Shown: piece by piece, positions 1 to 64,000 of the stretch
Numbering within the stretch: the first letter of the stretch is position 1
Layout: each line of letters opens with the position of its first letter
Assembly (NCBI GenBank): GCA_013239625.1
Contig: MU055753.1
Location: forward strand, 3,706,153-3,770,152
Origin: Lama guanicoe
Lineage: Eukaryota
Reading direction: 5' to 3'
Length of the DNA: 64,000 bases
Made by a program: the position numbers and the translations under genes
The notes under the pieces: model-generated
Database searches by the model: none
What the model was told of the DNA's origin: nothing
Seen by the model: the letters and a program-made list of their open reading frames with translations, nothing else

Positions 1-1409
1 ATAATCATATCAGCCCAGTCTCTCCAATGACCCCAAAAAGTGAAAGGACCAGGATCCCCTTGATCACCTGCAGTCTCTGACATAGACAGTGTCCTCTGGG
101 AATCCCAAATATCTGGGCCTCAGCAAGACTAGGGGGCAGGGTAAGCATGATTACAAATCAGATTTCCACAAGCTCGTTTCTCGCCATAAAATCACTTAAA
201 ATAGTTTATGTCTGACCCTCCTTATCTTCAATGAAAGTAATCAAAATGCAGCAAATCAATGTGGACAGAACATGAGAAAGTGCATGAGTCAGGCATACAA
301 GGTTCTCTAGGTGGGACCAGGGGCACAAGGTCTGGTTTTCATAGGGCAGCTAAGAACAGTCTTTTCTCACCCACGATCTCTTGAAAGGGCACAGTGTGCT
401 GTTCCAAACGCTGTGGGACAGGCAATGTCAAAACCAAGTGAAGGCAGAAGCAGAGCTGAGAATGCAGCTCCTTTAGGAGATCTGCACAAATGTAAAACGA
501 TGGGAAAATAATGCTGGTTTTCATTAAAGCATGTTGTTCACATGTAGTGGAATTATAATTGTTGGTTTTAAGTGAAAAGCATAAGCGTTATGGCTTCTCC
601 ATTTCCGTTTCTAACACAGTAAATACACCTAGATGTCACTACTTAATAGAAGCAGGGTTCTGAGATTGAATGTGAAAGCTGCGCCTGGCATCTGGACCGC
701 GGGGCTGCAACTGCGTGGGCCTGTGGCTCCACCTAGTGGTAAGAACCAAGCAAGGGGACATGGGAGGACAGAGCTGCCTGACACCACCACGCATCTGCCC
801 AATAGGGACCTCTATACCGTGGGTCTTTTCGACTTGCACAACCCAGAACCTGCCGATGGCCAGGTCAGGAGCCTTTGAGGAGGGAAGGGCTGTGAAGGAA
901 CTAGGAGAGGCGGCCTGGAGGCCAGAACTCAGGGACTCAACAACATAGGGCAGTGGCAGGGCCACCCTGGGCACACGGGTGTTGAGCAACACCCCTGGCC
1001 TCCACCCACTAGATGCCACAACCACTTCTGGTGGGAGCTGCCATCCACACCCTAGCAGAGAGCTGGGGCAAGGTTGGATGTGGGTCTCAGGAGACCAGGC
1101 TTAATCGTATGCAAACCTGTGCCTTGATTCGCTGGATTTTGTCTCTAACAAGCCCCTCCTGCTCCCTGTAAGCCTCACCTCCTTGCTGTGCAAGCCACAG
1201 GCCACCAGGACAGAGACCAAAGTCCTTAACTGGGTCACATCGGAAGACAATCTTTGTCCACTGTCGCCTCTCTGCACACGTTTCACACAGAAGTGCCTGG
1301 TGTATAGCTTCACGACATTCCTCAAAACGCAGCTGTAACAACGTGGCTCAGGTTTCCAAGAAAGCTCTTTGAGTTGGAAGGACGGTGTCCCCTTGACAGG
1401 GGCAACGTG

Positions 1410-1570
1410 GGATGGGGGGACCTGGGAAGGGAGGATCTGAGGTAGGGGACGTGAGGGGGCGCCTGAGAGGGGACATGAGAAGGGGTATCTGAGATGGTGA
1501 CCTGAGTCGGGGGGACTTGAGGGGGCGCTGGGTGGAGAAACCTGGGAAGACTTGAGAGCGGGGAGTGAGC
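1410..1570. repeat. Degenerate G-rich tandem repeat (unit about 13-14 bp, GGGGACxTGAG-like)
   Basis: About ten units such as ggggacgtgag, ggggacatgag, ggggacttgag and ggtgacctgag in succession. Confidence 0.6.
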
Positions 1571-1619
1571 TGGGCAGAGGGACTTCTGGCTCTCTTAGTC
1601 TCCAACTTTTGTCACGGAG

Positions 1620-2340
1620 TCCCGCGACAGGTCACGCTCACCAATGCCGGCGTGGGAGTGCCCGACCGCCTCAAAGGTCACCTGCCATAACTTAATAGGA
1701 GCCTGGGAAGCCAGGTGAAAGGAAAATCTGAGTCACACACGTGACAGCGGAAGCTCCCTCCACGCCACGCTCCCGCCCCTGAAGACGTCGCCGCCCGGCT
1801 CCAAGATGGCCGCGACACGCACGGAGACGTACCGCGAAGGCCCCGCCCCGGTGCCGGTGGACGGCCCCCCCCGCCCCGGCACATCCCGCCCCTTCCGGCT
1901 TCGATCCGGAAGGGATCTCCCAAGTGCGCTTCGAGTGCGTGCGGCCAGGTGGAAAGTGGTAGCAGTGGGCGGCTCGGACGTGCTCGCTGTTCCTGTGCCC
2001 CGCCTGGGGGTCCGTAGCCTGCTGAACGGACCTTTCCTCCCGGAGCCGCTTAGTGCTTTTTTTCATGATAAAGACCACCACGTTAATGCCATTAAGAGTG
2101 CCAGAAACCTTTGCTTGGCTCAATTTCTTTAGATAAACAGGCCATCAGCCTCCGGTCCTAGGAAACTTCGTCTAATAAGGACTTTTAATCATAGTATTTG
2201 TCGCGTCGTGGTTTCCTGTCGAAATCCCAGCCTTCAGGGGAAGCCCATTGACCCTACTCTGCGTCCTGGCGGCGGAGCAGCGTCCTGGGTCCAGGCTAAG
2301 GTCGCAGCCAGGATCTCGCGGTGCGTGGGCTCCTCCTGGA
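1620..2340. promoter_or_regulatory. CpG island with housekeeping-type promoter motifs and no recognisable coding gene attached
   Basis: High CpG density, YY1-like CAAGATGGCCGC (1802-1813), ETS cores (CGGAAG 1748, CTTCCGG 1892, CCGGAAG 1906) and GC boxes (GCCCCGCCCC). Confidence 0.6.
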
Positions 2341-3937
2341 GGGTTAGCTGTCCTTGGGGTGACTGTGCTGACCCTCCGCGCTGCCCCCCAGTCCTCATGG
2401 AGCAGGTTCCCAAGAACAGATACATTCTGTGTGAAGCCGAGCAGTGTGAATGTGCCATGGCTGCAGCTCTTGCCCGTCTCTGCCCAGCGAGCTCCTTGTC
2501 CAGGGTGCACTCCCAGGGAGGCCGCAAGCCAGAGTTTGCTCCTTGCGTGGACTCCAGTTGGCTTTATCGTCTCCCGTGTCTGATGACAGACCCACCCCAC
2601 GGGAGATTTAATTCTGAGTGTCAGGGATGTCTTGATTTCTTTAAACCTAGCGTCTGTCTAAGACATCAGCTTCCACCCCAACTGGCCACAGCAGTCCTCT
2701 GCAGTCTGCATCCTGAGGCAGAAGACGCGCACAGGGGAGGGAGTCCTACCTTGGACCTGGGAGGGGTGAAAGTCCTGGTTCCCATGAAGACCCTGTCCCT
2801 TGGCACAGGACAGGGGTCCTTTCTGGGAAGAGACTTTTGTGATAGTTGAGGGTCCCTATTCAGTCTTTTGTGGTCACCAGAGCTTCTGTCAGCTTCTGAT
2901 GAAATGAGCAGATGGCCAGGATTCCAGGTGTTTGAGGGAAGTCTCTCCATGAAGGACACAAAACCCACAGAAGAGGGTGGGACCTGGACAAGCCCCAGAA
3001 CCCCAGGCCTCAGTTTCCTGCTCAGCACAGGGGCCAGTTCATCGGACCTACCTTGGACAGTGAGCACTGCTGGACACTGTCCTTGCCTGGGGGGTGTGGC
3101 CTGAGACCTGACAGAACCATGTCCCCCAAGGTGTCTCCTCCCTTTGCTTTGGTGGAAAACCCCTGAGTACTCTATTTAGGAGGCCTCTTCCATCCTCCTC
3201 GATGTGGTGGGCCTATCCCTTGGGACCTGAGCTCCCAGAATCCCACCTGCTAAGGCCTGAGTCCCACTGTGTTTGACTACTGGCCTGAGGGAGGTCCTGG
3301 AGGGCTCAACAGGGCCATCTGCACCTGTTTCCTCTGTGAAGCAGCAACGGTGAGCTGCTTCTGGAACCAGCCGCAGCTGGCTGTGCTCATGCTGGGTCAG
3401 CCTTGCTCTTCTCATTAGAGGGTGCACGTGTGGGGTCAGCTGTGAGGCATAGAGCAGAAGGGGTCCTCTGCACACCTCAGTCCCACTCACATAGCTGCAC
3501 GCTGCCACTGCCCCATGCTCGGGCAGAATTCTCTGCAGTGCTGCACGGATCTGAGGTTGCAGCTGCAAGCCAAGAGGGAAGACCGAGAGCCAGGCCCAGA
3601 CCTTGGCAAGGACACACTGATGGCCTAGTGTGTGCATTCACCCTACTCACCCACCTCTGGGGCACATGGTCCTTTGGAGATGCAGACCAGCAGACTCAGC
3701 AGCAATGCGCAGAACCCATGAGCAGCACTGGCTTCATTAGGAGGGGACTGCTGGGTGGCCTGTGGGCACTGGTGTGTTGTGTTCTTGGTCAGGTGCAGAC
3801 CCTGGGCCCTGACCACAGAACTGTTAGAATAAACCACTTCACCAGTCACTTTGTGACTCAGAGGTCATTGTTCCGACTAGAGCCCGTAAGTCCCTGGAAT
3901 CACTGGTTGTATATTTTGTACATGTGAATCTGAGAGC

Positions 3938-4052
3938 TAGGTTTTTTTGTTTATTTTGGCTTTTTGTGTTTTAACAGAAGAACTGGGGATTGAATCTAGG
4001 GCCTCCTGCACGCTAAGCAGGTGCTCTACCACTGAGCTATACCTACTCCCCC
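3938..4052 (-). mobile_element. tRNA(Ala)-derived SINE, Vic-1-like (camelid)
   Basis: Reverse complement reads ggggagtaggtatagctcagtggtagagcacctgcttagc...ttcaatccccagt (Pol III A and B boxes) followed by an A-rich tail. Confidence 0.8.
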
Positions 4053-6949
4053 AGGACTACTTGGTTTTTTTGTGACCTCTGTTTAACTGGGTGAAATAAA
4101 AAGTTTCTTTGTTATCTTCCAATCCCCATGTTCTCCTCTGCCGGTTTTGTTTCCAGGGATGGGAAACAAGTTGGCATGATGTCCCTCATGCGGGGACCAC
4201 TGTCACTGTACCTCAGGAATCGGGGTCACCTTGTTGTAACCCTGAGGGTCCCACACCCACTCTGGGATGGAGTGCTGGCCAGACAGCCCCCCTCCATTCC
4301 TTTCCAAGCCTGGGTCCTGCCGTGTGGGCCACTTGCCTTTTAGTTTCCTCACTGGAGGGCAGGCCTATGGCCCTGGGAGGGTTGTGAGTCAGGTCTGACC
4401 CCCCATCCCCAAGACCTGAAGTGCAGCTGCATACCCGGGGGAGGTGGTCTCGCACAGGCCTTGTCTTACTTGCACTTGGTGCTGGATCTGTCTGGGCTGC
4501 GTACTCACTCGCTGGGATGCTGTGCAGGGGAGAGCCCCCATCTCAGGAGGCCCTGAGCAGGAGCTGACAACAGCCAGGGTGCTACTGGGTTGCCAGCATG
4601 CCCTTCACACTGAATGAGAGACTAGTCTCAGTTCTGGCCCTGCCCAGCAAGGCCACGGGTAGGAGTGGCATTGGGACGGCACAACCTGCAGGTCTCATCT
4701 GGTTGGAGTGATTCCTCCCCCTGCTCCCCGAGCCCTCATTCAGACACTGCCCCAGGGGTCAGAGAACCCCCCACACACTACTGTCTGATTCTTCCTGAGC
4801 ACTAAAATCAGCACTGCACCCGCCTCCAAGCCTGCCACATTCCTGGGAGCCCAGCCTGCACTGCCTGTCCCAGTCAGGAGCCCTGCAGGTGAGGTGCCTG
4901 AAGCAGCTGTTTCTAGGACAGCGAGGAGCCCTGTTGGTTCTCATCAGCAGCCCAGTTAGTGGAGCTAATTTCAGAAAGGCGTCTGGTCTCCCTGGACCAG
5001 CTCTGGGGGACTGCAAGGTGGCATCAGCTGGAGCACAAACCATCACTGCTTCCAGAGTGTCCTCCTCCTGCCTCAATTTACTGGACTTTTGCAAGTTCCA
5101 GACCCAGCACTCCCCCTGGGGTGTCTAGGGTTCACAAGTTCACCCTCCCAGGAAGGTGAGAAATAGGAGACGCAGGGTCCCTGACTCTCACCAAGGATGG
5201 GGGGCTTCACAGGCTCACAGGAGCAGGCGTGTGTTAGCTCAGTCACCACATGGAGTTATGGCCTCCATCACACGGGGCCACCGGGGTCAACACAGAGACC
5301 ACTTCTGAACCCTGAGGGTCCACAGGGCAGTGGGCATGACTAGCACTCACACACTGGAAACAGTACTGCAGAGTGGGAGTGCAGGACCCTGTGCCCCACA
5401 GCTCCCACCATCCTGATGACGACATCCAGATGTGTTCAAGTGTTACCACTAAGGCCTGCATGCAGCTCACCGGCTGATTTCAGCTGTGGTCACAATGGAG
5501 TGCTCTGATCCATGGTGGAGAGATCAAAGAGCACCTGCAAAGCAGGCCCCAGAGCAGACCACAGGGGGCCATTCCCTGCCGGGTCACACCAGGGCTTCTC
5601 CCAGGGAACTCTTGGAAAACTGTTGGGCCAGAACCTGGTCTTAGGTGCCCCATTCTGCCCACGCCCTCAAGGGGAAGGTGCGGCTAGGTGGTGGGGCCTG
5701 GCTGACCTGGGTCTCAGTCCAAACCTTGACACAGTTCTGGGGCCAACTTGACACCCTGCCCCCACCTCATGTGAGCAGGGCCCCCAGGCAGAGGAGAGCC
5801 CCTAACAGCCTGAGCGACAGGGTGCATGCCCTCAGGTGGAGTGACGCCAGCATTGCTGGCCATCTGCTCTAAGGAGGATGCTGGCACCCTTGGCTTTAAG
5901 CCCCCCACCCCCTGTAAATCCATCATAAAAATAATCCCTAGTTTCCCTAACATGCCCTAGTTCCAGAAGTGCCTCCTGATCCATCATCATGTTGATGCTT
6001 GAGAGGCCAGCAGGCACAGCTGACCTTGTTTTATGCACTCACAACAGGGAGGGTCCAGGAGCCCAAGGGGGCAGGGAACACTCTGTCCTGCCTTCCAAGT
6101 GGGAGCAGAGTGAGCCAGGGTGGCTGCAGGAACACCTGCCAAGGGCCTGGTCCAAGCTGCCCCAGGGAGCTCTGGGGACTGGCCTCCATGGGCATTGATT
6201 GGTGAGCTGCACCCTACCACTTTCCACAGCTGCCCAGTCTGCCCACCACCACTGGCCTGGGAATAGGGGGCAGGGGTCAGAGCAGGAAGCAACTCTATGC
6301 AGGCCCAAGTACCCTGGCTGGAACAGGCTCACACCCATGGGTGGGTTATCTCTGGTCTGGTCAATGGATGCTGCTGAGGCCTGGGTAGGTGGGGCACAGC
6401 AAGTTGACCCCATCCCCACTACTCCCATGTAGCCTGGTGACTCCAGCCTGTGAGGGGCATTGAGGGGCTGAGGTACAATCTAAGGCTGAAGGTCTTTGGT
6501 GCTGCACCATGTGGCAGCCCAGGAGCCCACACAGCCCAGTGGGAAGACACCTCACCATCCAGGGCCAGAGCTGACCTCAAACTGCCCCCAGCTGCATCTC
6601 TAACCCCTGGAGGCTGGCAGAGCATGCCTGGCAAAGCCAGATCCCAGGGGTCAGCTCAGCCCTGAGGAGGGAGGGCGGAGGGTGGGGGCGGTGCCAGGGC
6701 CTGGCCCAGGTGGCAGGAGTGGGCGGGGCACCTGCTTGGGCTCTGCCCGCCTGTGTGCCAGGCTCACTCGTCCAGTCCATCACTTCGCCCTCTCCATCAC
6801 TTGGCTCTTTTCATCACTTCATCCTCGCGGTCACAGTCCAAGGTAGGTCTGATGAACTGGCCCGTTTCTCGGCTGAGCAGGAAACCGAGGCCGGAGGCTC
6901 TGGGCCTTGCCCATGTCCCATTGGGCTGACCAAGACCATCCTAACCCCA

Positions 6950-7260
6950 GAGACGCCCCTGCCGGCCTGTCTTCGGGATAGGCAGCGGCCCTGCGTGTTC
7001 TAAGGGGCTGGCCGGACTGGAGAGGACCCTCAGTCTGCAGGAGGGCTGCGAGGGGAGCCGCGTCTGCACGCCGTGCGCGCCGCCCGCAGTGCCCGCCAAG
7101 CGAACGCCGTGCGCCGAGGCCGGGGGCGCGCGGGGTGGGCGGTAGGCTCCCGCAGCGGCGGCGACAGCGGCTGCGCGCAGGTAGGGGCGGCGGCGGGGAG
7201 GGGACTGCGGGAGGGCTGCCGCCCCTACCTGAGAAGCCCTCGCCTACGTGACTCTGAGCT
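6950..7260 (+). promoter_or_regulatory. GNG13: GNG13 CpG-island promoter and probable non-coding first exon (donor cag|gtaggg at 7180/7181)
   Basis: CpG island about 1.2 kb upstream of the coding exon, with a good donor site. The coding exon has acceptors at 8358/8364 and only a short 5'UTR. Confidence 0.55.
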
Positions 7261-8392
7261 TGCACGGGGTAGGGTGCTCAAACTCGAGGTCTCTGGGAGG
7301 GGAGCCCTGCACGCCCCCACTGGCCGCCCCTCCCCCGGCCCTGGCTCTCACCCTTGTTCCTGGTCGACCCTTCCAGGAGCCCCCTCCACAGCATGAGGCA
7401 GGCAGGGTCACACTCCTGGTAGCCCCTGTTCACCCATCCTGAGTCAAAGAAGCCGGGTCCCTGGCTCCCAGCCTCAGTGATGGGGGCAGGGCTTGAGGGG
7501 ACAGTGCAGGGCTCCGTGGGCCCCTTGAGTGGGCTGGGGCAAGGGAGGCAGAGAACAACCTACCCTTACCTGACCCCAGCTCACACGGTCTCCTGAGAGA
7601 TCTGAACCCGTGGCTCTGCTGGGCAGGCTTACACTTAGGGACCTGGCCAGGGGCTTGTAGGCAGGTCAGAGGAGACACCGGGTATCAGGAGGCTGCAGGG
7701 GTTCCAAGTCCTGGACCAGCTGTGCAGCCCGTGACCTCAAGATCCTCAGCATTGCCCCCATCTCTGTGGCCAGAGCAATGCAAATAGCAGCCTCACTCTC
7801 CAGGATTAACCTACCCTCAGGGTGGGCTTGGCCCATGCAAATCAGGGGGAGGCACACAGGTGTGTGTGTCAGAGCCCTACCCCTTACACAATGGTCTGGG
7901 TTGCCCCTTCTGCAACCAGGAGTGGGAAGTGGGCCTCACAGTAGGGAGTCGGGGGACTTGTCCTGCTGTGTGCTCTGTGCTGCTGTCTCCCAAGGCAGGG
8001 ACATTGCCCTGCCCCTCTCCAACCCAGAAGCCCGGCCTTGGTGAGGCTTTGATGGAGGGTAGGGATACAGAGCTAAGTGTGGAAAGTTTTCTCTGCAGTT
8101 AATTAGCCCCACGGGAGGTGGGGGGCAGGCACATGAGGCCTCGTTAGTGGGGCCTCAGCTCCAGGCTGTGTACCCCAGTGGGTGGCATGTGCTTTGGGGA
8201 CCTCTCCAGGCAATGAGTTGGGCACTGGTGTGCTAGGGTGGAGCTCCCTTCCACCTTTGTCAGGGTGGAGGCTCACCAGTGGGGAGAGAGCACCTGGGGC
8301 GGGGCAGATGGCAGGCTGGTAGCCCCCTAGCTCTGTTGCCTTCTCCCATACCCTCTAGCTCCAGGCTGGCCACTTCCGAAGCTCCCGACGCC

Positions 8393-8781
8393 ATGGAGGA
8401 GTGGGATGTGCCCCAGATGAAGAAGGAAGTTGAGAGCCTCAAGTACCAGCTGGCCTTCAAGAGGGAGATGTCGTCTAAAACCATCCCTGAGTAAGTCCCC
8501 AAGACCCCCTGGAGCCACAGCCACACCCCACACAAGGCCAGCTGTGATTTGCATCTCATTTCCCTGTTTTGTACTCATTTGTTTGAGCCAAGACCACATC
8601 CCTACACACTGCCATCAGGCAGCACTTCTGGGGGACCCCGTGCCCACCTGCTCACCCCACCCTGCCCACCCACAGGCTCCTCAAATGGATCGAGGATGGG
8701 ATCCCCAAGGATCCTTTCCTGAATCCCGACCTGATGAAGAACAACCCGTGGGTGGAGAAGGGCAAGTGCGCCATCCTGTGA
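8393..8781 (+). CDS. GNG13: G protein subunit gamma 13 (67 aa)
   Basis: Exons 8393-8490 and 8676-8781 give MEEWDVPQMKKEVESLKYQLAFKREMSSKTIPE|LLKWIEDGIPKDPFLNPDLMKNNPWVEKGKCAIL*, a G-gamma fold with NPW and a C-terminal CAAX (CAIL). Confidence 0.98.
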
Positions 8782-8909
8782 GGCCCCTGCAACCAGCTCA
8801 TACCTCCCTCTAAAGAGGACAGCTCTGTAAAGGGGACCATAAAAGTCTTTATAAAAAAGACTTTCTGAGGCTGTAAGTCTTCTGTACATTCTCTAGCAGA
8901 GAGAAACGA

Positions 8910-9122
8910 ATGTCCAGGCGTCCAGTGTGTATTTGGGGACATCTGGCATAGGACCAGGGTGTCCAGCATAGATCCTGGGGACATCTGGGGTGGATCCAGG
9001 GCACCCAGCATGACCCCAGGGTGTCCAGTGTGGATCAGGACGTCCAGTATAGATCCCAACGACGTCCAGCACAGATCCAAACGTCCAGCACAACACAGGG
9101 ATGTCCAGCATAGATCCCAGGG
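8910..9122. repeat. Minisatellite (about 19-21 bp unit, core tgtccagcatagatcc) in the CHTF18 3'UTR
   Basis: About ten degenerate copies of [t/c]gtccag(c/t)a(t/c)agatcc. Confidence 0.8.
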
Positions 9123-9138
9123 GCTCAGTGTGGCCCAC

Positions 9139-12100
9139 CTACAGCAGGTCCCTGATGTACAGGCTGCGACGCACGGCATTGGAGACACCCTCCTTGAAGC
9201 GGAACCAGACGTCACTCCTGCCCACCGCAGTGCCCATGTGCCGTTCAGCTGTGTCGGTCTCAGGAGCTGCATCCTCTGTGGGGGCCACAGAGCTGTTCCT
9301 ACACCTGACTCTGACCCCACCCCTGCACCATCCCCACCGCCCCCTACACACCTGCACTTGGGGCTGCTGCTCTCCTGACAACCACACGGCCAAAGAAGTC
9401 CCTCTCAGGCTGAAAGAGACAGGCTGGTCAGGCTCATGGAGACTGACCCACAGCGGACAGTCCCCTACCCAAGGAGCCATTAGAGAGGAGGAGGGCCCAG
9501 AGGCCATCTCCCAGTGAGGAGGGGTCTTGTGGAATCTCTGGGCAATGGCCCCTCTCCCCTCACTCCAGCGCTGACCTTAGCAAATGTTCCCTCCACCCTT
9601 CAATAAGGTCAGGTCTGGGGTAGGAAGTGCCAGCACCCTGCCCAGATGGGACGCTGAGCCCAGGTAAAACCATCACGCTGATCAGCAGGGAGCCAGACCT
9701 TCAGGGCTTAGAATCAGCCCACCTCAAGGTCACCGGCTCCAGCCCAGCAGGCTCCACCTTCTAGCCACCTAGCCCCGCACCCACTGTCTCCCACCCCTAC
9801 ATCCGCCCCACACCTGCTCCTCCAGAGTGGCTTTCTTCATGATGCACTCCAGCTGCTGCTTGTGGCTATATGGGGCAGGTGGCTGCGCCCCTTTCTCCCC
9901 AGTGCTCCCCAGCGGACCCTCGGCCCCCAGGGCATCTCCGTCCACCTGCAAGAAATTGAGTATAGTGAGAGATGACTGAGCAGGACCACACCAGGGACAG
10001 TGTCCACTCTGAGAGCCTTGCTCTGCCTAGGTGGGCTCACCTGGGGGCTGTCCCTAGCCCGAGCCAAGACCTCCACCCGCCGCATCTTCTCCACTTCAAT
10101 CTCGCGGGCAATGAGCTGCTTGGCCTGGTAGGTGAGGGGCTTGCGGGCAGGCAGCTCGGGAAAGCGGCAGACCTCTTCCACATTCCTGTGCTCACGGTGA
10201 GCAGGGCAGGGCAGGACACCAAGGCACCCAGTCAGCAGGGACAGGGACAGGAGCTACTCACCACAATGACCCCAACTGCCGGAACGCAACAGCTGCAGTA
10301 CGGAGTCCAATCCTGGCACTGCCGTGCCCCAGCCTCATGGCAGCAGCAGGGATTATCTAGCCTGAGCTTTGGTTTCCCTAGCCGTATATGGGGATGAAGA
10401 GGGCTGCACAGGGATGGTGTGACAAACTTGGCAGGGCATGAGGCTGAGGACTTGGGAACCACCATCATCGCTGCCTCCAGGATCTGCATCCAGGACACCA
10501 CTGGTGCCAGCCCTCCATCCCCATGACCGTCTCAGGACAGAGAATTGGAGCCCTGGGGAACTCAAGGGCCCTCTGGGGGAAGCCCCTGGGGGGCACTAAG
10601 GCAGAGAGAGACCCTGCAGTAAACTTCAGATCCCAGGGCTGTGCCCCACCAGGGGGCCCCCACGCCACAGTCACATATGGGTAAGGGCTGAGTTAGAACT
10701 GACTCCCCAACCCTCCAACAGGGAAACTGAGACTCACACATCTCACCAAGGCCACACTTTCAGACTCCTGCCAAGCAATAGCCAAGGCACCTAGCGCCCA
10801 GCCCCCACAGCCTCCCTGCCCCCAGGCACTGCACAGACTCACGGCTCCAGCCTGTAGACATACTGCCCATCAGGTGTGCGCTCCTGGCGGTAGGTCAGGC
10901 TGTAAGCAAGCATGGTGCCTACAAGGCTGGCCAGTTGCTGCTTCTCTCGGGTGCTGTACAGCTGCGTACTCACCTGTGGGGCAGCGGGCATGGGTGCTAA
11001 GCATGGCCAGGGGCCTGCCCCCACCAGAAGCCACACCCTCTTCTGGGCGAGGCACTCACGGGGCGCAGCTTGGGTGCGAGGATGTCCAGAAGCAGGCAGA
11101 GGGTGTCCAGGACGAGGGCTTGGGGTGCTGCCCGGCTGCGGGTGGCTGGTGTGATGCCTGACACTAGTGTCTGAATCAGGTTCTGTGTCCGGCTCATGCG
11201 ATTCTGGGCCTGGGGTGGAGGGTGAATCAGGACTGGGTCACTCAAGACCCCTAGGCTGGACCCTGGGCATGGGCAGGGTGCGGGGCACACCTCCTGCTGG
11301 CTGCTGGGGAAGGCGATCCTCGGCACACGGCTGGAGGCGAAGAGCAGATGGAAGGCTGGGGGCAGGAAAGGCAGGTAGCGCAGCAGCTGGAAGCTCTGGC
11401 TGTGGTGGGCAGCCTGGCCCAGCAGGTCATCAAAGGCCAGCCAGTCGAGGGCTGCACACACAGCGCCCAGGCTGGAGTCCCGCAGCCGTAGCCGCAGGAA
11501 ATTGTCGAACAGGCCCTGTGGGCAACAGGCCAGTTCCTGAACCCCTACAGTCCCACACCCCCTCCCCCCAGTACAAGCACCACCCAGCAGGACCCCTCAT
11601 CTCCCACCTGCCTGTGAGGCCAAGGAGCTCAGGCACAGCTGCAAATACCAGTGAATGGCCCGGGGCCCTGAGGGTGGCCAGGAAGGCCCATCCTGGTGCC
11701 TCGACTCTGGTTTGACCAAAACCCCAAGACATGTGAGAAAGAAGCCCCCAGCCTCTCCCTAAAGAAAGTTCTGTCCACCAGAATTGAGAGCATGGAGTTC
11801 CCACTCATTCCTCGTGGGAGTCCCTCCTCTCCCGCCACCATGCTGCCCTCCACAGAGTGGATTTCCGGATTTGCAAGGATCCCCAGCTGCTAATCCAAAG
11901 CTGCTTAGTTAGGGAGGCAGCTTATACCAGGCTTCCCAGCGGGTGGGGGGCATCTGCCACCTGCTCTCCACACCACACACACCCTCATCCACGTTCCTGC
12001 AGCTCACATCCAGAATCCCCACCCCATCCCTAGCCACTGCTGCCACCCTTTAGATAATTCCCAGAGAGCAGCCAGAGTGACCCCGTTAGATGACGCCCAC

Positions 12101-15100
12101 ACCAGCCTTCCCTCTCCTGGCATGGGTCAGTTCTTCCTCCTGGCTCCCTATCCCTGCTCGTCACTCCTCTAAGAAGTCTCCCAAAGCCCTGTGCCTGCTC
12201 CCCTCCCTCCTGTCCCCCCTGTTTCTCCTCGGGCTGAGCCCTGTCTGGAGACAAAGAACACTGCCAGATGCTGGTCTCCTGTCCTATCCCCCTACAAAGG
12301 TTTGAGGTGGAGCAGTTACCTGGACCACCTTCTCGTGCTCCCCTGCAGAGGCGGCCATGTGCAGAATGTGGTAGAACCGCTGCGAGGCCAGGGTCATGGG
12401 CGCCTCAGCAGTGAGGGGCTCCGAGCCTGCGTGCCCATCACTGAGCAGAAGCACGTGGGTGGGCAGGGTCGGGTCCTGACCCACGCGGTGCCTACAGAGA
12501 TGGTGCTAAGGCTGGAATGGAGCCCCCAACACATCACCCTGTACGCCAGCCCCACCCACTAATTCCCCCCGGTGGCACTGGCTCCTGTACATTTACCACA
12601 CCCTGAAATCCCACAAAAGGGGCGATGAGGGAGCTCGAGCCAGAGCAAAGCAGCCCCCAGGGCCCATGCAGCCTTAGATCCTGTCCACAAAGGCAGAACT
12701 GACTAGCATCCCGGGACCAAGGCACCAGGGACATCCAGACCAAGGCTGGTCTACCTACCTCTGGGCCCGGGGCAGCTGGAAGACCTCCTGCCACACAGAG
12801 AAAAGCCCCTTGCGCTGGTCCTTGAGGCCTATGCGTGTGGTCTGCACAGCCTGAACACTCAGCTCCCGCTGGCCCCGCCCATGCAGGAACTAGACACAGG
12901 GAGTGGGGAGTAAGAGGTGGCTGACACCTGCCCAAGCAGAAATCTAACAAGGGGTCAGGGGCAGACGGCGAGAGGAGGGCCACCTGCCTACCTGCAAGGC
13001 GTTGATGCAGGCGCGGATGTCATTGTCTGTCTTTTCACAGAGGGCTGCCAGTGCACCTCGGTCACCGTGCATGCCCTGCTGCAGGGCAATCTGCAGGGAG
13101 TAGGAGGGTGGGTGTCTGCCCCCAGGGCCCCACCCTGTGGCCACCTCCTCTCTAGAAACAAGTGAACAGCTCTTATTCTACAAGGAGCAAAGACTGTAGA
13201 TCTCTATGGAAGGACCTCAGTCACTGCTTGGAACCATCCACCACCCGAGACCACCAGTCTCCTCCACCCCACGTCCTGGGCCCAGCTGGGGGGCTGGGGA
13301 GCCTGATGGCAGAGGGGAGGGCAGCCTCCACAGACCTCATGGAGCCGCTGTGTGAGCCTGGCGGGCAAAGTGGGTGGAAAGTGGAGCAGAAGAGCCTGCT
13401 GCTTCAGCTGCCGCAAGGAGGGCGCAAACCTAGGGGGATGATCAGTGTCCAAAGGGTTATCTGCCTGGCCTGGGCACCAGGGAGCAGGCAACAGCCCAGT
13501 AGGTAAAGGATCAGGGGCCAGGTGGGGGCACACCTGCCCAGGGGAGACCCCGCCCTGCCCCACTCACTGGTCATTGCAGATGCAGATAATGGGCCTCATC
13601 AGGAGCCCCTCCTCTGCCCGGCGCCGCCGCCCCCCACCCATGGGCATGGCTGGGCCCCTTGGCTCTGCCTCCTGTGGGCCCTTACGGTCCAGGATGCTCA
13701 GGAGAACATTGATGGCAGCCTGAAAGAACATGCAGACAGTGTGGTAAGCCACAGCCCCCATGGCCCACCTGCCAGCCCACCCACCACACACCCAGGAGGC
13801 CCACCGTGGGGGCCCCGTCGATCTCATCGATGACCAGACAGTTGGGCTTCCCACCAGTGCCCAGCACTGATTCCATCTGCGTAGCCGCTTCAATGCGCGT
13901 GCGAAAGGCCTCAGGGCTGCGGTCGTCACTGGAACCATAAGGCCAGGAAAAGGCTGTCAGGACAGCCGTGGCCTCAGCCAGGGTGACAGCCAGTTTCCCT
14001 GGCAGGATGATCTCCCAAGGCAGAGCCACCATGCCTACACCTCAAGGGTACTACACGAGGCTACCCCATGACACTGTGGTCAAATTCCAAATCCCAGTGA
14101 GCCCTAAGAATGGACAAGTTCCACTGCCCCTGGACCCTGGACCCCAGCTCCACCTTCAATCCAGGCTTTCAGGGCTGTCCCCCAGACTCGACCAGACATG
14201 TCAGGGCAGACAGGAGGCCCAGCCTTTCCCTCCACTCACCTCGCATTCATTTCCACCACGGAGTACCCAGCGTGCCGTGCAATCACATGGGCCAGAGTGG
14301 TCTTGCCCAGCCCTGGGGGCCCACACAGCAGCGCCACCTGCAGTCGAGGCAGAAGAAAATGTGCTGCAACCCTCACCACCTTGAGGACTCTGAGAGCCCC
14401 CAGCCCAACTGCCAGAGAGTGAAAATCCTGTCTGTTCCATGAAGCTTGGTGCTGAGAGACGTCCCCCTGTGCCACCCCAGTCACCAAAGAAGAACAAGCC
14501 CCAGACTGCTCGTGGCACAGAGCAAGAAGTAAGGAGGGGATCTGACAGACATAGCCATTACTGACATGACTGACGTCTAGAAACCACCCACAGTCCCACC
14601 GTGATCACTGAGGGGGGATGTTAAGGTCCTTCAAGGAGAGCTGACTTCACCTAAGTCATTAGGACAAAGTACTCAAGCCCCAGCTCAACTCCCTTGGGGT
14701 GGAGCTGGCTCTCCACGCCAAGACCCTGACATAAACCCACAACCAAAAGAGCAGTAAATGGTCCCCAAAGTCCAGACCCTGGGCTCAGAGGCCTGTGCAG
14801 CACAGTCAGGTGTTGCTCACCTTCTGTCGGGGCCGCCGGCTTGGGTCCAGCTCGGCCTCTAGCATCTCCTCTAGCACCTGCTCATGGCTCTTCCACTTGC
14901 TGGAGGCCGTAGTCTCTTTGCCTCCACGGGCCAACTCCACACTGGGCCTGGGTTTCCGGGCAGGCCTCTCTCGGCCAAACACCACCAGATCCCACAGCTT
15001 TAGCCACTTGAGGAGGCAGCGGTTAGTGAACTGTGGGAAGAGAGGCCTGGCCTGGAGGAGACACCAGCACCAAGGACTCCTCTTGCCTGCCTCTCACATC

Positions 15101-17510
15101 AACTTGCCCTTACAAGATCAAAGACACACACAGGGACACTGAGTGACAAGAGAGTGATGCCTGGTCACACTGCTGGTGAGCGACAGAGTCAGGCTCACAC
15201 CAAGGCCACCTTCCCCACAGCCCAGGCTTTGACCCCTCCAGGACCCCTGCCCACTATCTCCAAGAGCATCTCAGCATCAGCTACTGTGAGAAACATAAAA
15301 CATAAGTGACCAGCAACACTCTGTCCCCGTACTGGCCTCAATTTCCCATCTACAATTCAACAAGGCTGACCAAAGCCCTCCCCTAAATCCTGACACCTCC
15401 ATGGACTGGCAACACAAAGATGTGCTAAACCCTGAGTTTTTTCTTTTCAGTAACAAAGAAACCAGTCACACTTGAGCAAAAACAAGGTCTCACATCATCA
15501 CTGAGCAGCTCCGTATAGTGCTGGGGAGCGAATTTATCTACCCAGAGGCAATGCTGGGAGACATCTCGGCCATCAGCCACCTCCTCCTCCGGGGCTCCCA
15601 AAGGCTGCGCTTCCTCCTCCTCTGACCTGAGACTGGAGAACATCGTACACTGAGCCATTAGGCCTTAACCACGTGCAGGGACCACACCCCCCCCCCCAGA
15701 ATACAGGCTGGGGATCAGCAGTCCAAAGTCTGGTGAGGACCCGAGGGGTGGAGGGGCCCACCACCGTGTCACCTGCACAGTGTCTCCGAGAGCCGCTGGG
15801 CCTCCTCCAGCAGTCGCTGCCGCCGCTGTACAAACAACAAGGATCAGAATGGCTCTGCCAGTCACCCCAGAACTACCTCTTCCCTCCCAGCAAACCCCAG
15901 CAGACCCCACCTCGCTGTCTACTTTCTCCTTCAGGGAGGCAAAGGACACACCCAGTAGGTCCAGCTGGCCACCGCCACGCCACCGGATATCAAGGAAAGG
16001 GCTCTGCAGGGAAAGGAGGACAGCAGTCAACCCCTCCTCCATTATGAGATTCCCTCAGTCCCCTTCCTAACAGTGCTCAGAGACCCAGGTAGTATTCCGT
16101 AGCATAAGCAGGCCACAAGGAGCCCCCTCTCACCAGGGACCCCAAGGGGAGAAATCACTGGGGTGTGGGGTGGGGCCAGCTCTAAGAGGGAGGAGAGGAA
16201 AGGTGAAAGAAGATGAAAGAGGAGAAGGAGGGAGAAAGAAAAGGGGGAGGGGGGAGGAGGATTAGGAGGAAGAAGAAGGAGGGGGTGGGGGGAGAAGGAG
16301 GGAGGCAGCCCTCCCCAGTGGGTGACTGGAGGCCAGGTGGAGCTGGAGAGGGGTCCTCCTGGGTCAGAGTGGGGATATGATGTCCAGGCCCCTACCTGTG
16401 GCTACACAGCACCCACCTGCACCCCAGTGCCCACTGGGTCAGCCCGCAGCACCAGGAAGACCCGGTCACCACACGTAGAGGTCACGTTGACATAGTCCTC
16501 CAAGACAGGGGGCCGCCTCAGGACAGGATTGCGGGTGGCTGGTGAGGCCGGAGTGAGATCCACATCAGCCCCGGTGTCCAAAGGCCTGGGAAGGGATGAG
16601 GTGATGTGCGGATTCTCACCTCCTGTTACTCTCAGAGAAGGGGCCCAGACTCAATCCCAGCTACCCAGCACTCCCACAGGCCCACAGGCCAGGAATCTTG
16701 TCTGTGGAATGGGATTTTTCCAAGGCCACCTGGACACCTGTGCCCCAAGCCACACACCCCTTGCTCCACAGCTCAGCAGGGACCTCAGGACTCAGTGGGG
16801 GGGTGATGTCCCGACTCAGGGAGTCAGGAAGCAGGGGCTCTTCCATCTCGTCGGGCCTGAAATTCAGTCTCCTGGCAGCCTCCAGCTTGGACCGTTTGAC
16901 TTTGGGGGCTAGGGAGACATATGGAAGTAAGAAATATTATTCCCCATTCTTGCACCCCACCCCTATGCCCTGGGGCCCCGCAAACGTACTGGAGGGCAGG
17001 GGTCCGTCCCCCTGGATGTCAGCGGGCAGCTGCCTCTTCCTGGCACTGTCCTTGCAATGCCCTGGAGGTCCAGCTGGAGAGTAGTAAGTGGCAACATTCC
17101 CTCTAGCAAGGGCCTCTTCGAACGTCAGGCGAGGCTGGCCCACGGTGGGCCGGGGGCCACTGGAGGATGACAGGGGGGCTGTCCCTGCGGAAAGAAGGCG
17201 TACATCAGCCGCCCACTGCAGCCTGTCTGCACACAGTCACAGCCCCACAGGCGGCGGCACTGAAAGGCCCTGCTCCCTCCGACGCGCCCCTGCCTAAGGC
17301 AGTTGCTGCCTCTCGACCTTCGCGCCTCCCCTTCTATGAGTAGCCCTCTTGAACTCCCGGGGGCGCCAGAACCCTTGCCGGGCTTCCGGGGACGAGGCCG
17401 CGGCAAGGCCCATGCCCACCTTCCAGCTCGGCTAGCACCTCGAGCTCGGCCGCAAACTGGCTATGGAAGTCGTCCTCGACGCCGCACAGCTCCCACTCGT
17501 AGTCCTCCAT
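9139..17510 (-). CDS. CHTF18: Chromosome transmission fidelity factor 18 (RFC-like clamp loader AAA+ subunit), 22 coding exons, about 982 aa
   Basis: Exons (- strand): 17510-17420, 17184-16990, 16908-16758, 16585-16417, 16003-15911, 15825-15773, 15632-15494, 15030-14821, 14337-14240, 13928-13805, 13719-13568, 13429-13336, 13090-12992, 12889-12759, 12491-12320, 11515-11291, 11209-11060, 10973-10843, 10185-10041, 9945-9814, 9409-9352, 9275-9139; all GT-AG and in phase. Starts [15 protein letters not shown]; [17 protein letters not shown], Walker [15 protein letters not shown], Walker B DEID; ends [23 protein letters not shown]. Confidence 0.97.
16185..16305. repeat. Polypurine/polypyrimidine low-complexity tract in CHTF18 intron 4
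   Basis: About 120 nt of almost only A/G on the + strand, with several G4-6 runs. Confidence 0.8.
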
Positions 17511-17519
17511 GGCCGCCAG

Positions 17520-17870
17520 CTGACCCGCCACGGGCCGCAGGGTCCGAACCTCCCGCGCCGTGCGCGCCGCTCCCGCCCCGAGCGACCCGGCGCCGCCAAT
17601 CAATAGCCGACGTGCCCGGCGGCTCTCTCCATTGGTCAACAGGCGAGGCGGGGCGTGGGCGGGGCTGCGCGCGCAGGCTGGGCAGGGCCGAGTCCGCTCT
17701 CTGGAGCCAAAGCAGCAGGCTCCGGTGCTCTCCATTGGTCAGCACGGCCGCCCGTCCGCTGCTTGGGCGTGGCGTGTCCGGGGCGTGGGCGGGGCTGCGT
17801 GCGCAGGCCGAGCGGGGCTAGGTGCGACTCAGTGGTCCGAGTGGCGCCTCTGGGGTCGCTGGACCACTAG
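17520..17870. promoter_or_regulatory. Bidirectional CpG-island promoter shared by CHTF18 and RPUSD1
   Basis: Head-to-head genes; three CCAAT boxes (17596, 17631, 17733), GC boxes GGGGCGTGGGCGGGGC, NRF1-like TGCGCGCGCA/TGCGTGCGCA and E2F-like TCCCGCG. Confidence 0.85.
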
Positions 17871-18504
17871 GTGCGGAGACGCGGGAGCAGGAGCCGGGGC
17901 TGGGCCGCTGCATCGGGGACCCGGACGGCGCGGCCCAGCTGCAGGTCGGCCCTGGAGTGGGCGGGGGCTCGGGAAAGGAGTGCAGCCGGGTTCCTGTCGG
18001 CATCGCTCGGCCTGTGCCCATCAGACGCGAGAGCGGGGATTTTGTGGAGGGATGGCAGGTCAGGGGGTGTCTGCGTGAGCGAGAGAGGACCCTGTTCCCC
18101 GCCTTTCACCCGACCCCACTCAGAAAAACTCTTATCGTGCGTCCATGGCCTGTCCGGGAAGGGACCGTGGGGGCGGGCTGGAGGGGAAGGCTGCTTCTCC
18201 CCAGGCCTGGATCTGGGCAGGACTGCCCCATAGCCAGAGCCCAGAGCAACACTAGCTTCTCTGACCTTAGCTGGATCCCTCACCCCAGCAGGTAGATAAC
18301 TTGCTACTTGACTCAGAGATGAGGATGCAAGCACACAGTAGGTCTGCAAGCTTGTCTGCTGCATAGGGTTGGTAGCTTCAGAGCGGGGGCCCAGGGGAGC
18401 AGGAGTGTCCACACTAGGTGGGCAGGGCCATGGTGTGGGGCTGAACACCCCATGACACACACCCCACCCACCCCACGCACTTGCCTCATATTGCAGGTGC
18501 CACC

Positions 18505-20275
18505 ATGGAGCCAGGCAGCATGGAGAACCTGTGTGTTGTGTACCGTAGCCATGACTTCCTGGTGGTGAACAAGCACTGGGACGTGCGCATCGACAGCAAG
18601 GCCTGGCAGGAGACGCTGACCCTCCAGAAGCAGCTGAGATACCGCTTCCCAGAGCTGGCAGACCCTGACACCTGCTATGGGTTCAGGTGTGCGGGAATTG
18701 GGTACAGGTTCCCACAGCACCCTCCATCGGGGGAAGCAGTCACCCCCAGCCCAGCCACCGCTGATCCTCTGCCCCATACCAGGTTCTGCCACCAGCTGGA
18801 CTTCTCCACCAGTGGGGCGCTCTGTGTGGCTCTGAACAAGGCAGCCGCAGGCAGCGCTTACAGGTGCTTCAAGGACCGACGTGTCACCAAGGCTTACCTG
18901 GCTCTAGTAAGGCGTGGCTGGTCTCTGGGGCAGGGGTCTCCAACTCTCAGTCCGCTTTGGCAGTCTCTGGGTGTTGGGTGGGCGCCCCAGAAGTGGCAGG
19001 TAGCCTGGCAAGCAGCATGTGACCCCGCTTGGCAGGTGCGGGGGCATGTCCAAGAAAGCCGGATGACCGTCAGCTATTCCATCGGCAAGAGCAGCACAGA
19101 AGGCCGGACCCACACCATGTGCATTGAGGGCACAGAGGGTACGAAAAGCAGGGGGTGGGGGCCAGGGGTACATGTTGTCCAGTGAGGACCCTGGGTGGGC
19201 TGGGGCAACCTGGGCAGGTGACCTAGGCTGGGGTGCACTCGGTCCCAGAGATGGTCCAGCCAGCTCTGAGCTTGCCTCACTCCCCTCAGGCTGTGAGAAC
19301 CCAAAACCAAGCCTCACGGAGCTGGTGGTCCTGGAACATGGGCTGTATGCAGGAAAGCCTGTCTCTAAAGTGCTGCTGCAGCCCCTCACAGGTATGTCCT
19401 GCGGTGGGGGCCCAGCAGCTGCTGGGGTCTCTTTGCTGCCTCTTATGTTGTCCTGCTTCTGATGGTGTCCTGCCTCAGGCATCTCCATCAAGAAGGAAAG
19501 GAACCTCCCCAGGCTCCCTTAGCATCACTGGCCAAACTGATTCCTCCCCCACGCTCAGCTCCACAGCCTGCAGCCTCTTGCCCCACATGGGGTTTTGCTG
19601 GTCTATGTTCTCCAGTGAACCAGGCACTGCTCCAGCCCTGCCTTCACCAGGGGAAACCCCAGAAGTTGCTTCCGTCTTGAGCTCTGACATCTTTATCTAT
19701 GGCATGAAACAGAGAGGTCTGCTGTCCCCTGGAGTTGCTTGAGGCTCCAAGGCCACAGTCAAGGACAGTGCTGGGCATGACGTGAGCGGGTAGGGGGTGG
19801 GCATGGAGTGGCACCCCCACCTGACCGACCCCCTCTCTTCCCCAAAGGCCGGACACACCAGCTGCGCGTGCACTGCAGTGCCCTTGGCCACCCCATCGTA
19901 GGGGACCTAACCTACGGCCAGGCCTCGGGCCAGGAGGACCAGCCTTTCCGCATGATGCTCCACGCCTTCTACCTGCGCATCCCCACAGACACCGAGTGCG
20001 TGGAGGCCTGCACACCTGACCCCTTTGTGCCTGCCCTTGATGCCTGCTGGAGCCCCCACACCTTGGTGCAGCCACTGGGTGAGCTCGTCCAGGTCCTGCG
20101 GGCGGCCCCAGACCCTGACCCCATAGATGGGGGCCTTGGGCCCTGCAGCCCCTCCACACCCCTGCCAGGGCCAGGCCGGCCCCCACCACCTCCTGCCAAG
20201 CCCCCTGAGACAGAGGCACAGCGGGCCTCATGCCTGCAGTGGCTGTCGGAGTGGACTCTGGAGCCAGACAACTGA
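18505..20275 (+). CDS. RPUSD1: RNA pseudouridine synthase domain-containing 1 (312 aa)
   Basis: Exons 18505-18686, 18783-18906, 19036-19138, 19290-19391, 19848-20275 (939 nt). RluA-type motifs [15 protein letters not shown] (catalytic Asp), [35 protein letters not shown] at 21041-21046. Confidence 0.97.
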
Positions 20276-23200
20276 GAACACTGTCCTGGGGTGGGGATGG
20301 CATACTGGGACCCCAAGGGGCAGGGGCTGTGGGTCAGAGCCCTGGACCAGTCCCTGCAGCGGCCAGGCCTGAAGAGGGGCTGGCAGGGCCAGCAGAGGAG
20401 CCAGGCAGCTGTGATTCCAGAGGATGGAGCCCTTGAGCTGTGGGACCCACACGGCCTCCCTCTTAGTCCCTCTGGGGAAATCGTGGCTGTTGCCCCAGAG
20501 CGCCTCCCTGGCTCCAAAGCCTCACCCCCAGGGGCTGACTTGTAGACTGGCTCTGGATCACCCTGGAAGAGGAAGAGCCAGGACCTGTGCCAGCCTCAAG
20601 GTGGGCTCCTCCTGGGCCTGCAGTGCCCCACTCCACATTGCTCTGCTTGGACCCTCTGTGCCCGTCACCCCAGCCTGGCTGGGTTCTCCACCTGCAGACC
20701 GTGACCCTCCCTGCTAGACAGGTCCTACCTTGTGCCTTCACTTTTGCCAAACTGCTCCGTCCGCCCACATCCGGAGCATCTCCCATGGAAGTGGGCGTGA
20801 GCCACACCCCCAGCTTCCACCTCGCTTGCCATTCCTCCAGACCCAATGTGAACGCTGCCCCTGTGGGGTCTTCCGGGCGCCAGGTCACAGATGCTGACTT
20901 CACCACCTGCTTGGCAGTTCCCAGTTAGCCACGGGTCATCAGACCTCAGCCTGGGAATGAGGGCAGTCACCCCAGAGCTTCCCCTATCCCCCACAACATG
21001 CCCACACTGCCCCAGGCACAGCTGGGCTCTTAGGACTCAGAATAAATGGTCAGTGACTGACTTTGCAAGTAACCATGAATGTGCCTGATGTGGGGTTCCG
21101 GGGGGGCCCAGACCCCCACCCCCATCCCTGCACTGGGCAGACCTTTGCTCAAGGCCTTCAGCAGAAACCAAGACAAACCTTGTGATCCTAATCTGCCACC
21201 CACCCCCTCATGTGGTGAACACCCTGCCACTCTGGTGTGGGGCTGCACTCTGAATTGGCACAAGTTGGGCCAGTCATATCCCTGGAGGACCCCCAGATAC
21301 TCAACAAAAACAGCAACCATCTGGTCTTACCAGGGTTCCTCGCTGAGTGCTTACCCTGGGGCACTCCAAAATCTCAGAATGCCATGAGAGGGCTGGTGCC
21401 TGGGCCTCCAGCCAGTTTGTGGTCACACATCTGTCCCTTCACCCAGCTGGGCCAGGCCCCTCCTCTCAGCTATCCAAGGCAGGCAAGCCCTGTTGTGGCG
21501 CTCCTGGGCTGGCCCCACTTGTAATCACAGTGGGATCTCAGCCAGGATGGAGCCAGAGGCAGCCACCCACCCACCAGTGGGGCCTCTGCAGAAATGCAGG
21601 TGCCAGCCACTGCCCCCTGCACCTCCGTTTCCTCTTCTGTAACTGGAGTACCACAGGGGCCCATGGAGTAGCACCCCAGACAGATGGTTACAGTGATGTG
21701 CCTAGCATGACCTTTCTCACTGGACTAGGGTGCAATGGGATTGTATCCCCGTTGCAGCCCTCTCAGCCCCTCATTTCCTCACTGAGAACTGCCCCACCTC
21801 CCCAACCTCCCTCCTACTGCCCTCATCCTCCACACTCTGCCCTCATCTCCCCTTCCCCACCATCCACCACTCTCCCCGCTTCTGTCATCAACTTACCTCA
21901 CTTCATTCCCTTCCCGGAACTTCTCCACTGTCTGCTCCCCATTTCTCATCCGCCCTACAAGTTGAGGACTGTGTTGGCCTTGCTCACTCTGTACTGAGTC
22001 CCTCACCTGGAGCACGGTCCTGGCCCACACACACTGCTCAGTGAGTGTCTGAGTAGAGAATGAAGGAAGGTTCCCCAAAGGACGGAAGGCCAGGAGCCCT
22101 TGTGTAGGCTTCCTGCTTCTCCCCACACCCCCTACACCCCCTCCTCACGCCCTTACCCTCAACACCTCCTGGGCGGTGCTCAGAGGCTGTCATGCCTGCT
22201 GCTGCCACATGGGGTCACTGCTGTTCCAGGTCTCAGCCCCATCCGCCTGAGCCTGCAGTGACCTTTGGAAGCTCTGCGTTCCATTTCCCTGGACATACCC
22301 AGTCGTTTCCCAACTGCTGGCACCTCCCAGAGGATCTGGGCCCACAGGGTTGTGGCCAAGCCAGGACCACCCTGACAGCCCTTCCTTCCACGTATGCCCC
22401 CAGGGGTCTCTCCCTGCCCAGTTCAGGCAGGGCTACCCCAAAACATCCCAGAGTGTCCAGGTCTCCTTCCCTGTCCCCCAGCAGCTAGCCACATGAGGGG
22501 AGTCCAGGGGTCCCTTTATATCTCCCTGGGGCATAGGTCCTGAAGTCAAGAGGACATTTCTCTTGTCAGACAGAAAAAATAATTTTCCTTCAGCTAGACA
22601 GCATCACCACTGTTCACCTACCCTCAGGTCCCAAGAAGCTGCTGGGGAGGCCAAGGGGCTGAAGACAGCCTGCTACTCCCGTCCCCACCCTTTTGGAGCC
22701 AGGAGTCCCAGTAGGGCCAGGATTTAGCCTCCACCCTATCCCACCCCATTGAGGGCGGGAGCTCCAGCTTCTACTTAGTGCCAAGTGGTCTGGGGAGGCA
22801 CTAGGAGGTCAGCCAGGAGCTGGGGACTTCGGTCAACTCTGACTGCCAGTCTGCCAAGTGGGAACTGTAGGCTGGGGAGGGATCTGGGGGAGACCAGAGG
22901 ACAGGTACGACCAGCTGCAGAACACTGACCTGGTTCAGGGCCCATGGGCTGAGCCTGCAGAGCAAGCAGCAAAACAGAAGATGGGCGGGCTGGACAGGCG
23001 GGCAGCTGCAGAGGGAGAGAAAGTGCGATAGAAGGGCAGACAGGCGGCCTGTGGGTCGGGACTGCCTGGGGGATGTTCCACATATGTTGTCCCACAGCCT
23101 GGCTCCTCCCACTGAAAAGCCCCTCTGAGAGCCCCCAGGGCCAGATCCCAACCTTGCTCCCTACAGGTAGGCTGCCTGCCCCTCCCAGGGTCCACCCAGC

Positions 23201-24149
23201 GCATCTGCCCCAACAGCTGACTGTGGGGCAGCCACAGATGTCACACCCCAGGGAACTCGGTGTTGACAGGACAGTCCAGCTACAGGACTGTCCCACTGTT
23301 GCGCACCTTGTATGGCCAGGGGAAAGCTGCTCAGCTCTGTGGGCCTCAGTCTCCTCATCTGCAAAGCTGGCATTGCACTGTGCTGCTGGTGGGGCCAGAT
23401 TCCATGAGAATACTCGGGAGAACTGGGGGCGGGGTGTGGCTCTGTACAGCTCAGCCATCGGTCTGTTGCTGTGGTGGTTTGCATGGCCTGAGCCTGCCCT
23501 GGGGGCCAAGTCCAAATGGGACAGCCAGTATCTGGCCTCCTGCACTCACTAGCCTATGAGGAGCCTCCTCCACCCCGGCCTGGGCCCTGGGGTGGGTAGA
23601 GACCCCACCACTAAGTGACACCCCCTCCCCACAGACCCCTTAGCATCCAGAGCCCCAGCAGGCCCTTAGCCAAAACCTGCTCCCATTCGAGTGCTCAGGG
23701 CTTGGGTGGAGCTGATGGCCCACCTCAGGGGTTCATTGCTGGGGCCCAGGGTGAGCTTGCCCCTGCTGGTGGACCTGGCCCCAACCCTGCCCCCTGGGAC
23801 CCTGGGACTCTGGGGGTCACAGGCCTCACTGCCACTCGCCCTGCCAGATGGAACCGTGCTGTAGGGGCTCAAGGTTCCAGAGCCTCCTGGCCCCACTAAG
23901 CAGGGGCAGATGTGGTGAAAGCTGAGGTCGAAGGCCAGCCTGGGGCACCTGGCTCCCCATCCACCTCAGCTGGCAGGGAAACATCTGTGGGCACCTTCAT
24001 CCTCAGCCGTCCTGCATCCCCACCTCCTGCTCTACCTTCAAGACCTGCCCAATGGAGCCAGCCCTATCCTGGGCCCTAGCAGGCTGCACACCAGGGCGTG
24101 TGTGGCCGGCATGGCCGTGCACCATCAAGGTTGCCTGCACGCTCTCCCC

Positions 24150-24392
24150 ACCGAGATGTACACACGTGGCCAGCTCTGTGACAGCACCAACAGAACGGAA
24201 ACACACACTTGTCACTCAACCCAGGCAGCACAGAGGGTCCACGCATGCCTGACATCCCTGCAGGGGACATACGTGCACCACATACGCATGCAGATGTGTG
24301 TGCTCCTGGGTGCACATGGACGTGCACATGTACTCACACGGATGCTAGCACACACATCAAGTGCAGGTGTGCTCATGTACAAACACACACGT
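24150..24392. repeat. CA/TG-rich low-complexity stretch (a similar one lies at 26030-26410)
   Basis: Dense cacacac, catgca and tgtgtg motifs. Confidence 0.6.
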
Positions 24393-25697
24393 GAACCTCG
24401 AGGCAAGGATACTGCTGGGCTGGGGCCCCACCAGTGGCAAGGGGTGTGCGCTGGGCAGCTGCCAACCGTGAGCTCAACCTCTCACTCTCGCGGGGCTGCA
24501 GAGCAAGTGCCCGCTGTGCCTGGGGCCCCGAGGGGCAGACATGGCAGCGTCACCTGGCATAGCCCTGGCTCCTCCCCTACACATCTGCCTGGCGGGCATC
24601 GCTGCAGAAGTGGGTGGCCAGCCGGGCAGGGTGCTGAGTGAGGCATGGAAGTGAGCAGGGACCCTGGTGCCACTACCCTGCACCATCCCTGTACCCCAAG
24701 GCTCAGTTGCAGGGGCTGACTCACTGGGTGGACTGGGACTGCTGGTGTCTGGAGCACCTAGTCTGCAACATCGCTGCTTCTGACAGCTGCCACCTGGCCC
24801 TGGAGCAGCCTCCCTCTAGGACAGACGGAATTCTTCATGCTCAGGTGAGAGGCAGGGGCAAGCAGGAATCACCACCAGCTGGACGCACGGGGCCTCAGCT
24901 GGAAGTCTGGCCTCTGTGCGGCCCTGGGCAGGTAGCTGAGTCCCTCTGAGCCTCTGTCTTGTGGGGCAGTAACACCTCTCTGTGTTCCTCCTGGGCCATG
25001 CAGAGTCCAGAGGCCCACGGGTGTCCCAAGTCGACAGCCCGTGCAAGGCTGTGGCCCAGGAGCCAGCAACGTGGCCTGGGCTCCCCGGCCCACCCACCTT
25101 CCCCAGGCCTCACAACTGTCATTTCCACTTTGGTCAGGGCAGCCAGCGGGCTGCAGCGTGAGTGGTGTCCGGGGTCAGGTCTCACTGGGCACCTGAGGCC
25201 CTGAGAGGGAAAGGGGGCTGCCTAGGCCACCAGATGTGGGTCTGAAGCCAAGGCTGCACCAAAGTAGGTTGGGGGCCACCAGGCCTCTCACCCCTGATGC
25301 TATAGGGACTCACTGGGACTACCACCCACCCAACCCCTAGAGCTGTTAAGATATCGGTTCATTGGAGACACGGCAGCCCAGCCTGTGGGTCCCCTGAGTC
25401 CTGACCCACAATGACAGAGGCCCCAGGGTTGGGCTTGGCTCCCCATCTGCCACTCCCTTTTATTCCAAAGATAAATTGTTTGTGGGTTGTACCCTCCCCC
25501 AAGACAGAGAGACATGGTTGCAGCCCGAAGTTCGAGGCCCTTCACAGTGCCTATCCTGTGTGACCCTGGATGGTGACCTACCCTCTGTGCCCTGCCCTGG
25601 CCTCACTACCTCCTGTCTCCTCTCCAGCTTGTCCTGGACTGGCTGCCTGTGACCCTGGTTCCTTCCTGCCAGAAAAACCATTGCACGCCGCACAGCC

Positions 25698-28600
25698 ATG
25701 GGCCCCAGAGCAGGTGAAATGACCCTCCCTCCCCATCTCGGGAAGCAGCTCCCCAGTGGGACAGGACCACCCTCTTTCCTCTAGTCTGCTCTTGGGGGTC
25801 CTGCCCCAGGGCTCCCCCACTGGGCGTTAGGGAAGAGAAGTGAGATGGCACAGATGGGGCACTGGGCCTGGGGGTCCTGGCGGGGACAAGGCATGGATGA
25901 GGGGGACCATGGCTAGAAGGGACGGAGCTACCTAGGGGCTCAGGAGAAGATGGTAGCTGACCCCATCCCTCTGCTTGGGGATCTTGGGGCTCAGACTGTG
26001 AGGACAGAGGGTGGAGGGAGGGGTAGAGGCAAGAGTTTACACACATGTACACCTGCCAGGTGTACACACATGGGTCCACACCATCCACACGTGGATGTGC
26101 CATTATAGACGTGGCATTGGTAGGCATGTATACAGGCCACAACATACATGTGCACAAGCTTCCATAGTCACATGCCACCTGCTGCACATGCCGACACATC
26201 ATCACACGGGTGTGTACACAATCATACCACCAGACACACAGGCATGCTGTGTGGGCATGCATGCCACCACACACATACAACCCACCACATATGTGTGTTC
26301 ATCACCACATACCATTAGGGGCACATGCATACAATGTCAAAGACAGTCATCTATACAGTTAGACACGCTGTCACACACATGTTCACCTGATCAGAAGCAC
26401 ACCCAGGCACATGCGCTCAGGCTTAGGCTGGCATAGACAGGTGACCAGCACCATTGTGGCAGACACAGAGGCCCTGGGCAGACCCACACTGGATGCTCCC
26501 ACACGTGCTCACAGCTTGTTCTGTTCCAGGTGCCCTGGTGAGCCCGGGCCTTGCCCTCCTGGTGTCACTCACTGCCCACTGCTCTCCTCCCAACACCAAG
26601 GGTGCCTCCCAGGGAGGGCTGGATGCCAGCAGCGCCAACCTGTGGGCCAGGTGAGTGCAAGTTCTAAGTCCACAATCACATTTCCTGCAGCAGATTCCCT
26701 GGTAGGCCTGGGTAGGGGACAAGGAAGGACCATCTCCAGGGTCTGCATGTGATGGCCCAGGCATCTGGGGCAGGGCTCTGACTCCCGGCTCCAACATGGG
26801 GGCCTGGCCCTGCCTGCCTAGGTAACTCACCAGAGACGGCTCAGGGAGGCTGGTGTCCTGCACCAGAGTCATGCGCACATGGCTGGCACTACTCTCCTTG
26901 GCCTGGCAGGCAATCACTTCTTGTCCTGAGGCCTTTCAGCATTCGTTTCCCCCTCAAGCTTTGCTTCCCTCTCAGACTCCAAACTGGACCTCTCTCCAGG
27001 GGTATCATGCAGGGGGGATTGGAAGTCACTCATCTGCTGTGAATCAGTTGACCACTATGCTGACTGATCAGGCAGAGCTGGAGGCCAAGTTGGACCAGCT
27101 GAGACATGACCCCTCCCCGTGCATGAATTGTATTAGATTCACATCATGAGGAATGCCTGGCTGTGGGTGCCTGGCAGGTGCTCTCCAAACTCTCAGCCAT
27201 CGCTGGGACCATGGAGCCCTAAACTCTGGAACCAGGCCTCAGAGGAAGCGTAGACTCAGAGTCTGGACACTCTGGACTCAGGGGCCACTTTTAATCCCAC
27301 CCATGGCTCGGTGCCTGGCACCAACCAGGTACTCTCAGAGGAATGAGTGTGTGCACATGCGTGTCTGTGAAACTAGAGCCTGGCCGTCTGCACTTCCTGT
27401 CTCACTCCTCAGTGTTGAAGAGTGATCATCCTGCATGCTGCAGCCTGGAGGCCCCCAGCCTCCCACTCCCTCTGCCCCTCACTGTCTGCCTCCTTTCTGC
27501 CCAGTGCCAACACCTCCCTCCTGCAAGGCTTCTGGTGCCAGCCGGCCAGCCAGCTGTCCCGGGACCAGCTTGCAGCTTTGATCAGGAGGATGGCATTGCA
27601 GCAGGTCCCCCTCAGAGCCTGGCAGGTCAGCAGCGGCACCTGCAGTGAGCACCTGGGTGTCGAGGGCAAGGGTAGACTCCCTGGAGAAGCGCCCCGGGGA
27701 CAGGCAGGAGGGGAGGCATCCTTAGCAGAGGACCCAGGCCAGGACCTCAGGGCCGGGACATAGAGCAGCTCTCCTGGAGCACAGGGACCCCGCACTAGAG
27801 AACTGCATCCATTGTTTGTAGGCCAACCTGCCAATTTCACAGCCACCTAAGATGCACCTCTCAGGTCACCTGATGGAACATGAAGTTGGCCTCTGAGGTC
27901 AGCATCTCCTTCCCTTGAGCGATTTTCCAGCACGGCCCACTTTGGACCATTGCCAGGATTTCTCAGCCAATTGCCCACAGACTCCTGCCTCTTGCTCTGG
28001 GTTTGACGAGGGCTTGCCCACCTGGCCTCCAAGTTGTCCGGACTCCCAGGGGGATCTTCCAGCCTGCTAGCCTCTCCCCTACCTGGGCCACGAGAAGGGC
28101 CAGTTGAGCCCACCAGGACCCACAGCTGACACAAAGTCACCAGCCCCTGAGTTTAAAAAAAGAAAGGAAGAAAAGCTGTCATTTTGTCTTGTTATAAAAT
28201 TAATATAAAACTAGTAATAAATTTGAAACAACCCCAGAGTAGGCCAAGTGAGTGGGATAAGAAGCCCAGGCGGGGTCGGCAGCGGATAAGTGGACTCCAG
28301 GAACCACTGTGGTGCCGTGGGGGCTGGGGTGGGCAGGAGCCTGATGCCGGAAGTTGGGGGCTCTCAGGCTAGGTTTGACCCATTCTGAGGCCTGTTCTGA
28401 CGTGGAGGTTGAGGCAAGAAGAGGAAGACATGGAGTCCGTAACAGAGAGCCGGCAGGTGGAAAGAAGGGACAGGTGGACTTGGGGTGAGGGTGGAGAGGT
28501 GGGTGAGGGGCTTGGCCCAAGGAGGGCCCCACACTGAGGGGAGGGTGACGGGCAGAGAGGAAGGGGCTGGGTAGGGCCCAGGCGGGACGAGGGCATGACA

Positions 28601-31600
28601 AAGTGCCTGCGCTGCCCAGCTCAGCTGCCTGGCCAACCTGGCCGCCCGGCAAGGCCTCCAGCGTGACTTTGAGCTCCACCCTCCGGACCTGCTGCTCTTC
28701 TATGAGTGAGTGCCCCTCCCTGCCCAGCGTCTGGCTGGCTGGGCTGAGCATGCTCCCAGGGGCACCTCAGTCATTTGGAGGCCCCCCAGCTGGCCCTGCC
28801 CTACTGACAGCTCCTTACCTTCCCGCAGCCTGACACAGGTGAGAGAAGCCAACTGCCGGGCCTTCATCCACCGTGCCGCCCAGGGAGACACAGAACTGCT
28901 GGCCAACCTGCCTGACCAGAGGGCCGCCCTGCAGCACAGGGCCCTGGCCTGCCTGGTAGGCGCTGTGGGCTGGCCGGGCGAGGACAGGATGGGTGAGTGG
29001 GACCAAGCTCATGCTGACCTGCTATCCTGCAGGGAGGGCCCCGTCCACGGCTCAGTGCCTCTGACCTGCTGCTCCTCGGGGTCCTGGTGTGTGACATGGA
29101 CGCATCAAGCATCATGGCCGCAGACCCCCGTGTGCTGCAGAACCTGCTGCGCTGCCCCCGGCTGACAGCCACCCAGCAGTTCGCCCTCAACAGGCTGCTG
29201 GCCAGTGGCAGGACCAAGCTCGGGTGGGTGGGGGCCCGTCCCTTCTGCCCAGGCCTCCCCTCCTTGAGATGAGAGAGGAGGCAGCCTGGAGACTGGTGTC
29301 CACAGCCCCACTGACCTCCAGCCTCTGACCCAGCTCACATCCCACCCTGACCCTGCTGCCTACAGTGTATGGGTTTGGGGTGCTGTCCCCACCTGCTGGG
29401 CCCCGCAGTCCCCCTCCCCAGAGGCCTGGGGTGGAAGAATCTCTGCTGGGCAGGCCCTGGGAACTGTACTCAGACCTGATACAGAGCCCCCCTTTGCACG
29501 TCAGGCCCCCTGGCTCCTGGAACCTGGAGGGGCTGCAGGCTCTGGGACCTCTGGCCACCTATATCAGCCCTGGCCTGTGGATGCAGGTGCAGGAGGTAGG
29601 GCAGCACCTTGGGGCAGGGTAGGGGCTCCAGCCGACCTTCCATCAGCCCATCTAGGCCTGCGGGTCGGCTGTACAGACATTCTGATGCCCAAGTCGTGTC
29701 CCTGGTCACTCTCCATCACAGAGTTTCTGTCTGAGGGGAGGGAGGAGGGGACGGGTGGCTCTGGTGGCCCTCCCTAGGGTGTGGATTCTCCAGGCCCATC
29801 CCTCCAGGCCGTGGGCCTGGACTTCTTCGGCAGCATGGTGGCCATGTGCCGGGAGGGGCAGCTCAGCCAGCATGATGCCAGGCGCTTTGTCACCTGCTTC
29901 CTCGAGGCCAAGGCCAAGTTGGTTTCCTCACAGTTCAAGAGGGACACAGGTCAGTGTGGCCACCGTGTCTGGGGACACTGCATCTCCCCCTGCTCAGGGT
30001 CCTCATCCAGGAGTGGGGGCACCAGAGACATGGCAACCCACACTGAATCCCCTGAGCTTGGCCTAGGGGTCTTCATCCAGCCTCAGCAGAGTGGTCAGAG
30101 TCTGGTGGGGCAGGACTGGGAGTTGAGGTCAAGGTCAGAGTTGACTCAGTCTGGTCTGGGCCAAGTATTTGGCTAGGGGGTCAAGTTTGACGAGAGTCAT
30201 GGGTGGGTCATGGTTAGGAGTGAAGTGGGGCCCAAAATCAGCAGCAGTTGTCAGCTCAGGCCGAGGCTGACCAGCTCGGTCCTCAACACCAGCACCCCAC
30301 CCAGCCACAGGGAGAACCTGCATCCGTGGCGACATCACTGCAGCCACGCTGCAGGACAACCTCTTCCTGGTGCGCTACGACTGCTCACAGCTCGAGTCCT
30401 GCCTGGGCAACCGCGTGCTCAGGGCCAACCTGGACCCCCTGCTGCAGCACCCGCTGCCTGCCGAGTGCCAGCAAGTCGTCAAGACCAAGTTGGCTCAGGT
30501 GCGCTGGGGACCAGTAGTGGGAGGTGAGTTGGGGGCCAGCGGTGTGGCCTGACCCCCGCCCACCACTCGTTGCAGGTCTACCCGGGCGGCATCCCTGAGG
30601 AGCAGCTGCAGCTCATCCCCTCGCTGGTCTACCTCTACTCCCATGGTGAGATCGGCCGGTGGCACATCACATCCAGGGACACAGTTGTGGCCCTGCTGGC
30701 CCCAGATGGGGCCCTGGAGAACCAGACGGAGGTGAGGGCAGTGGGGGCTGTAGGAGGCTCCACTGACTCCAGCCTTGCTGACCCCAACCCTACCCACAGG
30801 CCATCCTGCAGAAGTTCCTGGACCATAACGGCACTGTCACTGGCGCCCTGCTTGTGGCCATCGGGGGCTCCCGCCTCTGCTGGATGAGCCCCCGGCAGAT
30901 CCAGGCCATCCAGCCCTCAGAGTTCCGGTGAGCCCACCCAGCAACTCACCCTCCACAGCTCTGAGCCAACTCCACTCTTTAGCCAAGGAAGGTTGGGGGA
31001 CACTGAGGCTCAGGCTGGGGCCCAGGCCAGGCCATCAGAGGGTATGCTCATTTCTTATGGCCACCATAACAAGGGGAGTGGCTACAAACAGCAGAGATGT
31101 ATCCTTTCACAGTCTGGAGGCCAGAAGTCTGAAATTATGGTGTCGCAGGCCCACCTCTTTCTGAAACCTGTAGGAGATGGTTCTTCCTACCTCTTCCAGC
31201 TTCTGGTGCTGCATCACCCCCATCTCTACCCCCATCATCACATAACCATCTTCCCCATGTCTGTGTCCAAATTTCTTCTTATGACCAGTGGTTAGATTTA
31301 GGGCTCACCCGAAATCAGCATGACCTCATCTCAATTTGATTATATCTGCACATAGGAAAGACCCTATTTCCAAATAAGGTCACATTCTGAGGTTTTGGGT
31401 GGATGTGAATTTGGGGGACACACTAGTCAGCCCAATGCCAAGGTGAAGAGGAAAGCTGTGGCTCAGGGAGAGAGGGCCAGGCCCCATGTCCAGAGGATGA
31501 GGGGCTGCTGGCCTGCCCTCAGCCCCACACCCTCCCCCAGGCTGGCCGGCACCCTGGATATCTCCTCCTGCCCTCAGAGCCGGAAGAACGTGCTCTACGC

Positions 31601-33029
31601 CAAGGCCCGAGAGGCCTTCAGCAGTACCAGGACAGCGGCTGCCTACTACCGCCTCATGCGCCCCTACCTCGGTGAGACCCCGCCCTGTGTGCGACACCCC
31701 TCCTCTGGAGCCCTGCCCTCCTCCAGAGCCCTCACCACTGCCCTACCCCCAGGTGGTGCCCCGGTGGAGGAGCTGCGGCACCTAGCCCAGGCTAACGTCT
31801 CCATGGACATTGACACCTTTACCAACCTGAACCCCCGTGTGCTTCAGGTGAGCCCAGGGGCTGCCCATCAGGTGTGGGGCAGGGCTGGCCGAGCTGGGGA
31901 GCCCTAGGTCATGTCTGCAGGCCCCAATATCCCCAAATTGGAGGTGTACAGATAGTGTGGGCCCCAGGTCACTTCTCCAGGCTGGTTCTGCCAGGTCTCA
32001 CCCCTGGATTGGTTAAACATTGACCCATGTCCCTCCTTCTATGGCCCCCTGGTTCCCTTGCAGAGCCTGAGTGTGGGCAACGTGACCACACTGCTAGGCC
32101 AGAATGTAGGGGACCTGCAGAAGGCTCGCAGCCACCCGACCATCAGCTCCTGGCTCCGCAGCCTCAACCAGTCAGCCCTGGGTGAGCTGGGCCTGGACAC
32201 GGACCCTACTGGCCCCACTGGCCCAGCCCACTCAACCACTGGGACCCCCAGCACCACACCCTGGATGCCCCAGCTAGCTCCCACCTCAGACCAGCCTGGG
32301 AGTGATGCCCCCAGCTCAGGTACAACCGCACCCACCCTCCCCCTCAGCAGGACATCCCCCCTTTGCCCTCTGTGCTCTGGGCCCTCTGCAGACCCCTGAC
32401 TGCTACTAGCTTCTCATCTTCACTCAGTCTCATTCTCTGCTGGCCAAATCTTTCCATCTGCCTCCTCGGATGACATCTGGGTGACACTGGCTTTCCCCTG
32501 CATCACCTGCCGTGTTAGTGAAGGACACAATTGTCTCCCCCAAACCCAATGAGCTGCAGAAGGTGGAGGGTAGGGAAGCTATGAGGTCCCTGTCTTTGCC
32601 CAAAAGAGTGGCTGTGCATGGGGGTCTTCATTGCTCTTCCCACCCACAGGGATGGTGTGAGCCTCCAGCCTAGGGCAGGGGCTGCCCAGGCCTCGGAGGC
32701 TGTGGGACAGCCTTGAGTGGGAACGGGGGGCACCCAGCAAGACTGAAGGGTGCTCCCTCCTTGTTCCACCTACAGGCAGCCCTCCAGCCCACCTTGGGTA
32801 CCTGCTACTTGCCATAGCCCTGCCCTCAGGCCTCCTGTGGCTGCTGTATTGGGGCACCCTGGAGCCTAGCTGGGACCACTCATGGGGCATCTGCACCATA
32901 GCTTCTGAAGGCAGTGCTGCCCCAGCACCACATGCAGGAAAACTGGGGCTATTAAGTGGAGCTGGACAACTACTCAGGCCAAGACACAGGCACCAGGCCC
33001 AGGGGACCTGGCCACGCCCCATGTCCTAG
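25698..33029 (+). CDS. MSLNL: Mesothelin-like protein (700 aa), intact, 15 coding exons
   Basis: Exons 25698-25713, 26530-26650, 27505-27625, 28620-28705, 28829-28955, 29033-29223, 29505-29595, 29808-29949, 30311-30498, 30576-30731, 30800-30927, 31541-31671, 31753-31847, 32064-32319, 32776-33029 (2103 nt, all in phase). Signal peptide MGPRAGALVSPGLALLVSLTAHC; LLQGFWCQPASQL, LVCDMDASSI, GPPGSWNLEGLQALG, CPQSRKNVLYAKA, GGAPVEELRHLAQANVSMDIDTF; hydrophobic C-terminal segment; AATAAA at 33204-33209. The start exon is the least certain part. Confidence 0.92.
31045..31440 (-). mobile_element. MLT1 (ERVL-MaLR) solo LTR in an MSLNL intron
   Basis: Diagnostic strings cacagtctggaggccagaagtctgaaat, gacctcatctcaatttgatta and accctatttccaaataaggtcacattctgagg. 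Confidence 0.8.
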
Positions 33030-33651
33030 GGGCCTACAGGGCCGGTCCCTGCCCACACCCAGCTCCCAGGACCTGGAGCCAGACTGAGGACCTGAGCCCG
33101 GGGTCACTTCCCCAGCCAGTGAGGGAGACGCTGCCCTGCCCTCTGGCCTCTTCCAGATGAAGAACGGGGGTTGGCAAAGGGGCTGATTTTGCTGATGGAT
33201 TTGAATAAAGGATGAGGGGATCTTCCTGCCTGTGTTCCTTTGCTCTGGGCCTAAGGAAGGCACAGAGACCCTCTTAGCTGGGGTCAGGACTTCCAGGGAG
33301 TCCCCTGGGGTGACAGTGTCACTAGAAGCCACACTGAGTGTTGGCCTGGCCTCAGGGGAAACAGCAGCAGGAAAGTCCCAAGAGCCCTCCTGCCTGGAGT
33401 CCCTCCTCTTTCCAGGTGCAAACAGGAGGGGGCTGCAACCCAGGGAACCATGCTTTATGGGGTCACAGCCATCAGGGGCCCTCCCACCCGGGGCCCTCCC
33501 ACCCAGTCCTCAAAACACTAGGGGGCACCACTGCGAGGGGGGTATGGGTCTTCTTTTATTGTGCTTCGGTGCCCTCAGGTCGGACAGGGACCACCCAGGC
33601 CTGCTCCCAGCCAGGCAGGGCCTCCACAGCAGGGCCTCCAGAGCAACGGGC

Positions 33652-36600
33652 TCAGCTCAGGATGAAGGCCAGGAGCAGATTTGAGGTCACAATGAGCACA
33701 GGTCCTGGTCCGAGAAGGTGGGGGCCTCCCGAGAGGGCCTCTGTGCGGAGAAGGGAAGACTCACACTCTCCCCCTCACTCTGCCCTGACCCCACCCGCCC
33801 GGCCACCCCAGCCCACCTCGGACGTTGAAGTCCAGAACCAGGTAGCCATTGGGGATGCCGCCATGGAGCCCCAGCCCCAGGCTGTCCAGGTCATCCTGTG
33901 ACTGCCGGGAGATCCAGTCCTGCACAAGGCTGTTCCCCTTCTCAGCCTTCAGGCCCACCAGGTTTGGGCCCAGAAGTTTCTGCACCTCAGCAATGGTCAG
34001 CGGCTGCCAGGGCCCCCAGACGGCAGTCAGGGTCCACTTGCCTTTCCCAGAAGGTTGCTTTCCTCTACTGTGTCCAAACCACCCACCCCATGCCTCCCCA
34101 TCCAGACCCTGCCTTGGCCCCTCCAGACTTTGGAGAGGGCCTTGGCTACCCCTCAAAGGCCCCACCCCTGGATGCCCCCCTTCTCTGTGGTTGTACCAGC
34201 ACAGCCTCTGTCTGCAGCTTCTTGAACGTGGCCAGGTCCATGTTTATGTTCTGCTGACTGAGAGCCCGCAGGTCCTCCATGGGGGCCCCACCTGCCCATG
34301 GGAGAAGGCCCTCTAAGTATGAGAGCTTGCAACAGCCCCTAGTCTCACCCTCTGACCACAGGCTACCAGAAGCCACTTCCTTTCCTGAGAGTTTTCCCAA
34401 AAATTCCTTTGCCTGGTGACCACCTGACCCTCTGGGTTGGAAGAAAGGCTGGAGGTGCCCAAAACTCACAGGATCTCAGCCTATACACACTTGGAGGGAC
34501 ACAGGGTACACTTTGGTCACACGGCCAACAGGCTGCCCAGTGAGGGGGGAACCTGGCAGCATGGATGCGGGAGCTTCAGGCATCACCCTCCCCTCCCCAG
34601 CCATGTCCTCCCTGGCTCACCCAGGTAGGGCTTGATATTCTCAAAGTATTCAGACCCTGTCATGTTCTTGAAGACAATGCGGGCCTTGGGATAGAGGACG
34701 GCTATCTGCTGTGGGCTGCATGCATCCAGGTCCTGCGGCCTGGTCACCCTGGGGAGGTAGCACAGGGCCAGGCAGTGAGCTGGGAGCATGGCACGCCCAC
34801 CACACCTGAAAGAGCCCTGGACTCACCAGACAACATTGAGGCTCATGGAGCCCAGCTGCTCAGGGCTGAGAAGGCACAGGTAGGTAGGGTGGAGAGTGGC
34901 CAGGGTCTCCAGGGTGGCCTTGTCCAGCTGGCCCCCTCTCACTACATAGCGGGCAATCAGGGCAGCCACCTGTGGGAAGAGGCCACTAGGTGGCTTGGGG
35001 CAGCGAGAGATGTATCCCCTTGGACCTGCACAACCTCACATGCTGTGTCTGCCCCTCCCCACCCTGGTAGATGGTCACCTGAGCATCCATCTTGTGTCCT
35101 TTGCTGACTTCGAGCAGAGATTTCACAGTCTCCAGGGATGTCACATTCCACTTGTAGATGTCCTCAGGGGTGACCGAAAGGAAGAAGTACCTCAGGTGCT
35201 GGATCAGGGACTCTGGGTATCCCTGTGGGTAGAACTTCCCCAGAAAGTGACCATGAGGGCCACAGCCACTCCCCGGGCAGCTGGGAAAGCCGAGCTATGG
35301 CAGGCAGGTGGGAGCCCGAGTCCTGAACTACCTTGTCCAATTTGCGCTTAAAAATGTGGAGATGCTGGTAGGTGAAAGGTATCAAGTTCACCCGGTCCAT
35401 CTGAGCAGCCAGCAGGGCCCCGTCCACACAGGCCTCCAGCTCCCACTCCTCGTAGAAGACGAGTTTTTCATCCACCACTTGGGCTTTCCGCCCCGGGGGG
35501 CAGGCCTTCTCTGCAGGGGTAGGCAGGGGGTTGGGGACTGGGCTTCTCCCATCAACCTCTTCCTCCCACACCCACACTGAGACCCTGGGCAACACATGAC
35601 CTCTCCGGGTCTCAGTTTATGCATCAGCAAAATGGGGTGTTTCTGTTCACTCTCTTGGGTCATCATGATTGACAAGAAGGGCCACAGGCGCAGGCAGGTG
35701 AGACATCACATGCCAGCCCCCACCCTACATCTTCTGACGCCCAATGGGGCTGGGCACTGTGCTCACTCTCTGTGCCCCGCCAGGCCCTTGGGATGATGAC
35801 AGTCAGCTCAGGCTGTGGCCAGGACTGGTCCCGGGAGGTGTGCTGCAGCCATGGGGTCGTGAGGCCCTGAGAACAAAGCAGCGCTGGGACTGAGCAGAGA
35901 AGCCTGGCGCTCAAGGACCCCCACCCAGGGCCAGAAAACCCTCTTTGATTCCCCAGAGGGGCCTTACCAATCCCGTGTCTGCAGCCTGGGCCCTGGAAGG
36001 TAACATCCACCCTGCAGGGGACGGCACACCAGGCTCAAGGGGATGGCCAGGGACTTCTAGCAATGCCTGCTGCAGTCCCCCACCCTGGCGAGGAAGGAGA
36101 CAAAGCTGGCCCCTCCCAGCCCCGTGCACACCCCATGGGTGTAGAAGCAGAGGGTTAGGCCCCTGCACCCCACGATATCACGTCCTGCAACACCACACCA
36201 GGGAGCACAGGCCTCCTCCTGGGGCCTCGCTGCTCAGGGCAGTCAGACACCTGTCTCATGGGCACCTTCAGTTTGGCCTGTGCCCCCATCACCACCCTGC
36301 CTCAACCTCCAACCCCGTAGGTCACCGCAGTCCAGCATGGGTGCCGGACATAGTCACCTCTCAGGGCAGAGATATGGCTGACAGCCTACCTGGGACTTGA
36401 GGCACCTGATGAGATTCAGGACACTTGTCTGGGCTCAGGGCACCTAATTAGATTCAGAGCATCTGCCCAGGATTCGAGGCACCTGCCTAGGGCAGGGTTG
36501 GGGGGCACTGTCCACAGCCAGGGAAGGAGGCATAGAGCAGGTAGCGCCTTTCCTAAGGCCCCGAGCCCTAGGGACCCACAGCTACCCTTGGACGCTCTCT

Positions 36601-36726
36601 GGCACTCCAGTATTTTGCCACAGCTCATCATCATTACTCACCGAGGCCTAGAAGCAGGAGCAGGAGGCTGCCATGAGTTGAGGTCCCATAGGACTCCAGT
36701 GGGGTTCGAGCAGTCTGCAAGGCCAT
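33652..36726 (-). CDS. MSLN: Mesothelin, short 401-aa form lacking the MPF-encoding exons 4-9
   Basis: Exons (- strand): 36726-36642 (MALQTARTPLESYGTSTHGSLLLLLLGLG), 36011-35968, 35866-35767, 35510-35332 (KACPPGRKAQVVDEKLVFYEEWELEACVDGALL), 35234-35079, 34969-34827, 34748-34621, 34291-34197, 34003-33817 (GLHGGIPNGYLVLD), 33740-33652 (GPI signal); 1206 nt in frame. AATAAA on - at 33555-33560. Confidence 0.94.
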
Positions 36727-39140
36727 GGTCTGTGAAGGACAGCCACTCTGATGTCCCCACTACTTCCCATCCCCACCGCTTCCCTGCACCCACGATACTG
36801 CCCCAGGCCAGTGTGGGGCCTTGTGGGGCTGCAGGGGTCTCAGGGCCCTGGAGGGCTACCAGCTCAAACCTTCACAGGCCTCCCCAGCAGTGGCAGTGTC
36901 TGTGTGTGTGGCCTCTGGCCCTCCTCTCAGGACCAATCAGCCTGCCTGGCCCGCCTCCTCCGGGAAACCTGCCCTTCTGCCAGGGGGGTCAGGTCTGAGT
37001 CAGCCTGGCCCTCAGCTGTGGGAGCCCAGGCGGGCGCCCATCCTCTCTCCCCATGGGGCAGGGCGGGAGAGTTTCGTGTGCAAGGAAGCAAGGCCTGGCT
37101 GGCCTTGGTGTCCCCACCCCAAGCAGAGGGACAGAGCAGTTTGGGGGCTGGGGGTCACGCTGACCCCTCAACCTGCAGCATGGCTGTCCTCCCCACCCAC
37201 CCACAGCCACAGGTGCCTGGCTTTGTGTAATCCCAGGGCCCTCCTAGGTAGACGAGGCTGCCACAGCCCACCTGCCATCCTGGTTTCCCTTCTGAGGTTC
37301 TTCCGGAAACAGAGGCCTGGACCAGTGTGAGTGGAAGATGGCTGGGGTGCTGCTCCCTAAAGAGGGGGGCTTGCAGGAAACCAAACCACCTTCCACTCTT
37401 GCCCTCCCAGAGAGACCCAGAGAGGGAGGCCGCCTACAGCCAAGTGCAGTGGAGCCATACCCTCCCCCAAACCTTCACCAAGGCCTGTGTCGGGCCCCAC
37501 CCCAGCTCAGAAATGGGGGAGGGGCATGTTTATGTCTCAGCAACCGCTTTCAGCCAGGCAAAGAGCCCAGCCTGGGGGAGTGCCCTGAAGAATGGGCCGC
37601 TGACTGGGGCCCCTACCTGTGGGGTGGGTGAGGCCAGGCAAAGGCTGTGCAGCCCCTGCTGTCTTCTCTCAGCCACTACCCCCATCCCATGTAACCAGGG
37701 ACCCCCCTAGTGCCCTAGCTGGGGTCTCCCACTATAGGCCCTGGAATCTGCAACCTACCCCCAGGTAGGCCAGATTGGGCCACAGACACACCTCAGCTGT
37801 CTTGGAGCTGCAGCTTCCAGAGTAACCCAGGTGTGACCTGCAGAAGCCACATCTGTTTCGGCCAGTCTAGGGCAGGCATATTTGTGTGACAAGGGAACAG
37901 TCCCCTATGGCACTCTGTCTCCTTATGCAAGTCTGCTCTGATGCTTCCCTTTCTGGGCCTGGGATGGTCCCATCTCCAACCCTGAGCCCTCCAAGACCAG
38001 TATTCCCCTGGCCCCCTGTCACTCATTAACCACCTCATACTCGCTGAGTGCCTATTGTGTGCTGGGCCCTACACGGATGCTGATACACACGGGGGTAGGT
38101 GATTCAAGCCCTATCCAGGACCTGGGGGTGGGGCCTGCCACAGAGAGGGCTGGCCCTGCTCCTGCCCTCCTATCCCTGCCCTGCTAGCCTGTGGGATCTG
38201 GCATCTGAGTGGACCACCAGCTCAACAGAGTGGTGTGAGATAGAGGTAGCTGTGACTGTGACAGAGGAATGGTCAGCTCCAACCCCCGAGCCCAGGGGTC
38301 ATCAGCTCATAGCCTCCAGCAGGTGTGCAGCTGCAGGACACTGGCTGAAGCTCTCTCCCGCCCCACTTGTCCCACCCACCTCCAGAACCTCCCACCCCAG
38401 CTTAACCACAGTCCCCAAAGTCTGGCCTTCAAATGATGGAAAATGAATTCAGACCACATTCCCTGCCAGCTTCAGGTTCCTCTGGTGAGGGTGGGCAGGG
38501 GCATGGATCACAGATTTAGGGTCTTGGACACAGGGTCATTTTATCTGCCTTAAGCACAGAGATGTTGTGTGGCCAGCCTGGGGTCACACAGCATGTCAGG
38601 AGTAGCTAGGGCTAGAGTAGAGTTGACCCTGAGGGCACTGCCCTCTGAGAACAGGGGAGGTGATCCTCACTGCTCCCCAAGTGCAGTGGGAACAAGGGAG
38701 GGGGCATACAGAGGGGGCAGGGGTGGGGTTTCCCCACCACCCCAGCCTGCTTGTGTGGGGCTGGACAGGGTCCCCTGCAGGGTGGGTCCCAGTACCAGCC
38801 TCCACTTAATCCCTGCTCCTACCCAGAGCTGCTTGACTAAAGGTGCTGACAGAGGTGTCCCCCACTCCCCTTCCCAAGCCTGCCCTCCCATGTGACCCCA
38901 CTCCACACGGATGAGGCCATGGTCATGAGCCTGGACCCTGGGCTAAGAGCTCCCAATCACCTCCACAGGATCTGGGGGACCCTGCTTGTGGGGACTCTGA
39001 TGTTCCAGGGTGATCAGCCAACTCTGAGCCTCCTCTGATTCAGTTTCGTCAACTGGGAAGCAAGAGGCTGGCAGCCTCTGAGGTCTGTCAAGGCAAACAA
39101 ATGAGGCACTGGCCGGCAGCTGGGAGTGCCAGTACTCAGG

Positions 39141-39160
39141 CCACAGGAATGTGTGGGAGG
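39141..39160 (-). promoter_or_regulatory. MSLN: MSLN promoter Canscript-like element (GC/GT box plus MCAT/TEAD site)
   Basis: The - strand reads CCTCCCACACATTCCTGTGG, matching the human MSLN Canscript as I recall it. A forkhead-like TGTTTGC lies at about 39093-39099 and a probable non-coding exon-1 donor (gtgatt) at 38955-38960. Confidence 0.75.
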
Positions 39161-41987
39161 ATGGAGACCTGGGGAGGGATGTGGGGTGGAGAGCTGCCTC
39201 TGCCTCTCCCACTGTGGGCGGGTGTGGGAGCCCCGGGCAGATTGACCCACGTACCAGGTGTGTGTAGAGCCACGCCCTTGCCGCTTAGGGTCTTACTCTC
39301 CCATTTCTCAGGTGGGGAAACTGAGGCTCGGTGCTGCAGGGAGGTCACAATCACACAGCAAGGCAAGGTGTGTTCTCCCTGCTGGTGCCATGAGAGTCTC
39401 CGTCGGCCACCCCCCAAGCCCAAGGTCAGCAGGTTCGGGGTGGTGGCTACTCAGCCAGAATGTGACTCCCGGGAGCGAGTTCCAGGATCAGGGCTGTTTC
39501 GCCTGCACATCACCATAGGGGTGGTCAGGTGTGGGGCTGAAGGAGCCCACCTACCGAGGTACCGGCTGTCTCCCAGGTGGGAGGTGGAAGCCACCTTCCT
39601 GCTGCTGTGGCTACAAGGTTAGACAATGTGTGTCTTTGTGCTAGCCGGATGCCAGCATCCGCATGCCGATCTGACTTTGCTCCATGGCTTTGGTGTGCAC
39701 CCCGGCAGATGGAGTCGCTGTGACTCCCTCACTGCCCACCCCAACCCTGTGTGCTCCAATATTTTGGTGAACAGGAATCCCCTGTGTGAAGTCTGTCTCT
39801 GCATTTCACATCTGCAAAGGCTTCTGTTGGCTGACCCAAGTATGTACAGCTGCCCCATCTCTGACCTTTTTCCATGAGCTGGGTTTTCTATTATGTGCAG
39901 TGGAGCCAAATGCTAATTGATACAAAATTCAGGAAGGCTGCCAGGTATAAGAACCAACTTACACATAGAGTAAGTGCCCTGGAAGAAAAGTTCCGTTTGC
40001 AGAGAACGACTGAAAACTTCTGGACAAGATGTAAAAAACCAATTCCCTAAGGGCTCTGGGGTATGAAGGAAACAAGACAGATTTCAGGTGGGAATTGATA
40101 CCAGCGTGGGGTGTGTCTCCCTTTGTGTGAGGGGCTTTATTGGGTGGAGCACTTAGACTCCAGCAGAAATCACACCACGTTTCTGGCTGAAGAGAGGAAG
40201 GAGCCCAGAATCCCCAGACAGTAGAGAGTGAATGGAGAACTCTGAAAAAGAGAGAGCCAGAGGAGGGAACCCCAAATTCTGTGCATGGATGCCACCTAGA
40301 CCTCCTGCTGACCCCTGAGCCATGTGTGTGCAGGGCAGACGGGAAACAGCTCAGATTACAAACTGGCCAAGACTGACCTCTGCCCTCCTCGGGGTGGCAG
40401 AGGTTACAGCTCAAGTCTGACTGAGCTCACTGTCCACCAAAACAGAGGCATCAACAGTCTTTGTAGGAATATAACAGAATGCAGTGTCCACACAACAAAA
40501 TAGTCACAACATTTGTGACTTGGCATAGGGAGAGCTGGGAGATTGTGACCCATTCTCCAGGGAAGAGAATCCATGCCAAGTTAAGATAGTTATTAGCATT
40601 ATTAGACAACGAGGGAATGGAAAATTAGCTCTTGTGAATGCCGAGGTAGGAAAAAATGACAGTATTTTCTAAAGAACCAAACAGGAAATATTAAAAATGA
40701 AAAATCTGAAATTTAAAAATTCCCTGGATGGACTTAACCGGATCCATCACTTCCGATTGAGGGTTAGGTGGGAGCTACCCAATTGCACAGGTAAATGGAT
40801 TGTGAGATGTGGCAGTTTCCTCTGTGTCTGCAAGGAGGAACTGCAGTCTGAGCTCAAAAGATACAGCGACTGTGGTGTGCCTGGGAAAGGAGAGGTCATG
40901 TCTGGTTTTAACTCTGATGGCATAAGAAGTATATGAAACACATTATTTTTGTTGTTGTTAAGATGACGGTAAAGCATTATATGTTTTGCCAGTAAGTTCT
41001 GTTCTCCCTTGTAATGTTAGGTTGACTTTGTTAAGAGACATTATCAAGTTAGAAGCAAAAGGTGAATTCCAAAGGCATCTGGCGTTCAATGACTCAGATT
41101 AAAGGAAGCTCTTCTCTGTGTATATCCTAACATTGAATTCTACACTTCAAATGGGTAAGTTACATAGTGTGGAAATTCTATCTCAGGGAAGCTGTTTTTG
41201 AAAGACAAGCCAAAGACTTGAACAGACACTTTACAAAAGAAGTTAACGGTAAATGGTCAATCAGCTCATGAGAAGATGCCCAACTCCACCACTCCCTGGG
41301 GAGATGCAAATCAAATCCACAAGGAGACACATACCCACCAGAATGACAACATTTAAAGGCACTGACAAGGCCAAGTGTGTCACGGATGTGGGACGGTTGG
41401 GAGTCTCAAACCCTGCTGGCGGGAGCACAAGGTAATATGGGCACTTCTGTTTGGCATTTTCTTACGAAGCTAAACATACAATTAACCATACAACTTAGCC
41501 ATTCTCCTCCTAAGTAACTGGTCCAGAGAAACAAATAAGTGCACAGAAAGACTTGTACATGAATATTCCTAGCAACTCTACTTACAATACCAAAATGGGG
41601 AAAAACAACTTCCCATCAATAGATAAATAAACAAAACATGGTATATTCACATGATGCCGTCCTAGTCAGCAGTAAGAAAGAACAAACTACTGATGTGAGG
41701 AGGATGAATTTCAAAATCATCATGCTGACTGAAAGAGGCTGACATCAAAGAGGACGTGATGTATGATTCTGTTTCTATAAAAATGTTAAACAGCAAACTA
41801 ATCTATTATGACAAAAAGCACATCAGTGGTGGCCAGGGGCCAGGCAGCTTCATCAAAATTAAGGATTCCTGTTCATAGGAGTAAGCAGGGAGGAAACTTT
41901 TGGGGGTGATGGAAATGTTCTGTGTCTTCACTGGGGGGAGATTTCATGGGGTGTGTAACCACCCAAGCTCTTTGGACTGTGCACTTT

Positions 41988-42118
41988 TTTAAAAATGTTA
42001 TTTGTAGGGGGCAGTAACTAGGTTTATTTATTTATTTTAAATAGAGGCACTGGGGATTGAACCCAGGACCTTGAGCTTACTAAGCACATGCTCTACTGCT
42101 GAGCTATACCCTCCCCCC
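41988..42118 (-). mobile_element. Vic-1-like tRNA-derived SINE with target-site duplication
   Basis: A and B boxes on - (tagctcagcagtagag, ggttcaatcccc); 15-bp TSD tggactgt(g/a)cacttt at 41973-41987 and 42119-42133. Confidence 0.85.
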
Positions 42119-42408
42119 TGGACTGTACACTTTAAATGGATGCCTTCATTGTGCATAAATTATACCAGAAAACATTGATTTGAAAATCAATAGCATAACA
42201 AGTGTTGGCAAGGATGTGGAGAAATTGTTACATTGTGCATTGCTTGTAGGAATGTAAAATGGTGCAGGGGCTGTAGAAAACAGTCTGGTAGTTCATCAAA
42301 AACTTAAGCACAGAATAACCACATGACCCAGCAATTTAAGATACACCCCAAAGATTTGGAAACAGGGACTGAAACAGATAACCTGTGCACCCACGTTCAT
42401 AGCAGTGT

Positions 42409-42541
42409 NNNNNNNNNNNNNNNNNNNNNNNNNNNNNNNNNNNNNNNNNNNNNNNNNNNNNNNNNNNNNNNNNNNNNNNNNNNNNNNNNNNNNNNNNNNN
42501 NNNNNNNNNNNNNNNNNNNNNNNNNNNNNNNNNNNNNNNNN
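42409..42541. other. Assembly gap (133 N)
   Basis: Run of N. Confidence 1.
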
Positions 42542-42605
42542 CACCGTGGATGAACCTTGAAAACATCATGCTCAGTGGAAGAAATCAGATACACAAGAGT
42601 GGTCA

Positions 42606-42722
42606 GGGGAGGGTACAGTGCAGTGGTAGAGTGTGTGCTCAGCATGCACAAGGTCCTTGGTTCAATCCCCAGTACCTCATTAAATAAATAAATAAAACCT
42701 AATATCTGGCCCCCCCAAAAAA
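42606..42722 (+). mobile_element. Vic-1-like tRNA-derived SINE inserted in L1
   Basis: ggggagggtacagtgcagtggtagagtgtgtgctcagcatgcacaaggtccttggttcaatccccagtacctc followed by (taaa)n. Confidence 0.85.
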
Positions 42723-44789
42723 TTATGGTGTGATTCCATTTATATGAAATGTCCACATTAGGGAAACCCATAGAGACAGAAAGTATAACAGAGGTTACCA
42801 GGGAGGCAAGGGAAGTGGGAGTTATTGTTTATTGGGTGCAGTTTCTGTTTCAGAAGATGAAAAAAGTTCTGGAAATTGGTGGTGGTGATGGTTACATAAC
42901 ATTGCAAATGTACTTAACCATCACTGAATTGTACACCTAAAAATTATTACAATGTAATTATTTATGTGTATTTTACCACAATAAAACATCAATAGCATTC
43001 CTGTCTGTCAGCAATCAGAACAAATTTAATAGGAAAATGTATAATTTCTAATAACAATGAAATCCACAAAGTAGATTCATAGAAATCAGCCTATCTGATA
43101 ACAAAGAATTTTTTATGGAACAACCCAGCATGATAAAGTGTCAGTTCCCCTGACATTATCCTATAGTCAATTCAACCCTAACAGTCAATTCAACCCTAGG
43201 AGAATTGTTTTTCAAGAACTCAACAGATTCATTGAACATACAGGGAATAAATATCCATGAACTAAACAGAAGAGGCAAGCTGCCAGACATTAAGACACCG
43301 CCACAGTGATTAAGATAGAAACAAAGGCACAGTCTACAGATTTCAAGGAAAATACACCCTGCGCACATGGAGCTTCACTCATGGAAAAGGTGGCTCTGCA
43401 GAGCAGTGTCGGGGGAGGGACAGATCCACAGGACCGATGGTGTTGGAAAATGGGACGCCCTGAGTGAAGAAAAGTAAAGCAAGAGCCCTTGTTTACATCA
43501 GACAAGTTGGATACCGGGTGCATTAAAGACCTGTATACCACCGAGGGGACTAGATGGGCAGAGAAAGGAGGGCCTGAGGAACGCAGGGAGATGTGGAGAC
43601 CTTCCACAACAGAACCTGCCCTGAACTGGTGGGTGAACGTGACGTCACTGGAGTTAAGGATTCCTATGCAATAAACAAATCGGCAGCTAACAGGCAGCTG
43701 TCAGAAGGAGAGAAGAGATGTCTAACAGCTGACAATGCCGTGTGTGGTTCAGAAACTGGGAGGACACGTGAAGAACCGCACATCAACAAGAAAAGCCAGA
43801 AACCGATAGGAAGGGGGCCCAGGAGGCAAGCAGGAATTCTCAGGAGATTGAGGAGCTAGAGGCTTGTGAAGCCAGCTTCAACTTTTGCAGGAACCCTAGA
43901 AATTCGAACTCAAAACAGGAGATTTACAAAATTCAAAAGGTGGATCACAGCAGGTGTTGGTGACCATATGCTGAGACAAACCCAGCAATAGATTTTTTTC
44001 CTAATATGCAAAAGTATGTGATGCTCTTTAAAGAAATGTAAGAAAATGTGGAAAGATGACAGTTGCCCTGGTTCCCACCTCCTGCCCAGTCCCTGCAGCC
44101 CACTGGGGGAGCCCCTCTAGACTTTCCTCATGGTGCAGTCCTGGTGCACAGCCCACCTCCTGCTCGCCTACCCATCATGCACTCCCCCTGCCTGTCCTGT
44201 CAGGAGTTGCCCTCCAGCTACCCTTGGCTTGTTCACCATTTTTGAGTGAACAAAACAATTTAGGGGCTGTTTATTCTGCAATTAAAAAAAAGAAAAGCTT
44301 TTTGCGTTTTTTTCCACCTGGCTGAGCCTGCTCCCATCAGGGCACCTCCAGCCACACCTAAGAAGTGGGATAAATAATCTCTTCTGGCTTGGCTGTTTCC
44401 ATTGCCAGTGTAGACCCATGTAGCTCTGATCCAGTAATCCCCATGAAGCCAAGGGCAGCCAGCTAGGTCTCCTGGCAGGACCCACATTCCCAGGGGACAG
44501 GAGCCGTGCCCAAAGCTCAGTAGGTTGGCTCCTGCTCCGATTTCTCAAAATAAAAAAACCTGTCCCCCAGTCTGGGCAAAATAGAAAAGGGGACCAGAGT
44601 CCGCTGGCTTGGAGCCTGGGGCAGACATACAGTGGGCCTCTGCTCCAGGTCACCACTTCCTAACCCTAACTCAGCTGGTTCTGCTGGCTGTGTGCTTGAG
44701 TGTGCTGGCCGAGGATGGGGCTGGGGGTGCAGAAGGCCGTGGGGCTGCCATTTGCCCAACTGCCTCCTGTTCCTCATGCCTGGCTGCCC

Positions 44790-47318
44790 AGCACTGCCCA
44801 GTCACCCCCTGCTGGACCTCTCCTGCTGCCTGGGGCCCAGCATCCCAGAGCCGTGCAGCCAGGACGTGGCACTCTGTCACCAGGCTCCCCTGTGGCCTTT
44901 TGTGCTGGTAATGGACAGCATTGTCCTGGCCCAGATCCTGGTGGACACCTCCCACAACATTTTCCAGCAGATGTAGGAGCAGGCAGGCATGGGCAGCCCT
45001 GACACTGGGTCTGAGGAGGCCTGGGTGGTGACCCCACCCACACGTGCCCTGACCCTAGAAGGAAGGGCTCCCTCACTGTCTTCCAGCTGCTCCCAGAACC
45101 AGCACCCACAACATCTGCAGAAATGTCCTGACCTGCAGGTGTCTGGGGGTGAGGGTGGGTGGGCAGAGCCACCTTAATCCTCTGGCCCCCCACCCCACCA
45201 CAGTCCCAGGCCCTGGGGCAGTCACTGGGGACAGCCCTGGCTAGAGTCAGAGGTCAGGCTTGGACCCTGAAGGCCCCATCCCAGGTCCTAGGCTTGAGGG
45301 CTGCCTCCTTTGCAGATATCTGAGCTCAGCATGGGCTGAGAAGGGGCCCCTGAGCACCCCTTCCCCTCGACACATCTGAGTGGCCCTAGGGTGCAAACTC
45401 CCAGCTGTGGCTAGATACGCACCTGGGAAACAGCATCGTGTCCAACTAAGCACCTGCTGGGCTCGAACCCAAGGCTCAGCGGTGGGGAGCACGGGAAGCG
45501 GGCGCACGAGGGTGGGGTGCCTCGGGCAGACAAGTGGGAGGACAGACACCAGGGACGGCCGGGCTGACAGGCAGTGCACACCCCAGGCCCAGGTCCTGGG
45601 TAGACTTGTGCTGGCGCAGCTGGCCACCTTCCCTATGACCTCAGGTGCCATCACCTGGAAGCTGGATGTGGACCAGGCCCTGGACCAGCTCTTCCTGGAG
45701 CTCACCAGGTGAGCCTCGAGGCATGGCAGGCATCCTGGGCAGCTGGGGTGGTGCTCTCAGCCCCTCCCATCCTGCCCTCGGGCTATTCCTGTGCCCTGCC
45801 TGGCATTGCCAACCCCACATGGCAGGTCCTTCTTCAGCCCCTTGCCGACTGCAAGGCCCCCACCATGTTCCAGGACAGCTTCAGATGGTGAGTGGCCGGG
45901 CTGTGGCGGGGCCACCCCTCAAGACCATTGAGGTGACTTTGCTTCCCCACTGTCCTCAGGCTCCCGGAATGTCCCCAGTTCNNNNNNNNNNNNNNNNNNN
46001 NNNNNNNNNNNNNNNNNNNNNNNNNNNNNNNNNNNNNNNNNNNNNNNNNNNNNNNNNNNNNNNNNNNNNNNNNNNNNNNNNNNNNNNNNNNNNNNNNNNN
46101 NNNNNNNNNNNNNNNNNNNNNNNNNNNNNNTGCCTGTGGGGAGGGTGACCTAATAGAGAAGGGCCCAGATTGGGGTGTGGAGGAGCCCGGGTGCTTCGGG
46201 AGGGCAGGGTTGGAGGGCAGGGCTGACCCTGGAGGGGTCCTAGGTCACCTCCTCCACACCCCCCACAGAAGGGAAACCAAGGCAGATGTGGAGACATGGG
46301 ACAGAACCTCAGATAATTCGGGGCTGCAGCTCTCCTGGGCCAGAACAGTGGGAGGACAGCACCCCGGGCACACGTGAGGGGGGCCCTGTCGGGGTCTGCT
46401 CTGCAGAGTGGCTCCCTGTCCCCCACATACCCCAAGGCCGCCTGCTCCCTCCTTGAGAGTGGAGGTGCCCCCAGCACAAGAAAGACCTCCTCTTCCAGCA
46501 GGTACAGGGGACTCCCAGCTGTGGCGGCCCTGCTGGGTGAGCAGAGATTGTCAGGGGAGAAGGACAGGGAGCCTGGGGTGGGGTCTCCTGAGGGGAGCCC
46601 ATGATCTCACAAGCTGGGTGCTCCCCAGGTTTGGCTGCTGGGTCCCAAAAGCACACTTTCCAGGGTGACTCTCCCACAGTCAGTGGTCAGACCTGACCTT
46701 CACAAACCAGTAAAAACATCACAGAGAAAACTAGCTGAGCTTCCAATGGCCAAGTGGGCTCCAGTCACGGTGCAGGTCAGCCCCTGAGCTGTCCCCTGGG
46801 GTGGGGGCTGCCTGAGCTCCCCTCACTGGGGAGGTCCAAGGAGTGCTCCAGAAGGTGGCGGGGCCGAGGGCTGAGCAGGGAAGGGCCTGTCCCAAGCAGT
46901 AGGGGCTGGGTGACGGGTGACTGGAAGGACAGCGTCAGGGGTCACACACAGGGTTGGTGGGGGATCTACAGATGGGGGGAGTAACAAGGGGGTCAGACGT
47001 AGCAGCGGAGGAGTAGTGATGTTGCCTGTTCCCCCGTAGTGGGGGTGTTGGTCGCCAGCGTGCCAGAGATGGACATGTTTGTGAAAACTGACCCCAGGGA
47101 GGTCCGAGTGGGCAGTCAGGCATCTCTAGGTCTGTCATCTTCTCAGGCCAGGCTGGTGGAGAAGCTCTGGATGCCCCCCTCAACCCCTGCCTAGGGTACA
47201 CCAGCCCCAGACCTGCTGTGAGTGCAGGGTTGGGGCCTGCGACTACTTAGGGGCCCACAGGTCCCACAACACGCAGAGGGGCTGCCTCTCCAGAAGCCAG
47301 GTTACCAAGACCTGCAGG
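44790..47318 (+). pseudogene. Decayed multi-exon gene, probably multi-RGS-domain (RGS22/RGSL1-like)
   Basis: Splice-flanked, coding-like segments (about 44790-44976, 45316-45481, 45587-45708, 45826-45887, 46407-46536, 47261-47318) with in-frame stops (44974, 45337, 45447) and frameshifts. Translated fragments fit successive RGS helices. Family assignment is by eye only. Confidence 0.5.
45982..46130. other. Assembly gap (149 N)
   Basis: Run of N. Confidence 1.
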
Positions 47319-49374
47319 GTGAGCCTGCAGATCTGAAGGGTGTGGAGCACCATAGGGCAGGCAGGCCTGGGGGAGGTCCTGGGACTGGGGGTCCTGCAGA
47401 GTTCCCCTACTCTACCTGGCAGCCCCACGCCCCTGCCACAGATACTCCAGATGGCTCCTTGATGACTTGGGAGCTGAGTACAAAGTTGGGGTGCAGAGGC
47501 AACTTGGGGCTGCCAGCAAGCCCGACCTTGATGTTCTAATGGGGCCATGGCTAACAACACCGTAAACCACTTGCAAACCACTTGCAAACCTGCCATCAGG
47601 ACAGGCCAGTGGTTTAACAAATGGCTTGGAGTTGCCCCATCCAAGCTAGTTTTGTGCCCGGTGCTTGCCCCCCGAGAGCACAGACCAGTGGCCTGGCCGT
47701 CCTCCCTGGGACCCGTGGCAGAGGATGGAGCTGCTGGGCCCAGAGCCTGGTCAGGCAATAGAGGGGCTTCTCCTCTCAGCTTGCCCGCTGGTGCTGCTTG
47801 GCCCACTGTCCCCACAGAGATGAAGCCTCTGGGTCACCTGCTTGGTCCTCTTGGGGCCAGGGTAGGGCCAACCTTCCATGCCTGTGGACAGATGTGTGTG
47901 CACCTGTCCTCCCGAGGTCGGAGCGTCACCACTGCAGGGCCAGGGCCTCTCTGTGACCATCTCTTTCTGCTGCCTCTTGCAGCCCCACCAGGCAGGAGCA
48001 GAGGGGGGACACTGGAGGGCTGCCAGGCTCTCCCTGGGCCCTCTTCTCTCCCAGCCTGGCCCTGCCTGCCGAGCAGGTCAAGCAGGCCTCTCATTAGTGG
48101 CTAATTGCCATGTGCATCAGGCCTCCCAGGGCTGTTGCTGGGATCACACCTGTTGACAAGATGTGGCGGCCCCAGAGGGAAGGCACCGGTGTTGATTATG
48201 CTGCTAATGATGTGCTCATTGTCCACAGTAATTCCCTTCAACAAATAAAGCACGGCTCAACCCAGGGGTGCAATCTGGCTTCACAGAGAGCCTGAGGGGC
48301 TTGGTAGGGACCCCTCAGGCAGCCAGGGAACAGGCCCGCATATTTGCCTACAGAAGGCTACTTTCTCTCTCAGATTCTAGAGTAAGAGGCACAGGGGCCC
48401 ACTCTCACATCAGACCTGCCCTATTTGGGGTCCCCCCACCCCAGAGCTCAGAGTCTGGAGAAGACTTACAGGGCTGTGGAAGGGTCTGCAGGGACAAACC
48501 TGGAGGCTTTTTGTTTCCACATCCACTGAGATGGGGTGGGGGGAGCACGCAGGACCAGAAGAGATCTGGGGGATCTACCCAGAACCCCTGAGTGTGAAGA
48601 CCTTCACCTCAAAAGGAGAACCCTAGTTGACCATCCAAACTAACAAACAACATTTTCCCTAGCCTATAAAAGGTATGGAGGTGGCCTGAGAAGGTCTGGG
48701 TATGAGGCCAACCTAGTACTTGGACAGTTTTCTGAGGCAGGCCCCTGGGAAACGAGTCCCCTGTTCCACACAACCACGGCCACGCAGGCAGGGGCTGGCC
48801 AACCCAGCAGTCTCCCCACTCCTCCAACCTGCCACTCCTGGGCCCCTAAACTCAATGCTAGGCACCTCTCAGCAGGTGACCCCACAGTGCTGGGGACAGC
48901 AGGACGTCCCTGATAGGGGGCGTCTTGGTGGGTCCTGTGGATCACGGGCACCTTGATTCCATGGGCTGCACATGCCTGCTCCTACATTCCAGCCACTCGG
49001 AGTCCCACTTCTTTATAATTTCTTGGGGGACCTTGACCCACAACACAGTAACATTGGAGGATGCACTAAGTGTTTTGAAGTTATATGTTTAGGAACATTT
49101 TTAATTTATTTTGGAAAAGACAAAATCCCTTCTAATTGTGCCCACCCTGGGTCATTTTATTCCCACCGCACACAGGCTGTCTGCCTTGAAAAGATGGCCA
49201 CTGGCCCAGCCCCGGCTGTGTGGCAAAGTCCTCAAGGATGGTCCCTCCCTCCCACCTGTCCCCTGAGGGCCAACCTAGCCCATGTAGGAGGTGGTCTATG
49301 GCCAGGTGAGACAATTCTGTTAGGCAGCTGTCCTCTGACCCCTGGAAGTCCCACAAACACTTGGACCTGTGGCC

Positions 49375-49782
49375 TGTGGCAGGCTGAATGGTGAACCCCC
49401 AGATGTTTTTCCAGCAGAACCCATGAATCAGACCTTATTTGGAAAAAGATGCAATTAAGTCAAGGATCTCAAGAGGAGATCATCTTGGATTAGGGTGGCC
49501 CTAAATCCAATGACAAGTCCTTATAAGATAGGAGAGAAGACACACAGGTATCATGTGACAATGGAGGCAGACTAGAGGTATGCAGCCCAAACCTAGGAAG
49601 GCCTGGAGACCCCAGAAGCTGGATGAGGCAGGAAGCAGCCCCCTGAAGCCTTTGGAGCAGGCATGGGCCTGCCGACACCTTCATTTCAGACTTCGTGCTT
49701 CCAGAACTGAGATAATACATTTCCGTTGTTTTAAGCCCCCCAGTTGTGGTCCTTCATTCCAGCAGCCGCAGGACACTAACAC
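49375..49782 (+). mobile_element. MLT1 (ERVL-MaLR) solo LTR
   Basis: Begins tgtggcaggctgaatgg; contains ggattagggtggccctaaatccaatgacaagtccttataaga and ccagaactgagataatacatttccgttgttttaagcc; ends ctaacaca. Confidence 0.85.
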
Positions 49783-50321
49783 AGGTCCAGTCCCTCGCAG
49801 GGTGAAATTCTGAGGCCAACTGGCAGGAGGGGTCAGCAGCTCCACATACCTTGGTGGAAACCCTGCTGCTCCCATCCAGCGATCAGATGGTCGTCTTTGG
49901 CCAGAGTGGATCTTGTGGGCATGTCCAGAGCAAGCAGAGGCCGAGCTCTGCACCTGCTCCAGTTCACGGAAAGGGATGCCCACACACAGCCACAGCGTCA
50001 GGACAGCTGTACAGGCCGACCTGCCTGGCCTTAGGAGCTCCGGCCCCTCCCTGTGTCCTCACCTGGCCCTTGCGTTCCCCCAAGTGTGTAAACTCTGGTA
50101 TTGCACATGGGAAGTGCATGGTGAAAACTCGATAATGATGATGATGAAACAATTTGCAAACCATGAGAGCAGGCACACCAGAGACAAGGTGCAATGCTGG
50201 CATAAGAGCTGAGGGTCTCTAGGGACAGACATGGCTGTGAGTTAATAAAAGACCCTCAAGGGGCTGAAAAGTCCCCAATCCTGGCTCCACCCAGAGCAGG
50301 CAGGAGGAGGACCTGCCCTCA

Positions 50322-50363
<42 letters not shown>

Positions 50364-50412
50364 CAGAGAGAGAGAGAGAGCGCGCGAGTGAGCAAGTGAG
50401 CGAGCGAGTGAG
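50322..50412. repeat. Compound microsatellite (GT)n(GA)n(GAGC/GAGT)n
   Basis: Seen directly in the sequence. Confidence 0.95.
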
Positions 50413-50579
50413 AGCTCTGTTTTTTTTTAACGAGAAACTGACTCTGGTAGTCACCCAGGCACTCCTTCAGGGACAGTTCGGCCAATGGCATGAAACTGGA
50501 CAGACCAGGGTGTACTTACTGCCTGGGCCTCTCAGGGACACCTTGAAGTGGCCAGCTTGAGTGGTAGCCTCTAGCCCTG

Positions 50580-51152
50580 TCGTTTTTAAATAGTTTCATT
50601 GAGATATAAATTCACATACCATTCAATTTGCCCACTTGAAGTGTGCAACTCAATGGTTTTTAATATATTACATTACTAATTTTCAAATTATGTAACAAGG
50701 TGAGGGAAAGTAATAGCTCAGTGGCAGATGCATTTTTAGCATGCAGGGGTCCTGGGCTCAATCCCCAGTACCTCCATTAAAATTGAAATTTGCCACTGTA
50801 ACCATTTCTAAGTGCACACTTTAGTGGCATTAGTTACATTCACAACGTTGTGCAAACATCACCACCAACTATTTCCAAAACTGAAACCCCCCTCCCAAGG
50901 CCCTGGTGGCCTCTAATCTACTTTCTGTCTCTATGGATTTGTCTGTTCTGCATGTTTCACAGGAGTGGAATCACATACTAATGGTGTTTTGTGCCTGGCT
51001 TCTCTCGCTGAACATCGTGCCTTCAGGGTGCATCTACATTATAGCGTGTCCATTCTTCATCCTTCTATAGCTGAATGATAGTCCATCATGTGTATAGACC
51101 ACATTCCTTTATCCGCATCTACTGATGGACATGGGCTGTTTCCACCTTTTGT
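50580..51152 (-). mobile_element. L1 (L1MB-like) 3' end fragment interrupted by a short Vic-1-like SINE (50703-50782, +)
   Basis: attgagatataaattcacatacc, ctaatctactttctgtctctatggattt and gatggacatgggctgtttccacctttt; SINE tagctcagtggcaga...gctcaatccccagtacc. Confidence 0.8.
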
Positions 51153-52129
51153 CTAGCCCCTACCTTTGCTCCACTGGTTCTTGGGAAACGAAGACTGAAA
51201 CCACTCTACATATCTACACATCAGGTTCTCCCCCTCCAGCATTAGAAGAACCTCCAACCTGAACCAGAGCCCCTTCTGCTGTAAACCCTCTCCACTACCC
51301 CAGCCTAACCAACCCTCATCCTGCCCCCAAATCCCAACAGCACTTGCTATTCTCACACGTATTTTGTAAACATCCCCCAGGGCATTTCAGTGAAACTAAG
51401 TTCTTTTTGTACTTGTCTGGTTCTAATAATGAGTGAGATCGTTGAGATTCCAGGCATTGTATCCCAGACCTTGGTCAGATATTGCCAGGATAGGGGGTGC
51501 TGGGCTTGGAAGCCCACCAGACACAGCCTCTGGGGAAAGCCCCTCTCGCTGCTGAGAAGGAAGTTTCTGTCCTGGAAGCCAGGAGGAACACCTGCAGGTG
51601 CCAGCTGGTGGGCCTCAGTTAACCCCACAGTTAACCCCTAAGCAGGTGGAGCGTTACCAGGTAGAGTCAAGGAGAGGACAAGAACCACAAGAAGAGCATA
51701 GGCTGGGATGGGCCCCCTAGAATGTGAGATTGTGCCTAGCCAGTATTCTGGGGCTGAGCCTACCAGGGCACCTTCAGGGTTAGGCCGAAGTGGGGCCTGG
51801 AGATGTGCCAGACTCCACCACTGGAGTTTTCTGGAATGCCGCAATAAGAAGTGGTCATTAAATGTATATGATGACTCGAGAATTGAGTCCAGCAGGCAGC
51901 AGTCCTGTCTCAGGTTATGAAATCATACAGGAAATGAAGTTTTCTCAGGCTGGTCCCCGAAATAACCACAGACTCTCCCCACCTCCCCCAGAATTCTGGG
52001 CTCTGCACTAGGTTGCAGCCTTGGGAGGAACTTTTCCTCATCCCTGTCACTCTCATTTTCTTCCCTCTTCAACAGAACTGGGCGCCCCTGTGTTCCTGGG
52101 GCCCTTCTGGGTTCTTGGGCTGCGCCCGG

Positions 52130-52800
52130 GACTACTTCTGCAAGCTCCCGAAGCGGAGATGCCGGAGCCGCACACCTGATCGTCAGGTGAGCCCGGGACC
52201 GCCCAGGAGGCGCCTCCCTTTCCCGCCGCCCTGCCGCCCCTCCGCCCTTACGGCGGGGAAAGTGAGAGGCTCCCGGGCCCGCCAGCAGGAGACGCGCGCC
52301 GCACCGGAACCCAGTCCCGGGGCCTGATGCGCATGCGCCGCACTGGCGCTTTCCGGCAGCGTGGCGGAACCACCTCACCGTTTCGCGACGTTTGGCGACC
52401 CCTGTGTGCGGAAGTCGGCGGCAGTGTGGCGCCATGGCGTCGCCCTTCAGCGGGGCGCTGCAGCTGACGGACCTCGACGACTTCATCGCGCCATCTCAGG
52501 TGGGCGGGCCGGGCGGCGGTCGTGCGCGGGGAGGTCCCCCACCGCAGTGTCTCCCCTGAGAGAGGGGCTCGGAAGCCGGGCTGTTGGGCCGCGCAGCCCC
52601 GGGGCGACCGCGTCCGCTTCCATGGCGGGCATGGCAACAGGAGTCACCTAGCTGGGGTGGCGAACTCAGGAGTGGGGCCGGGGAGACCCTACCAGGCTTC
52701 TCTGGCCGGCTTCTTGCGTGTGAGCAGGATGGGACGGCCCCACCCAGCTGCGAGGGCAAGGGAGGTGTCGTCGGTGTCGCCTTCGAGGAGTAAAGCAGAG
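52130..52800 (+). promoter_or_regulatory. CIAO3: CIAO3 CpG-island promoter
   Basis: CpG island with a perfect NRF1 site TGCGCATGCGC (52328-52338), ETS cores (TTCCGG, CGGAAGT) and YY1-like GCCATGGCG at the start codon. Confidence 0.8.
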
Positions 52801-55800
52801 CTTACTCTTAAAGGGAACGGGATAGCTGCACTTGAAAGGTGGCCGCCTTTATCTGGTGTACCTGCTTATCGATTGCTACCAGCCATCCAGAACCAGGGCT
52901 CTGAGGGCCATAGTTAAGGAGTCCCAGAAAGAGGGGGCGGAGCTGGAGCACCGCACCAGAGCATCGCAGCAGGGAGAAGACAGGCCTCCCGCCAAGGCTT
53001 CCTGGGGCTGGTCGTCTTTGGGAATGCGATGGCCAGGGAGGTTCTCCAAGTGCTGAGAGAGACAGCGGGAACTTAAGGAGGTAGGGAGAGAAAGGAACTT
53101 TCTTCCAGGAACTGGGCTGGGAGGTGACCTCCAAGCAAAACTTTCCTTCTGACCCCTTGGCTTCCTCTCAGTAGCCAGTGAAACACTGGCCACTGGTCCT
53201 CTGTGCAGTGCCATGCCACCTGTTGACACTGAGGAAGGGTGAAGGGTCGGAGTTGGCTGTCTGCAGACAGGTTGGCGTGCAGACCCACTTAGCGCTGCCT
53301 CCATCTGACTGTGACCTGCAGAGTGACCCTTAGTGTAGGTGGGGTGTGAATGTAAGTAGAGTAAGTAGCCACACTGCCAAGACTGCTTCTGCTGCAGGAA
53401 GACAGGAATCGGGGCAGAGCCTTTGTCCCCCACAGCAGTGGTGTGGCCATCAGGCTGCCCCTCTTCCTCTGGAACCTTTGCACACTCAGGTCCCCGTTTG
53501 CGATCTCTTACTGGTGTAGGACTGCATCAAGCCCATGAAAGTGGATAAGAGGCCAGGAAGCGGCATGGCCAAGATCCACATCGAGGATGATGGGAGTTAC
53601 TTCCAAGTCAGTCAGGTGAGTTCCAGCTCAGGTGATTGAAACACATTTTGTTGCTCCATCTGATGACAAGTGCAGTGACCATGGGACCCTCCACCTCTCA
53701 CCAGTCTTTTCTCACTAGTCAAATTCATTGACTGCCAGGGAGGCTGGGAGAGATTGGAACCCTCAGGGATGGTGGGGAAGGAGAACAGAGGCTGAACATG
53801 GAGCAGAGATGGCAGTTCCCATGTTTCTCTCCCTCTCTCTCTGAATTCTAATTGTGTGAGATTTTCTAGTCCAGGTCACTTGTTCTTAATGAATACCTAC
53901 TTCCTGTGTGATTTAACAATGATAAGATCCTAATCTATCAGTGCTAAAATTTACCCCAACTCTTAGCCATCTGAATTCTCAAGAACATCCATTGCCATCA
54001 CATGGACCACAGGCACCAGGCTCACCGGCCCAGGGACCCCTCCCAAGCAGGGAAGAGCCACAGGATGGCTCATGGTGGGGCCAGACAGTGGGATCCCAAG
54101 GTCATGGGGAAAGAGCCACTGTCTACTTAGTCCAGGAGGGTGACCCAGCAGCACACCATGGGTCCCACCCAATCCTGGCACAGCACGGAGACCCAGGGTA
54201 GGTGAGAGTGCCAGTGAGCCCTGCTTCAGGGCAGCAGTGGTTGATCTGGAGAGAAGTCAGAAGCACACCAGCCTCCTGCTCAGCACAGCGTCACAGTCTG
54301 GCCCTTCAGGCCCATCCAATTGGGAAAAGGCATTGAACTCAAGTTGTGGCTTAGGTGCATAGTGAGGCCTAGTGAGCTGGGCTGGAAGGGAGTTCTAGTC
54401 TCCTTCAGCCCTTAGGTCACATTCTGGGCCCCTGAAGCTCACCTGGCCCTGGCTCAGATCTTTCCTGCGTGTGAAGCGGGAGTAAAGGGGTTTTGCTGGG
54501 ATCACTTGCATCTAAGAAGAGTTGCTGCATGTCAGCCTGGAGGCCTTGAACACCAAGTACTGGAACTGTCTGGCTGAGTCTGATGTGAGTGCCCCTCGTG
54601 TCCCTCTTGCACTCCACACTCCTCCAAGTGCCAACATTTGGCGGTCACAGCCCAGCAGGGCACAAGCTCCCACCATCTCCTGTCTTTGCCCCCTCCTCGT
54701 CATTGTGTCCTTTCTTCCTTCATCTCCACCCTGGCCTTTCTCCTCCTCCTCTTAGAGCCTGGCCTTTGGCATTTTCCTGTCTCCACAGCCCCATGAGTAC
54801 AGCCTGGGGACCAACGACCCTCCAAGACCTCTGTGACCAGCCAGCTGCTTCTCTGTAGATTTAATGCTTGAGGCCTCCTTAGTGTGATTCTGACATGCCA
54901 GCCAAGTTTGTACCAAAGTTAGAATTTGGTGCTACTATGAAAATCTAGAATGTATATAAATATTTCTGTAATAAATATTTAATTTCTAAAATTTTAGTGG
55001 GCACATAAAGCCATTCAGCTGCTGTGTTGTGAGCCAGAGAATGAAGGTTTCCTGTGGGTTCCGTTACCCTGAGCTCCACCGCTTCATGTCTTCATGCAGC
55101 AGGGCCCTTGGTATACCGAGTTCTCTTGCTTCCAGGACGGAGGGACTAGGAGGCTGGAGAAGGCCAAGATCTCGTTGGATGACTGCCTGGCATGTAGTGG
55201 CTGTGTCACCTCGGCAGAGACCGTGCTCATCACTCAGCAGAGCCACGAGGAGCTGCGGAAGGTTCTAGGTGCTAATGAGGTAAGCGGTAGGTGGTCCTCA
55301 GGACTCTACTATAACCCGACATCAGCCCCAGCCTCGCTTGCTCGTGTTGTCTGAGCAGCTCATCTCCTGGTGACTCTTGGCATCTTTAAGTCTCATCAGT
55401 GGGATCTCAGTGAATTACTGGTCAGTATTCCATTGTTGAGGTGCTAGCCCTAAATGTTAGGTTCTCTGTGTACACAAAAATGACATGCCTTGATTGAGTT
55501 AGGGTCTGGTCTTGCTAGCCCTGGCCCACTGGGAGTCTGTAAAACACACAGAGTGAGTGGCATGTCCCTTGCTTTGCAGATAGCGGCACCTGGTCACCAG
55601 AGGCTGGTTGTCATCTCGGTCTCACCCCAGTCCAGAGCATCATTGGCTGCGAGATTCCAGCTAAATCCTACAGACACTGCCAGGAAATTAACTGCATTCT
55701 TTAAAAAAATAGGTGGGTGCTGAACCTTGGGGAGCACTCCAGCTTGGACACAAGGCTCAGGGGGCGGTCTTCACACCTCTGGTCTTTGGACCTAAACGTA

Positions 55801-58800
55801 TCAGAAACCCTATTTAAAGTTGACTTTAGCTTAAAGTTTTGATGATTGAGAGCAGTGCCTTTTAAGAGAAAACCGTCTGAATTCTGATGTTGCACTTTTG
55901 CGAGTCTGGAATTCACTCCCTCCTTGTGTTTTTTAAAAATTATCACCATCAAGGAGCATTTCCCAGGTCTGAGCTGGGTTCTGGCTCAGAAAAAAATAAA
56001 GGTTGGTTGACCTCTTTATGCCGGGAGCTGGCTGGGAGAGTGTGGGGAGGCTGTGGCATAGGCTGCTGTCCTGGACACCGTGTAGGGTATGGCCTGGTCC
56101 TGGTGGCCACTGAGCTCAGAGGAGGTGAGCCCCAAGGAATCCAGGCTGGCCACAATGCCAGCGGGTCCTGTGACACTCCTGGGGGGCATGGTTGGCAGCA
56201 CCTCACACTCCGGGTGTCCTTCTTAGAGGTGAAGTGGTGCTCTCCTTCCAGGGGCACACTACGTGTTTGATACCGCCTTCTCACGGAACTTCAGTCTCCT
56301 TGAGAGCCAGCGAGAGTTTGTGCAGCGATTCCGAGAACAGGCGGACTCCAAGCAGGCCTTGCCTGTGCTGACTTCCGCCTGCCCAGGTGTGTGCGCACTG
56401 GGGACAGGATGTTGACACCTGGATGTGGGCGACGGGAGTGCTGGGGGGGTGGGAGGAGCCCGAGAGTCACCTGTAGTCACTTCAGTTCCCTGAGGGGTGA
56501 TTGCAGGGATGCTAGAGACGTGACAGGGACAGCAGAGTGGGGCCATTCCTCGGGGACCCTGACTCCTTGTGCAAGTGTGTCTACCCCCAGAACCTTCACG
56601 TCACAGCCCCATGTGCTCCCCATGTCGGCCTCAGGCTGGATCTGCTACGCCGAGAAGACCCATGGGAGCTTCCTCCTCCCTTACATTAGCACTGCCCGGT
56701 CCCCGCAGCAGGTCATGGGCTCCCTGGTCAAGGACTTCTTCGCCCAGCAACAGGTAACGGGAACCCTGCTGCTGTTGAGAGTCTGTGTTGTTTCCTTAAA
56801 AGTGAGTTCATGGACCCACACGCCAAACTGTGTTCCCTGCTGTGCCTGTGCCGTCACCCCTGCCTCAGCCTGGCCTCTTTGCTGCCTGGGTTGGGCAGCT
56901 GCTCCACAGTCAACGTTTCTCCATGCAGCGTTTGACCCCCGACAAGATCTACCACGTGACGGTGATGCCCTGCTACGACAAAAAGCTGGAAGCTTCCAGA
57001 CCCGACTTTTTCAGCCAGGAACACCAGTCGCGCGATGTGGATTGTGTCATCACAACAGGTGCAGATCCCTGAGCCCAGCTGGTGCTGTGTCCCCAGCGCA
57101 GGCCCTGGCACAGCTCCTCTGGCTCACGTCGGTCACCCCATCTCTGAGTTGAGCAGCCTCACAGGCTCTCAAGTGCTTAAAAGGCAGAGAAATGAACACC
57201 CTTCCGGCAGCCAGATAGCTTGAGGGATGGTTGCCCTCCAGGGACACAGTGCCCTGCCCACCTCCAGGTGCACTGTGAGGCGCCCTGGGGACGGTGCATC
57301 CACCTCTGTGGCTGAGTTCAGCCTCTACCCACGAGCCAGGGGTGGACACGTGGCCTCTGTGTCCAGGTCACAGATTGCTGTGGATGCAGGTGATGTGGGT
57401 GTTCTTGAACTGACTCTTGTTTTCCTTGAGATTCAGCTGAAGAGCGTGTTCTGTGGTTTCATCACAGGAGAAGTTTTGAAGCTGCTGGAAGAGGAAGGAG
57501 TCTCACTGTCAGACCTGGAGCCAGCTCCCCTGGACAGTCTGTAAGTTACCACCTGTCACGGTGGAGGGGCAGGAAGTATTTCCAGCATCAGGGTGCTCAA
57601 GATGTTAGGGTCATGGGTGTCCTGGTGGGCAGGAGATGTGACAATGTGGGGCTAGGCACTGTCCCTTCCTGCCTTCTCTGCCATGGCTCCTTTCTGATTG
57701 GTTTTGCTTCTGCCCCGTGGTATGTCTTGGTGTCCACAGAGACAGTTGAGTTCATGAGACAGGCCTGTGGACAATTGGCTGATAGTCATCAGAGCTGACC
57801 CCAACTTCATACAGGTCTCAGCTCCCCAGAACAGGTGACATGATGGAGGGGACAGGCCTTTCCCCATGAGCTGCCTCCTGACAGGGCCACAAAGCCCCTG
57901 TGGTCCATGACTCATTTTCCACTTAGCAAATGCTCTCAAACCTGAGAGACAGAGGTTACCCAGAAGCCTCAGCAGACAGCAGCCCCAGTACCACCTGAGG
58001 CCATGCCCTCCTCCCCAGGTACAGCAGCGTGTCCCCCCAGGAGCCCACCAGCCATCGGGGTGGGGGCTCGGGGGGCTACCTGGAGCACGTGTTCCGGCAT
58101 GCAGCCCAGGAGCTCTTTGGAATCCACGTGACTGAGGTCACCTACAGACCCCTGAGGTCAGTGGCAAAAGCTGGAGCTTGGGGAACGGGGCAGCTGGAGC
58201 TCCAGGTCCCCTCACTGCAGTAGGCATGGAGGAGGATATCAGGGTGGGCTTGGCGTGGACCTTGGGGCACCAGGAAGCTCACATGAAAGGGCCAAAGTCT
58301 CTAGTCCTCAGTCTCCTCATCGTAGGAGTCGATGTCCTTACCCACAGCATGGTGGTCCAGGGCCCTGAGTAGCCCGTGGTGGCAGGACAGTGTTCCTGGC
58401 ACAGGGTGTGTCCCCATGTCCTCGGTGGGAGGGCTGGGGCCTCCATGTCAGACCAGGAAACCAAGGCTGGGTGTAAGGTCACCTGCCCAGCTCGTGGAAG
58501 TGAGTTTTCTACCCTCCTCTGTCACTGTCCCCACCCAGGAGGGACTGGGCACAGTGTGGACAACCGGGTCTGTGCTCCCCCAGGAACAAGGACCTGCAGG
58601 AAGTGACTCTGGAGAGGGAGGGTCAGGTCCTGCTGCACTTTGCTGTGGCCTATGGCTTCCGCAACATCCAGAACCTGGTGCAGAAACTCAAGAGGGGGCG
58701 CTGCCCATACCACTACGTGGAGGTCATGGCCTGCCCCGCAGGTGCGCAGACAGGGTGGGGCCCTCTGGGACCCCCAGGTGACGATGCCCTTCCCATGACC

Positions 58801-59068
58801 ATACTCTTGCCTGTCCTTCCCTGCCACAGGCTGCTTGAATGGCGGAGGCCAGCTCAAGGCTCCCGACAGGCCTGGCAAGGAGCTTCTGCAGCAGGTTGAG
58901 AGGCTGTACAGCATGGTCAGGACAGAGGTGCCAGAGGAAGCGCCCGGGATCCAGGAGCTGTATGGGCACTGGCTGCAGGGTGAGGGCTCAGAGAGGGCCA
59001 GCCGCCTGCTGCACACAAGCTACCACGCAGTGGAGAAGGCTGGCTCTGGCCTTAGCATCAGGTGGTAG
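52434..59068 (+). CDS. CIAO3: Cytosolic iron-sulfur assembly component 3 (NARFL/IOP1), 476 aa, 11 exons
   Basis: Exons 52434-52499, 53520-53615, 55136-55279, 55580-55712, 56252-56386, 56635-56753, 56929-57058, 57468-57540, 58019-58156, 58584-58741, 58830-59068 (1431 nt). [92 protein letters not shown], and the C-terminal Trp (IRW*). Confidence 0.98.
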
Positions 59069-60103
59069 GAGGCCTCCAGTGTCTGCCGGGCCCACCGCAG
59101 CCAGTACCAGGATTCCCAGCAAGACATGTGGAGTCTCCAGCAGGGAAGTCACTCCAAGACCCCAGGGCTTGCCCTGAAAATGCTGGGTGAGCTACGGGGA
59201 CATTGGAACCCACATAGAAATGGGATTCAGGACCCACAGTCAGTAAAGGTGACCTCCAGCCTGCACTCACCTGGACTCTGCACTGCAGGGGCCTGGAGGT
59301 TTCACCAACTTCTGAACCTCTCTATGGGCCTGGAGCCCAGATCAGTGCTCTGGCTCCTGGCTGTGGTGGCCTGAGCTGTGAGGGTTTCAGCTAGTCCCAT
59401 GGGGAGCTTAAGGCAGAGCAAGAGGGGGTTCCTCATCCCTCACTTCCAGAGTCAGTCCAAGTTGGGATATGGAGGGTGGTAACAAGCTGAACCTGCCCAG
59501 TTGGTTGAGCTCACAGCAGAGCGGGGGAACTCTGCCACACTGGGCAGCAGAGAACACTGGCTGGAGACAGGCACCTGGTCCATGACACCCTACCTGGGCG
59601 TGGGTCCCCCTGACCCCCATCTAGAACCAGGTGTTCTACAAAGCTGTGGCCTCTGGGGCCTGAGAACCTGCATTTTGGGGGCTGAGTCCTTGTGGGAGGC
59701 AGGCTCTGTTAGTGTTAGGCCTTAGTGGTCTTTCAGGCTGAGTCCTATGTCCACAGCTGGATCCCCACGTATAGGGCAGGGGGTGGGCCAATTGGGTTCA
59801 GCCAGCCAAGCTTGCCCCCAAGGAGCTCATCTCTAGTAAAGGGAACTCTATCTGAAAACTGCTTCTCTCCAAGAGTGTCTGCCACCATCAAGAAAGGCCT
59901 TTCACAGCTTTATTCATAAGTTCAGGAGCCCAGTGCACCCCAGTAGGCTGCCTCCCAAACATCCAGGTCTTGGAACTCACTGTAGCCCAGAGAGGGGTCT
60001 GGGTGTCCACCGCCAGGAAGTGCCAGAATGCCCACCCTCTGAGGCTGGGCAGGGTTGAGACAGGTTGAGAGAGGAGGGACGTGTGGCCTGGCCCGTGCAG
60101 GGC

Positions 60104-62387
60104 TCACTTCTGTTGGGGCGTGCTCAGAAGCCCCCACTGCAGTGCGAGGAGTGCCCGGGCCTGTGGCTGCAGCGGCTCAGCTGCCCTCTCAAAGCTCGCG
60201 CGCTCCCTGCAGAGCACTTCCAGGACCTCGGCTGGGGCCACCTTCCCTGTGAACTTGCGCACAGGCTCCTCTCTGCAGGGAGAGGGGCACCATGGGGGCT
60301 TCCAGAGAACTGCTAGGCAGAGGGCACTTAAAGAGCAGCCTCTCCCTGGTGCCAGACAGCCAAATAACCGATCCCCCAGCACCTCCCTCAGTGTCCCAGA
60401 CTGCCAGGGAGGCCCAGAGGATAACAGTCCGGCCCTGTGCCAGCCTGTCCTGCAGCACGGCCCCTGGAGAGGGCAGAGGTCCTCCCGAGACACACAGGCA
60501 TAGGCCTTGCCACGTGCTCCCCAGCTTGCCCCACAGGAAGGCCCAGGATGCTGGCCAGTACTCACGCCACCCTCAGGAAGGGGTTATATAGAAGTTCCTC
60601 GCCCAGGGTCGACGGCACCGTGGGCACGTCATCCTCATCCCTCTTCTGGAATGACCACAGGCCCTTGTCACAGCCTTATCTGGCAGTTCCAGGCAGCTTG
60701 ACCCAGCTCACCCCCAGCCTCGGGGCTGGAGGCTAGACCCTGAGGGCAGGCACTCGTGGGCCAATCCTAGAGGCTGCCCAGTTCCCTACCCAAGGCCACC
60801 AACCCCTCCCTTCACCAGTGGGAGCTTTGGCTGGCAGCATGCCCATGGCTGACTCCCCCAGCAATGCCCTTCCTGGACCCACTCCTGCCCCACCCTCCAG
60901 CCTTGCGATCAAGAGGGGAGGAGTCCCCACACCTTGGCCCAGGACAGCTTGGCCCTCACGTGATCGTTGCAGGGCTCCACTTTTTGTGCAAACTCGAGAT
61001 TGCCCAGCGTGTGCTCATGACCACAGAACACCTTCTGGAGAAAGGAGGCACTTGAGGTGCACAGCACCACCGCAGGCAGAGGTGAGCAGAGGCACTCACC
61101 CCTCTGGCCCCTCCACACACCCCTGTACCCCTCCCCCCACACCTGGCCCGCCCACTCCTTCAACTGGCCAGCACTCATTCCGAACCCCAGCACAAGGCAG
61201 GTGCAGAGTACGCGGGTTATGTGAGAGGCTGGGCCCCGTGAGGGTAAGGGACAGGCTGCTCACTGTCTCAGGGGGCAGGGTGCCCAGGGTCTCCACCAAG
61301 CTCTGGTACATCTGCTGAGCTGTGCTTTCCAGGCGTGAGCCACAGCCGGCCACGGACAGTGCATCCCCTGGAGAGTTGGCCAGGTCAGAGAAGGTGGAAG
61401 GGGACAAGGTGGGGCAGGTGGGCGCAGGGCAGTGCGAACCTGAGAAAACAGCAGGTGGGTCCAGACACTCGTCTTCCCAAAGGAAGTAGCTCATGTGGCC
61501 GGAGGTGTGGCCTGGGGTTAGGAGGCAGCGCACATGGATGGCTCCAAACTACAGCAGAGAGGCAGGCAGGCCTGTGAGGCAGTTGAGCCCAGGGTGTTCT
61601 CCCCGCGCCTCCCAGGTGCCCACTTACCTGCAGCTCCTCGCCATGCACCAGCCTGCGGGTCAGTGCGCAGATGCGCTCGTCCGCGCCCAGCACCACCAGC
61701 CCAGGCTGCAGTCTCACCAGCTCCGCGTTGCCACGAGCGTGGTCCCTGCAGATGCGTAGAAGTATAATCACGTGTGGTTGGGGTAGGATTGGGGTGACAC
61801 CCTCGTGCCTCAGCCCGCCCAGACGGTGCTCACCAGTGGTGGTGGGTGGTCAGCACGGTGGTCAGTGATACCCCCTCCCGGCCTACGATCTCCAGCAGCT
61901 GAAAGGGACAGGAGTTAAGGAGATACGGATGGTCCAGGTGGCTGCCTGTGTTTGGGAGCCAGGATTGGCTGCACAGTGCCCCAAGCAGGCCAGGATGGGG
62001 TTGTGGGTAGGGGCGATTCAGCAGTTAATTACTGAGCACCTGGTGTATATGGCACAGGCACCAAACGAAGGGAAAAGAGGAGGCCAGAGAAGGCTCTAAC
62101 CTCATAGGAGACCCAGGATAATCAGAAAAGTCCTAAACACCAAATAACCTGAGATCAAAGAATAGGGGAAGAGTGCTCCCAGCAGTGTGGTCGGGGGAGC
62201 CTCTTCAAGCACAGACTGGCGGTTACGACCTACGATTCCTAGGCTCAGAGTGGTGCTACTGCCGCCCAAAGCCTGCCCTCACCCTTTTGGGCACGGACAC
62301 GTCCACGGCCACAGCCTCCCGCGTGTGCTCCTCGATGACCAGATACATGTAGTTGTCCTCAAGCACAGGGATGACTTTGACCTTCAT
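60104..62387 (-). CDS. HAGHL: Hydroxyacylglutathione hydrolase-like (glyoxalase II-like, metallo-beta-lactamase fold), 283 aa
   Basis: Exons (- strand): 62387-62283, 61898-61834, 61745-61628, 61548-61440, 61367-61264, 61034-60933, 60645-60566, 60272-60104 (852 nt). [68 protein letters not shown] on - at 59909-59914. Confidence 0.97.
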
Positions 62388-62599
62388 GGTCGCAGAGCTC
62401 AGCCACCTCGCGCCTCCTGAGCCTCTTCCTCAGAATGGGGCTACGCTCTCCAGACCCTAGGGAGGGCTGTGCCCGGGAAGAGTCAGCTCCACATACACGC
62501 TGGGGGCTAAAAAAAAAAATAGCCCTGTTCCCTACTCTCGGACTTCCGGGAGGAGTGGTGTGGAATTCCATGCTCCAGCCTTAAATTGACCTGCCGCTC

Positions 62600-63320
62600 C
62601 CAATCCCTCCTCAAAGTCCCGCCCACATCAGGGCCCGCCCCCCGCCGAGCCACGCCCTCTCCCCGCGCTTGTCCCCAGCCAGGCCGCTGCCCCAGTAGGA
62701 CCCGCCTGCTTCCCAGGCCCCGCCCCCTCCCAAGGCGTCCTCCCGCCGCAGCGCGACCCTGGACCAGCTCCTCTCTCGCTCCGCCCCCAATACCCCGATC
62801 CCTTCAGGCCCCATCTCTCCCAGGGCCCCTCCCGAGGCAGTGCGACCCCGGTCCCTGCCCGCGTCCTTCCCTGGCCGCCCACTCACCCCCACCGGCTACG
62901 CCAGCCTGTCGCGCGGACTGTCTGAAGGACAGCCTGACATAGGCGGGCCTTGGACGCCGGTCACGGGACCTGGACGGAGTGCGCCGCTCTGCGCGGCCGC
63001 CCCCAACGGCCTGCTCCCCCGAGGCGCCCTCCTGCGGGGCCGGCCTGGAGCCCGCGCGCGTCGGGACCCCGAGCGCGGTTCAGGGAATGCGCGTGCGCGA
63101 GAGGGAGTGCACGCGTGCTCAAAGGGACTGCGCGCACGTCCGGCGCTACGGCGCCTCCTCCGCGAAGCCCTTCTGGCAACCGACTGAACCCGTTCTATCG
63201 AATCACCGGGCCCCACGTTGGGACGTCTGCGCCTATTTCCGTCAGGCTAGGGGTGCAGGGATATGTCCACTTTGCTCGCCTGCCTGTCCCAGCGCTCAGC
63301 CAGCACCGGAAGGGGCCTAG
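62600..63320. promoter_or_regulatory. Bidirectional CpG island for HAGHL (non-coding exon 1, donor at 62881-62886 on -) and CCDC78
   Basis: CpG island between divergent genes with NRF1-like TGCGCGTGCGC and an E-box CACGCG. Confidence 0.75.
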
Positions 63321-63726
63321 TTAGTGTATGAACGTACATCGTAGGGCAAGGCGCCCTGCTTGAGAACATAAACAGCAGCGACAGCTCCATTCCAATGTGC
63401 GCTGTTCCACAACTCCCCATGCTGAGCGCTGCTATGCGCTCTGCGCTCTTGGCTCTGTGTGCTCCCCGGATGAAGACGGGTGCTGGTCTGCGTTTCCTCG
63501 TTGAGGAAAAGGAAGCCAGAAAGAAAGGGTGGCCAAATATGGAAAAAGCTGACAGTTTGCACCCACCTCTTCAACCACTGAATTGTCCTGCCTGCCCTGG
63601 CGGGCGGGGCCCCGGTAGTCTCCTGGGAACAACAAAAGCCTTGGCAACACAAGCCACCGTGTTGCAGCAACACACCAGTAGGCGAAGTGGCAGTAGGCTT
63701 GGGGCTGGTGGTTGTCCCTTTTGCCT

Positions 63727-63792
63727 ATGGAGCATGCAGCAGCCTCAGCCTCAATTCCCAGGCCAGGGGCCCCGTCTCGGGCCATTGAAAAT
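63727..63792 (+). CDS. CCDC78: Coiled-coil domain-containing 78, first coding exon (gene continues beyond the window)
   Basis: MEHAAASASIPRPGAPSRAIEN|gtgagt resembles the human CCDC78 N-terminus ([20 protein letters not shown], recalled) and lies in the syntenic position head-to-head with HAGHL. Confidence 0.85.
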
Positions 63793-64000
63793 GTGAGTCC
63801 TCCCAGGACACTGCTGCTTCTGGGGTCCGGGGTTCTCCCTGTCCCCTCAGAAGTCAGGAAGGGTGTAGGTACCCGTGACCTGGGCCTGATTCTGGCTGTG
63901 GGAGAGACTGATTCAGCTCAGCCAGGCTGAGTGTGTGGGTGGATGGCTGGTGGTTCCATGGGAGTGGAGGCCACAGCCCAGGCCTGAAACGCACCTGGGG

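What the first reader, a model, noticed from the sequence alone, without database searches (positions are those of the whole stretch)
35767..36011. Mini-mesothelin: in-frame genomic loss of the six MPF exons of MSLN
Seen: the 44-bp exon GWMLPSRAQAADTGL (36011-35968, ends phase 0, donor gtaagg) is separated by only a 101-bp gap-free intron (35867-35967) from the 100-bp exon GLTTPWLQHTSRDQSWPQPELTVIIPRAWRGTE (35866-35767, starts phase 0). Known: human MSLN has six exons here (about 50, 121, 80, 130, 194 and 91 bp; 666 nt, 222 aa) encoding most of the shed megakaryocyte-potentiating factor. I found no MSLN-strand remnant of them in the window. All other exons, the MUC16-binding segment (FYEEWELEAC), the GPI signal, the polyA site and the Canscript promoter are intact. 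Inference: this lineage makes a functional GPI-anchored mesothelin with essentially no MPF, a natural domain knockout implying MPF is dispensable or is compensated, possibly by the intact MSLNL next door. The loss may be shared with other cetartiodactyls, which I cannot verify.
Basis: partly seen in the sequence, partly recalled or inferred. Interest (0 to 1): 0.85.

Follow-up and report, generated by a model that had tools for sequence, protein, structure and literature searches.

The report
Known MPF-less mesothelin gene of Laurasiatheria
This camelid mesothelin gene really lacks the six exons that encode megakaryocyte-potentiating factor, but the same in-frame deletion is shared by all Laurasiatherian mammals sampled, was published in 2011 and is already in the RefSeq annotation, so it is a correct rediscovery and not a new finding.

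Summary
On the minus strand, the 44-bp exon (36011-35968) is followed by a gap-free 101-bp GT..AG intron and then the 100-bp exon (35866-35767). The ten coding exons give an intact 400-codon frame. Pfam places the flanking exons at Mesothelin profile positions 1-28 and 268-300. About 225 residues, which is most of MPF, are missing, and tblastn finds no remnant in the window.

It is not an assembly artefact. Single 10.5-kb contigs from two independent DNA runs span 33400-38400 without gaps. An RNA contig from a close relative, read as Camelus, carries the 35968|35866 junction.

The window matches Vicugna pacos RefSeq mesothelin isoforms at 100% over the exons. The same exon 3 to exon 10 junction occurs in camels, whales, hippo, ruminants, pig, horse, rhino, carnivores, bats and pangolin. 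All 86 proteins that hold the MPF region come from Euarchontoglires or marsupials.

This is the Laurasiatherian MSLN exon deletion of Kim & Hahn 2011 (PMID 21132261), restated for dog in PMC11417096. It is real, functional-looking and ancient, and it is already known. One unchecked lead remains: elephant, tenrec, sengi and tree-shrew protein models show the same junction.

The parts
36642..36726 (-). First coding exon of MSLN. It holds the ATG at 36726 and most of the signal peptide (MALQTARTPLESYGTSTHGSLLLLLLGL), with donor GT at 36641-36640.
   Evidence: Pfam PF06060 profile positions 1-28. 100% match to alpaca RefSeq isoforms P0033 and P0066. RNA joint 36011|36642.
35968..36011 (-). 44-bp exon (human exon 3 equivalent) reading (G)WMLPSRAQAADTGL. 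It holds the end of the signal peptide and ends in phase 0.
   Evidence: 100% tblastn match to P0033 residues 29-43.
35867..35967 (-). 101-bp chimeric intron left by the deletion of the six MPF exons. It is GT..AG and has no gap.
   Evidence: It is spliced out in an RNA contig of run X15 (joint 35866|35968, depth 6.3). It is spanned by single DNA contigs of runs X7 and X8.
35767..35866 (-). 100-bp exon (human exon 10 equivalent). It encodes the last 33 residues of the MPF portion and includes a minimal furin motif, RAWR.
   Evidence: Pfam PF06060 profile positions 268-300. It aligns to Microcebus P0010 from residue 268. Alignment of 17 Laurasiatherians.
35332..35510 (-). 179-bp exon that starts the mature mesothelin. 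It holds the Cys pair and the FYEEWELEAC segment, where the Tyr, Trp and Glu named in PMC11417096 as needed for CA125 binding are conserved.
   Evidence: Pfam profile positions 302-360, E 9.6e-31. phmmer hits. No RNA contig covered this exon, which may be due to a filter.
33655..35234 (-). Six further coding exons: 35234-35079, 34969-34827, 34748-34621, 34291-34197, 34003-33817 and 33740-33655. They encode the rest of mature mesothelin and the hydrophobic GPI-signal tail. The stop codon is TGA at 33657-33655.
   Evidence: all AG/GT, open frame. RNA joints 34969|35079, 34291|34621, 34003|34197 and the last intron. Pfam.
33556..33561 (-). AATAAA polyadenylation signal downstream of the stop codon. 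The coordinates were read by eye and may be off by a few bases.
   Evidence: Sequence read. RNA contigs begin at 33537 and 33564.

Best explanation
This is the MSLN (mesothelin) gene of a South American camelid, either alpaca or a near-identical relative. It carries the ancient genomic deletion, shared across Laurasiatheria, that removed the six exons encoding most of megakaryocyte-potentiating factor (MPF).

The two breakpoints lay in the introns after exon 3 and before exon 10. Both of those exon borders are in phase 0, so what remains is a short chimeric intron (101 bp here) that is spliced normally. The frame runs from the signal peptide straight into the last 33 residues of the MPF portion and then into mature mesothelin.

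Shown here: the product is a 400-aa precursor.
Inferred from homology: it has a signal peptide, a pro-piece of about 40 residues ending in a minimal furin motif (RAWR), the mature domain with the conserved MUC16/CA125-contact residues, and a GPI-anchor signal.

The gene is transcribed and spliced this way in the closest relative with RNA data. It has been kept open under purifying selection in many Laurasiatherian species. MPF is therefore dispensable in this superorder, while the membrane-bound mesothelin module is retained.
For: - **Structure and frame:** searches show ten exons, all with AG/GT sites, giving a 1203-nt ORF.
- **Missing part:** Pfam PF06060 places exon 1 at profile positions 1-28, the 100-bp exon at 268-300 and the next exon at 302-360. 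Alpaca P0033 aligns to Microcebus P0010 at residues 15-42 and 268-628, so residues 43-267 are absent. tblastn finds no MPF remnant in the window.
- **Real DNA:** runs X7 (organism A) and X8 (organism D) come from different studies. Each holds one 10,554-nt contig that covers 33400-38400 with 6-7 substitutions and no gap, at the same depth as their other contigs. In all, 14 runs hold at least half of the sampled words; the listed holders come from 13 studies.
- **Expression:** an RNA contig of run X15 joins 36642|36011 and 35968|35866 with GT..AG ends.
- **Species:** P0033 and P0066 (Vicugna pacos RefSeq) are 100% identical over the exons.
- **Distribution:** the same junction occurs in Camelus, hippo, whales, Bos, Capra, Moschus, Sus, Equus, Diceros, carnivores, bats and Manis. 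All 86 holders of the MPF region are Euarchontoglires or marsupials.
- **Selection:** in the exons, the camel RNA differs from the window at 11 synonymous and 6 non-synonymous sites. Mean pairwise identity among 17 species is 0.75 in the mature part.
- **Literature:** PMC11417096 states that dog mesothelin lacks MPF. It cites Kim & Hahn 2011 for the same exon deletion in cow, pig, horse, panda, hedgehog and dog.
Against: - No RNA run of the window's own species was found. The junction reads come from a relative about 2% diverged.
- The RNA contigs did not cover the 179-bp exon (35510-35332). One low-depth contig (depth 2) joins 35767 directly to 35234, which would shift the frame. Part of the transcripts may therefore be non-productive, although the tool warns that conserved exons can be filtered out.
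- Protein-level function, furin cleavage and GPI anchoring are inferred from homology only.
- The syn/non-syn count is small. It omits split codons and the cluster of changes at the end of exon 34003-33817.
Confidence: 0.93

Rival explanations
1. Assembly artefact. The six exons exist in the animal but were collapsed or dropped from this assembly.
For: The intron is unusually short (101 bp), and GC-rich subtelomere-like regions are often badly assembled.
Against: There is no N in or near the region. Two independent runs from different studies and differently coded organisms each give one contig across the whole 5 kb at normal depth. Fourteen runs hold at least half of the sampled words. The spliced RNA of a relative has the same junction. 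More than 40 other Laurasiatherian annotations show the same protein junction.
Confidence: 0.01
2. Decaying pseudogene. After losing MPF, the gene is no longer functional in camelids and is merely still open by chance.
For: A camel RNA contig skips the 179-bp exon and would hit a stop codon. Introns are retained in several RNA contigs. The furin motif is weakened from RARR in camel to RAWR here. Mesothelin-knockout mice showed no anatomical or histological abnormality and had normal platelet counts, according to PMC11417096.
Against: The 400-codon frame is intact with ten canonical splice-site pairs. The frame is kept in species of five orders after a deletion that PMC11417096, citing Kim & Hahn, places in Laurasiatherian evolution. 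Synonymous changes outnumber non-synonymous ones 11 to 6. The functional residues and N-glycosylation motifs are conserved. Dog mesothelin of this architecture is expressed in mesothelium and over-expressed in mesothelioma (PMC11417096).
Confidence: 0.04
3. A loss specific to the camelid or cetartiodactyl lineage. This would make it a recent natural domain knockout.
For: The window by itself is compatible with any date for the loss.
Against: The identical exon 3 to exon 10 junction (…AAD-x-x-x | G-x-x-T-P-W-L-Q…) is present in Perissodactyla, Carnivora, Chiroptera and Pholidota as well as in all cetartiodactyl branches. No Laurasiatherian protein holds the MPF region. The loss was published as Laurasiatheria-wide, hedgehog included.
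Confidence: 0.02

Closest known systems
Laurasiatherian MSLN exon deletion (Kim DS, Hahn Y. Int J Mol Med 2011;27:289-93, PMID 21132261), as summarised in PMC11417096
   Same: It is the same gene and the same missing part (the MPF portion). The proposed mechanism is the same: the two introns were joined by non-homologous end joining, leaving an in-frame gene. The window's species belongs to the same clade. The protein junction here is the one seen in cow, pig, horse, panda and dog relatives.
   Different: Nothing differs in kind. Camelids were not among the six species named in the summary I could read, so this is one more species. The original paper is not held in the library, so I could not compare breakpoints or intron length.
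Canine mesothelin (XP_038525606; PMC11417096)
   Same: The precursor lacks MPF. It has a signal peptide, a furin-type site, the Cys pair, two N-glycosylation motifs and a GPI signal, and the CA125-contact Tyr/Trp/Glu residues are conserved. All of these are also seen in the window's model.
   Different: Dog has RDRR at the furin site where the window has RAWR. Dog expression was measured by RT-PCR and qPCR. For the camelid there are only RNA contigs from a relative.
Full-length MSLN precursor of Euarchontoglires (for example Microcebus P0010, 642 aa; mouse P0178, 625 aa)
   Same: It is the orthologous gene, in the same Pfam family PF06060. The exon borders are the same outside the deleted block, and identity is 56% over the retained 320 residues.
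   Different: These proteins carry about 225 extra residues (P0010 residues 43-267) that form most of the shed MPF. Those residues are absent here.

Membership tests
Mesothelin family (Pfam PF06060), MSLN orthologue | Significant match to the Mesothelin profile, in colinear order | tested here: met
   Single exons score 87-107 bits against a cut-off of 25.8, at profile positions 302-360, 362-412 and 536-596. Exon 1 falls at positions 1-28 and the 100-bp exon at 268-300, both just under the cut-off on their own. The alpaca protein P0033 with the same exons scores 554 bits.
Mesothelin family (Pfam PF06060), MSLN orthologue | Orthology to MSLN and not to the paralogue MSLNL | tested here: met
   The best hits are proteins that their sources name mesothelin, at 69-100% identity. 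A second, much weaker mesothelin-like gene lies tail to tail on the + strand at about 27.5-32.4 kb. From my knowledge of the human locus, this is where MSLNL is expected.
Mesothelin family (Pfam PF06060), MSLN orthologue | N-terminal signal peptide, C-terminal GPI-anchor signal, and conserved Cys pair and CA125-contact residues | tested here: inconclusive
   The motifs are visible in the translation: a hydrophobic L-run at the N-terminus, …ALSGGPHLLGPGPVLIVTSNLLLAFILS at the C-terminus, and C…FYEEWELEAC. They match the features listed for dog and human in PMC11417096. No signal-peptide or GPI predictor was run, and there is no protein evidence.
Laurasiatherian MPF-less MSLN allele (Kim & Hahn 2011) | Exons 4-9 are absent from the genome, with exon 3 and exon 10 separated by one short intron | tested here: met
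   The 101-bp intron is 35867-35967 and has no gap. There is no MPF remnant by tblastn. Independent DNA contigs span the region.
Laurasiatherian MPF-less MSLN allele (Kim & Hahn 2011) | In-frame junction that is used in the mRNA | tested here: met
   The borders are phase 0 on both sides. The RNA joint 35866|35968 is seen in run X15, which comes from a close relative and not from the same species. RefSeq alpaca isoforms have this junction.
Laurasiatherian MPF-less MSLN allele (Kim & Hahn 2011) | The junction is shared by other Laurasiatherian orders and absent from Euarchontoglires and marsupials | tested here: met
   The alignment of 17 species from five orders shows it, as do further species. 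All 86 holders of the MPF region are Euarchontoglires or marsupials. A few short models with the same junction exist outside Laurasiatheria (Tupaia, Plecturocebus and three afrotherians), and their genomic basis is unknown.
Laurasiatherian MPF-less MSLN allele (Kim & Hahn 2011) | Homologous DNA breakpoints in all orders, meaning a single ancestral event | not testable with these tools
The original paper is not held.

The most novel reading that the evidence does not exclude
The MPF module may have been dropped more than once in placental mammals. Protein models of elephant (P0200), tenrec (P0202), elephant shrew (P0024) and tree shrew (P0108) show the same exon 3 to exon 10 junction as Laurasiatheria, yet aardvark (P0199) and a second tree-shrew model (P0194) keep exon-9-like residues. 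If these short models reflect genomic losses or fixed exon skipping, and not gene-prediction shortcuts, then the Laurasiatherian deletion would be one case of a repeated loss along a ready-made in-frame splice path. A smaller second point concerns the left-over pro-piece. Its furin motif is lost in pig, several bats and pangolin, and is weakened to RAWR in this camelid, so the pro-piece may be decaying.
Probability: 0.25. Interest if true: 0.35.

Novelty: already known. Interest (0 to 1): 0.12.

Why it matters
The finding adds little beyond confirmation. It shows that the scan's reader can recognise a real in-frame multi-exon deletion from raw sequence. It also adds camelids, with DNA and RNA read support, to the species known to carry the Laurasiatherian MSLN deletion.

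The underlying biology was already stated in the literature. MPF is dispensable across a whole superorder of mammals, while GPI-anchored mesothelin is kept. This matters for veterinary use of mesothelin or MPF as tumour markers, because serum MPF assays cannot work in dogs, cats, horses, livestock or camelids. It also bears on ideas about MPF in lung thrombopoiesis (PMC11417096).

Tried and rejected
- **Assembly collapse:** rejected by contigs of independent runs.
- **MPF exons moved elsewhere in the window or onto the other strand:** rejected by tblastn with two full-length proteins. The only weak hits lie in the paralogue on the + strand.
- **Reading Kim & Hahn 2011:** the paper is not held, so I rely on the summary in PMC11417096.
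- **Fetching pig and donkey MSLN loci:** I did not try again.
- **Protein length alone as evidence of the deletion:** rejected as insufficient. Short isoform models also exist in species that have MPF, such as squirrel P0014, Rhinopithecus P0090, Theropithecus P0143 and pika P0204. I relied on the junction sequence and on the MPF-region search.
- **Joined model:** Exons were searched one by one by reference, and codon effects were computed exon by exon with split codons skipped.

Full report
**What is in the sequence**

The region was read on the minus strand, and the exon model was checked by script. The MSLN coding sequence starts at the ATG at 36726. The exons are:

| Exon (minus strand) | Size | Note |
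|---|---|---|
| 36726-36642 | 85 nt | ATG exon |
| 36011-35968 | 44 nt | human exon 3 equivalent |
| 35866-35767 | 100 nt | human exon 10 equivalent |
| 35510-35332 | 179 nt | start of mature mesothelin |
| 35234-35079 | 156 nt | |
| 34969-34827 | 143 nt | |
| 34748-34621 | 128 nt | |
| 34291-34197 | 95 nt | |
| 34003-33817 | 187 nt | |
| 33740-33655 | 86 nt | ends in TGA |

Every internal border is AG/GT. The sum is 1203 nt, which is 400 codons plus the stop. The 44-bp exon ends in phase 0 and the 100-bp exon starts in phase 0, with exactly 101 bp (35867-35967) between them. The window's only N runs are at 42409-42541 and 45982-46130.

**What is missing**

- Exon by exon, Pfam's Mesothelin profile (PF06060, 624 positions) places the ATG exon at positions 1-28, the 100-bp exon at 268-300 and the next exon at 302-360.
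- The alpaca RefSeq protein P0033 has these same exons. It aligns to mouse-lemur mesothelin P0010 (642 aa) at residues 15-42 and again from residue 268 to 628. About 225 residues, P0010 43-267, have no counterpart.
- tblastn of P0010 and of the colugo protein P0012 against all six frames of the window finds the retained exons strongly and nothing for the MPF block on the MSLN strand. The only weak matches (E 0.007 to 0.07) lie on the + strand at 28.6-29.2 kb, inside the neighbouring mesothelin-like paralogue.

**Is it real DNA?**

- The 4-kb stretch is held almost completely (0.94-0.98 of sampled words) by 14 runs from four differently coded organisms. The holders listed in that search come from 13 studies.
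- I laid two of these runs from different studies, X7 (organism A) and X8 (organism D). Each gives a single 10,554-nt contig across the whole of 33400-38400, with 6-7 substitutions and no insertion or deletion. Depth is the same as for their other contigs.
- The tool flags these near-identical contigs as possible sources of this DNA. Their coded samples and studies differ from S1, the sample that marks as the possible source.
- A collapse private to one assembly is excluded.

**Is it used?**

- The RNA runs that hold part of the stretch differ from the window at about 2% of positions, and their changes match Camelus proteins. For example, the end of exon 34003-33817 reads FSVQ as in P0002. I therefore take them to be camel.
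- In run X15 one contig (depth 6.3) joins 36642 to 36011 and 35968 to 35866, both with GT..AG ends on the minus strand. This is exactly the predicted junction. Joints for four other introns are also seen.
- Several contigs retain introns. No contig covers the 179-bp exon 35510-35332. One low-depth contig (depth 2) joins 35767 directly to 35234, which would shift the frame. The tool warns that conserved exons may be filtered out as human-like, so I do not read the hole as absence. I record the skipping form as a minor or non-productive isoform.
- No RNA run of the window's own species was offered.

**Whose genome, and how widespread?**

- A phmmer search with the 59-residue exon returned P0002, a 405-aa protein with the same architecture.
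- The follow-up search named P0002 as Camelus bactrianus mesothelin isoform X2. It also showed that mesothelin of about 400 aa is what the sources (mostly NCBI, with some UniRef entries) list for camels, alpaca, hippo, whales, dolphins, yak, goat, musk deer, pig, peccary, donkey, rhino, cats, dogs, seals, panda, mustelids, hyena, many bats and pangolin. Primates and rodents have 620-650 aa.
- Alpaca isoforms P0033 and P0066 are 100% identical to the window over the exons. The window is therefore Vicugna pacos or a near-identical lamine, which fits four closely related organisms holding the DNA.
- Length alone is not proof, because short isoform models also exist in species that have MPF. I therefore inspected the junction itself. 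In 17 aligned species from Cetartiodactyla, Perissodactyla, Carnivora, Chiroptera and Pholidota, the signal-peptide exon (…SRAQAADTGL) runs straight into G-V/L-x-T-P-W-L-Q.
- Conversely, I searched with only the MPF region of P0010 (residues 40-295), using length limits that included the 400-aa proteins. It found 86 holders. All are primates, colugos, rodents, lagomorphs or marsupials, and none is Laurasiatherian.
- Marsupials hold the region, so the full-length form is ancestral and the short form is derived.

**Already known**

PMC11417096 (Front Vet Sci 2024) reports that expressed dog mesothelin lacks the MPF portion. [quoted passage not shown] The 2011 paper itself is not held. The window shows one more species with this published deletion.

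**Does the gene still work?**

*Shown:*
- The frame is open and all splice sites are canonical.
- Between the window and the camel RNA, changes in whole codons of the exons are 11 synonymous and 6 non-synonymous. Sixteen further changes lie in introns or the UTR. Since non-synonymous sites are roughly three times as numerous, this points to purifying selection, although the numbers are small.
- Among 17 Laurasiatherians, mean pairwise identity is 0.75 in the mature part, 0.63 in the 33-residue remnant and 0.65 in the signal-peptide part.

*Inferred from homology with the dog and human features listed in PMC11417096:*
- a signal peptide;
- a short pro-piece;
- cleavage at R-x-x-R;
- the Cys pair;
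- the Tyr/Trp/Glu needed for CA125 binding (FYEEWELEAC);
- two N-glycosylation motifs (NVT, NMT);
- a GPI signal.

The furin motif is RAWR here and RARR in camel. It is absent in pig (RPQG), three of the four bats aligned (RALQ) and pangolin (RACQ). Cleavage of the left-over pro-piece may therefore no longer matter.

**A lead outside the finding**

- The six afrotherian mesothelin models found are all short, at 349-512 aa.
- Elephant, tenrec and elephant shrew show an exon 3 to exon 10 type junction, as do a tree-shrew RefSeq model and a titi-monkey model.
- The aardvark model and a second tree-shrew model keep exon-9-like residues (…ALRGLLPMLDRPALFSPQ | GILAS…).
These models may be prediction shortcuts along an in-frame path, or they may reflect real repeated losses.

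**Limits**

Exons were handled one by one by reference.
I only saw weak mesothelin-family matches on the + strand at 27.5-32.4 kb.

**Verdict**

The novelty class is 'already known', and interest is low.

Noticed in passing
window 35234-35767 (minus strand): One low-depth RNA contig of run X15 (depth 2, side 30) joins the 100-bp exon directly to exon 35234-35079 and skips the 179-bp exon. That shifts the frame and meets a stop codon within about 25 codons. No RNA contig covered the 179-bp exon at all, possibly because of the human-likeness filter.
   Followed up: partly
window 35780-35791 (minus strand); alignment: The furin-type motif before mature mesothelin is RAWR in the window, RARR in Camelus, Bos, Capra and hippo, and RDRR in the four carnivores aligned. 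It is lost in pig (RPQG), three of the four bats aligned (RALQ) and pangolin (RACQ). The left-over pro-piece may no longer need to be cleaved.
   Followed up: partly
proteins P0200, P0202, P0024, P0199, P0020, P0201 (Afrotheria); P0108 and P0194 (Tupaia); P0122 (Plecturocebus): All afrotherian mesothelin models found are short (349-512 aa). Elephant, tenrec and elephant shrew show the same exon 3 to exon 10 junction as Laurasiatheria, as do a tree-shrew model and a titi-monkey model. Aardvark and a second tree-shrew model retain exon-9-like residues. This could be repeated loss or a prediction artefact. The genomes could not be checked.
   Followed up: partly
window about 27500-32400, + strand: A second, much more diverged mesothelin-family gene lies tail to tail with MSLN. 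There are weak tblastn matches to both the MPF part and the mature part of MSLN, and a Pfam PF06060 hit on ORF 31395-31907. It is probably MSLNL. Its integrity was not examined.
   Followed up: no
window 34292-34620 and 34827-34969 region: Camel RNA contigs (X15 records 3-5, X18 record 8) run through the introns between exons 34748-34621 and 34291-34197, and between 34969-34827 and 34748-34621. This means either retained introns or unspliced RNA or DNA in the libraries.
   Followed up: no
window about 39140-39170 (minus strand): A CCCACACATTCCTG-type motif (MCAT/TEAD-like plus a CACCC-like element) lies about 2.4 kb upstream of the ATG. I recognised it from memory only and did not test it, and my read-laying stopped at 38400.
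   Followed up: no
window 40001-44000 and N runs 42409-42541, 45982-46130: An AT-rich block (GC 0.39-0.43, against about 0.6 around it) contains one of the two N runs. It is probably an interspersed repeat insertion between MSLN and the next gene.
   Followed up: no

What the first reader, a model, noticed from the sequence alone, without database searches (positions are those of the whole stretch)
44790..47318. Fossil gene between MSLN and CIAO3 with apparent tandem RGS domains
Seen: a same-strand chain of segments with AG/GT boundaries and GC3-rich codon-like composition (e.g. atc acc tgg aag ctg gat gtg gac cag gcc ctg gac cag ctc ttc ctg gag ctc acc ag|gtgagc), carrying stops and frameshifts, with AATAAA at 48244. 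Inference from recalled RGS sequences: fragment 1 LSCCLGPSIPEPCSQDV...DTSHNIFQQM*E fits the RGS22-like INCFINSSIPPALQIDI and the RGS helix-7/8 AQKKIFNLMEK. Fragments 2-4, ..EHP..SQLWLD..APAGLEPKAQR / SGAITWKLDVDQAL / PTMFQDSFRW, follow the RGS order (W helix, RGS4-like SPSKLSPKAKK, AP-EVNID loop, helix 7). Fragment 5 TY.K..APSLRVEVP.QHKKDLL...AVAALL repeats that loop and helix pattern. This suggests three tandem RGS-like domains of an RGS22/RGSL1-type gene that I do not know from human or mouse at this locus. Its 5' part may have been disrupted by the L1 cluster at 40-44 kb. An intact ortholog elsewhere would be an uncharacterised G-protein regulator.
Basis: inference. Interest (0 to 1): 0.75.

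Follow-up and report, generated by a model that had tools for sequence, protein, structure and literature searches.

The report
Decayed multi-exon gene beside camelid mesothelin
Between two ordinary genes of a camel-family genome lie the broken exons of what looks like a long-dead gene; whether it once encoded an RGS-type protein is plausible but unproven, and it matters only if a working copy survives in another animal.

Summary
The fossil gene looks real; its RGS identity is unproven. The window is camelid. On the + strand at 44.79-47.32 kb there are exon-sized pieces with four near-consensus donors (0.66 expected). Two pieces (44792-44982, 45604-45708) have a codon-position GC contrast above all ~2,300 control windows. 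The best exon chain scores 33.4, reached by 0 of 30 non-coding windows and 3 of 400 shuffles. Stops, frame changes and background-level CpG say it is dead. A Camelus ferus model used several of the same pieces, fused to CIAO3. No tool linked any piece to RGS: 68 translations against Pfam/NCBIfam, 10 PDB searches, three homologue searches, a 1.8-billion-protein scan, the Atlas and folds. These negatives are weak, since Pfam also missed the adjacent apparent L1 remnants and the spliced product was not searched. The proposed domains are spaced closer than in RGS22, and one piece fits a HEAT repeat weakly. Even if RGS22-like, 'G-protein regulator' is doubtful: RGS22 is a ciliary radial-spoke protein (PMC13443885). 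Fossil gene ~0.85; RGS-like ancestor ~0.42; interest 0.45.

The parts
44650..44722 (+). Possible further upstream exon (hydrophobic, coding-like); 5' end of the gene not found
   Evidence: coding-scan segment 44658-44721 score 11.7; GC contrast P 0.056; no clear donor
44792..44982 (+). Piece A: pseudo-exon, 63 codons, TAG at 44974
   Evidence: P 0.003; 0 of 2300; used by C. ferus model up to 44972
45087..45138 (+). Piece A2: uncertain small pseudo-exon
   Evidence: acceptor score 4.3; chosen by chain model and C. ferus model; coding P 0.18
45316..45481 (+). Piece B: pseudo-exon with stops (45337, 45387, 45447) and at least one frame change
   Evidence: coding score not significant
45604..45708 (+). 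Piece C: best-kept pseudo-exon, open frame; acceptor could be 45587, 45604 or 45645
   Evidence: P 0.003; top + strand segment of the MSLN-CIAO3 interval outside the CIAO3 CpG island; donor 45709
45826..45887 (+). Piece D: pseudo-exon, in phase with C for six codons, then a frame change
   Evidence: P 0.04; P 0.06; donor 45888
45960..46130 (+). Strong acceptor at 45959 opening an exon that runs into the assembly gap (45982-46130)
   Evidence: acceptor score 6.1; in phase with D; gap
46407..46536 (+). Piece E: pseudo-exon with several frame changes
   Evidence: donor 46537; no coding signal as a single frame
47040..47318 (+). Piece F: candidate pseudo-exon in phase with E, stops at 47192 and 47219; weak HEAT-like stretch from 47051
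   Evidence: donor 47319; coding P 0.28
48244..48249 (+). AATAAA, possible polyadenylation signal
   Evidence: weak
40000..44050 (.). AT-rich block of apparent L1 and SINE remnants upstream of the pieces
   Evidence: GC 0.34-0.45; L1-like peptides recognised by recall translations, no Pfam hit; tRNA-derived SINE
33652..36726 (-). MSLN (flanking gene; partial automatic model)
   Evidence: name from recall
52434..59068 (+). CIAO3/NARFL (flanking gene, intact, 11 exons)

Best explanation
This is an unprocessed, probably unitary pseudogene: the remains of at least six to eight small-intron exons (about 360 codons recovered) of a gene that ran on the + strand, divergent from MSLN and upstream of CIAO3. 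It makes no full-length protein now; stops and frame changes interrupt A, B, D, E and F (shown). It has decayed long enough to lose its coding CpGs, and the damage probably predates the split from the wild camel (inferred). The ancestral product was a largely alpha-helical protein (inferred). My single most likely family is a multi-RGS protein of the RGS22/RGSL1 kind, which rests on recalled resemblance of the ends of A, C/D and F to RGS helices 7-8. If so, it most likely worked as a structural or scaffolding protein of motile cilia or sperm flagella, like RGS22, and not as a G-alpha GAP. The fossil-gene part alone I put at about 0.85; the confidence given is for fossil plus RGS-like ancestor.
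For: Donor excess, P 0.005. GC3-GC2 contrast in A and C above all controls. Codon-model P 0.003 for A and C. Exon-chain score 14.6 against a maximum of 8.4 in 13 controls; with relaxed penalties 33.4 against 0 of 30 real windows and 3 of 400 shuffles, reverse strand 13.0, while real genes decayed by 10% scored 8.8-60.4 in 12 simulations. Introns of 72-503 nt are like the neighbours'. Frame-keeping junctions exist for B-C, C-D, D-gap exon and E-F. CpG observed/expected is 0.10-0.34 in the pieces (0.18 overall) against 0.29-0.61 in live coding sequence and 0.15-0.19 in controls. An independent C. ferus model uses A, A2, C and 47226-47318 and leaves A just before the stop. For RGS: by eye only, the end of C shares three consecutive residues and the hydrophobic rhythm with helix 7-8 of the RGS8 sequence printed in bioRxiv 10.1101/2023.01.05.522954; the single-sequence models put helices at the end of A, the end of C and in F.
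Against: No profile, sequence or fold hit to RGS in any search (listed under Tried and rejected). No named intact orthologue. Domain-end spacing of about 108 and 116-166 codons is shorter than RGS22's 166-196 and, for the first, shorter than one ~120-residue domain (lengths). The three proposed repeats do not resemble one another: 0 of 6 pairs below P 0.13. B, E and F have no coding signal on their own. Several control windows were part of the background training set, which lowers their scores, and chain penalties were changed after the first run. Each in-phase junction was picked among several acceptors, so phase agreement is weak evidence.
Confidence: 0.42

Rival explanations
1. A real fossil gene, but of some other family that no search here could reach (for example a membrane or secreted protein; three pieces are markedly hydrophobic: 44658-44721, the second half of A, and the end of E with the start of F).
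For: All the exon evidence; absence of any RGS hit; hydrophobic coding-like segments.
Against: No positive hit to any family; not a copy of a neighbouring gene (tblastn best E 0.08).
Confidence: 0.3
2. A fossil of a HEAT/armadillo-repeat (for example maestro-like) gene.
For: With a 32-column matrix from 21 bacterial HEAT repeats, position 47051, in the frame that splicing from E selects, ranks 2 of 126,934 six-frame positions.
Against: Score only 6.2 bits against 17.6-68.6 for true repeats; A-E rank 118-696, mostly in wrong frames. The HMM version of the test was negative. The hypothesis was formed after seeing F. Pfam HEAT models give nothing. The model of F shows one helix, no hairpin.
Confidence: 0.12
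3. Not a gene: chance ORF-like and splice-like patterns in GC-rich intergenic DNA, picked out after the fact.
For: Only A and C are individually significant; 3 of 400 shuffles reach the chain score; other non-genic places score as high in the plain segment scan (e.g. 22894-23035, 17.6); no named homologue outside camelids.
Against: Three largely independent signals (donors, codon-position contrast, chain) agree on one strand; an independent predictor chose the same pieces.
Confidence: 0.12
4. A living gene whose stops and frame changes are assembly errors, or which splices round them.
For: The assembly has gaps here; C is open, and A, A2 and short C can be spliced into an open frame.
Against: Six in-frame stops plus several frame changes; CpG at background; the C. 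ferus model avoids the same damaged parts; no start exon. Protein differences to C. ferus (3 of 97 in A+A2+C) do not separate neutral (6 of 100) from constrained (7 of 421) change: Fisher P 0.50 and 0.41.
Confidence: 0.04

Closest known systems
RGS22 (four divergent RGS domains; radial-spoke RS1/2 component, PMC13443885)
   Same: Proposed tandem helical domains; resemblance of piece ends to RGS helices 7-8 is by recall and by eye only.
   Different: No sequence, profile or fold hit; only ~360 codons recovered; domain ends would be ~108 and 116-166 codons apart versus 166-196; different locus (recalled); dead gene.
RGSL1 (RGS-like 1)
   Same: Recalled resemblance of B and C to one RGSL1 domain; a lead only.
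   Different: Not tested: no RGSL1 sequence was available from any tool; human RGSL1 lies in another gene cluster (recalled).
Canonical RGS GAPs (RGS4/RGS8; Pfam PF00615)
   Same: End of C shares three consecutive residues and helical periodicity with RGS8 helix 7-8 (by eye).
   Different: No PF00615 hit for any piece; the conserved helix-3/4 and C-terminal motifs of RGS8 are not recognisable as such.
Unitary (unprocessed) pseudogenes
   Same: Intron-containing remnant with stops and frame changes, no second copy in the window, between conserved neighbours (MSLN-NARFL order also in chicken, PMC12159700 passage).
   Different: The intact orthologue that defines 'unitary' was not found; a paralogue elsewhere in the genome could not be excluded.
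Camelus ferus 'NARFL' 657-aa database model (P0001)
   Same: Uses A, A2, short C and 47226-47318.
   Different: It is a chimera with CIAO3 exon 2 onward that skips CIAO3's true first exon; not evidence of a protein.

Membership tests
Unprocessed/unitary pseudogene | Exon-intron structure with residual coding signal | tested here: met
   (significant for A, C, donors and chain; not for B, E, F)
Unprocessed/unitary pseudogene | Disabling lesions | tested here: met
   six stops, several frame changes
Unprocessed/unitary pseudogene | Intact syntenic orthologue in another lineage and no functional parent in this genome | not testable with these tools
   no vertebrate genome collection; protein searches found no named orthologue
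RGS domain proteins (PF00615) | Profile match to the RGS domain | tested here: inconclusive
   0 RGS hits in 62 Pfam queries; only unspliced pieces were scanned, and Pfam also missed the apparent L1 remnants
RGS domain proteins (PF00615) | Nine-helix RGS fold | tested here: inconclusive
   model pLDDT 42.8; Foldseek none, best VIA Z 3.9 with rmsd 6.1 over 68 residues, unrelated
RGS domain proteins (PF00615) | G-alpha-binding residues / GAP activity | not testable with these tools
   no reliable alignment; dead gene
RGS22/RGSL1 type | Sequence similarity to RGS22 or RGSL1 | tested here: inconclusive
   no hit in 10 PDB searches or 4 protein-collection searches; presence of RGS22 in the PDB copy was not confirmed; direct alignment not possible
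RGS22/RGSL1 type | Three or four tandem ~120-residue domains spaced as in RGS22 | tested here: inconclusive
   recovered spacing ~108 and 116-166 codons versus 166-196; lost exons or deletions could explain the shortfall
RGS22/RGSL1 type | Expression in multiciliated cells and sperm | not testable with these tools
   no expression data
HEAT-repeat proteins | Several tandem repeats matching a HEAT profile | tested here: inconclusive
   one weak, post-hoc match; HMM and Pfam negative; profile was bacterial only
Mesothelin family / copy of a neighbouring gene | Similarity to MSLN, MSLNL, CIAO3, HAGHL, CHTF18, RPUSD1 or GNG13 | tested here: not met
   tblastn of 7 gene models against 36801-52400: best E 0.084, none on the pieces in frame

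The most novel reading that the evidence does not exclude
The remnant marks a third vertebrate RGS22/RGSL1-type gene, never named, that is still intact between MSLN and CIAO3 in some mammals, reptiles, birds or fish and was lost in camelids and probably in human and mouse; like RGS22 it would be a structural part of motile-cilium or sperm radial spokes whose loss tracks changes in axoneme design.
Probability: 0.3. Interest if true: 0.7.

Novelty: new member of a known kind. Interest (0 to 1): 0.45.

Why it matters
A dead gene is common; this one matters as a pointer. No description of a gene in this interval turned up in ten literature searches, and the only named database trace is a wrong fusion to CIAO3. 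If an intact orthologue exists, it is an unstudied vertebrate gene with a datable loss, and if it is RGS22-like it would add a candidate to the short list of animal-specific radial-spoke proteins. It also shows that the Camelus ferus 657-residue 'NARFL' record has a spurious 200-residue N-terminus.

Tried and rejected
Pfam: 0 of 8, 0 of 24, 0 of 12 queries hit anything at E<=10; 3 of 18 long read-throughs gave unrelated sub-threshold hits, E 0.04-0.18. NCBIfam 0 of 6. PDB sequence search, 10 queries: six gave nothing, four gave chance-level hits, E 0.65-3.4. Homologue search, longer proteins only: A gave 1 of 13 candidates (the C. ferus model); C gave 2 of 29 (that model and one unnamed protein); F gave 0 of 250. 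The unnamed protein may be human and is no named reference, so it was not fetched and stays unchecked. The 1.84-billion-protein profile scan gave 4 hits, E 1.6e-10 to 2.9e-4; the one with a vertebrate-independent name is an insect tandem-repeat protein, and the others are 874-3428 residues with 8, 11 or no separate stretches, so I treat all four as repeat artefacts, three of them without seeing their letters. Atlas: no usable feature hit for A+A2+C; for C only TetR C-terminal helical clusters at 0.84-0.89 with under 130 shared features, a lead-level score. AlphaFold2 and fold searches uninformative. Plasmid tblastn with F: none. Rfam 36-53 kb: only the tRNA-like SINE. Internal-repeat test negative. 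HEAT HMM negative, HEAT matrix weakly positive for F only. Literature: searches list no paper on a gene in this interval. In Mudge et al. 2019 (PMC6886504) no supplement names MSLN, NARFL, CIAO3, RGS22 or RGSL1; of 169 chr16 mentions in Data S1 I saw 60, and the pseudogene rows seen start at 20.7 Mb; the coordinate-phrase search may not match the file's format. The spliced product was not searched against any library. Metagenome and viral contig collections were not searched, nor the prokaryotic genome collection.

Full report
Setting. The window is from a camelid. The only named homologue of the candidate exons is a Camelus ferus model, CIAO3 differs from it at 7 of 421 aligned residues, and simple tRNA-derived SINEs are present (SINEBase PMC3531059, two passages seen, names vic-1 as the simple SINE of camels; the assignment of these copies to vic-1 is from recall). 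A simple gene finder gave the order GNG13, CHTF18, RPUSD1, MSLNL, MSLN (minus, ending 36726), then CIAO3 (plus, from 52434) and HAGHL (CIAO3 named, the other names from recall; the automatic models miss some exons). MSLN and NARFL are also listed side by side in chicken (PMC12159700, one passage).

Observation. I call them A (44792-44982), A2 (45087-45138), B (45316-45481), C (to 45708), D (45826-45887), an exon start at 45960 that runs into the gap, E (46407-46536) and F (47040-47318). Four donors of the form G|GTRAGY lie on the + strand in 2.4 kb, against one on the minus strand and 0.66 expected from 36 kb of non-genic controls (P 0.005, pattern chosen after seeing them). A and C have the low-GC2, high-GC3 pattern of coding DNA more strongly than any of about 2,300 overlapping control windows each; D is marginal, F is not significant. 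A three-periodic model trained on the seven neighbours gives P 0.003 for A and C, 0.06 for D and nothing for A2, B, E or F (3 of 10 segments under 0.01). A stop- and frameshift-tolerant exon-chain model scored the region 14.6 against at most 8.4 in 13 controls. After I relaxed the penalties it scored 33.4, reached by 0 of 30 overlapping real windows (maximum 23.9) and 3 of 400 block shuffles of the region; intact neighbours scored 91-142 and, after simulated 10% decay, 8.8-60.4. Some control windows were in the background training set, which favours the test region; the shuffle and GC-contrast tests do not have that flaw. An independent predictor used A, A2, short C and 47226-47318 in C. ferus, wrongly fused to CIAO3.

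State of the gene. There are six in-frame stops in the readings used (44974, 45337, 45387, 45447, 47192, 47219) and frame changes in B, D and E. CpG observed/expected is 0.18 over the region, like non-coding controls (0.15-0.19) and below live coding sequence (0.29-0.61). Frame-keeping junctions can be chosen for B-C (acceptor 45604), C-D (117-nt intron), D to 45960, and E-F (acceptor 47040); each was chosen among alternatives. No start exon was found; an AT-rich block of apparent L1 fragments lies at 40-44 kb (identification by recall). Differences from C. ferus are too few to show selection or its absence. I conclude that it is a dead, intron-containing gene (about 0.85).

Family. No search connected any piece to RGS: 62 Pfam and 6 NCBIfam queries, 10 PDB sequence searches, three homologue searches, a profile scan of 1.84 billion proteins whose four hits look like repeat artefacts, two Atlas calls (17, 59) and fold searches on a model of pLDDT 42.8. 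These negatives carry little weight: the pieces are 20-90 decayed residues, only unspliced pieces were searched, and Pfam did not detect the apparent L1 remnants next door either. One unnamed protein matched C; it may be human and stays unchecked, and nothing here rests on it. For RGS there is only resemblance: by eye, the end of C shares three consecutive residues and the hydrophobic rhythm with helix 7-8 of the RGS8 sequence printed in a preprint supplement section (10.1101/2023.01.05.522954, one passage), and from recall the ends of A and the helix in F (residues 33-43 of the model, pLDDT about 85) fit the same helix in RGS22-type domains. Against: the three units do not resemble one another, and their ends are about 108 and 116-166 codons apart, whereas mouse RGS22's C-terminal domains end at 779, 975 and 1141 (PMC13443885). 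A HEAT-repeat reading of F ranked 2 of 126,934 positions with a bacterial matrix but scored 6.2 bits against 17.6 or more for true repeats, failed as an HMM and was conceived after seeing F. It is not a copy of a neighbour.

Mechanism. Shown: no intact reading frame; so no full-length protein today. Inferred: the ancestor was a helical protein of at least 360 residues. Most likely (0.42) it carried tandem divergent RGS domains. If so, the closest functional model is RGS22, whose four domains lack the G-alpha-binding residues and which stabilises radial spokes 1 and 2 in motile cilia and sperm (PMC13443885: abstract, passages, section 6 and part 1 of section 13 read; its Supplementary Information with the domain alignments was too large to read, and may bear on the register). 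So 'ciliary scaffold' is a better guess than 'G-protein regulator'. Rivals: another family 0.30, HEAT 0.12, not a gene 0.12, live gene 0.04.

Novelty. Ten literature searches (listings only) show no paper on a gene in this interval. In the PhyloCSF catalogue of Mudge et al. (PMC6886504; supplements searched, main text not read; file 1 unreadable, file 8 cut, 60 of 169 chr16 mentions of Data S1 seen) none of the flanking or RGS22/RGSL1 names occurs and the chr16 pseudogene rows seen start at 20.7 Mb. A cattle gene list (PMC4632335, one passage) names no gene between the two. These sources would not show unnamed LOC models, so the locus may already carry an automatic name in some species. It is a new member of a known kind (an unprocessed pseudogene) of unproven family.

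Verdict. Observation confirmed; interpretation partly supported. Interest 0.45; most novel reading (an unnamed, still-living RGS22-type ciliary gene elsewhere in vertebrates) probability 0.3, interest 0.7.

Noticed in passing
P0001 vs window 39515-52186: The Camelus ferus 657-aa 'NARFL' record is a chimera: about 200 N-terminal residues come from six upstream pieces (39515-39619, A, A2, short C, 47226-47318, 52076-52186) and CIAO3's true first exon (52434-52499) is skipped.
   Followed up: yes
window 44650-44722 +: Hydrophobic, coding-like stretch after an acceptor, resembling a signal or membrane segment; may be a further exon upstream of A.
   Followed up: partly
window 48093-48232: Five TAAT/ATTA words in about 140 bases just before the AATAAA, against 0.13-0.63 per 170 bases elsewhere; could be a homeodomain-type enhancer rather than a 3' UTR.
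   Followed up: partly
window 47423-47565 +: Acceptor (score 4.0) followed by an open frame of 46 codons ending in TAA; candidate last exon, but not in phase with F as read.
   Followed up: partly
window 42042-42113 -, 42606-42719, 3969-4052, 50748-50782: tRNA-derived SINE copies; one passes the Rfam tRNA threshold (51 bits) and could be mis-annotated as a tRNA.
   Followed up: partly
window 28430-32900 +: MSLNL exons recovered by the gene finder are open in this camelid; the human gene is of doubtful coding status (recalled).
   Followed up: no
window 49380-49770 and 50560-51150: Apparent MaLR-type solo LTR and an old L1 fragment between the fossil and CIAO3 (recognised by recall only).
   Followed up: no
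window 22894-23035 + and 26848-26918 -: Coding-like segments (scores 17.6 and 15.3) between RPUSD1 and MSLNL with no assigned gene.
   Followed up: no
window 1661-2348 and 6851-7252: CpG-island-like stretches upstream of GNG13 with no assigned gene.
   Followed up: no
window 42409-42541 and 45982-46130: Two assembly gaps; the second hides part of a probable exon.
   Followed up: yes
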